A stretch of DNA of 47,790 nt, from positions 1 through 47,790 of the forward strand of contig JACOVF010000150.1 in NCBI GenBank assembly GCA_016177465.1, in the 5' to 3' direction. The notes under the pieces are model-generated. The model saw only the letters and a list, made by a program, of their open reading frames with translations. It made no database searches and had not been told where the DNA came from. This document shows, in pieces, positions 1 through 47,790 of this stretch (the stretch's first letter is position 1; each line of letters opens with the position of its first letter). The position numbers were made by a program, and so were the translations under genes. Origin of the DNA: Gemmatimonadota bacterium. Its GTDB lineage: Bacteria; Gemmatimonadota; Gemmatimonadetes; Gemmatimonadales; GWC2-71-9.

Positions 1-48
1 GCGTTGGAGCGCGTGTACGGCGCCTATCGCGAGCCGGTGTTCTTCTAG
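1..48 (+). CDS. 3' end of an upstream CDS (partial, product unknown)
   Basis: Frame 1 reads ALERVYGAYREPVFF, then TAG at 46-48. Too short to identify. Confidence 0.25.
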   Translation, partial: ALERVYGAYREPVFF

Positions 49-60
49 ACCAGAGTTCCC

Positions 61-1173
61 ATGGCCCTTCCCATCGTTCCGACCGTTGACGCCGTGCGCG
101 ATGCCGTGCACCGGCTCGCCGCCATCGAGCCCGGCCCCTTCCGCGTGGTATCGTGCTACCTCAAGCTCGAGCCGCGCGACAAGACGCGCGGCAAGTATCT
201 CATCAAGATGAAGAACCGTGTGAAGGAGGCTGTGGCCCAGCTCGCCCGCAAGCCGCTGGAGCGCGCGGAGCGGGAGGCGATCGCAGCCGACCTGGAGCGG
301 GTGCTGCGGTACTTCGAGGAGCCGGGCCGGCTGCCCCCCTCGCGGGGGATCGCGCTGTTCGCCTGCGGCCAGTTGGGCCTGTTCGCGGTGTTCGCGCTGC
401 CGCACGTGCACCGCTCTCGCCTGGCGGTCGAGCCCACGCCGCTGATCCGCGAGCTGGTCGCCCTGGAGCAGGAATTCGGGACTATCCTCGTGGCCGCGTG
501 CGACCGCGCCGGCGCGCGGTTCTTCGAAGTGACGGCGTTCGACGTGACGGAGCTGCCAGGGCTGGCGGCGGTCCAGGCATCGCGCGGCGGGCGGTTCCAC
601 GGGGGGCGCCAGGCGGTGCGCGGCGGCCTGCCGGCCGGCGGCTCGGGCGAGCACAACTACAACATGCGGATTCGGGAGGAGAAGCACCGACACTACGCCC
701 GGGTGGCGGACCAGATCTACCAGGTCCACGCCCAGCGGCCTCTCGCCGGGATCGTGGTTGCCGGGGTGGGGGTCGATGCCGCCGCGCTGGTGCCCCACCT
801 CCACACCACGCTGCACGACCTCCTGCTGGGGGTGGTGAAGCTCAACCCGAAGACCATCAGTCCGGCCGAAGTGCGCGAAGCCACGCTCGCCCTGCGCGAA
901 GAGCGGGAGCGCGCCTGGGAGCTCGCCCACACGGAGGCCGTGAAGGAGAACCTCGGCATGGGGTGGGCGGTGAACGGTGTCGAGCTGACGCTCAAGGCGC
1001 TGCAACGGGGCCAGGTGCGGATCCTGCTCGCCGACGGACACGACGACGACCCCCGCATCGACGACGCGATCGAGGAAGCCCTACGGCAGCGCGCCCAGGT
1101 GGACGTCGTCCACGACTCGAAGGCTCGTCGCGCGGTGAATGGCCTCGCCGCGCTGCTGCGGTTCCGCCGCTGA
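61..1173 (+). CDS. eRF1/Pelota-like (bacterial aeRF1-type) protein
   Basis: 370-aa ORF. The C-terminal block [25 protein letters not shown] resembles eRF1/Pelota domain 3. A Gly-rich loop [16 protein letters not shown] lies mid-protein. The stop overlaps the next start (ATGA). Family call is by motif recognition only. Confidence 0.6.
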
Positions 1174-1592
1174 TGGGGGGCCCGTTGAAACGCCCCATCC
1201 GCGTGCTCGTGGCCAAACCGGGGCTCGACGGACACGACCGCGGCGCCAAGGTCGTGGCTGCGGCGCTGCGGGATGCCGGCATGGAGGTCATCTACACCGG
1301 GCTGCACCAGACCCCGGAGATGATCGCGCAGGCAGCCATCCAAGAGGACGTCGATGTCGTGGGCCTCTCCATTCTCTCCGGCGCCCACCTCACGCTCTTC
1401 CCGCGCGTGAAGAAGCTGCTGGACGAGGCCGGCCGGAGCGACATCCTCGTCACGGGCGGCGGGATCATCCCCCCGGAGGACATCGAAGCCCTCGAGCGGC
1501 AGGGCATCGGGAAGCTGTTCGGGCCCGGCACGCCCACCGCCGATCTCATCCGCTACATCGAAGAGTGGGCGGCCGAGCACGTCGAGGCCTGA
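1173..1592 (+). CDS. cobalamin (B12)-binding domain protein, methylmalonyl-CoA mutase C-terminal-domain type
   Basis: ATG at 1173 overlaps the previous stop. Contains the DGHDRG (DxHxxG) B12 motif plus VVGLSILSG and [10 protein letters not shown] of the B12-binding Rossmann fold. The upstream part of track ORF 153-1592 is an off-frame shadow of 61-1173. Confidence 0.85.
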
Positions 1593-1599
1593 GGCGACC

Positions 1600-3168
1600 G
1601 TGAGCCGTCTCAAGACCCTCACCGCGGAGTACCGCGAGCTGAAGGCGCGCCTCGAGCAGGGCGGCGGGCCGGAGCGCAGCAAACGGCAGCGCGAGCAAGG
1701 CAAGCTCACAGCCCGCGAGCGCGTCGCGAGGCTGCTTGACCCTCGCGGCCCCTGGCTCGAGATCGGTCTGCTCGTCGCGTACGACCAGTACGACGCGCAG
1801 GCCCCCGCGGCGGGCGTGGTCACCGGCGTGGGCGAGATCGGCGGCCGGCCGGTGGTGATCGTCGCCAACGACGCGACCGTGAAGGCGGGCTCCTGGTGGC
1901 CCGAGACGATCCGGAAGATCTTGCGCGCCCAGGAGATCGCGATGCGCCAGCGTATCCCGATCGTCTACTTGGTGGACTCGGCGGGCGTGAACCTGCCGTA
2001 CCAGGGCGGCGTGTTCCCGGGCCAGTACGGTGCCGCCCGGATCTTCTATTACAACGCAATCATGCGGCACTACCTGCGCGTCCCGCAGATCGCCGCGGTG
2101 ATGGGGCCGTGCATCGCGGGTGGCGCATACCTGCCGGCGCTGTCCGACGTCATCTTCATGGTCGAGGGGACGTCATTCATGGGGCTGGGCGGTCCGAACC
2201 TCGTCAAGGGCGCCACCGGCCAGGTCGTCGACGGGGAATCACTCGGCGGCGCGAAGACGCACACCGCGATCAGCGCCGTGGCCCACTACCGCGCCAAGGA
2301 CGACGCGGAGTGCCTCCTGAAGATCCGCGAATACATCGCGCGCCTGCCGTATGTCCCGCATCCCCCCGGCCCCGAGCGTAAGCCGAAGCGTGACCCCAAG
2401 CAGCTGTACGACCTGCTCCCCGCCGACCACCGCATGAGCTACGACGTGCGCGCCGTGCTCGAGTGCATCCTCGACGAGGGAAAGCTGGGTGAGTTCCAGC
2501 CCGAGGTCGCGCCGGAGATGATCTGCGCCCACGGCGCCATCGAGGGACGGCCGATCGCGGTGATCGCCAACTCGCGCGGCGTCATCAAGGGGAAACTAGG
2601 CCAGGCGCCGAAGATCGGCGGCATCATCTACACGGAGAGCGCCGAGAAGGTCGCGTACTTCATCGAGAACGCCGACCGCGAGCGGCTCCCGTTGCTATTC
2701 GTGCAGGACGTGTCCGGGTTCATGGTCGGCACCGAGGCGGAGCACTCAGGGATCATCCGGGCGGGCGCGCGGTTCGTCGAAGCGATGGCCACCGCCACGG
2801 TCCCGAAGCTCGTGCTCACCGTCAACCACGCCTCGGGGGCCGGCTACTACGCGATGGCGGGCCAGGGCTTCGATCCCGACTTCATCGTCTCCTGGCCGAC
2901 GGGGCGCATGGGCGTGATGGAAGGGGAGTCCGCCATCCAGGCGGTGTTCGGCAACGGCGCTGCCGACCCGAAGAACGCGCCCGCCGTGGACACGATGCGC
3001 GCCGATTACGAGCATCAGCTCGACGCCAAGTTCGCCGGCGCGCGGGGCTTCGTCGACGCCATCATCACACCGGAAGAAACCCGCGACGCCCTCGCGTTCC
3101 TGCTGGAAGTCACCACCGAATTCACCGGTCCCCACCTCGGGGGCTTCGTCCTGCCGAGTCACACATGA
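1600..3168 (+). CDS. acyl-CoA carboxylase carboxyltransferase (beta) subunit, MccB/AtuC/PccB-like
   Basis: 522 aa. VANDATVKAGSWWP and MGPCIAGGAYLPALSD are typical of the carboxyl transferase family. GTG start is preceded by GAGG. Confidence 0.9.
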   Translation: MSRLKTLTAEYRELKARLEQGGGPERSKRQREQGKLTARERVARLLDPRGPWLEIGLLVAYDQYDAQAPAAGVVTGVGEIGGRPVVIVANDATVKAGSWWPETIRKILRAQEIAMRQRIPIVYLVDSAGVNLPYQGGVFPGQYGAARIFYYNAIMRHYLRVPQIAAVMGPCIAGGAYLPALSDVIFMVEGTSFMGLGGPNLVKGATGQVVDGESLGGAKTHTAISAVAHYRAKDDAECLLKIREYIARLPYVPHPPGPERKPKRDPKQLYDLLPADHRMSYDVRAVLECILDEGKLGEFQPEVAPEMICAHGAIEGRPIAVIANSRGVIKGKLGQAPKIGGIIYTESAEKVAYFIENADRERLPLLFVQDVSGFMVGTEAEHSGIIRAGARFVEAMATATVPKLVLTVNHASGAGYYAMAGQGFDPDFIVSWPTGRMGVMEGESAIQAVFGNGAADPKNAPAVDTMRADYEHQLDAKFAGARGFVDAIITPEETRDALAFLLEVTTEFTGPHLGGFVLPSHT

Positions 3169-5978
3169 TGCTGCGCCGTCTTCGCCTGCTGCCCGCCGTC
3201 GTCCTGCTCGCCGCCTGCGCGGGGGGTGCCCGCCCCGAGCTGCCCGCGCCCCGGCCGGCGGGCGCGGCGCCGGCGTCGCCGCCCCCGATCCCCGCCGATG
3301 CCTCCGCGACGGCCCCGAATGAACCAGCGGTCCTGCCACAGGTCGCGCTGCTGTCGGGGCTGATGCCGCTCCGCAGCACCGGCGTCCCTGAGTTTGTCGT
3401 GGCGCACCCGACCTACGACGGCCGCGGCGCGCTGATCGCGATCCTCGACAGCGGCATCGACGCCGGAGCGTACGGCCTGATCACGACCAGCGCCGGCGCG
3501 ACGAAGATCCTCGACCTGCGGGACTTCTCCCAGGAGGGTCGGATCGCGCTCACGCCGGTTACCCCGGCCGGCGACGGCACCGTCGCGGTCGGGGGTAGGA
3601 AGCTCCGGGGCACGGGACGCATCGGGCGGCTCACGGGCGGCGACGCCTGGTATGCCGGGGTGTTCCGCGAGCTGCCGCTCGGCAAGCTCCCCGCGGCCGA
3701 CGTGAACGGCAATGGCACCAACACCGACGAGTTCCCGGTGATCGTCGTCCGGGCGACGGACGGCTGGGTGGCGTTCATCGACTCGAACCGCGATGGCTCG
3801 TTCGAAGACGAAATGCCCCTCCACGACTACCGCGAGGGACGGGAGACAGTCGCGCTTGGCACCCGGCCGATCACGCTCGCGGCCAACTTCTCGGACGCGG
3901 GCGGGGCGCCGGTGCTCGACCTGTACTTCGACAATTCGGGACACGGCACCCACGTGGCCGGCATCGCCGCGGGACACAACCTCTTCAACGTTGCCGGCTT
4001 CCACGGTGTAGCCCCGGGCGCGCAGCTCATCGGGCTGAAGATCGCCAACAACGCCCGCGGCGGCGTCACCGTGAACGGCAGCATGCTCCGGGCGATGGAG
4101 TACGCCGTCCGCTTCGCGGCCCGGCGCAACCTCCCCCTCGTGATCAACATGAGCTTCGGCGTGGGGAACGAGTTCCCGGGACGGGCGGTGATCGATTCAG
4201 TCGTGAACGCCTTTCTGGCCGCGCACCCAACCGTGGTGCTCACCGTCAGCGCCGGGAACGACGGCCCTGGCGTGTCCACGATGAACTTCCCCGGATCCGC
4301 CGACCTCGCCTTGTCGGTCGGCGCGGTATTCCCCGGCGCGTTCGCGCGGCCCGCTCAGCCCGGTGTGCCCGCGGCGGATGACGTCCCCGGGTGGTGGAGT
4401 TCCCGCGGCGGCCAGACCGCCAAGCCCGACATCCTCGCGCCGGGCGTCGCCTACTCGGCGGTGCCGCCCTGGGGCCGCGGCAACGAGATCAAGGCGGGCA
4501 CGAGCATGTCGGCGCCCTACACCGCGGGACTCGTCGCCTGCCTGGTCTCCGCGATGACGCAGGAGGGCCGTCGGGTCGGGGCCGCGGAGGTGATGCAGGC
4601 GCTGCGGGTCTCCGCCACGCCGTTCCCGGGCGTCACCGTGCTCGACCAAGGCGCGGGGGTGCCGCAGATCGACGCCGCGTATCGCTGGCTGGTGGCCGGG
4701 CATCAGGGCTCGAGTTACCTCGTGCGGACCGCCGGTGGAACTCCGGCGGCCTTCCGGTGGAGCGGGTTCACCGGGCCGGGGGACACGCTCGAGCTGTTCC
4801 GGGTGCGCCATGCGGCGGGACTGCGAGCGGCACAGTTCCAGCTGCGGTCGGACGTGCCGTGGCTGTCCACGCCGGGGGTCGTGACCGCCGCGCCCGGCGC
4901 GACGGAGATCCCGGTCGGCTATCGCACCGCGAGCCTCACCGCGCCGGGTGTGTACGTGGGGCGTGTCATCGCGCGCAACCCGAGCGACACACTCGCCGGT
5001 CCGCTGTTCACGCTCGTGACTACCATCGTCGTGCCGCACGACCTCACCGCGAAGCCGCTCGTCGACGAGCGACGGGCAATCCCCCCGGCGGCAGTGCAGC
5101 GCTATTTCCTCCGTGTAAACCTGCCGGGCGCGACGCTGCGGGCGACCGTGGTGCTCCCCGACTCGGGGCGCCAGACGGCCACTGTCCGGCTGTTCGAGCC
5201 TTCCGGCCGGCCGTTCCGGGACGCGAACGAGGATCTGCCGGTCGGCCGGGAGGACGGCGGCACCGCCAGCATCCTGGTCCGCGCCGAGGACTTCGTGCCG
5301 GGCGTCTATGAGCTGGACGTGATCGCGCCGCCGCTCAGAGGCGTCACGGCCACGGTCCGCGCGGAAGCGGTCTCACTGGCCCTCGGCCAGACCGGCTCGG
5401 AGGTCGAGATCTCCAATCCGGGACCCACGAGCGCGACGGTGCGCGTGGTCGAGGCGCTGATCGGCGCGGAGCGGGAATTCGAGGTCGTCGGACGGGGACT
5501 GTCCGCCGAGAGCCTCACCGTGCGGGTCCCCGACTGGGCGGCGTGGGCGGAAGTGGACGTGCGGCTGCCGCGGGAGCAATGGAACGAGTTCACCGACTTC
5601 GCGGTCACGCTGTTCGACTCCACCGGCCGGCAGGCGCACGGCAGCCCGATCAACTACGCGCTTGCGCGCCAGCGGTTCGCGGTCCCGGCGGGGATGGCGG
5701 GGCGGCCGCTGGTGCTCGAGCTGTTCCCGGCCTACGCCCTGCCGGAAACGGCCCACGGCTGGCAGGCGACGGTCCGGGTGCGGTTTCTGCTCGAGGAGCC
5801 GATGGCGGCCGGCCAGCCAAGCGAACTGAGCGTGGTCTCCGGAGGCCGGATGACGGCGCCGCGCTCGGCCGGGACGACACCCGCGCTGCCGGAGGGGTTC
5901 TTCCCGTTGTACGAGGTCGTGGTGCGGCCCGCCTCCGGCCCGGCCGCAGTGCGGCGGGTGAGCGCGACGGCCCCGTGA
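3165..5978 (+). CDS. S8 family subtilisin-like serine peptidase, predicted lipoprotein
   Basis: Catalytic triad motifs [19 protein letters not shown] and [12 protein letters not shown]-terminal signal with lipobox LLAAC. 4-nt overlaps with both neighbouring genes. Confidence 0.9.
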
Positions 5979-7345
5979 GCCGGCCGATCCGCATCGCCGC
6001 CGGCCAGGGCTTCTGGGGCGACTGGCTCGAGGCGCCCCACCGCCAGGTCACGGGCGGCCCGATCGATTACCTCATGATGGACTACCTCGCCGAGGTCACG
6101 ATGTCCATCATGCAGAAACAGAAGTCGCGTGACCCTTCGCTCGGCTATGCCAAGGACTTCGTGCCGCTGATGGAGCGGATTCTGCCGGTCCTCGCCGAGC
6201 GGCGGATCAAGGTGACGGCCAACGCAGGCGGGGTAAATCCGCGGGCGTGCGCCCAGGCGATTGCCGAATCGGCCCGTCGGCTGGGACTTGCGGGGAAGCT
6301 CACGATCGGGGTCGTGACGGGGGACGATCTCCTGCCGCGGCTCGACGACCTGCTCGTGCGGGGACATGAACTGAGGAACCTCGACACCGGCCGGCCCTTG
6401 CGCGATGTGCGCGACCGCGTGCAAGCGGCGAATGCCTACCTCGGCGCCGCGCCGGTGGTGGAGGCGTTGCGGCGCGGGGCGGACATCGTGATCACAGGGC
6501 GAGTGACCGACACCGGTCTTACCCTTGGGCCCATGATCCACGCCTTCGGCTGGCCAGCGGACGCCTGGGATCTGCTCGCGGCGGGCACGGTGGCGGGGCA
6601 CATCATCGAGTGCGGCGCCCAGTGCAGCGGTGGAAACTGTCTCGTGGGTTGGCAGCGGGTTCCCGACCTCGCAAACGTCGGATACCCGATCGTCGAAGCG
6701 CATGGCGACGGATCGTTCGACATCGTGAAGCACCCCCGGACGGGCGGCCGGATCAGCGTCGCCGGCGTCACCGAGCAGCTGGTGTACGAGATGGGGAATC
6801 CCGCCGAGTATATCACGCCCGATTGCGTCGCCGACTTCACGACGATCCAGCTCAGACCGGCGGGGAAAGACAGGGTTCGGGTGTCAGGGGTCAGGGGTCG
6901 GCCTGCGCCGGACAACTTGAAGATCTCGCTCGCTTACTCCTACGGCTATAAGGCGGTGGGTACCCTCGTTTACGCCTGGCCCGAAGCGCTGAAGAAGGCC
7001 AGGGCGGCCGACCGGATCCTGCGGCAGCGGCTCGCGGATCTGGGGCTCCAGTTCGAGGCGATCTTGACCGAATTCGTGGGCGTGAACGCGACGCATGGTC
7101 CCCTCGCACGGAGCGTGGACGAAGCGAATATCCCCGAGGTGCAACTCCGCATCGGGGTCCGGGCGCGGGACCGGGCGCCGGTCGAGCGGTTTACGCGCGA
7201 GATCGCGCCGCTCATTTTGAACGGGCCCCCCAGCGTGACGGGGTTCGCCGGGGGCCGGCCGAAGCCCGAAGAGATCGTGGCCTACTGGCCGGCGCTGATC
7301 GACAAGCGGGAGGTGGAGCCGTGCGTCGAGCGCGTCGACGTGTGA
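5975..7345 (+). CDS. AtuA-like acyclic terpene utilisation protein (DUF1446)
   Basis: GTG at 5975 overlaps the S8 stop (GTGA). The N-terminus [15 protein letters not shown] is typical of DUF1446. The upstream 144 codons of track ORF 5543-7345 overlap the S8 gene off-frame. Confidence 0.8.
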
Positions 7346-7677
7346 AGCGGGCGGCGGCCCGCACCGTGTTGCTCGTGGAGCTGGCGCACGCCCGGTCCGG
7401 CGACAAGGGCGACACGGCCAACGTGGGACTGATCGCGCGCAAGCCCGAGTACTACCCGCTGCTCGTGCGTCAGGTGACGGCGGCGCGGGTGGCGCGGCAC
7501 TTCAAGGGGATGATCACGGGGCCGGTACAGCGCTACGAGCTGCCGAACTTGCACGCGCTCAACTTCCTGCTGCACGGCGCGCTGGACGGCGGCGGCACCA
7601 TTTCCCTGAAGACCGACGCCCAGGGCAAGGTGTTCTCGACCGCGCTGTTGCGGATGCCGGTCAGGGTGATGCGATGA
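7321..7677 (+). CDS. small AtuA-associated protein (DUF4387-like)
   Basis: Contains the [20 protein letters not shown] motif. GTG 7321 has GGGAGG about 7 nt upstream. The alternative GTG 7342 would give a GTGA overlap with the AtuA stop. Confidence 0.7.
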
Positions 7678-8432
7678 GCGATCGGGTGGAGGTCGCGCTC
7701 CAAGGCGGCGTCCTGACGGGAACGCTGAGCCGGCCGGAAAAGAAGAACGCCATCGACACCGCGATGATCAACGGCATCCTGGCGCTGCTCGAGCGCGCTG
7801 ACCTGGATGGCGAGGTGCGGGTGGTAGTCATCCGCGGGGCGGGGTCCGACTTCTGCGCCGGGATGGACCTGAACGAGCTGCTCGCCTCGGCCGACAGGAC
7901 GGTGGAGGAGAACCGGCAGGCGGCGCTCCATTTCGGCAGCATCTTCGTCCGGATGCGGAAGCTGCCCAAGCTCGTGGTCGCGATGGTGCGGGGACGAGCA
8001 CTCGCTGGGGGCTGCGGCCTGGCCACTGGCTGCGACCTGGTGCTGGCGGCGGAGTCGGCGCAGTTCGGCTATCCGGAGGTGCAGCGCGGCTTCGTGCCGG
8101 CGATCGTGATGACTATGCTGAAACGCACGGTGGGGGAGAAGGTGGCGTTCGATCTCGCCACGACGGGCCGGATCCTCACGGCCACGGAAGCGGCCGCTGT
8201 GGGACTCGTGTCGCGGGTCTACGAGGATACGGACTTCGAGGAACTGGCGGGTGACGTTGTGAAGAGGCTGGCCGGCATCAGCGCCAGCTCGCTGGCGTTC
8301 ACCAAACAGCAGTTCTACCAGCTCGACCGGCTGAGCTTCGAGGACGGGATCCGGCTGGGGGCGGACGTCAACGCCGTCAGCCGGACGACCCCGGATTTCC
8401 GGGTCGCCCTGTCCGCGTTCCTGAAGAGATGA
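7674..8432 (+). CDS. enoyl-CoA hydratase/isomerase family protein
   Basis: Crotonase motifs RGAGSDFCAGMDL and ALAGGCGLATGCDL. ATGA overlap with the upstream gene. Confidence 0.9.
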   Translation: MSDRVEVALQGGVLTGTLSRPEKKNAIDTAMINGILALLERADLDGEVRVVVIRGAGSDFCAGMDLNELLASADRTVEENRQAALHFGSIFVRMRKLPKLVVAMVRGRALAGGCGLATGCDLVLAAESAQFGYPEVQRGFVPAIVMTMLKRTVGEKVAFDLATTGRILTATEAAAVGLVSRVYEDTDFEELAGDVVKRLAGISASSLAFTKQQFYQLDRLSFEDGIRLGADVNAVSRTTPDFRVALSAFLKR

Positions 8433-8965
8433 CCACCCCGCGGCGGCCCTCGACTCTTGCCGGCGCCACGGCGCGGAAAGACCACCGCCTGTCGCAGCCG
8501 GACGTGGCGGCGCAGCTCGTCGCGGACATCCTCAAGCAAAAGGTCGAGGAGGTCAAGCAGGACAAGGTCGAGCGGCAGCGGGCCGTGCTCCGCAAGCGGC
8601 GCCGCTCCAAGCTGTGGTATTCCTTAGCGTTGTTGCCGCTGTTCCTGGGGCTCACCATTTGGAACCTGACGCGCGCGAGCACGCAGCCGACCGTCTTCAC
8701 GCCGGAAGAGCTCGACGCCAGCCTGCGGTTCAAGATGTTCCTCGCCGCCCAGGCCGTGCAGGCGTACCGCGATTCCGCCGGTACCTGGCCGTCGAGCCTC
8801 GCCGTCGTGGGAATGGAGGATGCGGCGCTGGTGTATCAGCTGGCCGATACCAGCTACACGATCGCGGACACGAGCGGCGGCGTGCCGCTTGTCTATCATA
8901 GCGGGGAGACGCTGGCGCCGTTCGCGGACGGGTACGCCCTGCTTGCCCGCCGGAGGAGCCACTGA
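8429..8965 (+). CDS. hypothetical single-pass membrane protein
   Basis: 178 aa with a basic N-terminus, then one hydrophobic span LWYSLALLPLFLGLTIW. ATGA overlap upstream. No family recognised. Confidence 0.6.
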   Translation: MTTPRRPSTLAGATARKDHRLSQPDVAAQLVADILKQKVEEVKQDKVERQRAVLRKRRRSKLWYSLALLPLFLGLTIWNLTRASTQPTVFTPEELDASLRFKMFLAAQAVQAYRDSAGTWPSSLAVVGMEDAALVYQLADTSYTIADTSGGVPLVYHSGETLAPFADGYALLARRRSH

Positions 8966-9411
8966 GCCGGCGGGGCTTTTCGCTCGTCGAGTTGATGGTC
9001 GCGTGCACGATCGCGGGCATCCTGATCAACCTCGCCCTGCCTGCCATGGCCACCATGAAGCGCAAGGCCGACGCGGCCCATGTAGTCGCCGACATCAACG
9101 CCATCCGGGTGGCAGGGTTCGATGCCTACGCCGACCTCCAGCTCTGGCCCGCCTCGGCCGCCTGGGGAGCGATCCCCACCGAGATGGTGAATCGCCTCCC
9201 CCAGGGCTTCGAGTTTCGCTACAAGACGGTTGAGTACCGGTGGCAACGCTGGTCGCTGCCCAACGGGATGCCCACCAACCCATCCCAGACCATCCTCGTC
9301 ACCGTGGAGCTCCGCTCAACAGACCAGAGCCTCATGGCGGCCATCAGAGGACTCTACAAGGGCGGCCTGGCCTTCGGGTCGGCGACGACGGCCACCTTCG
9401 TTATCGAATGA
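8962..9411 (+). CDS. type IV pilin / pseudopilin-like protein with prepilin-type N-terminal methylation motif
   Basis: The frame reads L-S-R-R-G|FSLVELMVACTIAGILINLALPAM, a class III signal with G-1, F+1 and E+5. The motif lies upstream of the track start (TTG 8992 / ATG 8995). The only in-frame start after the stop at 8899-8901 is CTG 8962, which overlaps the TGA at 8963-8965. The 3' end is secure; the 5' end is uncertain. Confidence 0.65.
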   Translation: MSRRGFSLVELMVACTIAGILINLALPAMATMKRKADAAHVVADINAIRVAGFDAYADLQLWPASAAWGAIPTEMVNRLPQGFEFRYKTVEYRWQRWSLPNGMPTNPSQTILVTVELRSTDQSLMAAIRGLYKGGLAFGSATTATFVIE

Positions 9412-9575
9412 GCCGCCTCTTCCGAGCCAAGGCCTGGCTCGGTGGCGTCGGGCTGGCCATCGGTCTGGCCGGGATGGCGCTTCGCTTCCGCTGGTTGGTC
9501 GGGATCGCGGCGGGGTTGCTGACGGTGGCGTTCGTCCTGCGCTTCGCGGAACGGAAATCCGAGCATGCATCGTAG
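9408..9575 (+). CDS. small (55 aa) two-TM membrane protein, hypothetical
   Basis: ATG 9408 overlaps the upstream stop (ATGA). MSRLFRAKAWLGGVGLAIGLAGMALRFRWLVGIAAGLLTVAFVLRF forms two hydrophobic spans. Third-position GC is high, as in neighbouring genes. Confidence 0.5.
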   Translation: MSRLFRAKAWLGGVGLAIGLAGMALRFRWLVGIAAGLLTVAFVLRFAERKSEHAS

Positions 9576-11790
9576 CGTAGCTGAACGCGTGCTGCGTTCC
9601 GCGGTGACAGGGGGCGCTGGTATGGTTGCCACGCTCGTGCTGGCCACGGGAACCGGCGCCGAGGCGCTCGCGCAGGCGTACGGTCCGGTCCGCGAGGCGC
9701 GCCTCGCCTGGATCGGCGGCGGAATCCGGCTCGACGGCGTGCCGGACGAGCCGCTCTGGGGCACGGCCGATTCCATCACGGACTTCATCCAGCGCGACCC
9801 CGCCGAAGGGGCGCCGCCGAGCGAGCGGACCGTGGTGCGCCTCCTCGGCACTAGAGACGGCTTGTACATCGGGGTCTGGGCGTACGACCGGGAGCCCGCC
9901 ACGATCCGCCACGCCCAGCTGCGGCGGGACGCGGACTTCGAGTCGGACGACCATTTCAGCGTGATCCTCGATCCCCAGCGGGACCACCGCTCGGGATACG
10001 TCTTCGCGGTGAACCCGAACGGGGCGTTGCGGGACGCCGAAATGCTCACCTTCGAGAGCGCCAACACCGACTGGAACGGTGTGTGGGACGCCCGGGCGCG
10101 GCGCACGCCGTCCGGATGGACGGCGGAGCTGTTCCTTCCCTGGCAGACCCTGCGCTACCGTCGAGACGCGGACGTGTGGGGGGCGAACTTCCAGCGGGTG
10201 ATCCGGCGCACAAACGAGGAGGCGCTGTGGCGCGCGTGGCGCCGCACCGAAGGGCTTCTGTTCCTCGAGAAGGCCGGCCTGATCGCCGGGTTCACGGCGT
10301 TGCCGCCGCGTGGTCGCGTCGAGCTGCGTCCGTATACGACCGTCACCGCAGAGCTGCGCGACCTGAGCTACGCAGCGGACGGCAGCGACTCAATCCGTGC
10401 CCTGGCCAGCCAGTCGGGGAAGGCAGGTATCGATGCCAAGGTGGCGGTGGCGTCGACGCTCACCCTCGACCTTACCGCCAACACTGACTTCGCCCAGGTC
10501 GAAGCGGACCGCCAGGTGGTGAACCTGACCCGCTTCCCGCTTTTCTTCCCGGAGAAACGCACGTTCTTTCTCGAGTCGGGCGGGATTTTCGAGTTCGGGC
10601 AGCGGGAACGGACGCTGGTGTTCCACAGCCGGCGGATCGGGCTGGCCCCGGACGGCACCCCGATCCCACTCACCGGCGGCGCCCGGCTCACGGGACGGAG
10701 CGGCCGGGAACGGATCGGTCTGTTGGTGGTGCGGACGGGCGACCCGGAACGCGCTTTGGATGTTGTCGCGCGCGTGAAGCGCGACGTGTTGGCGCAGGGG
10801 TACGTGGGTGGGATCTTCGCGAGCCAGTCGGGGCCGGGGGTGAGCGGGATACGGCTCACGGGTGGCCTGGACCTCAATCTCCCATTCGTGGTGCGGGGGC
10901 AGAATCTGGTGCTCGCAGCGTTCGCCGCGAGTTCCCGGGACCGCGCCGGTACACCGGCCCGGGCTGCATGGCGTATGTTTCTAGACTACCCCAACGACTT
11001 GATGGACAACTTCATCGGATACACTCGGGTCGAGCGCGGCTTCGATCCGGCACTGGGGTTCGTCTCCGAGACCGGCATCGACCTCTTCCAAGGTCGGCTG
11101 CAGATCACGCCGCGGCCGCACCGATGGGGAATCCGCAAGCTGCTCTTCGAGCCGATCAGCTGGGAGCACGTGACCGATGTGGACGGCGACCTCTCCCACG
11201 CGCGCTACAGCGTCCAGCCGCTCGGCGCGCGGCTCGACAGCGGCGATGAGTTCGAATTCCAGTTCCACCGTCTATCGGACGTGCCGCCCGACACCTTCGA
11301 GATCTTCCCGGGCGATACGATCCTCCCTGGCCGCTACGACTGGACCCGCGCCGAGCTTGAGCTCTCGAGCTCGAATGCCCGCGCGGTGAGCGTCAGCGTG
11401 GGGGCCAGCGCCGGGGAGTACTATTCGGGGCACGCGACGGAAGTCGAAGCCGAGCTGACGGTGCGGACGGCGCGGTATCTCCTCACCAACCTGGAACTGT
11501 CCCAGCAGGACGTCCGGCTCCCCTCGGGGAGCTTTGTGGCGCGCACGGCACGGCTGCGGATCGATCTCGCCGCCTCGCCGCGGCTCAACACGACGGTGTT
11601 CCTCCAGGGCGACAACGAGTCCAACCGGCTCACGCTGAACGCGCGGCTGCACTGGATCCCGTCGCCCGGGAGCGACGCCTACCTCGTGTGGAACAGCGCC
11701 TGGCCCACGGGCCTGCCGAACGGCATCCCGTGGCGCCAGCCGCAGCGCGGGGCTTTGGTCGGCAAGCTGGTCTACTACTTCCGGGTATAA
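9565..11790 (+). CDS. CBM9-like / DUF5916 domain protein (secreted or outer-membrane)
   Basis: Signal peptide ending ALAQA. LDGVPDEPLWG..ITDFIQRDPAEGAPPSERT..DGLYIGVWAYD..RRDADFESDDHFSVILDPQRDHRSGYVFAVNPNG matches the CBM9/DUF5916 pattern. Confidence 0.8.
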   Translation: MHRSVAERVLRSAVTGGAGMVATLVLATGTGAEALAQAYGPVREARLAWIGGGIRLDGVPDEPLWGTADSITDFIQRDPAEGAPPSERTVVRLLGTRDGLYIGVWAYDREPATIRHAQLRRDADFESDDHFSVILDPQRDHRSGYVFAVNPNGALRDAEMLTFESANTDWNGVWDARARRTPSGWTAELFLPWQTLRYRRDADVWGANFQRVIRRTNEEALWRAWRRTEGLLFLEKAGLIAGFTALPPRGRVELRPYTTVTAELRDLSYAADGSDSIRALASQSGKAGIDAKVAVASTLTLDLTANTDFAQVEADRQVVNLTRFPLFFPEKRTFFLESGGIFEFGQRERTLVFHSRRIGLAPDGTPIPLTGGARLTGRSGRERIGLLVVRTGDPERALDVVARVKRDVLAQGYVGGIFASQSGPGVSGIRLTGGLDLNLPFVVRGQNLVLAAFAASSRDRAGTPARAAWRMFLDYPNDLMDNFIGYTRVERGFDPALGFVSETGIDLFQGRLQITPRPHRWGIRKLLFEPISWEHVTDVDGDLSHARYSVQPLGARLDSGDEFEFQFHRLSDVPPDTFEIFPGDTILPGRYDWTRAELELSSSNARAVSVSVGASAGEYYSGHATEVEAELTVRTARYLLTNLELSQQDVRLPSGSFVARTARLRIDLAASPRLNTTVFLQGDNESNRLTLNARLHWIPSPGSDAYLVWNSAWPTGLPNGIPWRQPQRGALVGKLVYYFRV

Positions 11791-11799
11791 GGAGGACAC

Positions 11800-12606
11800 A
11801 TGCTGGCAGCTCTCTTCCTTGCCCTTGCGGCGGTCCAGGGCCCCGAGCTGGTGTCCCCGCTCGGACGTCCATTGTTCGCGCGGGCCGATACTGCGGGAGT
11901 CGTGGCGAAGGCGGAGAGCGTCGTCGCGCGGGCGCCGCACGATGTGGACTCGCTCCTCCGACTCGGGCAGACGCTGGCATCCGTCTGGCGGTATCACGAC
12001 GCCATCGACGTATACTCCCGGGCGATCGCCCTCGCGTCGGGACGGGCGATCCTGTATCGCCACCGCGGGCACCGGTATATCTCCACACGGCAGTTCGGCA
12101 AGGCAATCGCCGACCTCGATCGGGCGGCGGAACTCGATTCGACAAGTTTCGACATCTGGTATCATCTGGGGCTGGCCTACTATCTCACCGGCCGGTTCGC
12201 CCACGCGGCCCGGGCCTACCGCCGCTGTGTGGCCGCGGCCGACAGTCCGGACAACCTCGTGGCGGTCTCGGACTGGCTGTGGATGAGTCTGCGGCGGGCG
12301 GGGGAGGACTCCGCCGCGGCGGCGGTGCTGGCCGGGATCCGGGACAGCCTGGACGTGCGGGAGAACACCGCCTACTACAACCGGTTACTTTTCTACCAGG
12401 GTCGGCGGATGGAAGCCGATCTCCGGGCCCTGATGGCCACGGGCGACCTCGAGTTCGCCACCGTGGGATACGGCCTTGCCACTTGGCACTTGATCCGCGG
12501 CGACACCACGACGGCCCGGGCGCTGTTCCGGCAGATCGTGGCCGGGACCTACTGGCCGGCGTTCGGGTTCATCGCCGCCGAGACGGAACTGCTGAGGACT
12601 CCATGA
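11800..12606 (+). CDS. TPR-repeat protein with signal peptide
   Basis: Strong SD AAGGAGG at 11789-11795. Contains TPR-like helical repeats (e.g. AIADLDRAAELDSTSFDIWYHLGLAYYLTGRF). Confidence 0.75.
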   Translation: MLAALFLALAAVQGPELVSPLGRPLFARADTAGVVAKAESVVARAPHDVDSLLRLGQTLASVWRYHDAIDVYSRAIALASGRAILYRHRGHRYISTRQFGKAIADLDRAAELDSTSFDIWYHLGLAYYLTGRFAHAARAYRRCVAAADSPDNLVAVSDWLWMSLRRAGEDSAAAAVLAGIRDSLDVRENTAYYNRLLFYQGRRMEADLRALMATGDLEFATVGYGLATWHLIRGDTTTARALFRQIVAGTYWPAFGFIAAETELLRTP

Positions 12607-13040
12607 GGAATCTGAACACCCCGATGTATGATCCGCGGCTTGTCCAACCGATGCGCGAGGAGCTGACGCGGATCGGGTTCGAGGAACTGCGCACGCCCCA
12701 GGAAGTGGACGCGGTCCTCGGTGCGACCACGAGCACGGTGCTGGTCGTGGTGAACTCGGTGTGCGGCTGCGCCGCGCGCAACGCGCGCCCGGCGGCGGCG
12801 CTCGCGGTCCAGCACCCGCGGCGCCCCCAGCGGCTGACGACCGTCTTCGCAGGCCAGGACGGCGACGCGACCGGCCGGGCGCGCGGCTACTTCGAAGGGT
12901 ATCCGCCGTCGTCGCCGCAGATCGCCCTCCTCAAGGACGGGAAGCTCCTGTTCATGCTCGAGCGCCGCCAGATCGAAGGGCGGGAGGCGACGGACATCGC
13001 CGCGGACCTCGTCGCGGCGTTCGATCGCTACTGCGTGTAA
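12603..13040 (+). CDS. bacilliredoxin BrxA/BrxB (YphP/YqiW, DUF1094) family protein
   Basis: ATG 12603 overlaps the TPR stop (ATGA). CGC redox motif within VVVNSVCGCAARNARP. Length of about 145 aa is typical. The long upstream part of track ORF 11688-13040 is a shadow. Confidence 0.8.
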   Translation: MRNLNTPMYDPRLVQPMREELTRIGFEELRTPQEVDAVLGATTSTVLVVVNSVCGCAARNARPAAALAVQHPRRPQRLTTVFAGQDGDATGRARGYFEGYPPSSPQIALLKDGKLLFMLERRQIEGREATDIAADLVAAFDRYCV

Positions 13041-13050
13041 CCGCGGCTCC

Positions 13051-13425
13051 ATGACAGACGAACCGCCGAAACAGCTCATCGTCGTCGGGGACCGGGTGCT
13101 GATCGCCCCCGAGGAGGGGGAGGAGCGGACCAACGTCGGCTTGTACCTGCCCCCGACCGCGGTCGAGAGCCGGCAGGTGCAGGGCGGCCGGATCGTCGCC
13201 ACCGGTCCCGGCACCCCGATGACCGAGCCCGCCAGCATGGACGAGGAGCCGTGGAAGATCCACGGAGCGGAGGTGAAATACCTGCCGATGCAGGCGGAGG
13301 TAGGGGACTACGCCCTGTTCTTCCGCAAGGCTGCGGTGGAGATCACGTTCGAGGGGAAGACGTACCTCGTGGTGCCGCAAGCGGCGATCCTGGTCCTCGT
13401 GCGGGAGAACACACACCTCGAGTAG
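13051..13425 (+). CDS. GroES (Cpn10) family protein, divergent with internal insertion
   Basis: GDRVLIAPEEGEERTNVGLYLP ... GRIVATGPG ... VGDYALF ... FEGKTYLVV follows the Cpn10 pattern, with about 20 extra residues. No adjacent groEL. Confidence 0.7.
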   Translation: MTDEPPKQLIVVGDRVLIAPEEGEERTNVGLYLPPTAVESRQVQGGRIVATGPGTPMTEPASMDEEPWKIHGAEVKYLPMQAEVGDYALFFRKAAVEITFEGKTYLVVPQAAILVLVRENTHLE

Positions 13426-13456
13426 AAAGGATCAGCGCCGCAACAATCGGGTCCCG

Positions 13457-14650
13457 GTGGCCGCGCCGGGGCCCGTTTTCTTTTGGGGCATGTTCGATCG
13501 GGCGCGGGACGTGCTCGCGCAGCACTGGGGGTACCCTGGCTTCCGAGTGCCCCAGCTCAAGGTACTCGGCCCTCTCTTCGGCGGCCGCAGCGTCCTTGCC
13601 GTGCTCCCGACCGGGGCGGGGAAGTCGCTCTGCTTCCAGGTGCCCGCGCTCCTCGCCGACGGGCTCACCGTCGTGGTCTCGCCGCTCATTTCGCTGATGC
13701 AGGACCAGGTGCGGGCGCTCGTGCGCCGCGGGCTTCCCGCGGCGTATCTCAACAGCCAGCTCACGGCCAGGGTCCGCCGCCGGGTGCTGGAGGCGGTGCT
13801 CGCGCGGCGCGTGAAGCTCCTGTACTGCGCCCCCGAGCGGCTCGCGTCGCTCAGCCGCTGGCTGCGAGCCCGGGCCGTCGCCGTGTCGCTCCTGGCGGTG
13901 GACGAGGCCCACTGCGTGGCCGACTGGGGCAACGAGTTCCGGCCGGTGTACCGCCGCTTGGGGGAATTCCGCTACCTGTTGCACGATCCGCCGACCATCG
14001 CCCTCACGGGAAGCGCCACCCCAGCCACGCGCCGGGAGATCCTCAAGGTCCTGCGGCTGCCGGAGGCCGAGGTCGTGATGACCTCCTTCGACCGGCCCAA
14101 CCTCCGATTTGTCGTGGAGCGGGTCCGGGATGACCGCGAGCGCTTCCGCCGGCTGCGGGAGCTGATTCGCGACACCCGTGGGCAATGCATCGTGTACGTC
14201 CCCACTCGTCGGCTCACCGAACTGGTGACGCGGGCACTGCTCCGCGTGTCCGTTCGGACCGTGCCCTACCATGCTGGCCTCACGCCTGAGGTCCGTCGCA
14301 AAGTGCTGGTCGCGTTTCTCCGGGGTCGGACGCCCGTCATCATCGCGACGACGGCGTTCGGGATGGGGATCGACAAGCCCGACGTGCGCCGGGTGATCCA
14401 CTGGGGGCCGGCCCGCACGCTGGAGGGCTACTACCAGGAAGCTGGGCGAGCCGGCCGGGACGGGAAGCCATCTGAGTGCACCATCCTGTGGCGGCCTGGC
14501 GACTTCGAGTGGGGAGTCGTTGCGTCGGAGATGGGGCAGTACGTGGAGCGGCGGCGATGCCGGAGAAGGATGCTGCTGGAGTATTTCGGGGAAAGGCTGG
14601 AGGGGAAGTGCAGCGGCTGCGACGTCTGTGGCCCGGTCGCTGTCGCCTAG
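13457..14650 (+). CDS. RecQ-family ATP-dependent DNA helicase (short form, no HRDC)
   Basis: Helicase motifs LPTGAGKSLCFQVPA, DEAHCVADWG, TTAFGMGIDKPDVRRVIHW and QEAGRAGRDG. Zn-binding tail CRRRMLLEYFGE...CSGCDVC. Alternative start ATG 13490 (MFDRARDVL). Confidence 0.88.
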   Translation: MAAPGPVFFWGMFDRARDVLAQHWGYPGFRVPQLKVLGPLFGGRSVLAVLPTGAGKSLCFQVPALLADGLTVVVSPLISLMQDQVRALVRRGLPAAYLNSQLTARVRRRVLEAVLARRVKLLYCAPERLASLSRWLRARAVAVSLLAVDEAHCVADWGNEFRPVYRRLGEFRYLLHDPPTIALTGSATPATRREILKVLRLPEAEVVMTSFDRPNLRFVVERVRDDRERFRRLRELIRDTRGQCIVYVPTRRLTELVTRALLRVSVRTVPYHAGLTPEVRRKVLVAFLRGRTPVIIATTAFGMGIDKPDVRRVIHWGPARTLEGYYQEAGRAGRDGKPSECTILWRPGDFEWGVVASEMGQYVERRRCRRRMLLEYFGERLEGKCSGCDVCGPVAVA

Positions 14651-14671
14651 GGTGAGCTAGGTGCCTTTGGA

Positions 14672-14703
14672 CCCCGGGCCGCCAGCCCGGGGTTAACCCA
14701 CCC
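14672..14703. repeat. REP-like palindrome (left)
   Basis: Stem CCCCGGGC (14672-14679), loop CGCCA, stem GCCCGGGG (14685-14692), followed by TTAACCCACCC. Confidence 0.8.
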
Positions 14704-14716
14704 GAATGGAGGTCGT

Positions 14717-15115
14717 GTGACTCGGGGAGCCCACAAGGCGTGCGGTCTGTACGCCCACATAACGTGGCACACGTGGCGGCGCGAGCCATCCATTCGGAAA
14801 GGAGACGTGGATGCCATCACGGCGGTCGTGCGCGAGGCGGCGACGTCCCGCGGCGTGCGCGTGCACGGCTTGGCGGTGTTGCACGACCACGTACACGTGC
14901 TAGTGAGTTACAACCCAGCGGCTGCGCTTACCCCGTTCATTCGGCATGCCAAGTCAGAATCCGCGAGACGCTTGAATCTGGGCAGGCATCCAGCGTTGCC
15001 GTTCAGGTGGTGCCGTGGGTACTACGCTGGGTCTCTATCCCGTTCACACGTTGACGCCGCGCGAAGGTACCTTGCACGGCAACGCATCCGACATCCGGAC
15101 CGCATCCCACAGTAG
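14717..15115 (+). CDS. REP-associated tyrosine transposase (RAYT), IS200/IS605 TnpA-like
   Basis: HUH motif HDHVHVLV and catalytic Tyr region WCRGYYAGS, in about 130 aa. GGAGG at 14708-14712 lies upstream of GTG 14717. Confidence 0.85.
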   Translation: MTRGAHKACGLYAHITWHTWRREPSIRKGDVDAITAVVREAATSRGVRVHGLAVLHDHVHVLVSYNPAAALTPFIRHAKSESARRLNLGRHPALPFRWCRGYYAGSLSRSHVDAARRYLARQRIRHPDRIPQ

Positions 15116-15131
15116 CCGCCGCACCTTTCGA

Positions 15132-15168
15132 GGGTGGGTTAACCCCGGGGCGGTGCCCCGGGGTTAAC
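15132..15168. repeat. REP-like palindrome (right)
   Basis: Perfect 13-bp stem GTTAACCCCGGGG (15138-15150), loop CGGTG, then CCCCGGGGTTAAC (15156-15168). Confidence 0.85.
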
Positions 15169-15190
15169 GGAGCACGGACTCCCTCCCGTG

Positions 15191-15217
15191 GTTACCGGGC
15201 GGTGCTACGGGGTTAAC
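15191..15217. repeat. degenerate third REP copy
   Basis: GTTACCGGG-CGGTG-CTACGGGGTTAAC has the same loop and outer arms as the 15138-15168 hairpin, but the stem has decayed. Confidence 0.55.
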
Positions 15218-15237
15218 GAGAGCGTAGGCAGGCCTGG

Positions 15238-15243
15238 TATATT
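15238..15243 (+). promoter_or_regulatory. -10-like box TATATT, 7 nt upstream of the ACAD ATG (leaderless-type geometry)
   Basis: TATATT-ccctccc-ATG with no Shine-Dalgarno. The nearest -35-like sequence, TTAACG, lies in the degenerate REP with a long 19-nt spacer. Confidence 0.35.
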
Positions 15244-15250
15244 CCCTCCC

Positions 15251-16471
15251 ATGCACGACACCCTCTACTTCACCGAGCATCACCACCAGGTCCGCGATAT
15301 GGTGCGGGACTTCGCGCAGAACGTCGTGAAGCCCTCCGCCCGCACCTACGACCAGGAAAGCAGGTTCCCCTGGGACAACGTCAAGCAGATGGCGGACCTC
15401 GGGCTGTTCGGGATCGCCTGGCCAGAGGCGCTGGGTGGGGCCGGGATGGACTATCTCGCTTACGTCATCGCGGTCCACGAGCTGGCCAAGGTCGACGCAA
15501 GCCACGCCATCACCGTCAGCGCCCACACCACCCTCGGCACCTCGCCGATCGTGGACTTCGGGACCGAGGAGCAGAAGCACCGCTTCGTCCCACTGCTGGC
15601 GACGGGAAAGGTGCTGGGCGGGTTCGGGCTGACGGAGGCGGGGGCCGGGTCGGATGCGGGGGGCACCGCCACGGTGGCGGTGGACAGGGGCGATCACTAC
15701 GTCCTGAACGGCTCCAAGATCTTTATCACGCACGCAGGCGTGGGGGAGATCTTCCTCGTCACCGCCCGCACCGATCCCACCGCCAAGAAGACGCGTGGCA
15801 TCACGGCGTTCATCGTCACGAAGGACACGTGCGACCTGGAAGAAGCGCAGCGGGTCGGCATCGGCCACGACCCCGATCTCCCCAAGTGCCCCGGCGTGTT
15901 CGCCGGAAAGAAGGAAGAGAAACTCGGCTGGCGGGCGTCGGATACGCGGGAACTGATCTTCCAGGACGCGATCGTTCCGAAGGAGAACGTCCTCGGCCCG
16001 ACCAACAATGGCTTCCGCCAGTTCCTGCACACGCTGGACGGCGGTCGCATCGGCGTGGGCGCACTGGCGCTCGGGATCGCCGAGGGGGCGCTGGAAGAGT
16101 GCCTGCAGTACACGTCCACCCGCAAGCAGTTCGGCCGGCCGATCGCGAACTTTCAGGGGGTGCATTTCGCGCTCGCCGACATGGCGACGGAGATCGAGGC
16201 GGCGAAGCACCTCGTTTACCACGCGGCCTGGCTCAAGCAGCACGGCCTTCCGTTCAAAAAGGAGGCGGCGATGGCCAAGCTCTACGCCTCCGAGCTGTGC
16301 ATGCGCGCCACGATCAAGGCCGTTCAGCTACACGGCGGCTACGGCTACACCACCGAGTACCCGGTCGAGCGGATGATGCGGGACGCCAAGATCTGCGAGA
16401 TCGGGGAAGGAACGAGCGAGATCCAGCGGATCGTGATCGCCCGGCAGCTGCTGGGGGGGCTGATCGACTAG
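15251..16471 (+). CDS. acyl-CoA dehydrogenase (short/branched-chain type)
   Basis: Start at [15 protein letters not shown] motifs [23 protein letters not shown] and [35 protein letters not shown]. Track start 15188 would read through the REP copy. Confidence 0.92.
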
Positions 16472-16492
16472 ACGCTGACCCGTCTTCCCCCG

Positions 16493-17236
16493 TCAGACCT
16501 CCGGTGTCTGATACGGTGCCGGCTCCGGCGTTTTCTCCTCTGGATGCGAGATCTCCTTGTGGAGATGCTCCAGGAGCTCCAGTTGCCGTTGCTGCAGGTG
16601 CCACAGCTCGTGCCACTGCTTGAACCGCAGCCCGTCCAGTTTCTCGTGCAGGTCCCGGATCTCGATCTCCGCCATCAGGTTGATCTCATAGTCCTGGGTC
16701 GCCTGCATCCGGTCCTTCTCGGTCTGGCGGTTCTGGCTCATCATGATCACCGGCGCCTGTAGCGCGGCGAGGGTTGAGAGCACGAGGTTCAGCAGGATAA
16801 ACGGGTAGGGATCGAACGGCCGTGACACCAGCAGCCAGGTGTTGATCGCCATCCAGCTGAGGAGGATCCCGCCGAAGAGCCCGATGAACCGCCAGCTCCC
16901 GCCGAACTGCGCGACCCGGTCGGCAACCCGCGCGCCCAGGGTCATCTGGGCCTCGAATTCCCGGTGTACCAGCTTGCTCACGCGCCCCTTCCGCGCGAGC
17001 CGGGAGACGAGGGACTTCTCCATCTCGGAGATCTTGTCGTACTCGTCCTCGAGATAGCCGAGGAATTTTTTGGCGCGGTACTGCTCGCGGCAGTTCTGGC
17101 AGATACCGCGCTTCCCCTCCCAATCGGGGCGCTCGCGCCTGATCACGTCAACGAGGGGCGGTTCCAGCTTCTGGGGCGCAACGAGGGTCCGGGTGTCGAC
17201 GAGCGTCCGGCACAGGGAGCATTCCGCCTTGGCCAT
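16493..17236 (-). CDS. DUF1003 membrane protein with N-terminal CxxC zinc-ribbon-like motifs
   Basis: FGGSWRFI..., two TM spans and LQAPVIMMSQNRQ..KDR are characteristic of DUF1003. N-terminus carries CSLC...CQNC. Confidence 0.8.
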   Translation of the reverse strand: MAKAECSLCRTLVDTRTLVAPQKLEPPLVDVIRRERPDWEGKRGICQNCREQYRAKKFLGYLEDEYDKISEMEKSLVSRLARKGRVSKLVHREFEAQMTLGARVADRVAQFGGSWRFIGLFGGILLSWMAINTWLLVSRPFDPYPFILLNLVLSTLAALQAPVIMMSQNRQTEKDRMQATQDYEINLMAEIEIRDLHEKLDGLRFKQWHELWHLQQRQLELLEHLHKEISHPEEKTPEPAPYQTPEV

Positions 17237-17251
17237 GGGAGTCCTGCCTGC

Positions 17252-19420
17252 TTAGGGTGCGGGTGAGGGAAGGCGTGGGTTCAGACCGAGCGCGCGGACC
17301 AGAAACGCCCAGCGGTCCGCCTGCTCCTCGATGATCTTGCTCGTGGGCTTGCCGGCACCGTGTCCGGCTTTGGTCTCGATGCGGATCAGGACCGGGGCGA
17401 GGCCGGCCTGCGCGGCCTGCAACGCCGCGGCGAACTTGAACGAATGCCCCGGTACCACCCGGTCGTCGTGGTCGGCGGTCGTGATCAGGGCGGCAGGGTA
17501 GCGCGTCCCCGGGCGGAGGTTGTGCAGCGGCGAGTACCTGTAGAGATACGGGAACTGCGACGTGCTGTCGGCTGAGCCGTATTCGGTGACCCACGCCCAC
17601 CCGATCGTGAACTTGTGGAAGCGCAACATGTCCATCACGCCCACCGCCGGCAGGGCGGCGCCGAACAGCTCCGGGCGCTGGGTCATTACCGCTCCCACGA
17701 GCAGCCCGCCGTTCGATCCCCCGCCGATCGCGAGCTTCGCAGGGGCGGTGTAGTTCTCCCGGATGAGGTGCTCCGCCGCCGCGATGAAGTCGTCGAATAC
17801 GTTCTGCTTCTTGTCGAGCATCCCGGCCTGGTGCCACTCTTCGCCGTATTCCGCCCCGCCGCGCAGGTTGGGGACCGCGTACACGCCGCCCATCTCAAGC
17901 CAGACCACCATGCCCACCGAAAACGCCGGCGTCTGGTTGATGTTGAACCCGCCGTAGCCGTAGAGGTAAGTCGGGTTGGAGCCGTCGGGGACGAGGCCCT
18001 TCTTGTGGGTGATGAACATCGGCACACGCGTGCCGTCCTTGCTCGTGTAAAAGACCTGGTACGTCTCGTAGCCGCTCGGGTCGAAATCGAGCGCCGGCTG
18101 TTTGAACACGACCGTCCGCCCCGCCGTGAAGTCGTGGCGGAAGATCGTCGTGGGGTAGAGGAACGACGTGAACGCGTAGAACATCTCGGTATCGTCGCGC
18201 TCCCCGGTGATCGCGCTGACGGAGCCGAGTGTCGGCAGCGCCAGGTCTCGCAGGGGGCGGCCGTCCAGCGCGAACAGCCGCAGCCGTGAGTGGGCATCAT
18301 GGAGATAGGTCGTCACGAAGCTGTTGTTCACGAGCCGAACGCTCTCCAGCACGTCCGTGTCCTGCGGGATCACCGAGCGCCAGCGGCTGGGGTCGGGGTC
18401 CGGGGTGTCGATCGCCACCACGCGCTGGCGCGGCGCGTCGAGGTCGGTCGCGAAGTAGAACACCGGCCCGTCGTTCCCGACGAAGCTGTAGGCGGCGTCG
18501 AATTTGTCGAGCAGCGGGACCACGGGCCCGTCGAAGCGGGGCGCCGTGGGCGACTGGAGGTCCTGGTAGTAGACCCGGTTCCGTCGATCGGTGCCGAGCC
18601 ACAGTACCAGGATGAGGTAACGCCCGTCGTGGGTCACCCCGGCCGAGATCCCCCAGTCGGGCTGGTCCGGTCGCTCGTAGATGAGCTGATCCTGAGATTG
18701 GTCGGTGCCAAGGCGGTGATAATAGAGCTTCTGATTCCGGTTCACGGCGAGCAGCGGGCTGCCCCCCTCGGGCTCGGGGTAGCGGCTGTAGAAGAAGCCC
18801 TTGCCGTCGTGCGTCCAGCCCGCGCCGGAGAACTTGACCCATTTCAGGTGGTCGGGGAGATCCTGGCCGGTCGCGACGTCGCGCACCCGGAACTCGTTCC
18901 AGTCGGAGCCACTCGTCGCGGTGCCGTAGGCGAGATGCCGGCCATCCTCCGACACCTCGTTGACCGTGAGCGCCACCGTCCCGTCCGAGGAGAGCGTGTT
19001 CGGGTCGAGCAGCACCTCGGGCTCGGCGTCGAGCGACGGTTGTTTGTAGAGCACCGCCTGGTTCTGCAATCCGTCGTTCTTGAAGAAGAAATACCGGCTG
19101 CCCTTTCTGAACGGGGGCCCGTAGCGCGCGTAGTTCCAGAGTTGGGTGAGGCGGCGCCGGATGAGATCACGCTGGGGGATCCGCTCCAGGAAGCCGAACG
19201 TCACCCGGTTCTCGGCTTCCACCCAGGCGCTGGTTTCGGGGGAATCGACGTCCTCGAGCCAGCGATAGGGATCGGAAACCTTGGTGCCGAAGTAGTCGTC
19301 CACGACGTCCGCGCTGCGGGCGGGTGGGTACTGAATGGCCTGGGAGGGCGCGGGAGTGGAGCGCACGAGGGAAGCGAAAAGGAGCATCGGAATCCGTGCC
19401 CTGAGGTGTGAACGGTGCAT
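17252..19420 (-). CDS. prolyl oligopeptidase (S9A) with signal peptide
   Basis: DPYRWLED near the N-terminus and the nucleophile elbow GGGSNGGLL. The likely start is ATG at 19420 (MHRSHLRARIPMLLFASL...), not the track's 19591. Confidence 0.9.
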   Translation of the reverse strand: MHRSHLRARIPMLLFASLVRSTPAPSQAIQYPPARSADVVDDYFGTKVSDPYRWLEDVDSPETSAWVEAENRVTFGFLERIPQRDLIRRRLTQLWNYARYGPPFRKGSRYFFFKNDGLQNQAVLYKQPSLDAEPEVLLDPNTLSSDGTVALTVNEVSEDGRHLAYGTATSGSDWNEFRVRDVATGQDLPDHLKWVKFSGAGWTHDGKGFFYSRYPEPEGGSPLLAVNRNQKLYYHRLGTDQSQDQLIYERPDQPDWGISAGVTHDGRYLILVLWLGTDRRNRVYYQDLQSPTAPRFDGPVVPLLDKFDAAYSFVGNDGPVFYFATDLDAPRQRVVAIDTPDPDPSRWRSVIPQDTDVLESVRLVNNSFVTTYLHDAHSRLRLFALDGRPLRDLALPTLGSVSAITGERDDTEMFYAFTSFLYPTTIFRHDFTAGRTVVFKQPALDFDPSGYETYQVFYTSKDGTRVPMFITHKKGLVPDGSNPTYLYGYGGFNINQTPAFSVGMVVWLEMGGVYAVPNLRGGAEYGEEWHQAGMLDKKQNVFDDFIAAAEHLIRENYTAPAKLAIGGGSNGGLLVGAVMTQRPELFGAALPAVGVMDMLRFHKFTIGWAWVTEYGSADSTSQFPYLYRYSPLHNLRPGTRYPAALITTADHDDRVVPGHSFKFAAALQAAQAGLAPVLIRIETKAGHGAGKPTSKIIEEQADRWAFLVRALGLNPRLPSPAP

Positions 19421-19474
19421 TGTGAATCTCGGAGTATGTGGAAGTGCAGGCGAACGATGACGAGGAGCGGGAAG

Positions 19475-19523
19475 GGGCGGTAGTGGGCGGAGACCGTAAT
19501 GGGCGGTATCGGGTGGTAATGGT
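19475..19523. repeat. degenerate array of the 10-nt unit GGGCGGTA(A/G)T
   Basis: GGGCGGTAGTGGGCGGAGACCGTAATGGGCGGTATCGGGTGGTAATGG lies in the divergent intergenic region. Confidence 0.6.
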
Positions 19524-19550
19524 CGCGTGGAAGCGGCTCGGCTCGTCTTA

Positions 19551-19579
19551 TTGACGTAACTCCCCATTGTGCTTAACTT
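19551..19579 (+). promoter_or_regulatory. sigma70-like promoter candidate for rng (TTGACG-17-TAACTT)
   Basis: -35 at 19551-19556 and -10-like box at 19574-19579 with a 17-nt spacer. Would give a 5' UTR of about 140 nt. Confidence 0.35.
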
Positions 19580-19683
19580 TACAGGATGCATTGGACTACG
19601 GCTGCATTCCGCACGCCGGCCAATCGGCGCATCTCATCGCCCGCCATACCGGACGTCATGAGTTATTGCTGGCCCAACCACAG

Positions 19684-19714
19684 GATCCCGGATGGCTGCT
19701 GGCCCTCCGGGATC
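19684..19714 (+). promoter_or_regulatory. 5' UTR hairpin immediately upstream of the rng SD
   Basis: Perfect 9-bp stem GATCCCGGA / TCCGGGATC with a 13-nt loop. It is followed by GAGGG (19715-19719) and TTG 19728. Confidence 0.4.
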
Positions 19715-19727
19715 GAGGGTTATTGCT

Positions 19728-21314
19728 TTGAAGCGCGAGATCCTGATCAGCGGCAGCCCGCGGGAAACCCGCGTGGCCATTCTCGAGGACGACCGCCTTG
19801 TTGAATTACTCGTCGACCGGCCCGACGCCCGCCGCATGGTGGGTGACATCTACCTCGGCAAGGTCGAGGCGGTCTTGCCGGGCATCCAGGCCGCCTTCGT
19901 CGACATAGGGACCGAGAAAAGCGCCTTTCTTCATGCGTCCGACCTGATCGAGTCGGACGACGAGGACGAGAACGGCGACAAGGGCGGGTCGGACGACGAG
20001 GACGAAGACACCAGCGGAAACGACAACGGACAGGCCAGGGGCCGCGACCGGGGTGGCCGCCGCCGCCCCACCCCCAATATCGCCGACGAGCTGAAGCGAG
20101 GGGAGGCCAAGCTCGTCCAGGTCATCAAAGAACCGATCAGCACTAAGGGTCCCCGGGTCACGGCGCAGATCTCCCTGGCCGGCCGATTCCTCGTGTACAT
20201 GCCGTTCGCCTCCAAGGTCGGCGTTTCCCGGAAGATCGAAGCCCGCGACCAGCGCGCTCGTTTGCGCGAGATGGTCACCAAGCTCGTCCCCAAGGATTCC
20301 GGCGGATGGATCATCCGCACCGTGGCCGACGATCTCACCGAGGCGTCGTGCAAGCGGGAGATCGACCATCTCCACAGCCTCTGGAAGAAGATCACGCGCA
20401 AATCGTCGTCGGTGCGGGCGCCATTCCTGGTGCAACGGGAGACGAGCCTCACCCGCGGCATCGTGCGCGACCTGTTCAGCGACAAGGTCGACTCGCTGCT
20501 GGTCGATTCCAAGTTGCTCTACAACGAGATCGAGCAGTACCTGAAGCAGGTCGATCCCGACCTGATGCAGCGAGTCAAGCTGTATCATGCGGGGACGCCG
20601 CTGTTCGATGAGTACGACATCGAGGCGGAGATCCGCAACCTCTTCAAGCCGCGGGTGGACCTGCCAAGCGGCGGGTACCTGATCATCCAGCCGACGGAGG
20701 CGCTGACCTCGATCGACGTCAACACCGGGCGCTACACGGGGAAGAAGGATTCCGAGGCGACGATCTTGAAGACTAATCTCGAGGCGGGGCGCGAGGTGGC
20801 GCGCCAACTGCGGCTGCGAGACATCGGCGGGATCATCGTGGTGGACTTCATCGATATGGAGGCCCGGGGAAACCGGGACAAGGTGCTGCAGGAGCTGCGC
20901 ACCCACCTGGGGCACGACCGGGCACGGACCAAGGCCTTCGCAGTCTCCGAGCTGGGATTGATCGAAATGACCCGCCAGCGGGTTCGACCTTCGTTATGGC
21001 AGTCGATGACTGCCGAGTGCCCGACCTGTACCGGCACAGGGCGCGTGTTCCGGCCGGAGGTGGTCGTGCGGCGGATGGAGCGCTCGCTCAGGCGGGCAGG
21101 AGCGGACCACAAGGAGCGGCAGCTCGTAGTGCGGCTGCACCCAGAGGTGGCGTTGTACCTCGTGGAGCAGGAGCCTAACTTCTTGCGGCAGTTGGAGAAG
21201 CAAACGGGGCTCGAGCTCGAGGTCCGTGACGACCCGATGATGCGCCTCGACGAGTTCCGGATGATGAGCCGGCCGGCGGGGCGGGACGTAACCGAGCTGT
21301 ACGCCGTTGCCTAG
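19728..21314 (+). CDS. rng: ribonuclease E/G family protein (RNase G-like)
   Basis: The N-terminus LKREILISGSPRETRVAILEDDRLVEL matches RNase G starts. Contains an S1 domain, IDVNTGRYTG, IIVVDFIDM and CPTCTGTG. TTG 19728 has GAGGG 8 nt upstream. Alternative start ATG 19692 lies inside the hairpin. Confidence 0.88.
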   Translation: MKREILISGSPRETRVAILEDDRLVELLVDRPDARRMVGDIYLGKVEAVLPGIQAAFVDIGTEKSAFLHASDLIESDDEDENGDKGGSDDEDEDTSGNDNGQARGRDRGGRRRPTPNIADELKRGEAKLVQVIKEPISTKGPRVTAQISLAGRFLVYMPFASKVGVSRKIEARDQRARLREMVTKLVPKDSGGWIIRTVADDLTEASCKREIDHLHSLWKKITRKSSSVRAPFLVQRETSLTRGIVRDLFSDKVDSLLVDSKLLYNEIEQYLKQVDPDLMQRVKLYHAGTPLFDEYDIEAEIRNLFKPRVDLPSGGYLIIQPTEALTSIDVNTGRYTGKKDSEATILKTNLEAGREVARQLRLRDIGGIIVVDFIDMEARGNRDKVLQELRTHLGHDRARTKAFAVSELGLIEMTRQRVRPSLWQSMTAECPTCTGTGRVFRPEVVVRRMERSLRRAGADHKERQLVVRLHPEVALYLVEQEPNFLRQLEKQTGLELEVRDDPMMRLDEFRMMSRPAGRDVTELYAVA

Positions 21315-21336
21315 CGCGACGGAGTCCGTTGCCGTC

Positions 21337-21365
21337 TTGACTAAGTAGTTGCCCCCGTTTAAGTT
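21337..21365 (+). promoter_or_regulatory. promoter candidate for rplU-rpmA (TTGACT-17-TAAGTT), 9 nt from the ATG
   Basis: -35 at 21337-21342 and -10-like box at 21360-21365. No SD precedes ATG 21375. Confidence 0.4.
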
Positions 21366-21374
21366 CCGCGCCCT

Positions 21375-21692
21375 ATGACTTACGCCATTTTCACCACCGG
21401 CGGCAAGCAGTTCCGGGCTGAAGCCGGGGTGACCATCAAGGTCCCCCTGCTCGAGGCCGAGCCGGGGAGCAAAGTCACCTTCGATCACGTGCTTCTGGCG
21501 AGCGACGGGAAGCACGTCCATGCCGGCCAGCCCACCGTGAAGGGGGCGAAGGTCACCGCCGAGGTGGTGCGGCACGGATTGGGGAAGAAGATCCGCATCT
21601 TCCGGTTCGCACGCCGCACCGGCTATCGCCGCAAGGCAGGGCACCGGCAGGATTACACTGAAGTGAAGATCGCCGACGTGAAGGTCGGCTGA
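21375..21692 (+). CDS. rplU: 50S ribosomal protein L21
   Basis: [18 protein letters not shown]... is the canonical L21 N-terminus. 105 aa, upstream of L27. Confidence 0.95.
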
Positions 21693-21699
21693 GGACGCT

Positions 21700-21957
21700 A
21701 TGGCTCATAAGAAAGGCGTCGGCTCCACCCGCAACGGCCGCGACTCGAATCCGCAATACCTGGGCGTGAAGTGCTTCGGGGGCGAGTTCGTGACGGCCGG
21801 GTCGATCATCGTGCGCCAGCGGGGCACTAAGTTCCATCCCGGCAAGAACGTGCGCCGCGCGTCGGACGACACGCTGTTCACCGTGGTGGACGGGGTCGTG
21901 AAGTTCGAGCACAAGGACAAGAAGCGGTATCAGGTGAGTGTGTATCCCGCAGCGTAG
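21700..21957 (+). CDS. rpmA: 50S ribosomal protein L27
   Basis: [24 protein letters not shown] is the canonical L27 N-terminus. Confidence 0.96.
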
Positions 21958-21975
21958 GCGGTAATGGGCGGTAGT
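21957..21975. repeat. short copy of the decamer repeat (GGCGGTAATGGGCGGTAGT)
   Basis: Begins at the last base of the rpmA stop codon and contains ATG 21964. Confidence 0.6.
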
Positions 21976-22662
21976 CCCATGACCGTCTTCCCCCAGGTGC
22001 CGTTCCATCCCATCCGTCACTCGCCGGAGGAGACGCTCCGCCGCGGCCGCGAGTTCTACGATCACATGAACCGCCGCCGCTCCGTTCGCTTCTTCTCCCC
22101 CGACCCGGTCCCTCGCGAGGCAATCGAGCTGGCCATCCAGATCGCCGGCACGGCGCCCTCCGGCGCGCACCAGCAGCCGTGGACGTTCGTCGTGGTGGAC
22201 GACCCGGAGCTGAAGCGTCAGATCCGGCTCGGCGCGGAGGAGGAGGAACGGGAGTTCTACGAGCACCGCGCCCCCGCCGAGTGGCTCGAGGCCCTGGCGC
22301 CCCTCGGCACCGACTGGCGTAAGCCGTTCCTCGAGATCGCGTCGTATCTGATCGTCGTGTTCCGGCACGCCTACCGGGTGGCGCCGGACGGCGCCCACCA
22401 CAAGACCTACTACAGCACCGAATCGGTCGGCATCGCTGTGGGACTGCTCATCGCCGCGTTGCACACGATGGGACTGTGCACTCTCACGCACACGCCGAGT
22501 CCGATGGAGTTCTTGAACGGCATCCTGGGGCGGCCGGAGTGGGAGAGGCCCTTCGTACTACTACCGGTTGGCTATGCTGCGCCGGACGCCACGGTGCCGG
22601 ACTTGAAACGCAAGGCGCTGGACGAGGTGGCGGTGTGGAACAAGGGCGGTAGTGGGCGGTAA
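21964..22662 (+). CDS. nitroreductase family protein (iodotyrosine-deiodinase-like subfamily)
   Basis: RRSVRFFSPDPVP, GTAPSGAHQQPWTFVVV and the layout are typical of the family. ATG 21964 lies inside the repeat, so ATG 21979 (MTVFPQVPF) is an equally good start. The last codons GGSGR-stop are encoded by the decamer array. Confidence 0.85.
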   Translation: MGGSPMTVFPQVPFHPIRHSPEETLRRGREFYDHMNRRRSVRFFSPDPVPREAIELAIQIAGTAPSGAHQQPWTFVVVDDPELKRQIRLGAEEEEREFYEHRAPAEWLEALAPLGTDWRKPFLEIASYLIVVFRHAYRVAPDGAHHKTYYSTESVGIAVGLLIAALHTMGLCTLTHTPSPMEFLNGILGRPEWERPFVLLPVGYAAPDATVPDLKRKALDEVAVWNKGGSGR

Positions 22663-22682
22663 TGGGCGGTAATGGGCGGTAA
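22644..22682. repeat. decamer array, forward arm (4 units GGGCGGTA[A/G]T)
   Basis: GGGCGGTAGTGGGCGGTAATGGGCGGTAATGGGCGGTAA. Inverted partner at 23126-23168. Confidence 0.85.
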
Positions 22683-22709
22683 AAAGTGTAGGGCCTGCGC
22701 TGTTTCGGT

Positions 22710-22715
22710 TATAGT
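22710..22715 (+). promoter_or_regulatory. -10-like box TATAGT, 9 nt upstream of GTG 22725
   Basis: TATAGT-aaccagccc-GTG with no SD and no convincing -35. Confidence 0.3.
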
Positions 22716-22724
22716 AACCAGCCC

Positions 22725-23108
22725 GTGCCTGCACACCTTCCATGCATGCTCCCCTATGAACGGTTTGCCTTCTGGAAGCCGTGCTACCAATTGGCGCTCG
22801 ATGTGTACAAGGCAACACAGAACTTCCCCAAGAGCGAGCTGTACGGCCTGACTTCGCAGGCCCGAAGAGCCGCGTTCTCGGTTGGGGCGAACATCGCGGA
22901 AGGGTCGGCGAAACGGGGGACGAGGGAGTTCAGGCGATTCCTCGATATCGGGATCGGTTCTCTTTCCGAGCTGTCGTTTACCCTCCAGCTATCCCGCGAC
23001 CTTGGCTTTCTGCCCAAGGAAACCTGGAAAGAGTTGGATGCACTGCGTAACCATGTTGGAGTCTTGATGTGGAAGCTCTGCCGAGCGCTGGACGGCGATG
23101 GGCGGTAG
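22725..23108 (+). CDS. four-helix-bundle protein (23S rRNA intervening-sequence protein family; Avd-like fold)
   Basis: YGLTSQARRAAFSVGANIAEGSAKRGTREFRRFLDIGIGSLSELSFTLQLSRDLGFL is the family signature. Visibly more A/T-rich than the flanking genes. Alternative start ATG 22746. Confidence 0.88.
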   Translation: MPAHLPCMLPYERFAFWKPCYQLALDVYKATQNFPKSELYGLTSQARRAAFSVGANIAEGSAKRGTREFRRFLDIGIGSLSELSFTLQLSRDLGFLPKETWKELDALRNHVGVLMWKLCRALDGDGR

Positions 23109-23125
23109 GGAGCCTGCGCATCCTG

Positions 23126-23168
23126 CCACCCATTACCGCCTACTACCGCCCATTACCGCCCATTACCG
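23126..23168. repeat. decamer array, inverted arm
   Basis: CCACCCATTACCGCCTACTACCGCCCATTACCGCCCATTACCG is the reverse complement of the forward units. 33 of 36 positions are complementary to 22647-22682 in the best register. Confidence 0.85.
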
Positions 23169-23170
23169 AC

Positions 23171-24379
23171 CTAGTACTTTGGCGGCAACGTCCGATAGCG
23201 ATCCAGCAGCTCCGTCTGCCGTGATCTCAACGGGATATCCCGCCCCCGAATAAGCACCCGCTCGACGGAAGTCCCGAATTCAAACGGATCCCCGCTCCAC
23301 ACCACCACGTTGGCGACCTTGCCCACCTCCAGCGAGCCGTAACGGTCCGCCACCCCGAACACTTCGGCGGGGGTGAGGGTCACCGCGCGCAGCGCCTGGT
23401 CCCATGTCATCCCATACGACACGGCGTTCCCCGCCTGTTGGCGCAGGTTGCGGGAGTTGTGGGAATCGGTCTCGAGCAGGACGACCTTGACTCCAGCCCG
23501 AGCAAGCGCGGCGGCGTTCTCGTACCGTACGCCGAGCGCGTCGTAGGACGGGATGTTGTCGAGCGGCTGCACCAGCACGGGCACTCCCGCGGCCGCGATT
23601 GCAGGGGCCACCATCCAGCCCTCCTGCGCGCCAGCGAGAATGAGCTTCAGCTTGTACTCTCGGGTGATCCGCACCGCTGTCTCGATGTCGCTGCGGCGGT
23701 TCGCCATCACCACCACCGGCAGCTCGCCACGCAGCACGGGCAGCAGGGCCTCGAGGTCGGCGCCCGGCGCCGCGAGCGCCTGCATCTGGGCGCGGGTATA
23801 ATCGGTCTTGCGGCGCGAGTACTCCAGAGCATCGTTGAGCACCCGGCGCAGCCTGGCCGCGACGCCCGCACGACTGCCGCCGCCCGCACCTTTGGCGCCC
23901 TCGGACAGGTTGATCACCATCGCAGCCGGCGACTTCACGAGCATCGCTTCGATGGTGGGTCCGTCCAGGTCGATGATCACCGCTTGCCCCAGAATCAGGC
24001 CGCCGGCAGGCGCGGCCAAGGCGGTCGTGATCCCCTCGACCCGTGTTACGGGGACGAGATTCGACGCGGGGTTGATGCCTTCCGCGACGTTGAACGACGC
24101 GGCGACGTCGTTGCCGTGGAAGGCGCCCTCGTTGGTGCTGGTGACGGCGCCGATCTCCGTGAGCCCCAGCTGGCCGCCGCCGTCGATCAGCCCCGGCGTG
24201 ACCCATTTGCCGCGGGCGTCGATGCGGGAGGCGTCGGACGGGATGGCAACGGTAGGGCCGACCGCGGCGATCTTGCCGTCGCGGATCAACACCGTGGCGT
24301 TCTCGATTTTCGGGCCGGAGACGGGGAACACCGTCCCGCCCGTGATGGCGATGGTCTGGGAGAGCAAGAACGCGATCAT
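23171..24379 (-). CDS. amidohydrolase-family protein with degenerate metal site
   Basis: Amidohydrolase-fold paralog of the upstream gene. The HxH position reads PGLIDGGGQLG instead of GLIDTHSHLG. 4-nt overlap with the upstream gene. Confidence 0.85.
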   Translation of the reverse strand: MIAFLLSQTIAITGGTVFPVSGPKIENATVLIRDGKIAAVGPTVAIPSDASRIDARGKWVTPGLIDGGGQLGLTEIGAVTSTNEGAFHGNDVAASFNVAEGINPASNLVPVTRVEGITTALAAPAGGLILGQAVIIDLDGPTIEAMLVKSPAAMVINLSEGAKGAGGGSRAGVAARLRRVLNDALEYSRRKTDYTRAQMQALAAPGADLEALLPVLRGELPVVVMANRRSDIETAVRITREYKLKLILAGAQEGWMVAPAIAAAGVPVLVQPLDNIPSYDALGVRYENAAALARAGVKVVLLETDSHNSRNLRQQAGNAVSYGMTWDQALRAVTLTPAEVFGVADRYGSLEVGKVANVVVWSGDPFEFGTSVERVLIRGRDIPLRSRQTELLDRYRTLPPKY

Positions 24380-25809
24380 CGATCACTCCCGGGCGTGGGG
24401 ACTTGCCACAGCTCGAAGTCGGTATGGGGCTGGCGCGCCGGATCGTACCGGTCGTACACCAGCCACCCGTCGTTGTAGACCTGCACGGCTTTCGCGTAGA
24501 CGGAGAAGGGATCCCCCGACCACACGACGACGTCCGCCAGCTTGCCGGGCTCGAGGGTGCCCACGAGGGAATCGAGCCCCAGCACCCACGCCGGGTTCGC
24601 GGTGATCCACCGGAGCGCCTGGTCGCGGGTGATCGGGATCCCGGCCCGCTGGCCCGCGTACATCGCCTTCGCCGCCTCCTGATTGAGCCGCTGGATGCCG
24701 CTCGGGCTGTCCGAATGGATGACAGCGCGGGCGCCCGCCTGCTCCACGAGCGCGGCGTTCTCGTGGATTCCGTCCATCGCCTCTTCCTTGAAGCCCCACC
24801 AGTCGGCCCAGATCGAGACCGCCGTCCCGGCGCGCGCGAGATAGTCGGCGATCTTGTAGGCCTCCACGGCGTGGTGGAACGAGCGAATCCGGAACCCGAA
24901 CTCGCGGGCGAGGTCGAGCATCTGTACCATCTCGTCCGCGCGGTAGCAGTGGTTCTGGACGTAGATCTTCCCGCGCAGCACCTCGGTGAGGGTCTCGTTC
25001 CGGAGGTTGCGCTGCGGCGGCTCGCCCTGGTGGTCCCTGTTCCACTTGTCCCAGCGCTGCCGGTAGTTCTCCGCCTCACTGAAGGCCGCCCGGTAGCCCG
25101 CGAGGTTCCCCATGCGGGTGGAGGGACCGCCCGGCCGGCCGCCGTAGACGCGCTTCGGGTTCTCGCCGCAGGCCATTTTCAGCCCGTACGGCGCGCCGGG
25201 GAATTTCATCTCCTGCACGGTGCGCGCCGGGATCAGCTTGAGGACGGCACTGCGCCCACCGATCAGGTTCGCCGAGCCGGGCAGGGCCTGGATCGTCGTG
25301 ATCCCGCCCGCGATGGCGAGGGGGATCTGCGGGTCCTGAGGCCAGAACGAATGCTCGGCCCAGACCTCGGCCGTGACCGGAGTCGTCGCCTCGTTGCCGT
25401 CCGACTCCGCGAACGTCCCGGGTGCTGAGTAGACGCCGAGGTGGGAGTGGGTGTCGATCAAACCGGGGGTGACGTACTTCCCGGTCCCGTCCACGACCAC
25501 CGCATCGGCCGGAGCGGTCACGGTCGTCCCCATGGCCACGATCTTACCGTCCTGCAACAGAATCGAGCCGCTGGGGATCTCCCGGCCCGCCGCGGTCATG
25601 ATCGTCGCGTTGCGGATCAGCACCGCGGGGTTGGGATGCCGCCGGTAGGTTGACGGGTACTGCGGCCGATCCACGCTCGTAGTCTCGGGCGCCACCTTGG
25701 CCTGGGCGGGGGTGGGGGGTGGCGTCTGCGTCGACGTCGCGCCCGCGGTCGCGCAGGCGGCGGACAGCAGGGTGATTACGCAGAATCGCGTCATGGGCGT
25801 CTTCCTCAC
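24376..25809 (-). CDS. amidohydrolase family protein (intact HxH), lipoprotein signal
   Basis: Contains GLIDTHSHLG. N-terminal LLSAAC lipobox. GTG start at 25809 overlaps the M16 stop. Confidence 0.88.
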   Translation of the reverse strand: MRKTPMTRFCVITLLSAACATAGATSTQTPPPTPAQAKVAPETTSVDRPQYPSTYRRHPNPAVLIRNATIMTAAGREIPSGSILLQDGKIVAMGTTVTAPADAVVVDGTGKYVTPGLIDTHSHLGVYSAPGTFAESDGNEATTPVTAEVWAEHSFWPQDPQIPLAIAGGITTIQALPGSANLIGGRSAVLKLIPARTVQEMKFPGAPYGLKMACGENPKRVYGGRPGGPSTRMGNLAGYRAAFSEAENYRQRWDKWNRDHQGEPPQRNLRNETLTEVLRGKIYVQNHCYRADEMVQMLDLAREFGFRIRSFHHAVEAYKIADYLARAGTAVSIWADWWGFKEEAMDGIHENAALVEQAGARAVIHSDSPSGIQRLNQEAAKAMYAGQRAGIPITRDQALRWITANPAWVLGLDSLVGTLEPGKLADVVVWSGDPFSVYAKAVQVYNDGWLVYDRYDPARQPHTDFELWQVPTPGSDR

Positions 25810-27896
25810 TTGACCAACTCGAACACGAACGGCGCGCCGAGGACCTCGATCTTCACCAGGCGGCGCGGGGTGGTGGTGCTGACGTAGAACACGAACGGCG
25901 CTTGGCCGCCGGAGACGTCGATGCGGTAGGCCTGGAACGTTCCCGCGGGAACGGTGACGCCCTGGACGTCGCCGACCTTCACGGTGAACACCCGCGTGCT
26001 GCCGTCACCCGAGGTCAGGACGCCGATGGGGAACGTCTTTCCGGGCTCGAGCGGCAGGGCGGGGACGATCGTCGCCAGCGCGTTGTCGTCGTAGGTGCCC
26101 GGCGCCACCGTGGTGTCGATCGTCAGCTCGCGGGGCGCGCCCGTCGGCTGGGGCACTTTGGCGGTCCCCTGGACGCGGTTGCCGCCGTACCTCAGGTGAA
26201 TCTCGCTCGGCTGTCCCTGCACGCTGCCGGTCTGGTCCACCTGCCGGACGCTTATGTCGCGGGGATCGAACACCACGGTCGTGTGCTGCGTCACGAACGG
26301 CGGAATGCTGAGCTGCTCGCTGTAGATGAGCGAGTCTGCGGTCTGCCGCAGGCTGGACACTTGCGCCCCCATCGGGTTGCCCTGGATCACGACCTGGAAG
26401 CTGTCGGTGTGGGTCACCAGCTGGCCGCGGTCGAGAACGAGCGGCCCTGCCTTGGGGACGAGATCATCGGGCGTCAGCGGCTTGCCGTCCGCGTCCACGA
26501 GCCGCACCGGCGCGACGGCCGTCAGCTTCTCGTAGAGCTGCGTCGCATCGCCGACGACCACAATGGTCAGGGCGTGGCGGCGGTAGGTCTGCCGGGCGGC
26601 CGCCAGGGCCCGCCGGGCCGTGACGGCACCGAGGCGCTCGCGGTACGTGTGCAGGTAGTTCGCGGGCAGGCCGAGCAACTTCACCGTCGCCACCTGCTGG
26701 GCGATCTGTTGCGGCGTCTCGATCGTGAGCGGGAAGACGCCCACCAGGAATCCCTTCGCGCCGACCAGTTCCGAATCGGGGATCGCCTCGGTGCGAATGC
26801 GGTCTACCTGGTGCAGCAGCTCGTTCAGCGCGCTGTCGGTGACCGCGGTACGCACTTGCGTGACTGCCTGCCAGTTGCCGAGTTCATGGAACCGGTTGAG
26901 CGCGGTGTGGGCGTCGTAGGTCCAGCTCTTCTGCTCCCGGATGATCTGGAACAGCCGCGAGTCGCTGCCGCCGCCCAGCACGTGGGTGACGACGCGCGCG
27001 GCGAAGTAGTTCGTGTCGCGCGGCAGCATGGTGGTGTTGCCGACGACGATGTTGGATTGCACCGAGCCCGGGCGATGTACGAGCAGGATGTCGGTCGCGC
27101 CCTTCACCGGCGCGGCAGCGGCCGGGGCAACCGGGGCTGGGGTCCCGGACCAGCCGGCGAAGTGCCTCGCCGCGAGCGCGCGCGCTTGGGCGAGCGTGAT
27201 GTCACCCGCTACCACCATCAGCGCGCCGGAGGGGCGCAGCCGGGTCGCGGCGAACTTGACGACGTCGTCCCGGGAGATCGCCTTGTAGCTTTCGGGACTC
27301 GTCATCCGGCCGTAGAGATGCGCTCCGTAGATCTCCCGGTCGAAGAAGCGTTCGGCCAGGAACTCGGGATCCGACAGGTTCACCTGCAGCGCCGAGAGAT
27401 ACCGCGTGCGCGCGAGCTCCAGCTCTTCCGGCCGGAACGTCGCGTTGCGCGTGACGTCGGCGAGCAGCGCAACCACTAGGTCGACGTGATCGGTGAGCGC
27501 CGACGCCCGGAGCGTGAAGAGGTCCTGGCTCGAGCCGGCCGCCAGGCTGCCCCCCACCCCCTCGATCGTGGCGGCGATCTGCTCGGCGGTACGGGTAGGG
27601 GTGCCCTTGGTGATGAGCTCGGCCACGAGCGCCGAGAGCCCCTCCTTGCCGGCCGGGTCCGCCGTGGCCCCGGCTCGGAAACTCAGGGCCACCGACACCG
27701 TCGGCTGCTCGTGGTTCTCGATCACCACGAGTCTCACCCCGTTCGACAGCGTGACCTCCTGGAACGGCGGGAAGCGCACGGGGGAGAGCGCTGTGGAGGC
27801 CGGAGGCTTCGTGGGGAAAGACTCCTGGGCGGAAAGCCGGATTGCCGGATAGGCGTATAGTAAGGTCGCCACCGCTATCACCATCCGCCGGTTCAC
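25806..27896 (-). CDS. M16 (pitrilysin) family protein, non-catalytic subunit type, with C-terminal beta-rich extension
   Basis: M16 fold but no HxxEH (GKEGLSALVAELITKGT at that position). About 240 extra C-terminal residues. Confidence 0.85.
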   Translation of the reverse strand: MNRRMVIAVATLLYAYPAIRLSAQESFPTKPPASTALSPVRFPPFQEVTLSNGVRLVVIENHEQPTVSVALSFRAGATADPAGKEGLSALVAELITKGTPTRTAEQIAATIEGVGGSLAAGSSQDLFTLRASALTDHVDLVVALLADVTRNATFRPEELELARTRYLSALQVNLSDPEFLAERFFDREIYGAHLYGRMTSPESYKAISRDDVVKFAATRLRPSGALMVVAGDITLAQARALAARHFAGWSGTPAPVAPAAAAPVKGATDILLVHRPGSVQSNIVVGNTTMLPRDTNYFAARVVTHVLGGGSDSRLFQIIREQKSWTYDAHTALNRFHELGNWQAVTQVRTAVTDSALNELLHQVDRIRTEAIPDSELVGAKGFLVGVFPLTIETPQQIAQQVATVKLLGLPANYLHTYRERLGAVTARRALAAARQTYRRHALTIVVVGDATQLYEKLTAVAPVRLVDADGKPLTPDDLVPKAGPLVLDRGQLVTHTDSFQVVIQGNPMGAQVSSLRQTADSLIYSEQLSIPPFVTQHTTVVFDPRDISVRQVDQTGSVQGQPSEIHLRYGGNRVQGTAKVPQPTGAPRELTIDTTVAPGTYDDNALATIVPALPLEPGKTFPIGVLTSGDGSTRVFTVKVGDVQGVTVPAGTFQAYRIDVSGGQAPFVFYVSTTTPRRLVKIEVLGAPFVFELVK

Positions 27897-29245
27897 CGGG
27901 ATCCCCCTTGGCTCGCTCCCGGCCGCACGATCACGATCACCGCGTTCGCGGGATCGAGATACTTGCTTGCCACGCGCTGGATGTCGTCCGACGTGACCGC
28001 GACGAACTTGTCCAGGTCGGTGTTGATCTCATCGATGGAGCCGTGGAACATCCGGTAGTGCTGTAACTCTTCCGCCTTGCTGTAGGTGGTCTCGCGGTTT
28101 CGGACGAAGCCCGCCCGCATGATGTTCTTCGCCTTCTCGAGCTCCTGAGCTGTCACGCCGAAGGTCCGCACGCTGTCGATCTGGACCGCGAGCAGGCTGT
28201 CCAGTCGCGCGGCTTCGACGCCTTGGTTGACGAAGCCGAAGGCGATCATCACGCCGGGGCCGCGGCGCGACCCATACGGGTTGGCGAACACGCCGGCCTC
28301 CAGCGCCGCCTTCTCGCGCCGGACAACGCCCACGTTGAGCCGCGAGCTCTCCCCCTGACCCAGGATCAGGTTCAAGAGTTCGAGCGCCGGGGTGTCGGCG
28401 TGGCGGTGGGACGGCAACCGGTAGAAGCGTAGCGTAGCGGCGAGGTTGGCCCGCGGGTCCGACACCTCGCGGCGCACGGCCCCGGGCGAGAAGCGGAAGT
28501 CGCACGCCACCGGAGCGGGCGCCGGCTGAGGAGCAATCCCGCCGAAGTATTGGTCGACGAGCCGCCGCAGATCGGCGGGCTGGAAGTCCCCGACGACCAC
28601 CAGGGTGGCGTTGTTCGGCGCGTAGTAGGCGTCGAAGAAGCTCTTCACGTCGGTAAGCTGGGCCGCGTCGAGATCCGGCATCGCCCCGATGATGGTGTGT
28701 GCGTAGCCGAAGCAGCCGGTGCTGTCGAACGGCCAGGTGAGCCCCTCGGTGAAGGCGACCTGGTATGGCTGGTTGTCCACCTTCAACCGCCGTTCTTCCT
28801 TCACCGCCTCCCGCTGGTTGTTGAGGTTCTCCTGCGTGACGGCGAGCGACCGCATTCGGTCGGCTTCGAGCCAGAGCGCGAGATTGAGCCGGTTGGACGG
28901 CACCGTTGCGTAGTACTTCGTCTGGTCCTCCGAGGGGCTGGCGTTGGCCCCGCCGCCCGCACGCTCGATCAGGCGGGAATGCTCCGCCTTCTGCACGTGC
29001 GCCGAGCCCTGGTACATCATGTGCTCGAACAGATGAGCGAACCCGGAGCGGCCGGGGCGCTCGTTGCGCGAGCCGACGTCGTACCACAGGTCCACGGTCA
29101 CGATCGGCGTGGAGTGGTCTGCAGAGTAAATCACCTGCAGCCCGTTGGAGAGGGTGAACTGCTCGTACTGGATGCGCCCCGCTTGGGCGGCCAGCGGGGC
29201 AGCGGTGCCGGCAAGCAGCCCGAAGCTTAGCAACATACGGTGCAT
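27893..29245 (-). CDS. M16 family zinc peptidase (catalytic subunit)
   Basis: HxxEH motif within GFAHLFEHMMYQGS. Signal peptide ending APLAAQA. Confidence 0.9.
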   Translation of the reverse strand: MHRMLLSFGLLAGTAAPLAAQAGRIQYEQFTLSNGLQVIYSADHSTPIVTVDLWYDVGSRNERPGRSGFAHLFEHMMYQGSAHVQKAEHSRLIERAGGGANASPSEDQTKYYATVPSNRLNLALWLEADRMRSLAVTQENLNNQREAVKEERRLKVDNQPYQVAFTEGLTWPFDSTGCFGYAHTIIGAMPDLDAAQLTDVKSFFDAYYAPNNATLVVVGDFQPADLRRLVDQYFGGIAPQPAPAPVACDFRFSPGAVRREVSDPRANLAATLRFYRLPSHRHADTPALELLNLILGQGESSRLNVGVVRREKAALEAGVFANPYGSRRGPGVMIAFGFVNQGVEAARLDSLLAVQIDSVRTFGVTAQELEKAKNIMRAGFVRNRETTYSKAEELQHYRMFHGSIDEINTDLDKFVAVTSDDIQRVASKYLDPANAVIVIVRPGASQGGSR

Positions 29246-29281
29246 GAGGTGCGAGTCCCTTTGCAGTGAGAGAGGCTCAAC

Positions 29282-30160
29282 TCAGCTGGCGGGAAACAGG
29301 GCCAGCGCGTTGTCCTGCAGGATCGCCTTCCGGTGCGCGTCGGCAAGGGGCAGGGTGAGGAACTGGTCAATGTTCAATTTCAGGTCCTTCACCCCGGGGC
29401 TGGGCCAGTCGGTCCCCCAGAGGACGCGGTCCACGACCTCCATCAGCCGCGGAAAGTACTCCAGCAGCCTGACCGGCGGAATGCCCGAGACGTCGAGCCG
29501 GACGTTCTTGTGACGTCGCAGAATGAAGAACGCCTCCTCCATCCAGAGCGGCCGCCCACCGTGCGCCATCACGAGCTGGAGGTCGGGGAAATCGATGGCG
29601 ATGTCGTCCAGCTCCATTGGGTTGCCCCACTTGGACCGGGCGCCGGGGAAAATGCTCGTTCCAGTATGGACCATCACGGGAAAGCCGCGCTCCTCGCAGC
29701 GGCGGTACATCGCGGCGAGGGCATCGAGCCCGTCGGTATAGGCGTTGGCGGGGAAGAGCTGGTGCGAGGGGTGGATCTTCAGGAGCCGGATCCCCAGGTT
29801 CATGAGCCGGTCCACGTCGCCGGCGGGGTCCTTGGAATAGCGGGGATGGACGCCGCCGTACGGCATCAGCCGGTCCGGATTCGCCTGGGCGTACTTCGCG
29901 ATGAACGTATTGGTGGAGTCCGTGAACCCCATCACGTCGGGGGCGACGTAGTTCACCATCCCGACGCGCCACACCCCCGAGCGGTCCATGATGTCGAGCA
30001 GGGCCTTGGGATCGTCCATCATCGACAGCAGGAAGTTCCAGTGGTCTTCCTTGCCGCGGCGCATCGTCTCTTGGACCATGGGCTTCAAGTCGCGCCACGG
30101 CTGGATGTGGATGTGGACGTCGGTGATACGGGGATAGGGGTTAACTGGTGCCTCCGTCAC
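29282..30160 (-). CDS. Amidohydro_2 (TIM-barrel metal-dependent hydrolase) family protein
   Basis: Contains ITDVHIHIQPW, VMAHGG and WGTDWP motifs. GTG start at 30160. Confidence 0.85.
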   Translation of the reverse strand: MTEAPVNPYPRITDVHIHIQPWRDLKPMVQETMRRGKEDHWNFLLSMMDDPKALLDIMDRSGVWRVGMVNYVAPDVMGFTDSTNTFIAKYAQANPDRLMPYGGVHPRYSKDPAGDVDRLMNLGIRLLKIHPSHQLFPANAYTDGLDALAAMYRRCEERGFPVMVHTGTSIFPGARSKWGNPMELDDIAIDFPDLQLVMAHGGRPLWMEEAFFILRRHKNVRLDVSGIPPVRLLEYFPRLMEVVDRVLWGTDWPSPGVKDLKLNIDQFLTLPLADAHRKAILQDNALALFPAS

Positions 30161-30352
30161 GGGATTGGCGGTAAACTTAGTCGTCGCCGATCGCTACTGG
30201 TGCGGGCCTTTCACAACTGTGGCGCGGCCGCATCGTTTTGCCGCCTCCTCAGCCGTAACCCCAAGTCTCTCTTGACGGTCCCTATTCTGCAGTAGCAATT
30301 TGGCATTTGGGGAAGGGCCTCGGAGCCCGAGCGAGAGCGAGACGATCACCAG

Positions 30353-32230
30353 ATGCAGTGCGCCCACTGTGCCACGCCGGTACCCGACACTGCCAAGTAC
30401 TGCCAGAACTGCGGTTCGTTTGTCTCGGACGCGGAGGGGCAGGCCGCAGCCACGGCCGCGATGGATGCATCCGCCTTCGCGCAGATGGAGCAGATGCTCC
30501 GCGAAGACACGAAGGGAGAGTTCGAGATCCTGCGGCTGCTCGGGCGGGGCGGCATGGCGATGGTCTACCTAGGCACCGAGATTCATCTGGCCCGTAAGGT
30601 GGCGATCAAGGTGCTCCCCCCTGAGCTCACCTTCGGCCATGGTGTGGAGCGCTTCAAGCGCGAGGCCAAGACTGCGGCTGCCCTTGACCACCCCAACATC
30701 ATACCGATTTACCGCGTCGCTGCAGAGGGGAAGATCTTCTGGTACGCCATGAAGTACCTGGAAGGACGCTCCTTGGAGGACCTTCTCAAAGAGCAGCCAC
30801 GGCTTCCCCTGAAGCAGACCATCGAAATCCTGGCCCAAGTCGCGGATGCGCTCGATTACGCGCACGAGCACAAAGTCATCCATCGCGACATCAAGCCCGC
30901 CAATGTGATGCTCGACGCGCGAGGCCGCGTCGTGGTAACCGACTTCGGAATCGCGAAAGCGCTGACGGAGGGAACGCTCACGGCGTCCGGATCGGTGATC
31001 GGCACGCCCTACTTCATGTCGCCCGAGCAAGGCATGGGGAAGACGATCACCGGGGCCTCGGATCAGTACTCCGTCGGTGTGATGGCGTACCGCATGCTCT
31101 CCGGCCAGATTCCCTTCGAAGGCGACTCCGCGATCGAGATTCTCCACAAACACTGCACCGCGCCTCCGCCCCCCCTCGAGGTGATCAGCGCCGGGCTGCC
31201 GCGGCACGTGTCCTGGGCGGTTCACAGGACTCTGGACAAGCGCCCCGAGCAACGCTTTCCGACGGTCACGGCATTCGTTGAGGCCTTGCGGCATCCGACG
31301 CCGGAATTCCTGGCAGCGGCCGCCGCCACGGGCGCTGCAACGGTGGTGTTTCCCGAAGGTCCCCGCCCGGCAGAGCCCGCGCGGCTCACCCCTACGAAGC
31401 CCACACCGCCCTCTGCCGCGAAAGGCAAGCCTAGGGTCGTCGCCGGCCCGAAGAAGAAGGGGTGGAAACCCGTCGTCGTGGTGCTGGGAGTGCTGGCCGC
31501 TGCCGGTGGAGCGGGCGCGACCTGGTTGCTTACCACGGGTTCGCCGGAAGGGCAGGGATCCGGTCCGTCCGCTCCCCCGCCTCCTGTGGAGCAAGCGAGG
31601 GTCCCGGCTGCTCCCGTGTCGCAGCTACCGAGCCAGCCGTCTGGCCCGAGCGCGCCGGCGGAGGCTGAGCGGCGGCCGGCCGACGTCGCCGCGCCGGTCC
31701 CGCCGGCGCCCGGCCGCATCATCGTCACCGGGCTCCCTGTGGGCGGCACCGTAACGGCCGACGGGCGCCGGCAGCAAGGGTTGAGCTTCGAAGTGGCTGC
31801 GGGTCGCCACGAGCTCCGCTTGGAAGCCAGCGGCTACGAGTCGGTCGTGCGGACGGTGATGGTCACCGCCAGCCGAGAGCTACGCGTGCCTTTCGCCGGT
31901 CGTGCATTGCCGCCGGCCGCGCCTCGCCAGGGCCAGGTGGCTCAGGCGCCCACGGCGCCGCAGCCGTCGCCCACCCAGCCGGCGGCCCCTCCCCCCGCGG
32001 ATCCGGCCGCCGGCCTCAGCGTGCTACGACTCAGCATCACCCCGGCGGCCAACGTGCTCCTGGACGGTGTCGACCGCGGGCAGAAGAGCCGACTTCAGGA
32101 GACGATGGTCCCGGGCACACACACCCTGCGGTTCGTGCGCGAGGGGTTCGTCACCAAGGACACAACCATCACGTTGGCGGCGGGCGAGACGGTGCTGTTG
32201 CGCATCGAGCTTGCCGAGCGGAGGCGATGA
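30353..32230 (+). CDS. Ser/Thr protein kinase with N-terminal zinc ribbon, TM segment and C-terminal PEGA-like domains
   Basis: Zinc ribbon CAHCATPVPDTAKYCQNCG. Kinase motifs VAIKVL, HRDIKPANVM, DFGIAK and GTPYFMSPEQ. TM span VVVVLGVLAAAGGAGATWLL. PEGA-like blocks (RIIVTGLPVGGTVTADG..., LSITPAANVLLDGVDRG...). Confidence 0.9.
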   Translation: MQCAHCATPVPDTAKYCQNCGSFVSDAEGQAAATAAMDASAFAQMEQMLREDTKGEFEILRLLGRGGMAMVYLGTEIHLARKVAIKVLPPELTFGHGVERFKREAKTAAALDHPNIIPIYRVAAEGKIFWYAMKYLEGRSLEDLLKEQPRLPLKQTIEILAQVADALDYAHEHKVIHRDIKPANVMLDARGRVVVTDFGIAKALTEGTLTASGSVIGTPYFMSPEQGMGKTITGASDQYSVGVMAYRMLSGQIPFEGDSAIEILHKHCTAPPPPLEVISAGLPRHVSWAVHRTLDKRPEQRFPTVTAFVEALRHPTPEFLAAAAATGAATVVFPEGPRPAEPARLTPTKPTPPSAAKGKPRVVAGPKKKGWKPVVVVLGVLAAAGGAGATWLLTTGSPEGQGSGPSAPPPPVEQARVPAAPVSQLPSQPSGPSAPAEAERRPADVAAPVPPAPGRIIVTGLPVGGTVTADGRRQQGLSFEVAAGRHELRLEASGYESVVRTVMVTASRELRVPFAGRALPPAAPRQGQVAQAPTAPQPSPTQPAAPPPADPAAGLSVLRLSITPAANVLLDGVDRGQKSRLQETMVPGTHTLRFVREGFVTKDTTITLAAGETVLLRIELAERRR

Positions 32231-33153
32231 TGTCGGACCTGAGGGGTCTACTGCGGCGCCGCTCGACGCTGCTCCTGCTGGTCGCGCTGGGCACGCTGGG
32301 CGCGCTGGGGGTGCCCGGGCGGCTTGCGGCGCAGGTCACACGTGACGGACTGATCCGCGACGCTGCCAAGGCGTATCAAAACTTCGAGACCGCTCGTGCG
32401 CTCGAACTGCTCAACGCCGCGCTCGATCCGGGGCGCGGGCCGCCGGACAGCGTGTGGGGTTACGGCCTGCAGCTGCTCGCGCAGATCCTGATCGAAGACG
32501 GCCAGGCGGGATCGGCGCGCGCCTGGCTCCGGTGGGCCTTCCGGTTCGCCCCCGAGCTCAAGATCGACACCCTGACGTTCGTCCCCGAGGTCGTCGCCGC
32601 AGCTCGGGTGGCCCGAGACGCCGTCCGCGGGATCCCCGGCGACCAGGTCACGGAAACGTCCTGGCGGTGGCCCGCGCGCCCAACGGGCGACACTCTTGGC
32701 CAGCTGCAGATCAAGACGTCCGCGCTGCCTGTCCCGATAAACGTTCTTGTCCCGGGCCGGGGATTGGTTCGCTCCGGCGAGACGCTCGTGCTCCCGGCGG
32801 GCAGCTATGAGCTCCAGGCGGCGGCGGAGGGTTACCTCACCGCGCGAGTGACGCGCGAAATCCTGCCCGGGGTGACCACCGTGCTGGCGTTCAACCTCAC
32901 GCGCGTTGGGGAGGTCGCGCAAGCGCCGCCTGTACAGGCGCCGCCTCCCCAGGCCGCGCCGCCGCCAGCGCCACCCCCGGCCCAACCGGCGCCCGCACAG
33001 CCGCAGGTGCAACGCCGCAAGGGGAAGTTTCCCGTGGTCATCGTGCTCGGGGTCGTAGGTGCGGCCGCTGCCGTGGCGTTGCTGGCGGGCGGCGGCGGCG
33101 GCGGGGGCGGCCCAAACACCGGCGGCATCACCATCACCTTCCCGAATCCCTGA
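32227..33153 (+). CDS. secreted PEGA-domain protein with Pro-rich linker, C-terminal TM and poly-Gly tail
   Basis: ATGA overlap with the kinase. Signal peptide, helical TPR-like region and PEGA-like block INVLVPGRGLVRSGETLVLPAGSYELQAAAEGY. Then a PPxQAPPP run, VVIVLGVVGAAAAVALLA and a G8 tail. Confidence 0.75.
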   Translation: MMSDLRGLLRRRSTLLLLVALGTLGALGVPGRLAAQVTRDGLIRDAAKAYQNFETARALELLNAALDPGRGPPDSVWGYGLQLLAQILIEDGQAGSARAWLRWAFRFAPELKIDTLTFVPEVVAAARVARDAVRGIPGDQVTETSWRWPARPTGDTLGQLQIKTSALPVPINVLVPGRGLVRSGETLVLPAGSYELQAAAEGYLTARVTREILPGVTTVLAFNLTRVGEVAQAPPVQAPPPQAAPPPAPPPAQPAPAQPQVQRRKGKFPVVIVLGVVGAAAAVALLAGGGGGGGGPNTGGITITFPNP

Positions 33154-33162
33154 GGCCGACCT

Positions 33163-36096
33163 ATGCGCCCAGTCACTCGAGTAGTCACGGTGGCCCTGAT
33201 CAGCATGTCGGCGTGTCTTGATCAGAGTAGTGCGCCGTCAACGAGCGGAGGGCTGTCGCTCAGGATCCTCGCCAGCCCCGGGACCATCGCTGCCCTGGAC
33301 TCGGGCCATGTCATCGTGGACGGGCCAACCAGGAAGACGGTGACGGTGACCCCGGGAACCACCGTGACGATCGATGGACTCGCGCCCGGATCGTACACCG
33401 TCGGGCTGCAGGGATTCCGGGGCGGGGGCGTCGCCTACTTCGGGCAGACGACCGGCGTGAACGTGGTCGCGGGCCAGAACACGCCTGCCACCATCACGTT
33501 CGCGTCATTCCAGCCGGTGATCCTCTCCATTCCCGCCTACACGACGGACGGACAGTTCGTCATGGTATTCTCAAAGGTGCAAAGCGCGGCAAGCTACGTC
33601 GTACAGAAGGATCCGGACGCGAGCTTCGGAACGCCGCAGGAAACCGCGATCGCGGCAACCGACACGAGCGTCCAGCTGTCCATCCCACTGACCGGTCCGC
33701 ATTACGTACGTGTGCTGGCCGTGGACCCCTATGGGGTGCGGGGACAGGCCAGCGCGGCGCAGTCCATCACCACGCTGACCACGGTCACGGTCAGCCCGGC
33801 GACGGGGAACATTGCCGCGGGAGCGACTCAGCAGTTCTCCGCGGTGGCCAAGGATGCGCAGAACAACACCATCACGGGCATCACCTTCTACTGGGCTTCC
33901 TCGAACCAGAACGTCGCGCTCGTGGACCAGACGGGGCTCGCCAGCGGAGTCTCGACTGGCACGGCGACGATAACGGCACTGGGTCTGGGCGTGCCGGGCA
34001 ACGCGGCCCTGACGGTGACGGGGCCGGCGGTGTGCACCACTCCGAGCAAGCTGGTATTCAGCGTCCAGCCCACGGACGCCACGACCGGGGCCGCGATCTC
34101 TCCGGCCGTCGCCGTGGCGGTCCAGGACGCAAGCGACAGGGCGTGCACCACGGCGCAGAATACGGTCACCCTTGCCATCGGCACGAACCCGGGCGGCGGC
34201 ACCCTGTCGGGAACGAGGACCGTCAATGCCGTGAACGGGGTCGCGAGCTTCAGCGGCCTGTCCATCGACAAAGCGGGCACGGGTTATACGCTGGCGGCGA
34301 GCTCGGGGGCCCTCACAGGCGCGACGAGCGCGGCGTTCAACATCCTAGCGGCTGCCGTGTGTACCACTCCGAGCAAGGTGGTATTCACCGTCCAGCCGAC
34401 GAGCGCCACCGCCGGTGCCGCGATCTCTCCCGCCGTCGAGGTCGAAGTCCGAGACGCAAGCGACAGGCTGTGCACGACGGCACGGAATACCCTCACCCTT
34501 GCCATCGGGACGAACCCGGGCAGCGGGAGCCTCTCCGGAACGGTGACTGTGAATGCCGTGAACGGGGTGGCGAGCTTCAGCGGCCTGTCCATCGACAAAG
34601 CCGGCGCCGGCTACACGCTGGCGGCGAGCGCGACCAGCCTCACAGGCGCGACCAGCTCGGCCTTCAACATCTCCCCCGGCCCGGCCGCGCGGCTGCAGTT
34701 CGCCGCACAGCCCCCGATCAGCATCGAGGGCAACTCCCCCTTCACCGTGCAGGTGCAGATCACCGACGCGTTCGCCAACGTCGTGACCGCGGCGACCAAC
34801 GCGGTGACGGTGGAGTTCGACCGCAGGGCGACATTCGGCGCTTTCGCCCGGTTGATCGGGACGGTCACGACGAGCGCCGTGGCCGGCGTGGCGCAGTTCG
34901 CGAACCTGCGGATCGACGTGCCGGGCAGCGGCTACGCGCTGCGGGCCCGTTCCGGCGCGCTCACGCCCGCTGGCACCAACGACTTCAACGTGATCCTGAC
35001 GTTCACCCAGGTCGACGCGGGCGATTTCCACACCTGCGGCGTCACGGTGAACAACTCTGCGTACTGCTGGGGCGCGAACTACAACGGTCAGCTGGGGATC
35101 GGCTCGTTCACATCGGACTCGGTGCCCCGGCTCGTGGCGGGTGGGCTCGCGTTGACGCAGGTCAGCGCCGGGGCCGCCCACACGTGTGGTGTCACGACGA
35201 GCAACGCCATCTACTGCTGGGGCTACAACGGCTATGGGCAGCTTGGCATCAACAGTACCGGTAGCGACCGCGCCGAACCGACGCAGGTGCAGCCGGCCGC
35301 GCCGCTGGTGTTCGCCCAGGTGGCCGCGGGCGGGTACCATACCTGCGCCACGACGACCTCCAGCGGGTCGCCTTCGGGCGCCTACTGCTGGGGGAGGGAT
35401 TTCGAGGGCGAGCTTGGGGACGGCACCGCAGGTACCGGAGACTCGGTCCCGAAGCTCGTCCCAGGCGGCTTCAACTGGAAGCAAATCAGTGGGGGCTTCT
35501 TGCATACCTGCGCTATACACAGCAACGACACGGCCTACTGCTGGGGTTACAACGTTTATGGCCAGGTCGGTATCAACAGCAACGTGTCGCCCCAGCCGAC
35601 TCCCCAGCAGGTATCCGCGTCGCTCGCCTTCGCACGGGTCTCGACTGGCTACTACCATTCGTGCGCCGGCCAGCCGGCGGCCGGCACCAACAAGATCTGG
35701 TGCTGGGGGAGGAACAGCGAGGGCCAGATCGGGAACGGCGCCGCGCTCCCTGGGGCCGCGGTCCTGGATGAAGTGGAAATCGCGAGCCAGCTGACGTGGG
35801 TGAGTCTCGGGGTCGGCGGCTTGCACACCTGCATGATTGACGGCACGTCGGCGTACTGCGTCGGCTATGCCAACTACGGCCAGCTTGGAAACGGGACGAC
35901 CAGTCCCAACATCAGTACGCGGGAGCAAGTCCTGGGGTCGCATCCGTTCACGGTGGTGGCGCCCGGCACGTACCATACCTGCGCGCTCAACGCCGGCAAC
36001 GGGCAGGTATGGTGCTGGGGATACGGCGGGGACGGGGAGCTTGGCAACGGCGCCCGTCCCTTCCAACAGACGCAGCCGGTGCAGGTCATCCAATAG
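33163..36096 (+). CDS. lipoprotein with Big_2 Ig-like domain, three 109-aa repeats and a 7-bladed RCC1-like beta-propeller
   Basis: Lipobox-like SMSAC. Big_2 block VTVSPATGNIAAGATQQFSAVAKD. Seven [YW]C[WV]G-x4-G[QE][LIV]G motifs (AYCWGANYNGQLG ... VWCWGYGGDGELG). Confidence 0.88.
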   Translation: MRPVTRVVTVALISMSACLDQSSAPSTSGGLSLRILASPGTIAALDSGHVIVDGPTRKTVTVTPGTTVTIDGLAPGSYTVGLQGFRGGGVAYFGQTTGVNVVAGQNTPATITFASFQPVILSIPAYTTDGQFVMVFSKVQSAASYVVQKDPDASFGTPQETAIAATDTSVQLSIPLTGPHYVRVLAVDPYGVRGQASAAQSITTLTTVTVSPATGNIAAGATQQFSAVAKDAQNNTITGITFYWASSNQNVALVDQTGLASGVSTGTATITALGLGVPGNAALTVTGPAVCTTPSKLVFSVQPTDATTGAAISPAVAVAVQDASDRACTTAQNTVTLAIGTNPGGGTLSGTRTVNAVNGVASFSGLSIDKAGTGYTLAASSGALTGATSAAFNILAAAVCTTPSKVVFTVQPTSATAGAAISPAVEVEVRDASDRLCTTARNTLTLAIGTNPGSGSLSGTVTVNAVNGVASFSGLSIDKAGAGYTLAASATSLTGATSSAFNISPGPAARLQFAAQPPISIEGNSPFTVQVQITDAFANVVTAATNAVTVEFDRRATFGAFARLIGTVTTSAVAGVAQFANLRIDVPGSGYALRARSGALTPAGTNDFNVILTFTQVDAGDFHTCGVTVNNSAYCWGANYNGQLGIGSFTSDSVPRLVAGGLALTQVSAGAAHTCGVTTSNAIYCWGYNGYGQLGINSTGSDRAEPTQVQPAAPLVFAQVAAGGYHTCATTTSSGSPSGAYCWGRDFEGELGDGTAGTGDSVPKLVPGGFNWKQISGGFLHTCAIHSNDTAYCWGYNVYGQVGINSNVSPQPTPQQVSASLAFARVSTGYYHSCAGQPAAGTNKIWCWGRNSEGQIGNGAALPGAAVLDEVEIASQLTWVSLGVGGLHTCMIDGTSAYCVGYANYGQLGNGTTSPNISTREQVLGSHPFTVVAPGTYHTCALNAGNGQVWCWGYGGDGELGNGARPFQQTQPVQVIQ
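34027..34680 (+). repeat. two tandem 327-nt (109-aa) coding repeats, followed by a third divergent unit to about 35007
   Basis: The units AVCTTPSKLVFSVQPTDATTGAAISPAV... and AVCTTPSKVVFTVQPTSATAGAAISPAV... start at 34027 and 34354. Most positions are identical. Confidence 0.85.
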
Positions 36097-36133
36097 CCTC
36101 CGGCTCAGCGCGTCTCGCATAAGAACGCGAGAA

Positions 36134-36161
36134 GGGCGACTCCCACGGGAGCCGCCCTTTT
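36134..36161 (+). terminator. Rho-independent terminator after the RCC1-like gene
   Basis: GGGCGACTCCC-ac-GGGAGCCGCCC forms an 11-bp stem with 1 mismatch, followed by TTTT. Confidence 0.6.
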
Positions 36162-36222
36162 CGCGTGTTTCGACCGCCGCGCCGGATCTTGGGCCGGGGC
36201 GCGAGGGCGCATTGCCCCGGCG

Positions 36223-36252
36223 TTGCCGACCGGCGATGTTACCGAGTAAGTC
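36223..36252 (+). promoter_or_regulatory. promoter candidate TTGCCG-18-TAAGTC, 8 nt upstream of the HK ATG
   Basis: -35 at 36223-36228 and -10-like box at 36247-36252. No SD precedes ATG 36261. Confidence 0.35.
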
Positions 36253-36260
36253 CTCATAGG

Positions 36261-37022
36261 ATGGCCGCCATGCCGGAGGGCGAGCAGGAGCTGTCCCGTC
36301 GCCCCAGCGTCATCGCGCACGAGGTCGCCAACCCCCTCGCTGCCGCGCGGGCGCTGCTCGAGTTGTGCACCAGATCCCTGCGTGATGCTGGTGGCCTGGA
36401 CCCCGCGCTGCGCGGGGAGCTCCTGGAGGATCTGCTCCACGCGCGCGAGGGGATCGACCGGGCCGTCGAGTATCTGCGCTCGGTCCAGGACCGCTCCCGC
36501 GGCGGCCTCGGCATGGTCGAGCGGTTCGACGCGGTGCGGGTCGTGCGCTCCTCGGTCACCCTGGAGCAGCCGTACGCGCGCGAACGGGGTGTGGGGCTGA
36601 CGCTCGAGGCCGCGATCGACTCGGCCTACTTGTTCGGCGAGACCAACGCCCTGTTCCAGGTGCTGACGAATCTCCTCCATAACGCCGCGGACGCCTCGCG
36701 CGGTCGCGGGGGCCCGATCGTGGTGCGGGTGGACCAGGGTGACGGGGCGCTCCGGCTGGCCGTGGCCGACCGCGGCGTCGGCATCCCTCCCGAGGACCTC
36801 GAGCGGATCTTCGAGCGTGGGTTCACGACGAAGGGCTTCGGTTCGGGCACGGGCACTGGGCTGACGGTCGTGCGCGACATCGTCGCCAACAAGTTCGGCG
36901 GCACGATCCACGTGCGGTCGACGGTCGGCGAGGGGACGGAGTTCACGCTGACCTTTCCCCTCCCGCCCCAACGCCCGAAAGCGACGGCTGAGGCTCAAGG
37001 GGGTCAGCCGCTCCAGGTGTAG
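36261..37022 (+). CDS. histidine kinase, HisKA plus HATPase_c only (no sensor or TM domain)
   Basis: H-box SVIAHEVANPL, N-box NLLHNAADAS, G1 DRGVGIP and G2 GSGTGTGL. The antisense track ORF 36105-36998 is a shadow. Start 36261 is preferred over 36165 because the terminator occupies 36134-36161. Confidence 0.82.
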   Translation: MAAMPEGEQELSRRPSVIAHEVANPLAAARALLELCTRSLRDAGGLDPALRGELLEDLLHAREGIDRAVEYLRSVQDRSRGGLGMVERFDAVRVVRSSVTLEQPYARERGVGLTLEAAIDSAYLFGETNALFQVLTNLLHNAADASRGRGGPIVVRVDQGDGALRLAVADRGVGIPPEDLERIFERGFTTKGFGSGTGTGLTVVRDIVANKFGGTIHVRSTVGEGTEFTLTFPLPPQRPKATAEAQGGQPLQV

Positions 37023-37867
37023 AACCCCTTTCCCGTCTTCTTTCCGAGGTCGCCCTTCGCCACCTTGTCGCGCAGGATCCTGGGCGGCGCGTAGTGGGCC
37101 GAGCCGAGAGTCTGGTGCAGGTACTCGGCGATCGCGAGGCGCACGTCGAGCCCCACGAGATCCGTCAGCTTGAGCGGCCCCATCGGGTGGTTGTAGCCCA
37201 GCTCCATCGCCTTGTCGATGTCCTCGGCCGACGCGACGCCCTGCTCGAGCATCCGCATTGCCTCGAGGCCCAGCACCACCCCGAGCCGGCTCGAGGCGAA
37301 GCCGGGCGAGTCCTTCACCACGATCGGCTCCTTGCCGAGCCTCCTGGCAAACGCGACCGCCCGGTCCACCGTCCCCCGCTCGGTGCGCGCGTGGGTGACG
37401 ACCTCGAGCAGTCTCATCAGGTGCACCGGATTGAAGAAGTGCAGCCCGAGGCAGCGGCTTGGGTCCGTCAACGCGCCGGCGATCTCGCTCACCGACAGGG
37501 ACGAGGTGTTGGTGGCGAGCAGGGCGACAGCGGGCGCCCCCCGCTCGACCGCGGCGAAGAGCCGCTGCTTCACCGCCAGATTCTCGACGATGGCCTCGAT
37601 CACCACGTCGGCCCGGGCGATCGCGGCGCCGAGATCCGGCTCGGTGCGCATGCGTCCCCGGATCGCCGCGGCATCGGCTGCGGTGAGCTTGCCGCGCTTG
37701 ACGCCGCTTGCGAGGAGGGCGTCGATCTTGCCCTGTGCCTGCTCGAGCGCGGCGACGTGGCTATCGGTCAGGGTGACGGAGCAGCTGGCGAGCGCCGCCA
37801 CGTAGGCGATGCCGTGGCCCATCGTGCCTGCGCCGACGATGGCTACCCGAAGCGGCGAGTCGGTCAC
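37004..37867 (-). CDS. 3-hydroxyacyl-CoA (3-hydroxybutyryl/3-hydroxyadipyl-CoA) dehydrogenase
   Basis: Rossmann motif VAIVGAGTMGHGIA and the C-terminal HBD-family pattern GPLKLTDLVGLD. Confidence 0.92.
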   Translation of the reverse strand: MTDSPLRVAIVGAGTMGHGIAYVAALASCSVTLTDSHVAALEQAQGKIDALLASGVKRGKLTAADAAAIRGRMRTEPDLGAAIARADVVIEAIVENLAVKQRLFAAVERGAPAVALLATNTSSLSVSEIAGALTDPSRCLGLHFFNPVHLMRLLEVVTHARTERGTVDRAVAFARRLGKEPIVVKDSPGFASSRLGVVLGLEAMRMLEQGVASAEDIDKAMELGYNHPMGPLKLTDLVGLDVRLAIAEYLHQTLGSAHYAPPRILRDKVAKGDLGKKTGKGFYTWSG

Positions 37868-38562
37868 TGGCTGTTAGAGTCGACCACACGGCGGCCGATG
37901 TCGGGGAGGTTGGTGCAGATCCCGTCCACGCCGATGGACAGAAAGTGGCGCATCTCGTCGGCACGGTCCACGGTCCAGACGAACAACCGGCCGCCCGCTT
38001 GGTGCACCGCGGTCACCAGATCGGCGTCCACGACCGTGCGTTCCTGCCACAGGTCGCGCGCGGCGGCGTCGTCGAGCACCGCTGTGGGACGGAACAGGTA
38101 CGATGCGCTCAGGACGCCGCAGCGGAGGCCGGGGCGCTTGCTCACGAGCCGGCGGACGATACGGTGGTCGAAGCTGTGCACCGCGTAGCCCGCTGGGTTG
38201 GGGCCTTGGTCGAGGACGTTGCACAGCCGCTCGTCGAACTGTGGGGCGAGCGACTTCACCTCGACAAAGACCTTGAGAGTCTTCTCGATGACGGCGAGTG
38301 CCTCCGCGAGCGTGGGGACCGGCTCGCCGTTCTCGAGCCGGAAGCCCGCAACCTGCTTCGCGGTGCAGTGCGCGATGTGGTGGGTCCCGTCCAGCATCTC
38401 GTCGTGGTGCACGACCAGCGCCCCGTCGGCCGTGGCGTGGATGTCCAGCTCCACGGCGTCAGCGCCGGCGGGACCGGCGGCGCGGAAGGCGGCTAGGCTG
38501 TTCTCCACCTCGTAGCCCGACGCGCCGCGGTGCGCGATCACGAGCGCGCGAGGGAGCGTCAC
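37864..38562 (-). CDS. glycerophosphodiester phosphodiesterase family protein
   Basis: VIAHRGASGYEVENSLAAF and VELDIHATADGALVVHHD are GDPD motifs. 4-nt overlaps on both sides. Confidence 0.88.
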   Translation of the reverse strand: MTLPRALVIAHRGASGYEVENSLAAFRAAGPAGADAVELDIHATADGALVVHHDEMLDGTHHIAHCTAKQVAGFRLENGEPVPTLAEALAVIEKTLKVFVEVKSLAPQFDERLCNVLDQGPNPAGYAVHSFDHRIVRRLVSKRPGLRCGVLSASYLFRPTAVLDDAAARDLWQERTVVDADLVTAVHQAGGRLFVWTVDRADEMRHFLSIGVDGICTNLPDIGRRVVDSNSQ

Positions 38563-39680
38563 TGCAGCAGGCTATCCGCTTTCTTCGGCTCGATCCAGTC
38601 GGGCTCTTTCTCGATTTCGTGCACCAGCTGGATGTCCTCCGGCCGCGGCATCACCGTTGCGAGGTAGGCCGGGTGCTGCTCGGGCGAAACCGGCCGGCCG
38701 TCGGTGGTCCAATGCTGGTGCGCGTAGATCCCGATCTTCCGGTTGAACTTCAGGTCGGGCACCCGGAGCTGCCGGTCGCGGTCCGGGATGAACATATTGA
38801 GCCGCTCGATCAACTTCACGATCTCCTGCCGGTACAGCCCGCGCGACAACTCGTTGAGGTGGGCCTTGTCCGGCTCGTCCTGGTGCTCGCGCTCGTCGTA
38901 GCGGCCCTTCAGCCCCCACACGTAGGCCCAGTGCGCCGAGGAGGAGTTGTCGGTGCCGAACAGGTCGAACGCCGTGGGGATCCACTTGCAGAAAAAGCGC
39001 TGGATCACCTCGGGTGGCATCTTCCCGGCCTTCACGATCCGCAACAGCCCGTTGTTCCCGGTGCCGAGGTGGAACGACTCCTCCTTCAGCATCGGGCCCA
39101 TGGATCGCGACAGAGGGTCGAAAGCCGAATACGACAGCATCTTCAGCTGGAACTTGCCGTCGCGGTCGATGAACTGGGTATAGGTGAAGAAGTCGAGCCA
39201 GTTGTCGACGATCTCGTTGAACGAGCCGAGCAGGCGCTCGCCCTCGTCGGCGCGGCGCTCGAGCAGCTTCGCCGCCTCGCGCTTGCCCTCGTCGCCGAAG
39301 TGCTGGCACAGCAGGTAGGACATCTGCCAGCCGTGGCGCATCTCCTCGGTCATCACCCGCTGCAGCGACAGGAGGTCGTAGTCCGAGGGCGCGTGGTGCA
39401 GGAGGTTGCGCTGCTGCTCCACCGAGGCGAACTCGGTGTCGCCCTGGTAGACGATGAGGTTCAGGAGCGCGTCCCGAATCCGTTGGTCGGGGATGTGCAT
39501 CACGGTGGGCCACTTGCGCTGGCCCTTGTAATGGCCGAACTCGATGTAGTCGACCTCTTTGTCCCCGAATTTCGCGTCGAACTGGAAATCGCGGAGCGCC
39601 TCCTGGGTGAGGCCGATCGAATCCTGCCAGTAGCGGAAATAGTCGATCCAGTCATCGAAGTTGTGCAGCTTCCTGACCAT
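38559..39680 (-). CDS. BoxB-like diiron oxygenase (PaaA/BoxB family; benzoyl-CoA 2,3-epoxidase subunit B-like)
   Basis: Start is ATG at 39680 with AGGAG 6 nt upstream. QGDTEFASVEQQR, diiron motifs EEMRHGWQ and KEESFHLGTG, FIDRDGKFQL, and a C-terminal FNRKIGIYAHQHWTTDGRPVS resembling BoxB. About 100 aa shorter than canonical BoxB. Confidence 0.75.
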   Translation of the reverse strand: MVRKLHNFDDWIDYFRYWQDSIGLTQEALRDFQFDAKFGDKEVDYIEFGHYKGQRKWPTVMHIPDQRIRDALLNLIVYQGDTEFASVEQQRNLLHHAPSDYDLLSLQRVMTEEMRHGWQMSYLLCQHFGDEGKREAAKLLERRADEGERLLGSFNEIVDNWLDFFTYTQFIDRDGKFQLKMLSYSAFDPLSRSMGPMLKEESFHLGTGNNGLLRIVKAGKMPPEVIQRFFCKWIPTAFDLFGTDNSSSAHWAYVWGLKGRYDEREHQDEPDKAHLNELSRGLYRQEIVKLIERLNMFIPDRDRQLRVPDLKFNRKIGIYAHQHWTTDGRPVSPEQHPAYLATVMPRPEDIQLVHEIEKEPDWIEPKKADSLLQ

Positions 39681-40432
39681 CAGCGGCTCCTGGTGGAAAG
39701 GGACTGGCTGATGCGCTCGCGCGCCTCGGGCGTGGCGAACAGCTCGTACTGGTGCGCGATCTCGAGGTCGAGCATCGCCTCGAGCGCCCGCGTTTCGCTG
39801 ACGTACACCGCTTCCTTGGCCCGCCGCACGGCGAGCGACGGCTGGGCGGCCCATTGGAGGGCGAGCGCGCGCGCTTCCGCGGCGAGCCGGTCGTGGGGCA
39901 CTACCCGGTCGAACAGGCCGAGCGCCAGCGCTTCGGTGGCCGGGACCATCCGCGCGCTCCACACGAGCTCCAGCGCGCGGGAGGTGCCGGTGAGGCGGGG
40001 GAGGAAGTAGCTCCCGCCCCAGTCGGGGGCGAGGCCGAGCTTGTGGAACACCTGGCCGATGGACGCCTGCTCCGAGGCCATGCGATAGTCGCAGGCGAGC
40101 GCGAGGTTCGCGCCGCCGCCCGCGGCCGCGCCGTTCACGGCGGCGAGGATGGGCTTCGGAGCGGCGCGGAGCATGACGGCGATCTCCTTGCCCGCCGCCA
40201 TGAGCGCCGGACCGTCCTGCTCGAGGACGTTGAGGTCGGCCCCGGCGCAGAACGCTCGCCCCGCGCCCGTGAGGATAATGACCCGCACGCGGTCGTCGGC
40301 GGCGAACGCGCGTAGCGCGTCGATCAGCTCACGGCAGAAGTGGCGGTCGAACGCGTTCAGCTTGTGGGGGCGGTTGAGGGTCACCGTCCCGATGCCGTCC
40401 GCGAGCTCGGCCAGTACGAGCCCCGGGGTCAC
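39680..40432 (-). CDS. enoyl-CoA hydratase/isomerase (PaaG-like)
   Basis: GTG at 40432 overlaps the thiolase stop (GTGA). Contains TLNRPHKLNAF, LTGAGRAFCAGADL and AAGGGANLALACD. Confidence 0.88.
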   Translation of the reverse strand: MTPGLVLAELADGIGTVTLNRPHKLNAFDRHFCRELIDALRAFAADDRVRVIILTGAGRAFCAGADLNVLEQDGPALMAAGKEIAVMLRAAPKPILAAVNGAAAGGGANLALACDYRMASEQASIGQVFHKLGLAPDWGGSYFLPRLTGTSRALELVWSARMVPATEALALGLFDRVVPHDRLAAEARALALQWAAQPSLAVRRAKEAVYVSETRALEAMLDLEIAHQYELFATPEARERISQSLSTRSR

Positions 40433-41631
40433 GCGCGCTCCACGATCATGGCTATGCCTTGGCCGACCCCGATGCACATGGTGGCCAAACCGTATCGAGA
40501 ATTCGTACGGCGTAAGCCGTAGAGCAGAGTCGTCAGGATCTTGGCGCCGGTGCAGCCGAGCGGGTGCCCCAGCGCGATCCCGCCGCCGTAGATGTTCACG
40601 CGGGCCGGGTCGAGCTCGAGCTCTCGAATACACGCGATCACCTGCGCCGCGAACGCCTCGTTCAGCTCGACGAGATCGATCTGGTCGATCGTCAACCCGG
40701 CGCGCCGCAGCGCCTTCTGGGTGGCCGGAATCGGCCCGAGCCCCATGCAGCTCGGATCCACGCCCGCGACGGCAGTCGCCACGATACGCGCGAGCGGTTT
40801 CAATCCGCCCACGGAGTCCTTTAGGATCCGCCCATCCGCCGATCCGCCCGTGACGAGCAATGCCGCCGCCCCATCGTTGATCCCGCTCGAGCTCGCCGCC
40901 GTCACCGTCCCATCCTTCCTGAACGCCGGCTTGAGCTTCGCCACGGCCTCGAGCGTCGTGGCCGGGCGGGGATACTCGTCCTTCGTGAACAGCGAGCCAT
41001 CGGGGAGGGGGACCGGCACCGTCTCGTCGCCGAAGACGCAATCCTGCAGCGCCTGCTCCGCCCGCCGCTGGCTCTCCACGGCGAACGCGTCCTGTTCAGC
41101 GCGGCTGATCCCGTAGCGCGCCGCCACGACCTCGGCGGTCTCGCCCAGGGCGATCGTCCATTCCTTCTTCAGGCGGGGATTCGTGAACCGCCAGCCGACG
41201 GTGGTGTCGGCGACCTCCGGGGCCTTGCGGCTCCACGGCTCGCCCGACTTGAGCAACACGTAGGGCGCGCGGGTCATGGTCTCCACGCCGCCGGCGATGA
41301 ACACCTCGCCCTCGCCCGCTTTGATCGCCTGCGCCGCGCTCGCCACCGCCTGGAGCCCCGAGCCGCACAGCCGGTTCACCGTCTGGCCCGGCACCTCGAC
41401 TGGCAGGCCGGCGAGGAGCAGGGCCATGCGGGCGACGTTGCGGTTGTCCTCGCCTGCCTGATTGGCGCAGCCGAGGATCACGTCGTCGATGGTCGCGGGG
41501 TCGATCCCCGAACGCTCGACGACGGCCTTGATCGGCACCGCGGCGAGATCGTCAGGGCGAACGTTCGCCAGCGACCCGCCATGCTTGCCGACGGGGGTGC
41601 GAAGCGCGGTGGCGATGAAGGCGTCGTTCAC
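40429..41631 (-). CDS. acetyl-CoA C-acyltransferase / 3-oxoadipyl-CoA thiolase (PcaF/PaaJ-like)
   Basis: The N-terminus MNDAFIATALRTPVGKHGGSLANVRPDDLAAVPIKAVV matches PcaF/PaaJ-type thiolases. Active-site regions NRLCGSG and CIGVGQG. Confidence 0.92.
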   Translation of the reverse strand: MNDAFIATALRTPVGKHGGSLANVRPDDLAAVPIKAVVERSGIDPATIDDVILGCANQAGEDNRNVARMALLLAGLPVEVPGQTVNRLCGSGLQAVASAAQAIKAGEGEVFIAGGVETMTRAPYVLLKSGEPWSRKAPEVADTTVGWRFTNPRLKKEWTIALGETAEVVAARYGISRAEQDAFAVESQRRAEQALQDCVFGDETVPVPLPDGSLFTKDEYPRPATTLEAVAKLKPAFRKDGTVTAASSSGINDGAAALLVTGGSADGRILKDSVGGLKPLARIVATAVAGVDPSCMGLGPIPATQKALRRAGLTIDQIDLVELNEAFAAQVIACIRELELDPARVNIYGGGIALGHPLGCTGAKILTTLLYGLRRTNSRYGLATMCIGVGQGIAMIVERA

Positions 41632-43067
41632 AATCCGACCCAGACCGTCTTCACCTCGGTGTAGCCGTCGAGCGCCTCTTTCCCCAGGTCCCGCCCGAAG
41701 CCGGAAGCCTTGAATCCGCCGAACGGGGCGCCGGAGTCGTAGAAGTTGTACGCATTGATCCAGACGGTCCCGGCGCGAATCGCGCGTGCGGCGCGGTGGG
41801 CCTTCTGGATGTCCTTCGTCCAGATCCCCGCGGCCAGGCCGTACATCGACTGATTCGCGAGCTTCACCCCTTGCTCGAAGTCGTCGAACGACAGCACCGC
41901 GAGCACGGGGCCGAAAATCTCCTCGCGTGCGATCGTCATCTCGGGGCTCACCTGGTCGAATACCGTCGCCTCGACGAAGTAGCCCTTGCCGTTGGGGGGG
42001 GGGCTGACGGCCTTACCACCCGCCACGAGCGCCGCCCCCTCCGCGACGCCTTTCTTGATATAGCCCAGCACCGTTTCCTGCTGCCGCTTCGAGACGAGCG
42101 CGCCCAGACGGGTATTCTTATCGAGGGGGTCGCCGGGGGTGAGCTTCTTCGCTCCCTCGGCGAGCTGCTCCACCACCTGATCGTGCACCGAGCGCTCGAC
42201 CAGCAGCCGCGACCCCGCCGCGCACACCTCACCCTTGCCGTAGAAGATCCCGGTCTGCGCGCCACGCACCGCGGCTTTGAGATCGGCGTCGGCGAAGATG
42301 ATGTTCGGGCTCTTGCCGCCCAGCTCGAGGGTAACGCGCTTGTTGGTCTCGGCGGCCATCCGCATGATCTGGCGGCCGACCTCGGTGGACCCCGTGAAGG
42401 AGATCTTATCCACGTCGGGATGCCGCACCAACGCCGCGCCGGCGGTGGATCCGCCGCCCGTCACCACGTTGAACGCGCCCGGCGGGAACCCGGCCTCGAG
42501 CACGAGCTCCGCGAAAGCCAGCGCGGTGAGCGGCGTCTCGGAGGCGGGCTTCAGGACGACCGTGCAGCCCGCCGCCAGGGCGGGGGCGAACTTCCAGCTG
42601 GCGATATTGAGCGGGAAGTTCCACGGCACGATGGCGCCGACCACACCGATCGGCTCGCGCAGCGTGTAGACCAAGAACGGGCCGTCCACGGGCAGCGTAT
42701 CGCCCGTGATCTTGTCGGCCCACCCCGCATAGTAGCGCAGGGTGTTGACCGTCATCGTGATCTCGATCTTCGACTCGAACAGCGTCTTGCCGTTGTGCGC
42801 CGTCTCGAGCCGGGCGATTTCCTCCAACCGGCCCTCGAGCAGATCGGCCGCCTTGGCCAGGAGCCGGCCGCGCTTCCGGGCCGACAGATTCCGCCAGGCG
42901 TCCGACTCGAAGCAGGTTCGCGCCGCGGCGACGGCGTTGTCGACGTCCCCCGCGTCGCCGGCGGCGACCTCGGCGATCACTTCCTCGGTGGCGGGATTCA
43001 CCACCGGGAAGCGCTTCCCCGAAGCCGCCGGCCGCCACTCGTTATTGATGAACAGGTCGGTGTTCAC
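41628..43067 (-). CDS. NAD(P)-dependent aldehyde dehydrogenase
   Basis: ALDH pattern LFINNEW..., FTGSTEVG, ELGGKSP and EEIFGPV. GTG 43067 avoids the 62-nt overlap with the upstream crotonase that track start 43136 would create. Confidence 0.88.
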   Translation of the reverse strand: MNTDLFINNEWRPAASGKRFPVVNPATEEVIAEVAAGDAGDVDNAVAAARTCFESDAWRNLSARKRGRLLAKAADLLEGRLEEIARLETAHNGKTLFESKIEITMTVNTLRYYAGWADKITGDTLPVDGPFLVYTLREPIGVVGAIVPWNFPLNIASWKFAPALAAGCTVVLKPASETPLTALAFAELVLEAGFPPGAFNVVTGGGSTAGAALVRHPDVDKISFTGSTEVGRQIMRMAAETNKRVTLELGGKSPNIIFADADLKAAVRGAQTGIFYGKGEVCAAGSRLLVERSVHDQVVEQLAEGAKKLTPGDPLDKNTRLGALVSKRQQETVLGYIKKGVAEGAALVAGGKAVSPPPNGKGYFVEATVFDQVSPEMTIAREEIFGPVLAVLSFDDFEQGVKLANQSMYGLAAGIWTKDIQKAHRAARAIRAGTVWINAYNFYDSGAPFGGFKASGFGRDLGKEALDGYTEVKTVWVGL

Positions 43068-43074
43068 CGGGTCT

Positions 43075-43875
43075 TCACTTTCCTTTGAACTCCGCCACCC
43101 GCTTCTCGTTGTAGGCGGCGATGCCTTCCTTCGCATCCTCGCTCTGGAACAGCTGCTGCTGCAGCTCGCGCTCGATGGCGAGCGCCGACTCGAAGGGGAC
43201 TTCGGCGCCCGACTGCACCGAGCGCTTGATGAGCCCCACGGCCTTCGACGCCTTGTGCGGCGGACAGAACTGCTTCGCGTACAGCAGGGCCTGCTCCCAG
43301 TAGCCGTCGGCGGGGAAGACTTCGTTCACGAGCCCCAGCTCCTTGGCGCGCTCGAAGGAAAAGGTCTCGCCTTTGACCATCATCTCAATCGCGAGCGCCT
43401 TGCCCACGAGCCGCGCCAGCCGCTGGGTGCCGCCGGTGCCCGGCAGCACGCCGAGGTTCACCTCGGGGAGGCCGATCTTGCCGGCGTTCTCCTTGGCGAG
43501 CCGGAGGTCGCACGCCATCGCGATCTCGAGCCCGCCGCCCACGCAGTGCCCGTTGAGCGCGGCGATCGTGAGCTTCGGGGTGTGCTCGAGGCGGTTCAGG
43601 GTCTCGTTGGCGTGGAGGCAGAAGAAATACTTGAAGCGGGGCGTGACCCTGTTCAGCATCCCGATGTTGGCGCCGGCGGAGAAGAACTTGTCGCCGTGGC
43701 CGCGTAGCAGGATCACGTGGACGTCGTCGTCGAAACGCGCCTTGAGGATCGCCTCGTCGAGCTCCCGCATCATCTCGTAGGTGTAGGTATTGGCGGGCGG
43801 ATCGTTCAGCTCGATGATCGCCAGCCCGTCCTCGACAGTGTAATCGACGAGGGTCTTCACCTGTGTGGCCGTCAT
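43075..43875 (-). CDS. enoyl-CoA hydratase/isomerase family protein
   Basis: Crotonase motifs GHGDKFFSAGANI and CVGGGLEIAMACDLR. The start abuts the TetR stop. Confidence 0.9.
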   Translation of the reverse strand: MTATQVKTLVDYTVEDGLAIIELNDPPANTYTYEMMRELDEAILKARFDDDVHVILLRGHGDKFFSAGANIGMLNRVTPRFKYFFCLHANETLNRLEHTPKLTIAALNGHCVGGGLEIAMACDLRLAKENAGKIGLPEVNLGVLPGTGGTQRLARLVGKALAIEMMVKGETFSFERAKELGLVNEVFPADGYWEQALLYAKQFCPPHKASKAVGLIKRSVQSGAEVPFESALAIERELQQQLFQSEDAKEGIAAYNEKRVAEFKGK

Positions 43876-44469
43876 TTAGCCTCCGTGTACCGTGGAACGG
43901 GCCTCGGCGAACCCGCCGAGGAAGATGCGAGCAATGAGGTCCGCGAGACGCTGGGGATGGATCTCGCCCGCGGGGTCGTACCAGTTGTACATCCAGTTCA
44001 TCATGCCGAACAGCCCGTACGCCGCGGCGCTCCGGTCCACCGGTGTCTCGTCCGGGGCGACGCCCTGCAGTAGTCCCTCGAGGAGATCGACGTAGCGCCG
44101 CTTGATCGCGTTGACCCGCCGCTTGAGGTCGCCCGTGAGGGAGTTGGCCTCGTGGGAGAGGACTTTCATTTCCGCCATGTGCGCGGCGAAAAACGCCACG
44201 TGGTGGTGGATAAATGCCTGCACCCGCTCGGCGGGATCCGCGCTCCGCGCGACCGCCTGCGTGGCGCCCTCGAGGACGCTCGCGAAACAGCGCTCCTGGA
44301 TGAGGTAGAGCAGCTCCTCTTTGCCCTTGACGTAGTAGTACATCCCGGCGAGCGACATCCCGCTCGCCGCCGCCAGGTCGCGCATCGTGGTGGAGTGATA
44401 GCCCTGCTGGGCGAAGACCCGGGCGGCGTGGCCCAGGAGCGAGGCGAAGCGTTCGTCGTATGGGCGCAT
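43876..44469 (-). CDS. TetR/AcrR family transcriptional regulator
   Basis: HTH TTMRDLAAASGMSLAGMYYYVKGKEEL. The likely start is ATG 44469 (MRPYDERF), with an operator-like palindrome immediately upstream. Confidence 0.88.
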   Translation of the reverse strand: MRPYDERFASLLGHAARVFAQQGYHSTTMRDLAAASGMSLAGMYYYVKGKEELLYLIQERCFASVLEGATQAVARSADPAERVQAFIHHHVAFFAAHMAEMKVLSHEANSLTGDLKRRVNAIKRRYVDLLEGLLQGVAPDETPVDRSAAAYGLFGMMNWMYNWYDPAGEIHPQRLADLIARIFLGGFAEARSTVHGG

Positions 44470-44470
44470 G

Positions 44471-44488
44471 TTCGAACGTTTGTTCGAA
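44471..44488. promoter_or_regulatory. perfect palindrome TTCGAAC-GTTT-GTTCGAA, candidate TetR operator
   Basis: 7-bp arms with a 4-nt spacer. It starts 2 nt upstream of the TetR start codon and lies downstream of the promoter-like element. Confidence 0.55.
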
Positions 44489-44493
44489 AATGG

Positions 44494-44522
44494 AAAGTAT
44501 CTGCAGGGTGTTGGGCAGGCAA
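44494..44522 (-). promoter_or_regulatory. promoter candidate TTGCCT-17-TACTTT for the TetR/box-like operon
   Basis: On the minus strand the -35 is at 44522-44517 and the -10-like box at 44499-44494. The palindrome would sit at about +1 to +25. Confidence 0.35.
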
Positions 44523-44546
44523 GGGCCGGCGAAGTCATTCCCCGCG

Positions 44547-44792
44547 CTACTGCTTCGAGCGCACCAATCGGGCGATATAGCCGATCGTGTTCAAGTGATC
44601 TACACCGGCCTCGTGCGCCTGGATCTCGATTCCGAATCGCTCTTCCAGGAACGCGACGAGCTTCAGGGTGGCGATCGAATCGAGAATGCCCCCGGTGATA
44701 AGCGGGGTCGATTCGGTGAGCTCCCCCGCCGCGGTGCCCGGCAGGAATTCGCCCAGGATGTAGTCCTTCACGGTCGCTTCGATTCCTTGCAT
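44547..44792 (-). CDS. acyl/peptidyl carrier protein, DltC-like
   Basis: 81 aa. Phosphopantetheine-site context GGILDSIATLKLVAFLEERFGIEI. GGAGGGGGAG lies upstream of the ATG. Confidence 0.85.
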   Translation of the reverse strand: MQGIEATVKDYILGEFLPGTAAGELTESTPLITGGILDSIATLKLVAFLEERFGIEIQAHEAGVDHLNTIGYIARLVRSKQ

Positions 44793-44906
44793 GTTCGTGT
44801 CTCCCCCTCCTGTTCGACCACTGCGGGATAGGCCAGCGCCTCGCCTTGATGCACCGCCGTTTCGATTCCGTGCATGATCCGTTCTCCGAGCCGGTGGTGG
44901 GCCGCG

Positions 44907-47627
44907 TCAGGGGTCGCCCGGCACGGCCCGGACGGGGAGCGGCACGCCGAACGCGTCCGGTTCCAGGCGGAGCGCCGCATAGAGCCGGTCTGCGATGAGC
45001 CGATGCCCTGCGGCGTTCGGGTGGCGGTCCCAGGCGGCCACTTGCAGCGTGGCAAGGTCGTGCCCGGCGTAAACATCAGAGAGATCGGCCATCCGGAATC
45101 CCGCCCCGTGAGCGAGGGCCGTGAGGGCGGTGACTTCTTCGAGCGAGGTCGCGTCGCCCGGCATGGGGAGGTACATCCACACCGGGGTGATGCCGCGTTC
45201 GCGGCTGAGCGCCGCGATGCGGCCGTAGGCCCAGGCCAGGATCCGGGTCTCGTGCGGCTTGAGTCGTCGCTCCGCTTCCAGCAGTGGGGTCGCCGAGTCC
45301 ACCCCTGCGGCCTGCACCGTCTCGCGCAGGAAGTCGTACGGCACGTGCACGCCCAGCCGGACAATCAGCGCCAACCGCCGAATCGTTTCGGCGGACTCGG
45401 CGGGGCCGGCGACCAGGAAGACCGTGTTCGGTCGGAAGGTGAACACCTTGCGCTCGAGCAGCATCACCTGCTGTAGCGGCGTATAGTCCCCGACGGCGAA
45501 GTTGAGGATCTCATACCGCGCGGCACCGCCGCGACTCTCCCCGTTCAGCCGGTCCTCGAGTAGCCATTCGAAGCTCTGCCCGTCTCCCACGCCCCAACCC
45601 ATGGTATAGGACGATCCGAGTAGCGCCACGCGGTAGGTCGCCGGTGGGGGCAGCCGCTCGTAGTCGCGATCCCGCATGCCCCAGCGATTGGTCCGGAACG
45701 GTGCGCCGAAGAACATGACGCCCTCAAGGGGCGGGAGCTCTTTCATGAGGAAGTCCCCGGTCGGCCGGGTGATCCGCTCCTGGTCGGTCAAGTCCTGCCG
45801 CGGCCGCTGCGCGTAGATCTCCCAGAGTCGGGAGTTCAACGGGTTGGCGCCGACGATGCTCTCGTAGTAGCCCCGCCGCAGGAGGGCCGCATCCCGTTTG
45901 TTGAGCTCCGTCAGCCGCACGTCGCGGAGCACTTCCCGGACGTGCGGGCCGAACTGCGAGGACAGCTCCGGCCTCCCCACGACGTAGAACGCCACGAGGA
46001 CGCCGGCCGTGAGGCCGGCCGTTCGACCGAACGGTTGCCGCGCGATCGCCGGGCCGAGCGCCGCGGCGCCAGCGCGGACCGCTGCGGTGGTCGCCAGGAC
46101 CGCCGCCGCGAGGACGGCGACGATGGCGAGGAGTTCCGGCGCGTTCATCCGGACGCCGCCCCACAACACGAACCACTCGGTCAGGCTAGGACTGGTCCAC
46201 AGCGACCAGAGCACGCAGATCACGGCGAACGTGCCCACGGTGCGAAGGGCGAACACCGCGCTCTGGCGCGTCGACCACACTCGCTTGCCGAGTGTGCGGG
46301 TACGCCCGTGCCGCACCTCGTACAACGAATTGGCGACGAGCAGGACAGCCAGGAGCGACCAGAAAAGCACGTCGGTCCAGGCGAGGCGCACCGAGCCCAG
46401 CAGCCAGAACCACTGGTACGAGTGCAGGATCCAGGTCGCGCAGAATACGAGCAGCGTCGAGAGCACGAGCGCGGTCGTGTCTCCGAGCCGGCGTAGCTGG
46501 AAGTAGCTCGGGTACTGGAAGACCTTCATCATGAAGTCCTTCCAGTAGATGTTGATGCGGCGCCAGAAGTCCGAGAAGCTCGACGCCAGGAAGAAGAACC
46601 GGTGCGTCTCGGGCAGCCGGAACCCGAACAAGTGCAGCAACCCCGCGATCATGTGGAACTGGCCGGAGACTCGCAGGTAGAGCAGGAAATTCGCGACCAG
46701 GTAGCGCGCCAAATCTCCGACCGTGGCGATGTCGCCGGGCGAGAGCGTGACGTACTGGTAGACGAAGCGATACAGCACGAGGTGCGTCGTGCCCAGGAGC
46801 ATCCACCGCACCCCGCGCTGGTAGATGCGGTAGGGGTCCTCGTCGTAGTAGGTGCGGCGGAACGTGGCGAAATCCACCACCGGGAACAGCGGGAACGCTA
46901 CGTTGGGCAGCAAGAAAAAGTAGGACAGGCTCCGGAAGACGTTTACCGGCTCCCGGGTGTGCCGGAGGTCGTACAGATAGACAATCAGCCGGAACATGAA
47001 CATGGAACCCAGGATCGGCCAGATTGCTGCCGACCATGGGGCCGGCAGGCGCCCCGATCGCATGAGGGCGAGGCTCACCCCTACCACCGCGACCAATCCC
47101 ACACGGACCGCGAACGGCGCGGGGGCGTGGCACAGACCCACCAACACCAGGCCGACGGCGAGCAGCCAGGCGCCGTTCGTCCAGCCGAACACCAACCCAA
47201 TGCCAGCCAGCGAGAGAACGAGAAAGAAGGGCAGGCGGAAGGGAGTCGGAAGCAAGTGGTGGACTACGAAGCCACAAGCGGCGAGTGGTACCACCGTCTT
47301 GTAGAACGCGGGGCTCTCGATGCGGAACTCGCGGATCACCAGCACAAGCAGCCCGAGCTGTATTGCGAGGGCCGCGAACCGGCCGAGGCTACGCAGCTCC
47401 TCGGCCGACGGCACGAGCCGCGCTCCGACGAGCAAGCGCGGGAGCACCCCGCCGCTCGCCATGACGGCGCCTCCGGCGAGTGCCAGCAACAGCTGGCCCC
47501 GTCCGAAACCCGGTGTGGCGCCGGGGAGCAGGGTATCCAAGGCGACGGCGACGACGACGACTCCCGCGCCGATCACAACCAACAGCCGCGACAGCAGCCG
47601 CTCCCGGAGCATGCGGCTAAGGACCAT
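44907..47627 (-). CDS. MBOAT (DltB/AlgI-like) membrane O-acyltransferase fused to a C-terminal SGNH/DltD-like domain
   Basis: MBOAT signatures [20 protein letters not shown] and the conserved His in [11 protein letters not shown], with many TM spans. The C-terminal roughly 350 aa carry [11 protein letters not shown] (block I-like) and [15 protein letters not shown] (DxxH block V-like). Confidence 0.85.
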
Positions 47628-47790
47628 CGCTGCGGCCCGTCCCGCCCCCGGTCTGCAGTCCGAGCCAGCCGGCGATGATGTTGCGCATCATCTCGGACGT
47701 GCCCGAATAGATGGTGCTCCCCACGGCGTCGCGCAGCGCCCGCTCCACTTCGTATTCCACGGCATAGCCGTACCCGCCGTGGACCTGCAC
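47617..47790 (-). CDS. acyl-CoA dehydrogenase family protein, C-terminal fragment (gene continues beyond the window)
   Basis: The reverse strand reads [57 protein letters not shown], then TAG at 47619-47617. It overlaps the MBOAT start by 11 nt. Not in the ORF track because it is under 60 aa. Confidence 0.75.

Follow-up and report, generated by a model that had tools for sequence, protein, structure and literature searches.

A PF05635 gene between inverted tandem-repeat arrays in Gemmatimonadota, probably a free-standing cassette of the rRNA intervening-sequence type

What does a pair of inverted repeat arrays do around a gene of the PF05635 four-helix-bundle family? The question is raised by a locus in the stretch of DNA analysed here, 47,790 nucleotides from a Gemmatimonadota bacterium and referred to below as the window. 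An earlier note, made from the sequence alone, had proposed either a gene inserted with target duplication into the loop of a palindrome or a mobile or processed unit defined by the arrays, and had compared the feature with the intervening sequences (IVSs) of 23S rRNA. The IVS analogy and the array-defined unit withstood our analysis; the target duplication did not, and a purely RNA-stem reading proved incomplete. We consider it rather probable that the feature is a free-standing cassette of the IVS type, whose inverted arrays mark out DNA that is exchanged as a unit and, in RNA transcribed through both of them, would pair into a stem of the RNase III type. From left to right, the cassette comprises an array, a short leader with a promoter-like motif, the PF05635 gene and a second array, the reverse complement of the first. 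Its place is that of a hairpin where the 3′ ends of two convergent genes meet; these were originally rpmA and an amidohydrolase gene (Table 1).

The inverted decamer arrays around the gene are real, and Tandem Repeats Finder, an inverted-repeat search and unit matching agree on them. Tandem Repeats Finder placed the left array at 22644-22682 (period 10, 3.9 copies, 96 % matches) and the right array at 23129-23168 (period 10, 4.0 copies, 86 % matches). The inverted-repeat search returned arms of 43 nt (22640-22682 and 23133-23175), 88 % complementary at a spacing of 450 nt, with alternative registers up to 96 % complementary over 28 nt. The two-unit 18-mer matched 13 times at up to three mismatches, compared with 0.03 matches expected. 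By unit matching, the right array extends to 23171, and its last unit shares nucleotides with the convergent amidohydrolase stop. The arms had been thought to supply the stops of two ORFs. This is true of the nitroreductase, whose GGSGR-stop tail is encoded by the left array, but the GDGR-stop of the cassette ORF derives from two degenerate forward units and not from the right arm, with which these units can pair locally (weak local fold, z = −1.9). The arrays are not an assembly artefact, since numerous independent assemblies, and also finished plasmids from cultured strains, show the same build. Binding sites set in helical phase by a 10-bp spacing fail as an explanation as well, since the unit period is 7, 8, 9, 10, 20 or 28 nt depending on the locus.

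The 443 nt between the arms contain one ORF, a PF05635 ORF at 22725-23108. It had been read as a 127-aa protein and is indeed the sole enclosed gene; alignment with relatives indicates that translation probably starts at the later ATG and yields 120 aa (MLPYERF...). The scores for both PF05635 (E = 1.7e-29, 102.6 bits, cut-off 33.8) and TIGR02436 (E = 6e-29, 100.4 bits, threshold 24) lie above the curated thresholds, and PDB entry 2GSC (XCC0516) matches the cassette protein at E = 1.8e-21. The conserved motif of the family is GxxRxxxSxxxNxxE (PMC3936711), and the cassette protein carries it from R to E as R-x3-S-x3-N-x2-E (SQARRAAFSVGANIAEG). This four-helix-bundle protein is under purifying selection. 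It matched no PADLOC defence-system model, and a protein search returned close Gemmatimonadota sequences only and no distant relatives, so the wider diversity was sampled through plasmids.

The ORF had been described as more A/T-rich than its neighbours, and the cassette is in fact the lowest-GC 400-nt stretch of the 47.8-kb window, with a GC content of 0.585 in the loop against 0.678 for the window and a GC3 of 0.74 in the ORF against 0.85-0.88 in the neighbouring genes. The TATAGT box noticed earlier is also present, at the end of a leader motif whose family consensus, nnaTTGGTTA, was obtained by de novo EM motif search (log-likelihood 117, compared with 24-27 in shuffles). The motif lies at −46 to −42 in 31 of 66 non-redundant leaders, and k-mer counts concur. 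Its conservation and position suggest a promoter of the −10 type; a sigma-70 consensus scan of the feature called no promoter. Just after the left array, relatives carry a hairpin and a T-run at the position matching the small terminator-like hairpin of the window. Because the motif is conserved 44 nt before the ATG and terminators follow the left array in many relatives, the cassette gene's own mRNA probably starts inside the loop, without the left arm. The long RNA stem would then arise only in read-through transcripts, which leaves a purely RNA-stem reading incomplete. The direct repeat described inside the arms exists in both copies. However, it is confined to the window and L159-type loci, where it consists of a forward unit and the start of a local hairpin, and it is missing from other relatives, so that it is not a general target-site duplication.

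Table 1 Features of the cassette and its surroundings in the window
Feature	Position	Strand	Basis and remarks
Solo degenerate array, same decamer, about five units	19465..19520	+	Divergent intergenic region upstream of RNase G/E-like gene
Two forward decamers	21956..21975	+	Unit matches; span rpmA stop and nitroreductase start
Nitroreductase gene	21964..22662	+	Pfam PF00881; array-bracketed insertion specific to window lineage
Left arm, four forward decamers GGGCGGTA[AG]T	22644..22683	+	Tandem Repeats Finder, unit matches, inverted-repeat arms
Small terminator-like hairpin	22685..22701	+	Consensus scan; inside left arm; contains direct-repeat copy 1 GTAGGGCCTGCGC (22688-22700)
Leader motif GTTTCGGTTA	22702..22715	+	Position-locked, 44 nt before ATG; runs into TATAGT (22710-22715)
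PF05635 / TIGR02436 gene	22746..23108	+	120 aa from ATG 22746 (probable start); longest ORF from GTG 22725
Two degenerate forward units GGACGGCGAT GGGCGGTAG	23090..23108	+	Last codons and stop of cassette ORF; direct-repeat family D1, inverted pair I6
Direct repeat copy 2 GTAGGGAGCCTGCGC	23105..23119	+	Sequence
Right arm, four to five decamers	23126..23171	-	Tandem Repeats Finder; unit matches to 23171
Convergent amidohydrolase gene	23171..24379	-	Pfam, synteny; conserved right-hand neighbour

Inverted tandem-repeat arms are a near-universal companion of the PF05635 gene family. Among 82 soil loci, mostly on metagenome contigs, chosen blind to arrays and encoding proteins 53-71 % identical, 79 (96 %) have inverted short-tandem-repeat arms at a score of at least 14, compared with 12 of 1333 control positions in the same loci (0.9 %). 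Relatives of the gene are therefore flanked by inverted arrays, as had been suggested for checking. The related loci hold 74 distinct arm pairs in at least about 20 genomic contexts. More than 12 repeat-unit types of 7-28 nt were seen, and the repeat unit changes between loci while the two arms within one locus always match. No publication generalising the link between PF05635 genes and inverted arrays was found in a literature search. These association statistics contradict the idea, which we hold to be very unlikely, that arrays and gene are coincidental neighbours, the arrays being ordinary 3′-end or terminator repeats of the convergent flanking genes and their inverted symmetry a by-product of convergent transcription. 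Both rpmA and inserted genes do have forward arrays after their stops, in many cases joined to a hairpin and T-run, the G-rich arm is 5′ on both strands in all Gemmatimonadota pairs seen but L023, the arm mismatches have no G·U bias, and ORF-less pairs sit between other genes. However, some rpmA/amidohydrolase junctions are bare of any arrays, the arrays change along with the gene when cassettes are swapped, and the same build is found inside 23S rRNA and, in cyanobacteria, within single operons of co-directional genes.

The reading as an exchangeable cassette is carried by what happens at the rpmA/amidohydrolase junction. The arms, leader and gene travel as one unit, which in some genomes is missing and in others has shrunk to a hairpin with no ORF; where present, it can face either way, and between near-identical flanks a deeply divergent version can take its place. 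The junction without a cassette that the earlier note had asked for does exist in relatives, either bare, with no arrays at all (L187/188, L193/194 and L195/196), or as an ORF-less array hairpin (L186, L191 and L192), and L180-L185 have the cassette in the opposite orientation. One pair of loci, L133 and L134, shares 93-100 % identity in the flanks as far as the rpmA and amidohydrolase stops (dS 0.14-0.19), whereas the arrays differ (AGGGCGGCA and GTAGGGCG, respectively) and the cassette ORFs have a pS of 0.79, with synonymous sites saturated, and a pN of 0.26. Near-identity ends exactly at the outer array edges and everything inside is replaced, as expected of a unit defined by the arrays. 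Over the related loci, the identity of the four-helix-bundle protein shows no significant correlation with that of its neighbours (Spearman 0.12, p = 0.096). The swaps could have occurred by homologous recombination through the conserved flanks, though no breakpoint is more than about 15 nt away from the arrays. Pfam in the window and the genes called in syntenic loci revealed no recombinase, transposase or reverse transcriptase adjoining the cassette. An integron gene cassette was rejected, the arms being tandem arrays on both sides of the gene instead of an attC site, with no integrase among the genes called in syntenic loci.

Terminal inverted repeats made of repeated units, presence or absence and both orientations at one site, short ORF-less derivatives, and other genes inside array pairs, such as the RidA gene in L055, would also be expected of a MITE-like, non-autonomous transposon with cargo, whose arms would serve as terminal inverted repeats with several binding sites for a transposase from another locus. 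We regard this as quite unlikely: the direct repeat lies inside rather than outside the arms, a transposase is linked in none of about 100 loci, and the cassette is found repeatedly at one junction, not scattered over many. Arm length and unit also vary from copy to copy, unlike in a family recognised by one transposase.

Two further decamer sites in the window, overlooked earlier, place the cassette in a wider context. The pair of decamers at the rpmA stop may be what is left of the outer part of the left array, which the nitroreductase gene would have split when it was inserted. Relatives have the left array and cassette immediately after rpmA, or else another inserted gene bracketed by forward arrays, and none of about 30 syntenic loci has a nitroreductase homolog at the corresponding position. 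By this comparison of sequences, the ancestral junction is rpmA/amidohydrolase and the nitroreductase is a later insertion at the array border. The decamer is not confined to the cassette but belongs to a family dispersed in Gemmatimonadales genomes, mainly as ORF-less hairpins. Array pairs without an ORF are numerous in Gemmatimonadales MAGs and far outnumber those with one, and several repeat-unit families coexist within one genome. In the MAG SMAG_U4459, 85 kb contain 29 GRCGGTA-type arrays, and 12 + 3 + 5 units of this type flank a four-helix-bundle gene, L070. The array matches that a genome scan gave in Prevotella, Bacteroides, Streptomyces and others contained no PF05635 ORF according to an HMM search; they appear to be chance matches of two units.

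This dispersal recalls the REP sequences and their RAYT transposases (REPtrons or REPINs), reportedly described by Nunvar (2010), Bertels and Rainey (2011) and Ton-Hoang (2012). As with REP/RAYT, a small gene stands between inverted copies of a repeat that is also dispersed genome-wide, mostly as gene-less palindromic doublets at gene ends (here the window copies and the Gemmatimonadales MAG pairs), and the repeat sequence is lineage-specific in both. The four-helix-bundle protein might thus be a trans-acting factor that recognises the unit of dispersed array hairpins, with its own gene inside one copy and the ORF-less hairpins as the maintained or dispersed population. The decamer at the two additional window sites, the arrays of SMAG_U4459, the excess of ORF-less pairs, the coexisting unit families and the protein clusters that track the 20-28-nt GGCGGCGGTC unit type across two genomic contexts would fit. 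A classical RAYT between REP hairpins in the window itself (14671-15164, with the Y1_Tnp gene at 14717-15115) shows that the architecture exists in the same genome. However, the only protein encoded between the arms belongs to PF05635; it is a helical bundle of 120 aa that lacks nuclease and HUH-type motifs and is no Y1 (HUH) transposase. The arms are built from 7-28-nt units in tandem, in contrast to the single imperfect palindromes of REP sequences. The cassettes are swapped horizontally, whereas RAYTs are typically vertical. Moreover, orthologous ORF-less hairpins in relatives share the loop sequence and have different units, which points to evolution in place rather than dispersal. We therefore judge this explanation unlikely.

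The preferred reading as an IVS-type cassette draws on plasmids and rRNA. Tandem arrays lie on both sides of the gene in 10 of 11 cyanobacterial plasmid copies, plainly inverted in 9, and consist of heptamers (AGGGTGT, AGGAGTC, AGTAGGG, TGACAGG and others). Copies with inverted arrays are inserted between co-directional operon genes, for example cmr2/cmr3 and cas6/cas4. The cyanobacterial STRR heptamers of Mazel et al. (1990) are said to be dispersed repeats of unknown function, and the arrays flanking the PF05635 copies are tandem heptamers of this kind, a likeness of type and not a match to the classical STRR families. No publication linking STRR repeats to PF05635 genes was found in a literature search. 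The analogy with IVSs is borne out by an Azospirillum copy (L170) inside the 23S rRNA gene, in which the PF05635 ORF lies between inverted GAGGACG-type arrays, and by the published Coxiella IVS, in which tandem GACAGAT heptamers are part of the 28-bp stem that RNase III cuts (PMC4990558). As in the S23p/PF05635-bearing IVSs of the Coxiella, Leptospira and Xanthomonas type (PMC4990558), a member of the same family sits in the loop of a long stem of terminal inverted repeats; short tandem repeats are present in the arms in the window, in Coxiella and in Azospirillum, the inserts are of similar size (about 440 nt in the window, 428-444 nt in the Coxiella IVS), and short ORF-less versions occur beside ORF-bearing ones. 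Unlike IVSs in a 23S rRNA helix, the window cassette lies between protein-coding genes, and Rfam families, rRNA included, are absent from the window; the cassette has its own promoter-like motif in the loop, and its arms are decamer arrays that also form a dispersed genomic repeat family.

At the RNA level, the long arm-arm stem appears in both the minimum free energy and centroid folds of 22630-23185 (−250 kcal/mol, z = −4.9). If selection acted on the sense RNA, it left no signal: the non-Watson-Crick positions of the arms comprise 105 G·U and 104 A·C pairs, and sense and antisense duplexes have equal energies, so selection on the sense RNA alone is unsupported. The ORF-less hairpin L192 has a terminator in its loop. 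IVSs are excised from 23S rRNA by RNase III, whereas RNase III cleavage of the window cassette is putative.

Diversity-generating retroelements have an accessory protein, Avd, a basic pentamer that binds nucleic acids. No Avd gene is known to stand between inverted arrays. PF05635 is a family related to Avd and shares a related four-helix-bundle fold (PMC10053308), which might suggest a decayed retroelement whose Avd gene was left without its reverse transcriptase. This is extremely improbable. As had been stated earlier, the locus has no reverse transcriptase and no template or variable repeat: Pfam identifies the immediate neighbours as the nitroreductase and the amidohydrolase, no reverse transcriptase was called within ±4 kb in syntenic loci, and no long direct repeat of the template/variable type lies within about 250 nt of the ORF. 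The cassette protein has no match in the phage collection, and about 100 loci have the conserved cassette build by itself.

As for the role of the protein and the mechanism of mobility, which we infer, the arrays may act at the DNA level as terminal inverted repeats that bound the exchanged unit, and the arms could be kept alike by slippage and copying between hairpin arms or by gene conversion. When read through, the arms would form about 40 bp of duplex, resembling the stems of rRNA IVSs that RNase III cuts; such cutting would release the cassette from the transcript of its host, so that an insertion into rRNA, an operon or a gene end would do no harm. The Avd-like, presumably pentameric protein may act on the repeat structures or on the cassette RNA. 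It is also conceivable, though we regard it as doubtful, that a single system spanning phyla unites PF05635 proteins with inverted short-tandem-repeat hairpins, and that in it the pentameric protein would recognise the units of its own arms and of dispersed ORF-less hairpins, including STRR repeats and rRNA IVS stems, and drive their maintenance, homogenisation or spread. If true, this would be a REPIN/RAYT-like partnership between host and element built on a non-enzymatic nucleic-acid-binding protein.

The arrays also have practical consequences: they end metagenome contigs, and they lengthen or terminate adjacent ORFs, which matters for annotation. From a biological perspective, the series from bare site to ORF-less hairpin, to cassette in either orientation and to swapped cassettes between identical flanks makes the spread of these genes testable, and cultured carriers with complete plasmids, such as Nostoc, Calothrix, Picosynechococcus and Azospirillum, are suited to such tests. 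One phenomenon may join the role and spread of the four-helix-bundle (S23p) proteins of 23S rRNA IVSs, the nature of the rRNA IVSs themselves, and the short tandem repeat arrays of cyanobacteria and other phyla.

The facing decamer arrays described in the earlier note are present in the sequence, one on each side of the cassette (see table); an inverted-repeat search finds the arms 88% complementary over 43 nt or, in another register, 96% over 28 nt, and the window contains 13 two-unit 18-mers of the decamer where 0.03 would be expected. They enclose a 443-nt loop with a single forward ORF, as proposed, although alignment with relatives shortens its product from 127 aa to 120 aa, with the likely start at ATG 22746. 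A profile match places this protein in the PF05635/TIGR02436 family, and its nearest solved structure is XCC0516 (PDB 2GSC). The loop is indeed A/T-richer (GC 0.585 vs 0.678 for the window), and no other 400-nt stretch of the 47.8 kb has a lower GC; GC3 of the ORF is 0.74, against 0.85-0.88 in neighbouring genes. This low GC fits a foreign origin of the window copy. The left array also encodes the claimed nitroreductase tail, GGSGR-stop (22644-22662). The direct repeat just inside the arms, whose first copy forms a small hairpin resembling a terminator, exists in the window but was not found in related loci and is not a general feature.

As the MAG sample had been selected by its arrays, loci were then fetched by protein alone, yielding 80 soil-metagenome loci with proteins 53-71% identical. 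The 250 nt upstream were compared with the 3′ flank for inverted complementarity, with the same flanks in direct orientation as the control. Complementarity was far above controls in 79 of the 82 loci with enough flank (median local score 24.5 inverted, 8.2 direct), and a score of at least 14 was reached by 96% of four-helix-bundle genes vs 12 of 1333 pseudo-genes (0.9%) positioned at other sites in these loci. In the array-blind set, 50-100 nt separate the end of the left array from the ATG, and 0-25 nt the stop from the start of the right array. The unit varies by locus, yet the two arms of a locus are in every case reverse complements of each other. Among the units are GGCGGTA, GGCGGCA, GACGGTAAGG, GGAATGAT, GACGGAAC, GACGGGAAC, GGGCGGAT, GGACGGGC, ACGGACAGG, and 20-28-nt units of the GGCGGCGGTC... 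kind. There are 74 distinct arm pairs in at least ~20 genomic contexts, the latter a rough count because short contigs inflate singletons. Copy number varies as well: the arms of two closely related loci, L143 and L141, share a unit but have four and five copies, respectively.

The arrangement extends to cultured cyanobacteria and Azospirillum, where a tblastn plasmid search found further copies. Plainly inverted heptamer or octamer arrays flank 9 of the 11 cyanobacterial loci, with units including AGGGTGT, AGGAGATA, AGGAGTC, AGTAGGG, AAAAGGG, and TGACAGG. In the Pseudanabaena locus, the large arrays on the two sides are direct copies, with an inverted one further upstream, and the Nostoc PCC 7120 locus has only a downstream array. 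Several cyanobacterial copies sit within cas operons, a location noted earlier with no mention of repeats (PMC3936711). Two four-helix-bundle genes between cas6 and cas4 have very large flanking arrays: AAAAGCT x15 and AAAAGCC x14 in Pseudanabaena galeata plasmid pPg_01 (L168, 1260-1970), and TGACAGGGAACAGG x20, 273 nt, in Anabaena sp. 90 pANA02 (L179). The Azospirillum copy lies within a 23S rRNA gene (Rfam LSU match) between inverted GAGGACG-type arrays and is therefore a classical IVS built in the same way as the window cassette. RNase III cuts the 28-bp terminal stem of the Coxiella IVS, whose 5′ end carries two or three tandem GACAGAT heptamers in a strain-variable number (PMC4990558). 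The wrapping of PF05635 genes in locus-specific inverted short-tandem-repeat arrays appears to be a family-wide rule. It also appears to be unreported: our search, which covered literature outside subscription, found no paper generalising it or tying tandem arrays (STRR) to these genes.

The window decamer is itself a dispersed family. The earlier note had overlooked two units across the rpmA stop and nitroreductase start (21956-21975) and about five degenerate units upstream of an RNase G/E-like gene (19465-19520). When one genome of each species was scanned with GGGCGGTARTGGGCGGTA, 87 loci matched; Gemmatimonadales/Gemmatimonadota MAGs, often with many contigs each, account for about half of them. 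Arrays in these MAGs are mostly convergent pairs, forward then reverse, which form long gene-less hairpins with loops of only 5-120 nt; a RidA-like gene lies inside one pair (L055) and four-helix-bundle homologs inside two (L070, L083). One MAG has, within 85 kb, 29 arrays with this type of unit and 16 with other types, among them a second pair family that recurs. In Gemmatimonadota pairs, the 5′ arm is almost always the G/purine-rich array, on both strands; the reverse polarity occurs in a decayed copy with an internal deletion (L023, 4350-4860) and in one Calothrix copy (L174). Several ORF-less hairpins from different MAGs contain a further conserved palindrome, GTCATCCCGAGC...GGGATCTTCTTAAGGCTGAGAAGATCCC...GCTCGGGATGAC, within their loops. 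In relatives (L106, L108, L139, L144, L160), an ORF-less pair also recurs at an orthologous position, lying ~2.1-2.2 kb before the four-helix-bundle gene; its units differ between them (GGCGGTTG, GACGGCCG, GACGGTAG), so gene-less hairpins too change unit while staying in place.

Coordinates of array arms, inserted genes, and related features in the window and in comparison loci (L-numbers)
Feature	Locus	Coordinates	Strand	Remark
Left arm	window	22644-22683	+	four forward units, GGGCGGTA[AG]T
Right arm	window	23126-23171	-	four to five units
Extra gene	window	21964-22662	+	nitroreductase
Extra gene	L083; L091; L091-L098	L083 5153-5923; L091 2044-2877		CarboxypepD_reg/Plug protein
Extra gene	L104	883-1329		148-aa protein, DUF4019-like
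Extra insertion	L147	~2000-2625		uncharacterised stretch
Y1_Tnp gene	window	14717-15115		RAYT-type, IS200-like, 132 aa; Pfam E = 5e-19
Loop with nested palindrome	L017	~1470-1540		
Loop with nested palindrome	L024	~2300-2380		
Loop with nested palindrome	L033			
Loop with nested palindrome	L056			

About 30 loci are syntenic with the window, in the order rplU, rpmA, left array, cassette, right array, convergent amidohydrolase. Several lineages have an extra gene between rpmA and the cassette with forward arrays on both its sides, and this accounts for the pair of units at 21956-21975. The inserted genes are unrelated, lie exactly at the array border, and are bracketed by same-orientation arrays; such borders seem to be insertion hot spots. 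Blind sampling of nine amidohydrolase orthologs revealed four states of the junction. The empty site that would accompany the insertion considered in the earlier note was found in three bare cases without arrays (L187/188, L193/194, L195/196), ranging from a 4-nt overlap to a 17-nt gap. ORF-less array hairpins of ~100 nt occupy three junctions (L186, L191, L192); their units all differ, and two have a similar loop stretch. Two closely related lineages (L180-L185) carry a cassette in the opposite orientation with its own unit, GACGGACAGA. The fourth state is a contig ending 2 nt past the amidohydrolase stop. Two independent metagenome contigs (L189 and L190; contig end at 3711) stop there, where the arrays should start; the arrays probably break short-read assemblies. 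Arrays also supply adjoining genes with C-terminal codons and stops, as in a histidine-kinase-like gene ending GGRTGR-stop (L015, 1274-1318), and lengthen the call of rpmA in L180-L185; since the period is 10 nt, three units are enough for the unit's TAA/TAG to close all three frames.

In the syntenic set, four-helix-bundle and amidohydrolase identities show no significant correlation (Spearman 0.12, p = 0.096). The clearest swap pair is L133 and L134, whose rpmA and amidohydrolase DNA is 93-100% identical up to the stop codons (dS 0.19 and 0.14), whereas the interior, comprising both arrays, leader, and ORF, is only 50-60% identical and the units are unlike (AGGGCGGCA vs GTAGGGCG). The history of the array-bounded segment therefore reaches much further back than that of its flanks. 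Synonymous sites of the ORF are saturated (pS 0.79) with pN at 0.26, indicating purifying selection on the protein. On this sequence comparison, the cassette is exchanged as one unit.

A de novo search of 66 non-redundant leaders found the motif nnaTTGGTTA at -44 ± 2 from the ATG (log-likelihood 117 vs 24-27 in shuffles), followed by a TAnnnT-like hexamer; the window version is GTTTCGGTTA plus TATAGT (22702-22715). The motif is retained in both cassette orientations, and in many relatives a hairpin and T-run directly follow the left array. Together, these features suggest that the gene has its own promoter within the loop, in which case upstream transcripts would mostly stop before the gene.

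The window element resembles rRNA IVSs with an S23p ORF in how it works but lacks their defining location, and it shares the logic of REPtrons without a Y1 transposase. Identification as a DGR, an integron cassette, or a transposon with target duplications was rejected, the last because related loci lack the direct repeat. A genuine REPtron does occur in the window at 14671-15164, its Y1_Tnp gene lying between 33-nt inverted repeats that hold CCCCGGG...CCCGGGG hairpins and GGGGTTAAC, with further GGGGTTAAC copies at 15160-15215. The window also contains a 327-nt tandem duplication (34030-34671; two copies, 84% identical) inside a 977-aa ORF (33163-36096), presumably a repeated protein domain.

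The stem-loop proposed earlier was recovered on folding 22630-23185 as RNA, with a long stem in both the MFE and centroid structures (z = -4.9); both arms on one RNA would pair, and RNase III cleaves stems of this kind in rRNA intervening sequences (PMC4990558). Against a purely RNA-level role argue the promoter-like motif in the loop, the terminators located inside loops, and the even balance of arm mismatches (105 G·U and 104 A·C), with equal duplex energies on both strands. This symmetry, the concerted change of both arms, and swaps that break at the arrays instead point to a DNA-level role. In such a role, the arms would be terminal inverted repeats whose likeness is maintained by slippage and inter-arm copying, and the RNA stem would be a by-product that renders read-through insertions tolerable.

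Follow-up and report, generated by a model that had tools for sequence, protein, structure and literature searches.

A conserved gene cassette probably pairing a type II NRPS-like proline module with a single-chain MBOAT-SGNH acyltransferase at a Gemmatimonadota locus

Three closely spaced genes lie on the minus strand at the far end of a 47,790-nucleotide stretch of DNA from a Gemmatimonadota bacterium (GenBank assembly GCA_016177465.1, contig JACOVF010000150.1), hereafter called the window (Table 1). The first is a gene of the acyl-CoA dehydrogenase (ACAD) family, the reading frame of which is open from the window edge to its stop (translation of 47617-47790). It is followed by the gene for a large fusion protein and then by that for a small carrier protein. 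A preliminary description of this DNA had reported the same three features, and each of them was found at the coordinates given there. The overlap of 11 nt was also recovered, with the ACAD stop running past the ATG of the next open reading frame, and the carrier, said to start about 115 nt beyond the fusion, does so after 114 nt. All the quoted motifs are present on the translation, namely the N359 motif, LHSYQW (H402), LGSSYTMG (S673) and DRHPNAAGH (D867, H869) in the fusion, and GILDSIATL in the carrier.

Table 1. Positions of the genes, domains and key residues in the window
Feature	Position	Strand	Remark
ACAD-family gene, 3' end	47617..47790	-	last 57 codons and stop; window edge cuts gene
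906-aa fusion protein	44907..47627	-	N-terminal extension, MBOAT core, two extra TM helices, GYYE linker, SGNH domain
MBOAT-fold membrane core	46158..47330	-	about aa 100-490; WRRIN (N359) and LHSYQW (H402)
H402 codon of the fusion	46422-46424	-	
Two additional TM helices and flexible linker with GYYE	45828..46142	-	
GYYE motif	45861-45872	-	aa 586-589 of the fusion
SGNH-fold domain of the fusion	44943..45710	-	about aa 640-895
SGNH Ser673 codon	45609-45611	-	
SGNH Asp867/His869 codons	45021-45029	-	
Carrier protein	44547..44792	-	81 aa
Carrier Ser39 codon	44676-44678	-	phosphopantetheine attachment, within GILDSIATL

The fusion protein has more than 3400 homologues. At 50% identity (E<=1e-30) the family falls into 1094 clusters, of which the best 150 are all full length, and it is present in at least 542 species-level genomes of about 10 phyla. 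The hosts belong mostly to diderm phyla and include cultured Mesorhizobium and Pseudothauera, as well as the wastewater organism Accumulibacter. When the open reading frames of 84 related loci were clustered, four conserved families were obtained and no more, and no conserved microprotein gene was found near the fusion in these loci. The fusion, the carrier, a stand-alone adenylation enzyme and the ACAD thus form a four-gene cassette. Linkage was counted in the 48 loci in which the fusion has 4 kb or more of flank on both sides. The carrier was present in 44 of them, not more than 9 kb away and mostly as the immediate neighbour; 39 had the adenylation enzyme, 39 the ACAD, and 36 all three genes. 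The co-conservation of carrier and ACAD with the fusion, which the earlier reading had presumed, is borne out by these counts. At least four gene orders were seen for the cassette, and the ACAD, fusion and carrier of the window are syntenic with those of the related loci L002, L007, L043, L082 and L083.

We consider it fairly probable that three of this cassette's four genes lie in the window and that the cassette combines a type II NRPS-like proline module with a single-chain MBOAT-SGNH transmembrane acyltransferase. The ACAD of the close relative L001 is reduced to a 61-aa remnant, and the adenylation enzyme was not found nearby. Given this remnant, and since the window has 57 codons of the ACAD and no adenylation gene, the cassette of the window could be incomplete. 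The cassette is undescribed in the literature that was searched.

The ACAD end matches the Pfam family Acyl-CoA_dh_1 (E 1.3e-12). Its identity with the C-terminal ends of cassette ACADs is 78-89%, as against 58% with the other ACAD of the window (15188-16468), which is of a catabolic type. Judging from these identities, the window gene is probably an orthologue of the cassette's predicted prolyl-carrier-protein dehydrogenase. The same comparison bears on the proposal that the ACAD and the carrier go with the genes directly downstream on the same strand, the membrane protein being their neighbour by coincidence. These genes (TetR, enoyl-CoA hydratase, aldehyde dehydrogenase, thiolase, a PaaA-like gene and 3-hydroxyacyl-CoA dehydrogenase) resemble a β-oxidation set and would point to fatty-acid or phenylacetate catabolism. 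However, none of them is kept beside the fusion in other loci, whereas the ACAD, fusion and carrier stay together in the syntenic loci named above, and so the proposal is hardly credible.

The full-length relative of the ACAD in L002 (8848-9984) finds AnaB (4irn, 390 bits) as its top match, followed by PigA (5zw0). It scores 456 bits with the NCBIfam model for PigA and 453 bits with that for RedW, the equivalog cut-offs of which are 500 and 650, respectively. In L088, ETF genes come after the ACAD. AnaB is a prolyl-ACP dehydrogenase that halts at the 2-electron product, and the pyrrole state is therefore uncertain where the loci carry no halogenase. A flavin halogenase is encoded in 13 loci, with Bmp2 as its top match (246 bits) and, among the characterised pyrrolyl-carrier halogenases, Mpy16 and PltA as the next. 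The substrate of Bmp2, Mpy16 and PltA is the pyrrolyl-S-carrier. In L085 and L053 the ACAD was not found, and this gene content suggests plain prolyl transfer in such loci.

The ACAD had initially been taken to stand in place of an adenylating enzyme. This part has to be given up, as the 39 loci counted above have an amino-acid adenylation enzyme of about 520 aa in the cassette. In the relatives that share the window's gene order, it lies directly upstream of the ACAD, and the 'missing DltA' is most likely an adenylation gene just past base 47790. With 383 bits, the adenylation enzymes of the relatives clear the threshold of TIGR01733, the model for amino-acid adenylation domains, and their top single-domain match in the PDB is PltF (6o6e). 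With the DltA models they reach 256-261 bits against cut-offs of 476-560. For the segment that forms the specificity pocket, the scores are 112 bits with PltF, 82 with PigI and 52 with DltA. The 10-residue specificity code DLLYLALVCK occurs in 45 of 54 cassette adenylation enzymes, and the nine pocket positions read from the alignment are all identical to those of PltF (L-proline); the code was read in the relatives alone, the window's own adenylation gene being outside the window. The 'unknown substrate' of the preliminary description is in this way narrowed to a predicted proline-derived acyl group.

The carrier protein finds the Bmp1 carrier domain (6cxt_A, 41 bits), the PCP 2my5 (40), PltL (28) and DltC (26) among PDB sequences. 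Its score with Pfam PP-binding is 20.2 bits against a gathering score of 20.8, and with the DltC models it is 27.2 bits (NF003464, cut-off 68) and 18.8 bits (TIGR01688, cut-off 52). The 83-position NCBIfam model NF052616, named 'ACP for OlsHI', has a cut-off of 130 and gives 125.8 bits for the window carrier, just below it, and 130.2 bits for that of L002. This very high likeness raises the idea that the carrier serves ornithine-lipid synthesis and that the fusion acylates a membrane lipid. In L087, a carrier of the same family does adjoin genes for GH3/OlsH, a methyltransferase and the α/β-hydrolase OlsI, although it runs convergently to olsH and in the same direction as a Phosphodiest gene. 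In the window and in all 84 fusion loci, however, no homologue of GH3/OlsH or OlsI was found, the carrier stays beside the fusion at the frequency given above, and the OlsHI papers make no mention of an ACP. A role in ornithine-lipid synthesis is, therefore, very improbable.

The 906-aa fusion protein was modelled with AlphaFold2 (pLDDT 82.9, pTM 0.79). In Foldseek searches of the PDB, the top matches of its membrane part are DltB structures (8jem/6bug; E 3e-7 to 9e-7, TM on target 0.55), followed by HHAT, PORCN and DGAT1. At the sequence level, the Pfam family MBOAT (PF03062) did not match the fusion even at E<=10, a profile search of PDB sequences with the fusion returned neither DltB nor any other MBOAT, and the MBOAT signature region alone found no match among PDB sequences. 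The MBOAT assignment thus stands on the fold. The sole naming as MBOAT at the sequence level is 'DltB (MBOAT superfamily)', a COG-based JGI label carried by relatives. The residues H402, N359 and D353 do not vary among the 40 aligned sequences, the latter two being situated 43-49 residues before H402. Of 93 full-length relatives, 92 have HxYQW and 79 have WRR[IV]N. With such conservation the motifs exceed chance, and WRRIN (N359) and LHSYQW (H402) are regarded as the putative catalytic pair. We infer that these residues are equivalent to His336 and His289 of DltB, on the basis of motif resemblance and not of residue-level superposition.

In the model, two extra TM helices (aa 496-529 and 533-551) come after the MBOAT core and lead into a linker with low pLDDT at aa 584-599. 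Within this linker, Y587, Y588 and E589 are invariant in the alignment, and GYYE is present in all 93 full-length relatives. PatA-type MBOATs are known to carry an FxYxxF shuttle motif on two extra TM helices (PMC12148441). By analogy, GYYE is a candidate for holding the acyl-shuttle tyrosine, although the motif of the fusion is internal and reads GYYExL, whereas the published FxYxxF motif is C-terminal. Both the N-terminus of the fusion and a loop at 441-452 are rich in K/R, which would place the linker and the SGNH domain outside. This positive-inside pattern is consistent with the periplasmic SGNH domain that had been predicted.

The C-terminal part, claimed earlier to be SGNH-like, is by its modelled fold a generic SGNH domain. 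Its Foldseek matches are TesA, LAE5, EstL5 and acetyl-xylan esterases (TM on target 0.64-0.78), and DltD, AlgX and PatB are absent among the best 50 fold matches. The nearest structures are accordingly hydrolases and thioesterases and no known transferases. Pfam Lipase_GDSL_2 matches aa 670-877 with 31.0 bits, short of the gathering score of 32.9, and for many relatives a precomputed match to PF13472 is on record. In the 40-sequence alignment, S673, D867 and H869 are invariant, and N709 of block III is at least 90% conserved. Block V reads DxH and not DxxH, and DxHPN occurs in 85 of the 93 full-length relatives.

Taken at face value, an adenylation enzyme, a carrier, an MBOAT and an SGNH domain reproduce the logic of the Dlt system, by which teichoic acids of Gram-positive bacteria are D-alanylated through DltA, DltC, DltB, DltX and DltD. 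As in Dlt, the adenylation enzyme is predicted to charge a small carrier with an amino acid, and the MBOAT to take this acyl group off the phosphopantetheine thioester and move it through the membrane, where an SGNH protein or domain finishes the transfer. It could be argued that the cassette is a true Dlt-type system, in which D-alanine or another unmodified amino acid on the carrier is used to aminoacylate an anionic envelope polymer and change the surface charge, the ACAD being incidental. DltB as the top fold match, the weak matches to the DltA and DltC models, and the loci L085 and L053, which have the adenylation enzyme and the carrier without an ACAD and where unoxidised prolyl transfer may occur, are in favour of this. 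Nevertheless, the specificity code is that of PltF, and the pocket segment is far closer to PltF than to DltA. The ACAD accompanies most of the loci and even overlaps the fusion gene in the window, the carrier falls well below the DltC cut-off, and a separate DltD or DltX is absent. D-alanylation or a similar unmodified aminoacylation is, therefore, decidedly unlikely. The cassette also differs from Dlt in that the MBOAT and the SGNH domain are one polypeptide, that the built-in GYYE may stand in for the DltX microprotein, that the predicted amino acid is L-proline in place of D-alanine, and that the tethered acyl group would be altered by an ACAD and sometimes by a halogenase. The names 'DltC-like' and 'DltD-type' can thus be kept at the superfamily level; beyond it, the soluble trio is of the L-proline-to-pyrrole type II NRPS kind.

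Such proline modules are those of PltF/PltL/PltE, RedM/O/W, PigI/G/A, Bmp4/1/3 with Bmp2, and AnaC/AnaD/AnaB of anatoxin-a. The cassette resembles them in the PltF code, the ACAD near AnaB and PigA, the carrier near Bmp1-CP and PltL and, in the 13 loci, the Bmp2-like halogenase. Their products go to cytoplasmic assembly lines for natural products or to soluble acyltransferases, whereas here the membrane MBOAT-SGNH protein is the only conserved downstream partner, often in polysaccharide clusters. The attachment of pyrrolyl groups to a sugar is known from the aminocoumarins, where CloN2/CloN7 act on noviose.

The pathway that we propose would begin with the activation of L-proline by the stand-alone adenylation enzyme and the loading of Ser39 of the carrier. 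The prolyl-S-carrier would then be oxidised by the ACAD-family flavoenzyme, most likely to pyrrole-2-carboxyl-S-carrier or, alternatively, to the 2-electron product 1-pyrroline-5-carboxyl, and in some lineages the Bmp2-like halogenase would alter this product further. The loaded carrier is predicted to dock at the MBOAT domain on the cytoplasmic face, where His402 would catalyse the transfer of the acyl group to the GYYE tyrosine at the outer face. From this tyrosine, Ser673 of the fused SGNH domain may accept the group and esterify an extracytoplasmic acceptor, most likely a surface polysaccharide or exopolysaccharide (EPS). The core of the earlier inference, a single-chain MBOAT-SGNH transferase with a carrier-bound donor modified by an ACAD, has thus gained computational support.

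The acceptor is suggested by the neighbourhood of the cassette in other genomes. In Mesorhizobium muleiense, it lies within an EPS cluster that also encodes a Wzx-like flippase, GT4/GT1 glycosyltransferases, a pyruvyl transferase and a Bac_transf priming transferase. In L085, L086 and L088, it is flanked by Wzz and Wzy, AlgX-like SGNH, carbamoyltransferase or sulfotransferase genes. A further-reaching reading, to which we give somewhat less than even chances, is that bacteria of about 10 phyla put L-proline-derived pyrrole-2-carbonyl esters, halogenated in some lineages, on an extracellular polysaccharide or other envelope polymer by means of a single-chain MBOAT-tyrosine-shuttle-SGNH protein. 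Counting against the proposed pathway are the lack of an MBOAT match in Pfam and PDB sequence searches, the dissimilarity of GYYE to FxYxxF, the hydrolases and thioesterases as nearest structures of the SGNH domain, and the window itself, where the 45 kb downstream are devoid of polysaccharide genes.

The last two points would also suit a machine that releases a small molecule. Here, the MBOAT would pass the (halo)pyrrolyl group out and the SGNH domain would hydrolyse it. Free pyrrole-2-carboxylate or halopyrroles would then serve as signals or antimicrobials, and polymers would go unacylated. Small-molecule pathways with a product-releasing hydrolase are indeed the source of the proline-to-pyrrole module and the Bmp2-like halogenase. 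However, a soluble thioesterase would suffice for this purpose, making a membrane machine needless, and in Mesorhizobium and several MAGs the cassette is found within clusters of the EPS or O-antigen type. All the characterised bacterial MBOAT-SGNH pairs, moreover, acylate a polymer (PMC12148441). Release of a small molecule is thus considered unlikely.

Polymer acylation by the fusion would have close parallels in the acetyl-transfer systems PatA/PatB, AlgI/AlgJ/AlgX and WssH/WssI, in which an MBOAT core with two extra TM helices and an outer-face tyrosine motif is followed by an SGNH protein acting on the polymer, and which have no carrier protein (PMC12148441). These systems use separate proteins, the C-terminal FxYxxF and an acyl-CoA donor, whereas the protein described here is fused, has GYYE and is genetically linked to a carrier. 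OatA-type AT3-SGNH proteins similarly combine, in one chain, a membrane acyl-translocating domain with a C-terminal extracytoplasmic SGNH domain and a tyrosine intermediate; their membrane domain is, however, AT3 and their donor acetyl-CoA, in place of the MBOAT fold and the predicted carrier-protein thioester. Bacterial polymer acylation has been reviewed as taking the form of either an MBOAT with a separate SGNH protein or an AT3-SGNH fusion, and the carrier-protein donor is regarded as a peculiarity of Dlt (PMC12148441). The fusion family departs from both rules, in architecture and in its predicted carrier donor.

If the further-reaching reading is true, the cassette would define a new class of modification of the cell surface. 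It would likewise be the first MBOAT pathway besides Dlt to depend on a carrier protein and the first tie of type II NRPS chemistry to the tailoring of envelope polymers. Soil, groundwater, wastewater and rhizobial bacteria would then bear an aromatic, at times halogenated, ester on their surface polymers, which could influence biofilm properties, phage or predator recognition, symbiosis and the material properties of EPS. The fusion would also suit as a single-protein model of the relay from MBOAT through tyrosine to SGNH. On a minor note, NF052616 would name some of the cassette carriers 'ornithine lipid biosynthesis ACP', which is probably a problem of naming.

The cassette lies on the minus strand, at the end of the window. 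Translation of the window gave the 3' end of an acyl-CoA dehydrogenase (ACAD)-family gene, its 11-nt overlap with an ORF of 906 amino acids and an 81-aa carrier protein, as had been described earlier, and every motif quoted in the preliminary description was recovered in the sequence.

Genes of the cassette and selected neighbours in the window
Feature	Position	Strand	Basis or remark
ACAD-family gene, final 57 codons, open to the window edge	47617-47790	-	translation
906-aa fusion ORF	44907-47627	-	ATG shares 11 nt with the ACAD stop
81-aa carrier ORF	44547-44792	-	114-nt gap after the fusion
TetR-led operon	37007-44538	-	TetR start 8 nt past the carrier gene
baeRF family 10 (bacterial archaeo-eukaryotic release-factor-like) protein gene	61-1170	+	followed by a carboxyltransferase and a 937-aa subtilase

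The operon next to the carrier gene encodes, in order, TetR, an enoyl-CoA hydratase, an aldehyde dehydrogenase, a thiolase, a second hydratase-like ORF, a PaaA/PaaC-like protein and a 3-hydroxyacyl-CoA dehydrogenase. It is a phenylacetate or β-oxidation-type operon unrelated to the cassette, and its genes show no linkage to the cassette in other genomes. The remainder of the window consists of housekeeping and degradative genes; it lacks a polysaccharide cluster, a halogenase and a GH3 gene. A second cassette at 61-5975, suggested by similar ORF sizes, was rejected, as the genes there encode the baeRF-like protein, the carboxyltransferase and the subtilase.

In the Pfam and NCBIfam scans, no MBOAT, DltB or AlgI model matched the 906-aa protein, the Pfam MBOAT model giving nothing even at E<=10; the Lipase_GDSL_2 model scored 31 bits, slightly below its gathering score. 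Neither a 40-sequence profile nor the signature region by itself found an MBOAT among the PDB sequences, and a fold search was therefore needed. The AlphaFold2 model, for which 40 homologues were used, is of high confidence (pLDDT 82.9, pTM 0.79). Foldseek against the PDB placed DltB (8jem, 6bug) on top, followed by HHAT, PORCN and DGAT1, which bears out the earlier assignment of the membrane part to the MBOAT proteins. In the 40-sequence alignment, D353 and N359 of the FWRRIN motif and H402 of LHSYQW are invariant. The C-terminal domain resembles SGNH esterases and thioesterases, with TM-scores of up to 0.78; S673, D867 and H869 are invariant, and N709 is at least 90% conserved. The conserved residues fit both the MBOAT and the SGNH catalytic sets. 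The C-terminal part had also been called DltD-like. The SGNH fold and its residues stand, but a specific affinity to DltD, AlgX or PatB is unsupported, since all three are absent from the best 50 fold matches; 'DltD-type' is therefore true at the superfamily level only.

Between the two domains, the model holds two additional transmembrane helices (496-529 and 533-551), followed by a linker of low model confidence that bears the motif GYYE, present in all 93 full-length relatives. It has been reported that bacterial MBOATs, except DltB, have two extra helices, which present the SGNH partner with a tyrosine motif, FxYxxF, that acts as an 'acyl shuttle', and that in the Dlt system this role belongs to DltX (PMC12148441). 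The layout of the fusion resembles that of the PatA-type MBOATs, with GYYE as a putative variant of the motif, and by this analogy Y587 or Y588 would be the candidate acyl shuttle. The N-terminus and the loop 441-452 of the fusion are Arg-rich, from which the N-terminus of the MBOAT core, the linker and the SGNH domain are predicted to lie on the outer-face side.

The conserved company of the fusion was defined by all-against-all clustering of ORFs from 84 related genome loci. Only four families are widely conserved: the fusion, the 81-aa carrier, an AMP-binding enzyme of ~520 aa and an ACAD of ~380 aa. Among the 48 loci flanked by 4 kb or more on either side, the carrier is found near the fusion in 44, the adenylation enzyme in 39, the ACAD in 39 and all three in 36, so that the carrier and ACAD genes are indeed co-conserved with the MBOAT gene. 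The four genes occur in at least four orders, and a linkage that persists through such reshuffling speaks for a single functional unit. The preliminary description had an ACAD-family gene instead of a visible DltA. No DltA is visible in the window, but the 39 loci with an adenylation enzyme speak against a replacement. The window's own order, ACAD-fusion-carrier, recurs in five loci (L002, L007, L043, L082 and L083), all with the adenylation gene directly upstream of the ACAD; most likely, therefore, the window simply ends too early. One Logan contig extends 637 nt beyond base 47790, which would be too short to arrive at the adenylation gene.

The ACAD tail in the window is 78-89% identical to cassette ACADs as against 58% to the window's other ACAD. 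A search with the 57-aa tail retrieved nothing but short fragments, 89% identical at most, and no near-identical full-length ACAD. The window's own cassette is likely complete, a view tempered by L001, a locus among the closest relatives and on the same contig as L011. Here, only an ACAD remnant of ~61 aa precedes the fusion (L001:9678-9977), and no adenylation gene is present within 10 kb of it. L001 exemplifies decay or rewiring of the cassette. Its fusion and carrier genes are flanked by Phosphodiest and sulfatase genes.

The adenylation enzyme of the relatives passes the amino-acid adenylation model TIGR01733, and its best single-domain PDB match is PltF, the L-proline-carrier ligase of pyoluteorin synthesis. 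The segment with the specificity pocket scores 112 bits with PltF, 82 with PigI and 52 with DltA. For the specificity code, 58 ORFs of the adenylation family from these loci, including 54 of the cassette type, were aligned with GrsA-PheA; at the Stachelhaus positions, this reference gave DAWTIAAICK, its canonical code. In 45 of the 54 cassette enzymes, the code read was DLLYLALVCK. A literature search for the strings DLLYLALVCK and DLFYLALVCK found no match, and the code was therefore checked directly on an alignment with PltF, which has the identical DLLYLALVC at the same nine pocket positions. The other soluble partners have similar relatives. The cassette ACAD is best matched by AnaB, the prolyl-ACP dehydrogenase of anatoxin-a (4irn, 390 bits), and then by PigA; the best NCBIfam models are PigA (456 bits) and RedW (453 bits), both scores being under the strict equivalog cut-offs. 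Among solved structures, the carrier is closest to the Bmp1 carrier domain and PltL, with DltC just behind. From these sequence matches, we infer a proline-derived donor.

In 13 of 86 loci (e.g., L020:15961-17337 and L086:21355-22671), mainly of Chloroflexota, along with some of Gemmatimonadales, Binatia and Chthoniobacterales, the cassette is joined by a flavin-dependent halogenase. The best match of this enzyme is Bmp2 (246 bits), followed, among the characterised pyrrolyl-carrier halogenases, by Mpy16 and PltA. Since these three enzymes halogenate pyrrolyl-S-carrier proteins, full oxidation to pyrrole-2-carboxyl would be favoured, at least in the halogenase-bearing lineages. In a Pirellulales MAG (L088:12040-14959), the ETF β and α genes lie directly 3' of the cassette ACAD, which suggests that its electrons go to ETF and not to oxygen. 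Some loci (L085:10001-14501 and L053) have the fusion, carrier and adenylation enzyme with no ACAD within 10 kb, and may transfer plain, unoxidised proline. A second adenylation enzyme, 43-46% identical, occurs in the Chloroflexota cassette loci L013, L017, L020, L028 and L035; where readable, its code is the proline-type DLLYLALVCK or DLFYLALVCK. A second, divergent carrier (~30% identical) is found in L017, L020 and L035, and also in L016.

A nearly identical carrier family has another name in NCBIfam. With its model NF052616 ('ornithine lipid biosynthesis ACP for OlsHI'; cut-off 130), cassette carriers (the window's and L002:12751-12996) score 125.8-130.2 bits, so some would automatically be named ornithine-lipid ACPs. 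The name traces to loci such as L087, on a 10.9-Mb contig, where a carrier of the same family (L087:10001-10252) lies downstream of a Phosphodiest gene and beside OlsH, OlsG and OlsI. Its gene converges on those for GH3/OlsH, a methyltransferase and OlsI, an α/β-hydrolase, and there is no fusion at this locus. Neither OlsH nor OlsI occurs in the window or in any fusion locus, and the OlsHI papers make no mention of an ACP. The ornithine-lipid reading of the locus was therefore rejected.

The cassette shares with Dlt a predicted carrier-protein donor and MBOAT-to-SGNH relay, and resembles PatA/PatB in its two extra helices and a tyrosine motif. Unlike Dlt, it has a code for another amino acid than D-alanine, its carrier scores far under the cut-off of the DltC model, MBOAT and SGNH are fused, and there is no DltX; on these counts it does not qualify as a Dlt system. 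Its soluble proteins correspond to those of the proline-to-pyrrole type II NRPS modules, which, to our knowledge, are known from cytoplasmic natural-product pathways only. In the literature searched, MBOAT and SGNH are treated as separate proteins, and the non-Dlt pathways are said to work without a carrier protein (PMC12148441). The literature searched on MBOATs with prolyl, pyrrole or carrier protein, or on Gram-negative Dlt-like systems, held no description of the cassette. Judged by sequence and model, the locus would represent a new variant of polymer acylation, in which a fused, carrier-dependent MBOAT-SGNH protein is fed by a proline module, probably of the pyrrole type. The earlier observation is confirmed, and its interpretation as a Dlt-like single-chain transferase with a carrier-bound, ACAD-modified acyl group is supported and sharpened.

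No acceptor-specific gene is universally linked to the cassette, which thus behaves like a portable module for tailoring. Nothing in the window points to the acceptor; the informative contexts elsewhere are those of polysaccharide biosynthesis. In Mesorhizobium muleiense (L072), the cassette lies inside a lower-GC (57% GC) EPS-type cluster with a Wzx-like flippase, several GT4/GT1 glycosyltransferases, a pyruvyl transferase and a Bac_transf priming enzyme. This GC content is under that usual for Mesorhizobium, which suggests a horizontally acquired polysaccharide island. The region also holds a nitroreductase-like gene. Other loci carry Wzz and Wzy, AlgX-like SGNH proteins, a carbamoyltransferase, a sulfotransferase, or phosphodiesterase/sulfatase-type genes.

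The fusion family is large, with more than 3400 matches in a 90% identity collection; at E<=1e-30, grouping at 50% identity gives 1094 clusters, of which the best 150 are all full length, and relatives occur in at least 542 species-representative genomes. The nearest, at 54-59% identity, belong to Gemmatimonadota; the protein look-up had no exact copy on record. The hosts are Gemmatimonadota, Chloroflexota, Acidobacteriota, Alpha-, Beta- and Gammaproteobacteria, Planctomycetota, Verrucomicrobiota, Bacteroidota/Rhodothermota, Calditrichota, Binatia and Armatimonadota. Among cultured bacteria, the fusion is found in, for example, several Mesorhizobium species and Pseudothauera rhizosphaerae, whereas members from Accumulibacter are known from MAGs. 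Paralogues of the fusion gene, in tandem or close by, are seen in seven loci (L004, L024, L041, L043, L047, L058 and L075).

A look-up of sequencing runs traced the DNA to a groundwater metagenome and found no RNA data for the window. Logan contigs of two groundwater runs (X2 and X3) skip 715 nt within the MBOAT-coding part (46113-46829); as one side of the joint is only 20 nt, the skip probably reflects noise in the assembly rather than a true deletion variant.
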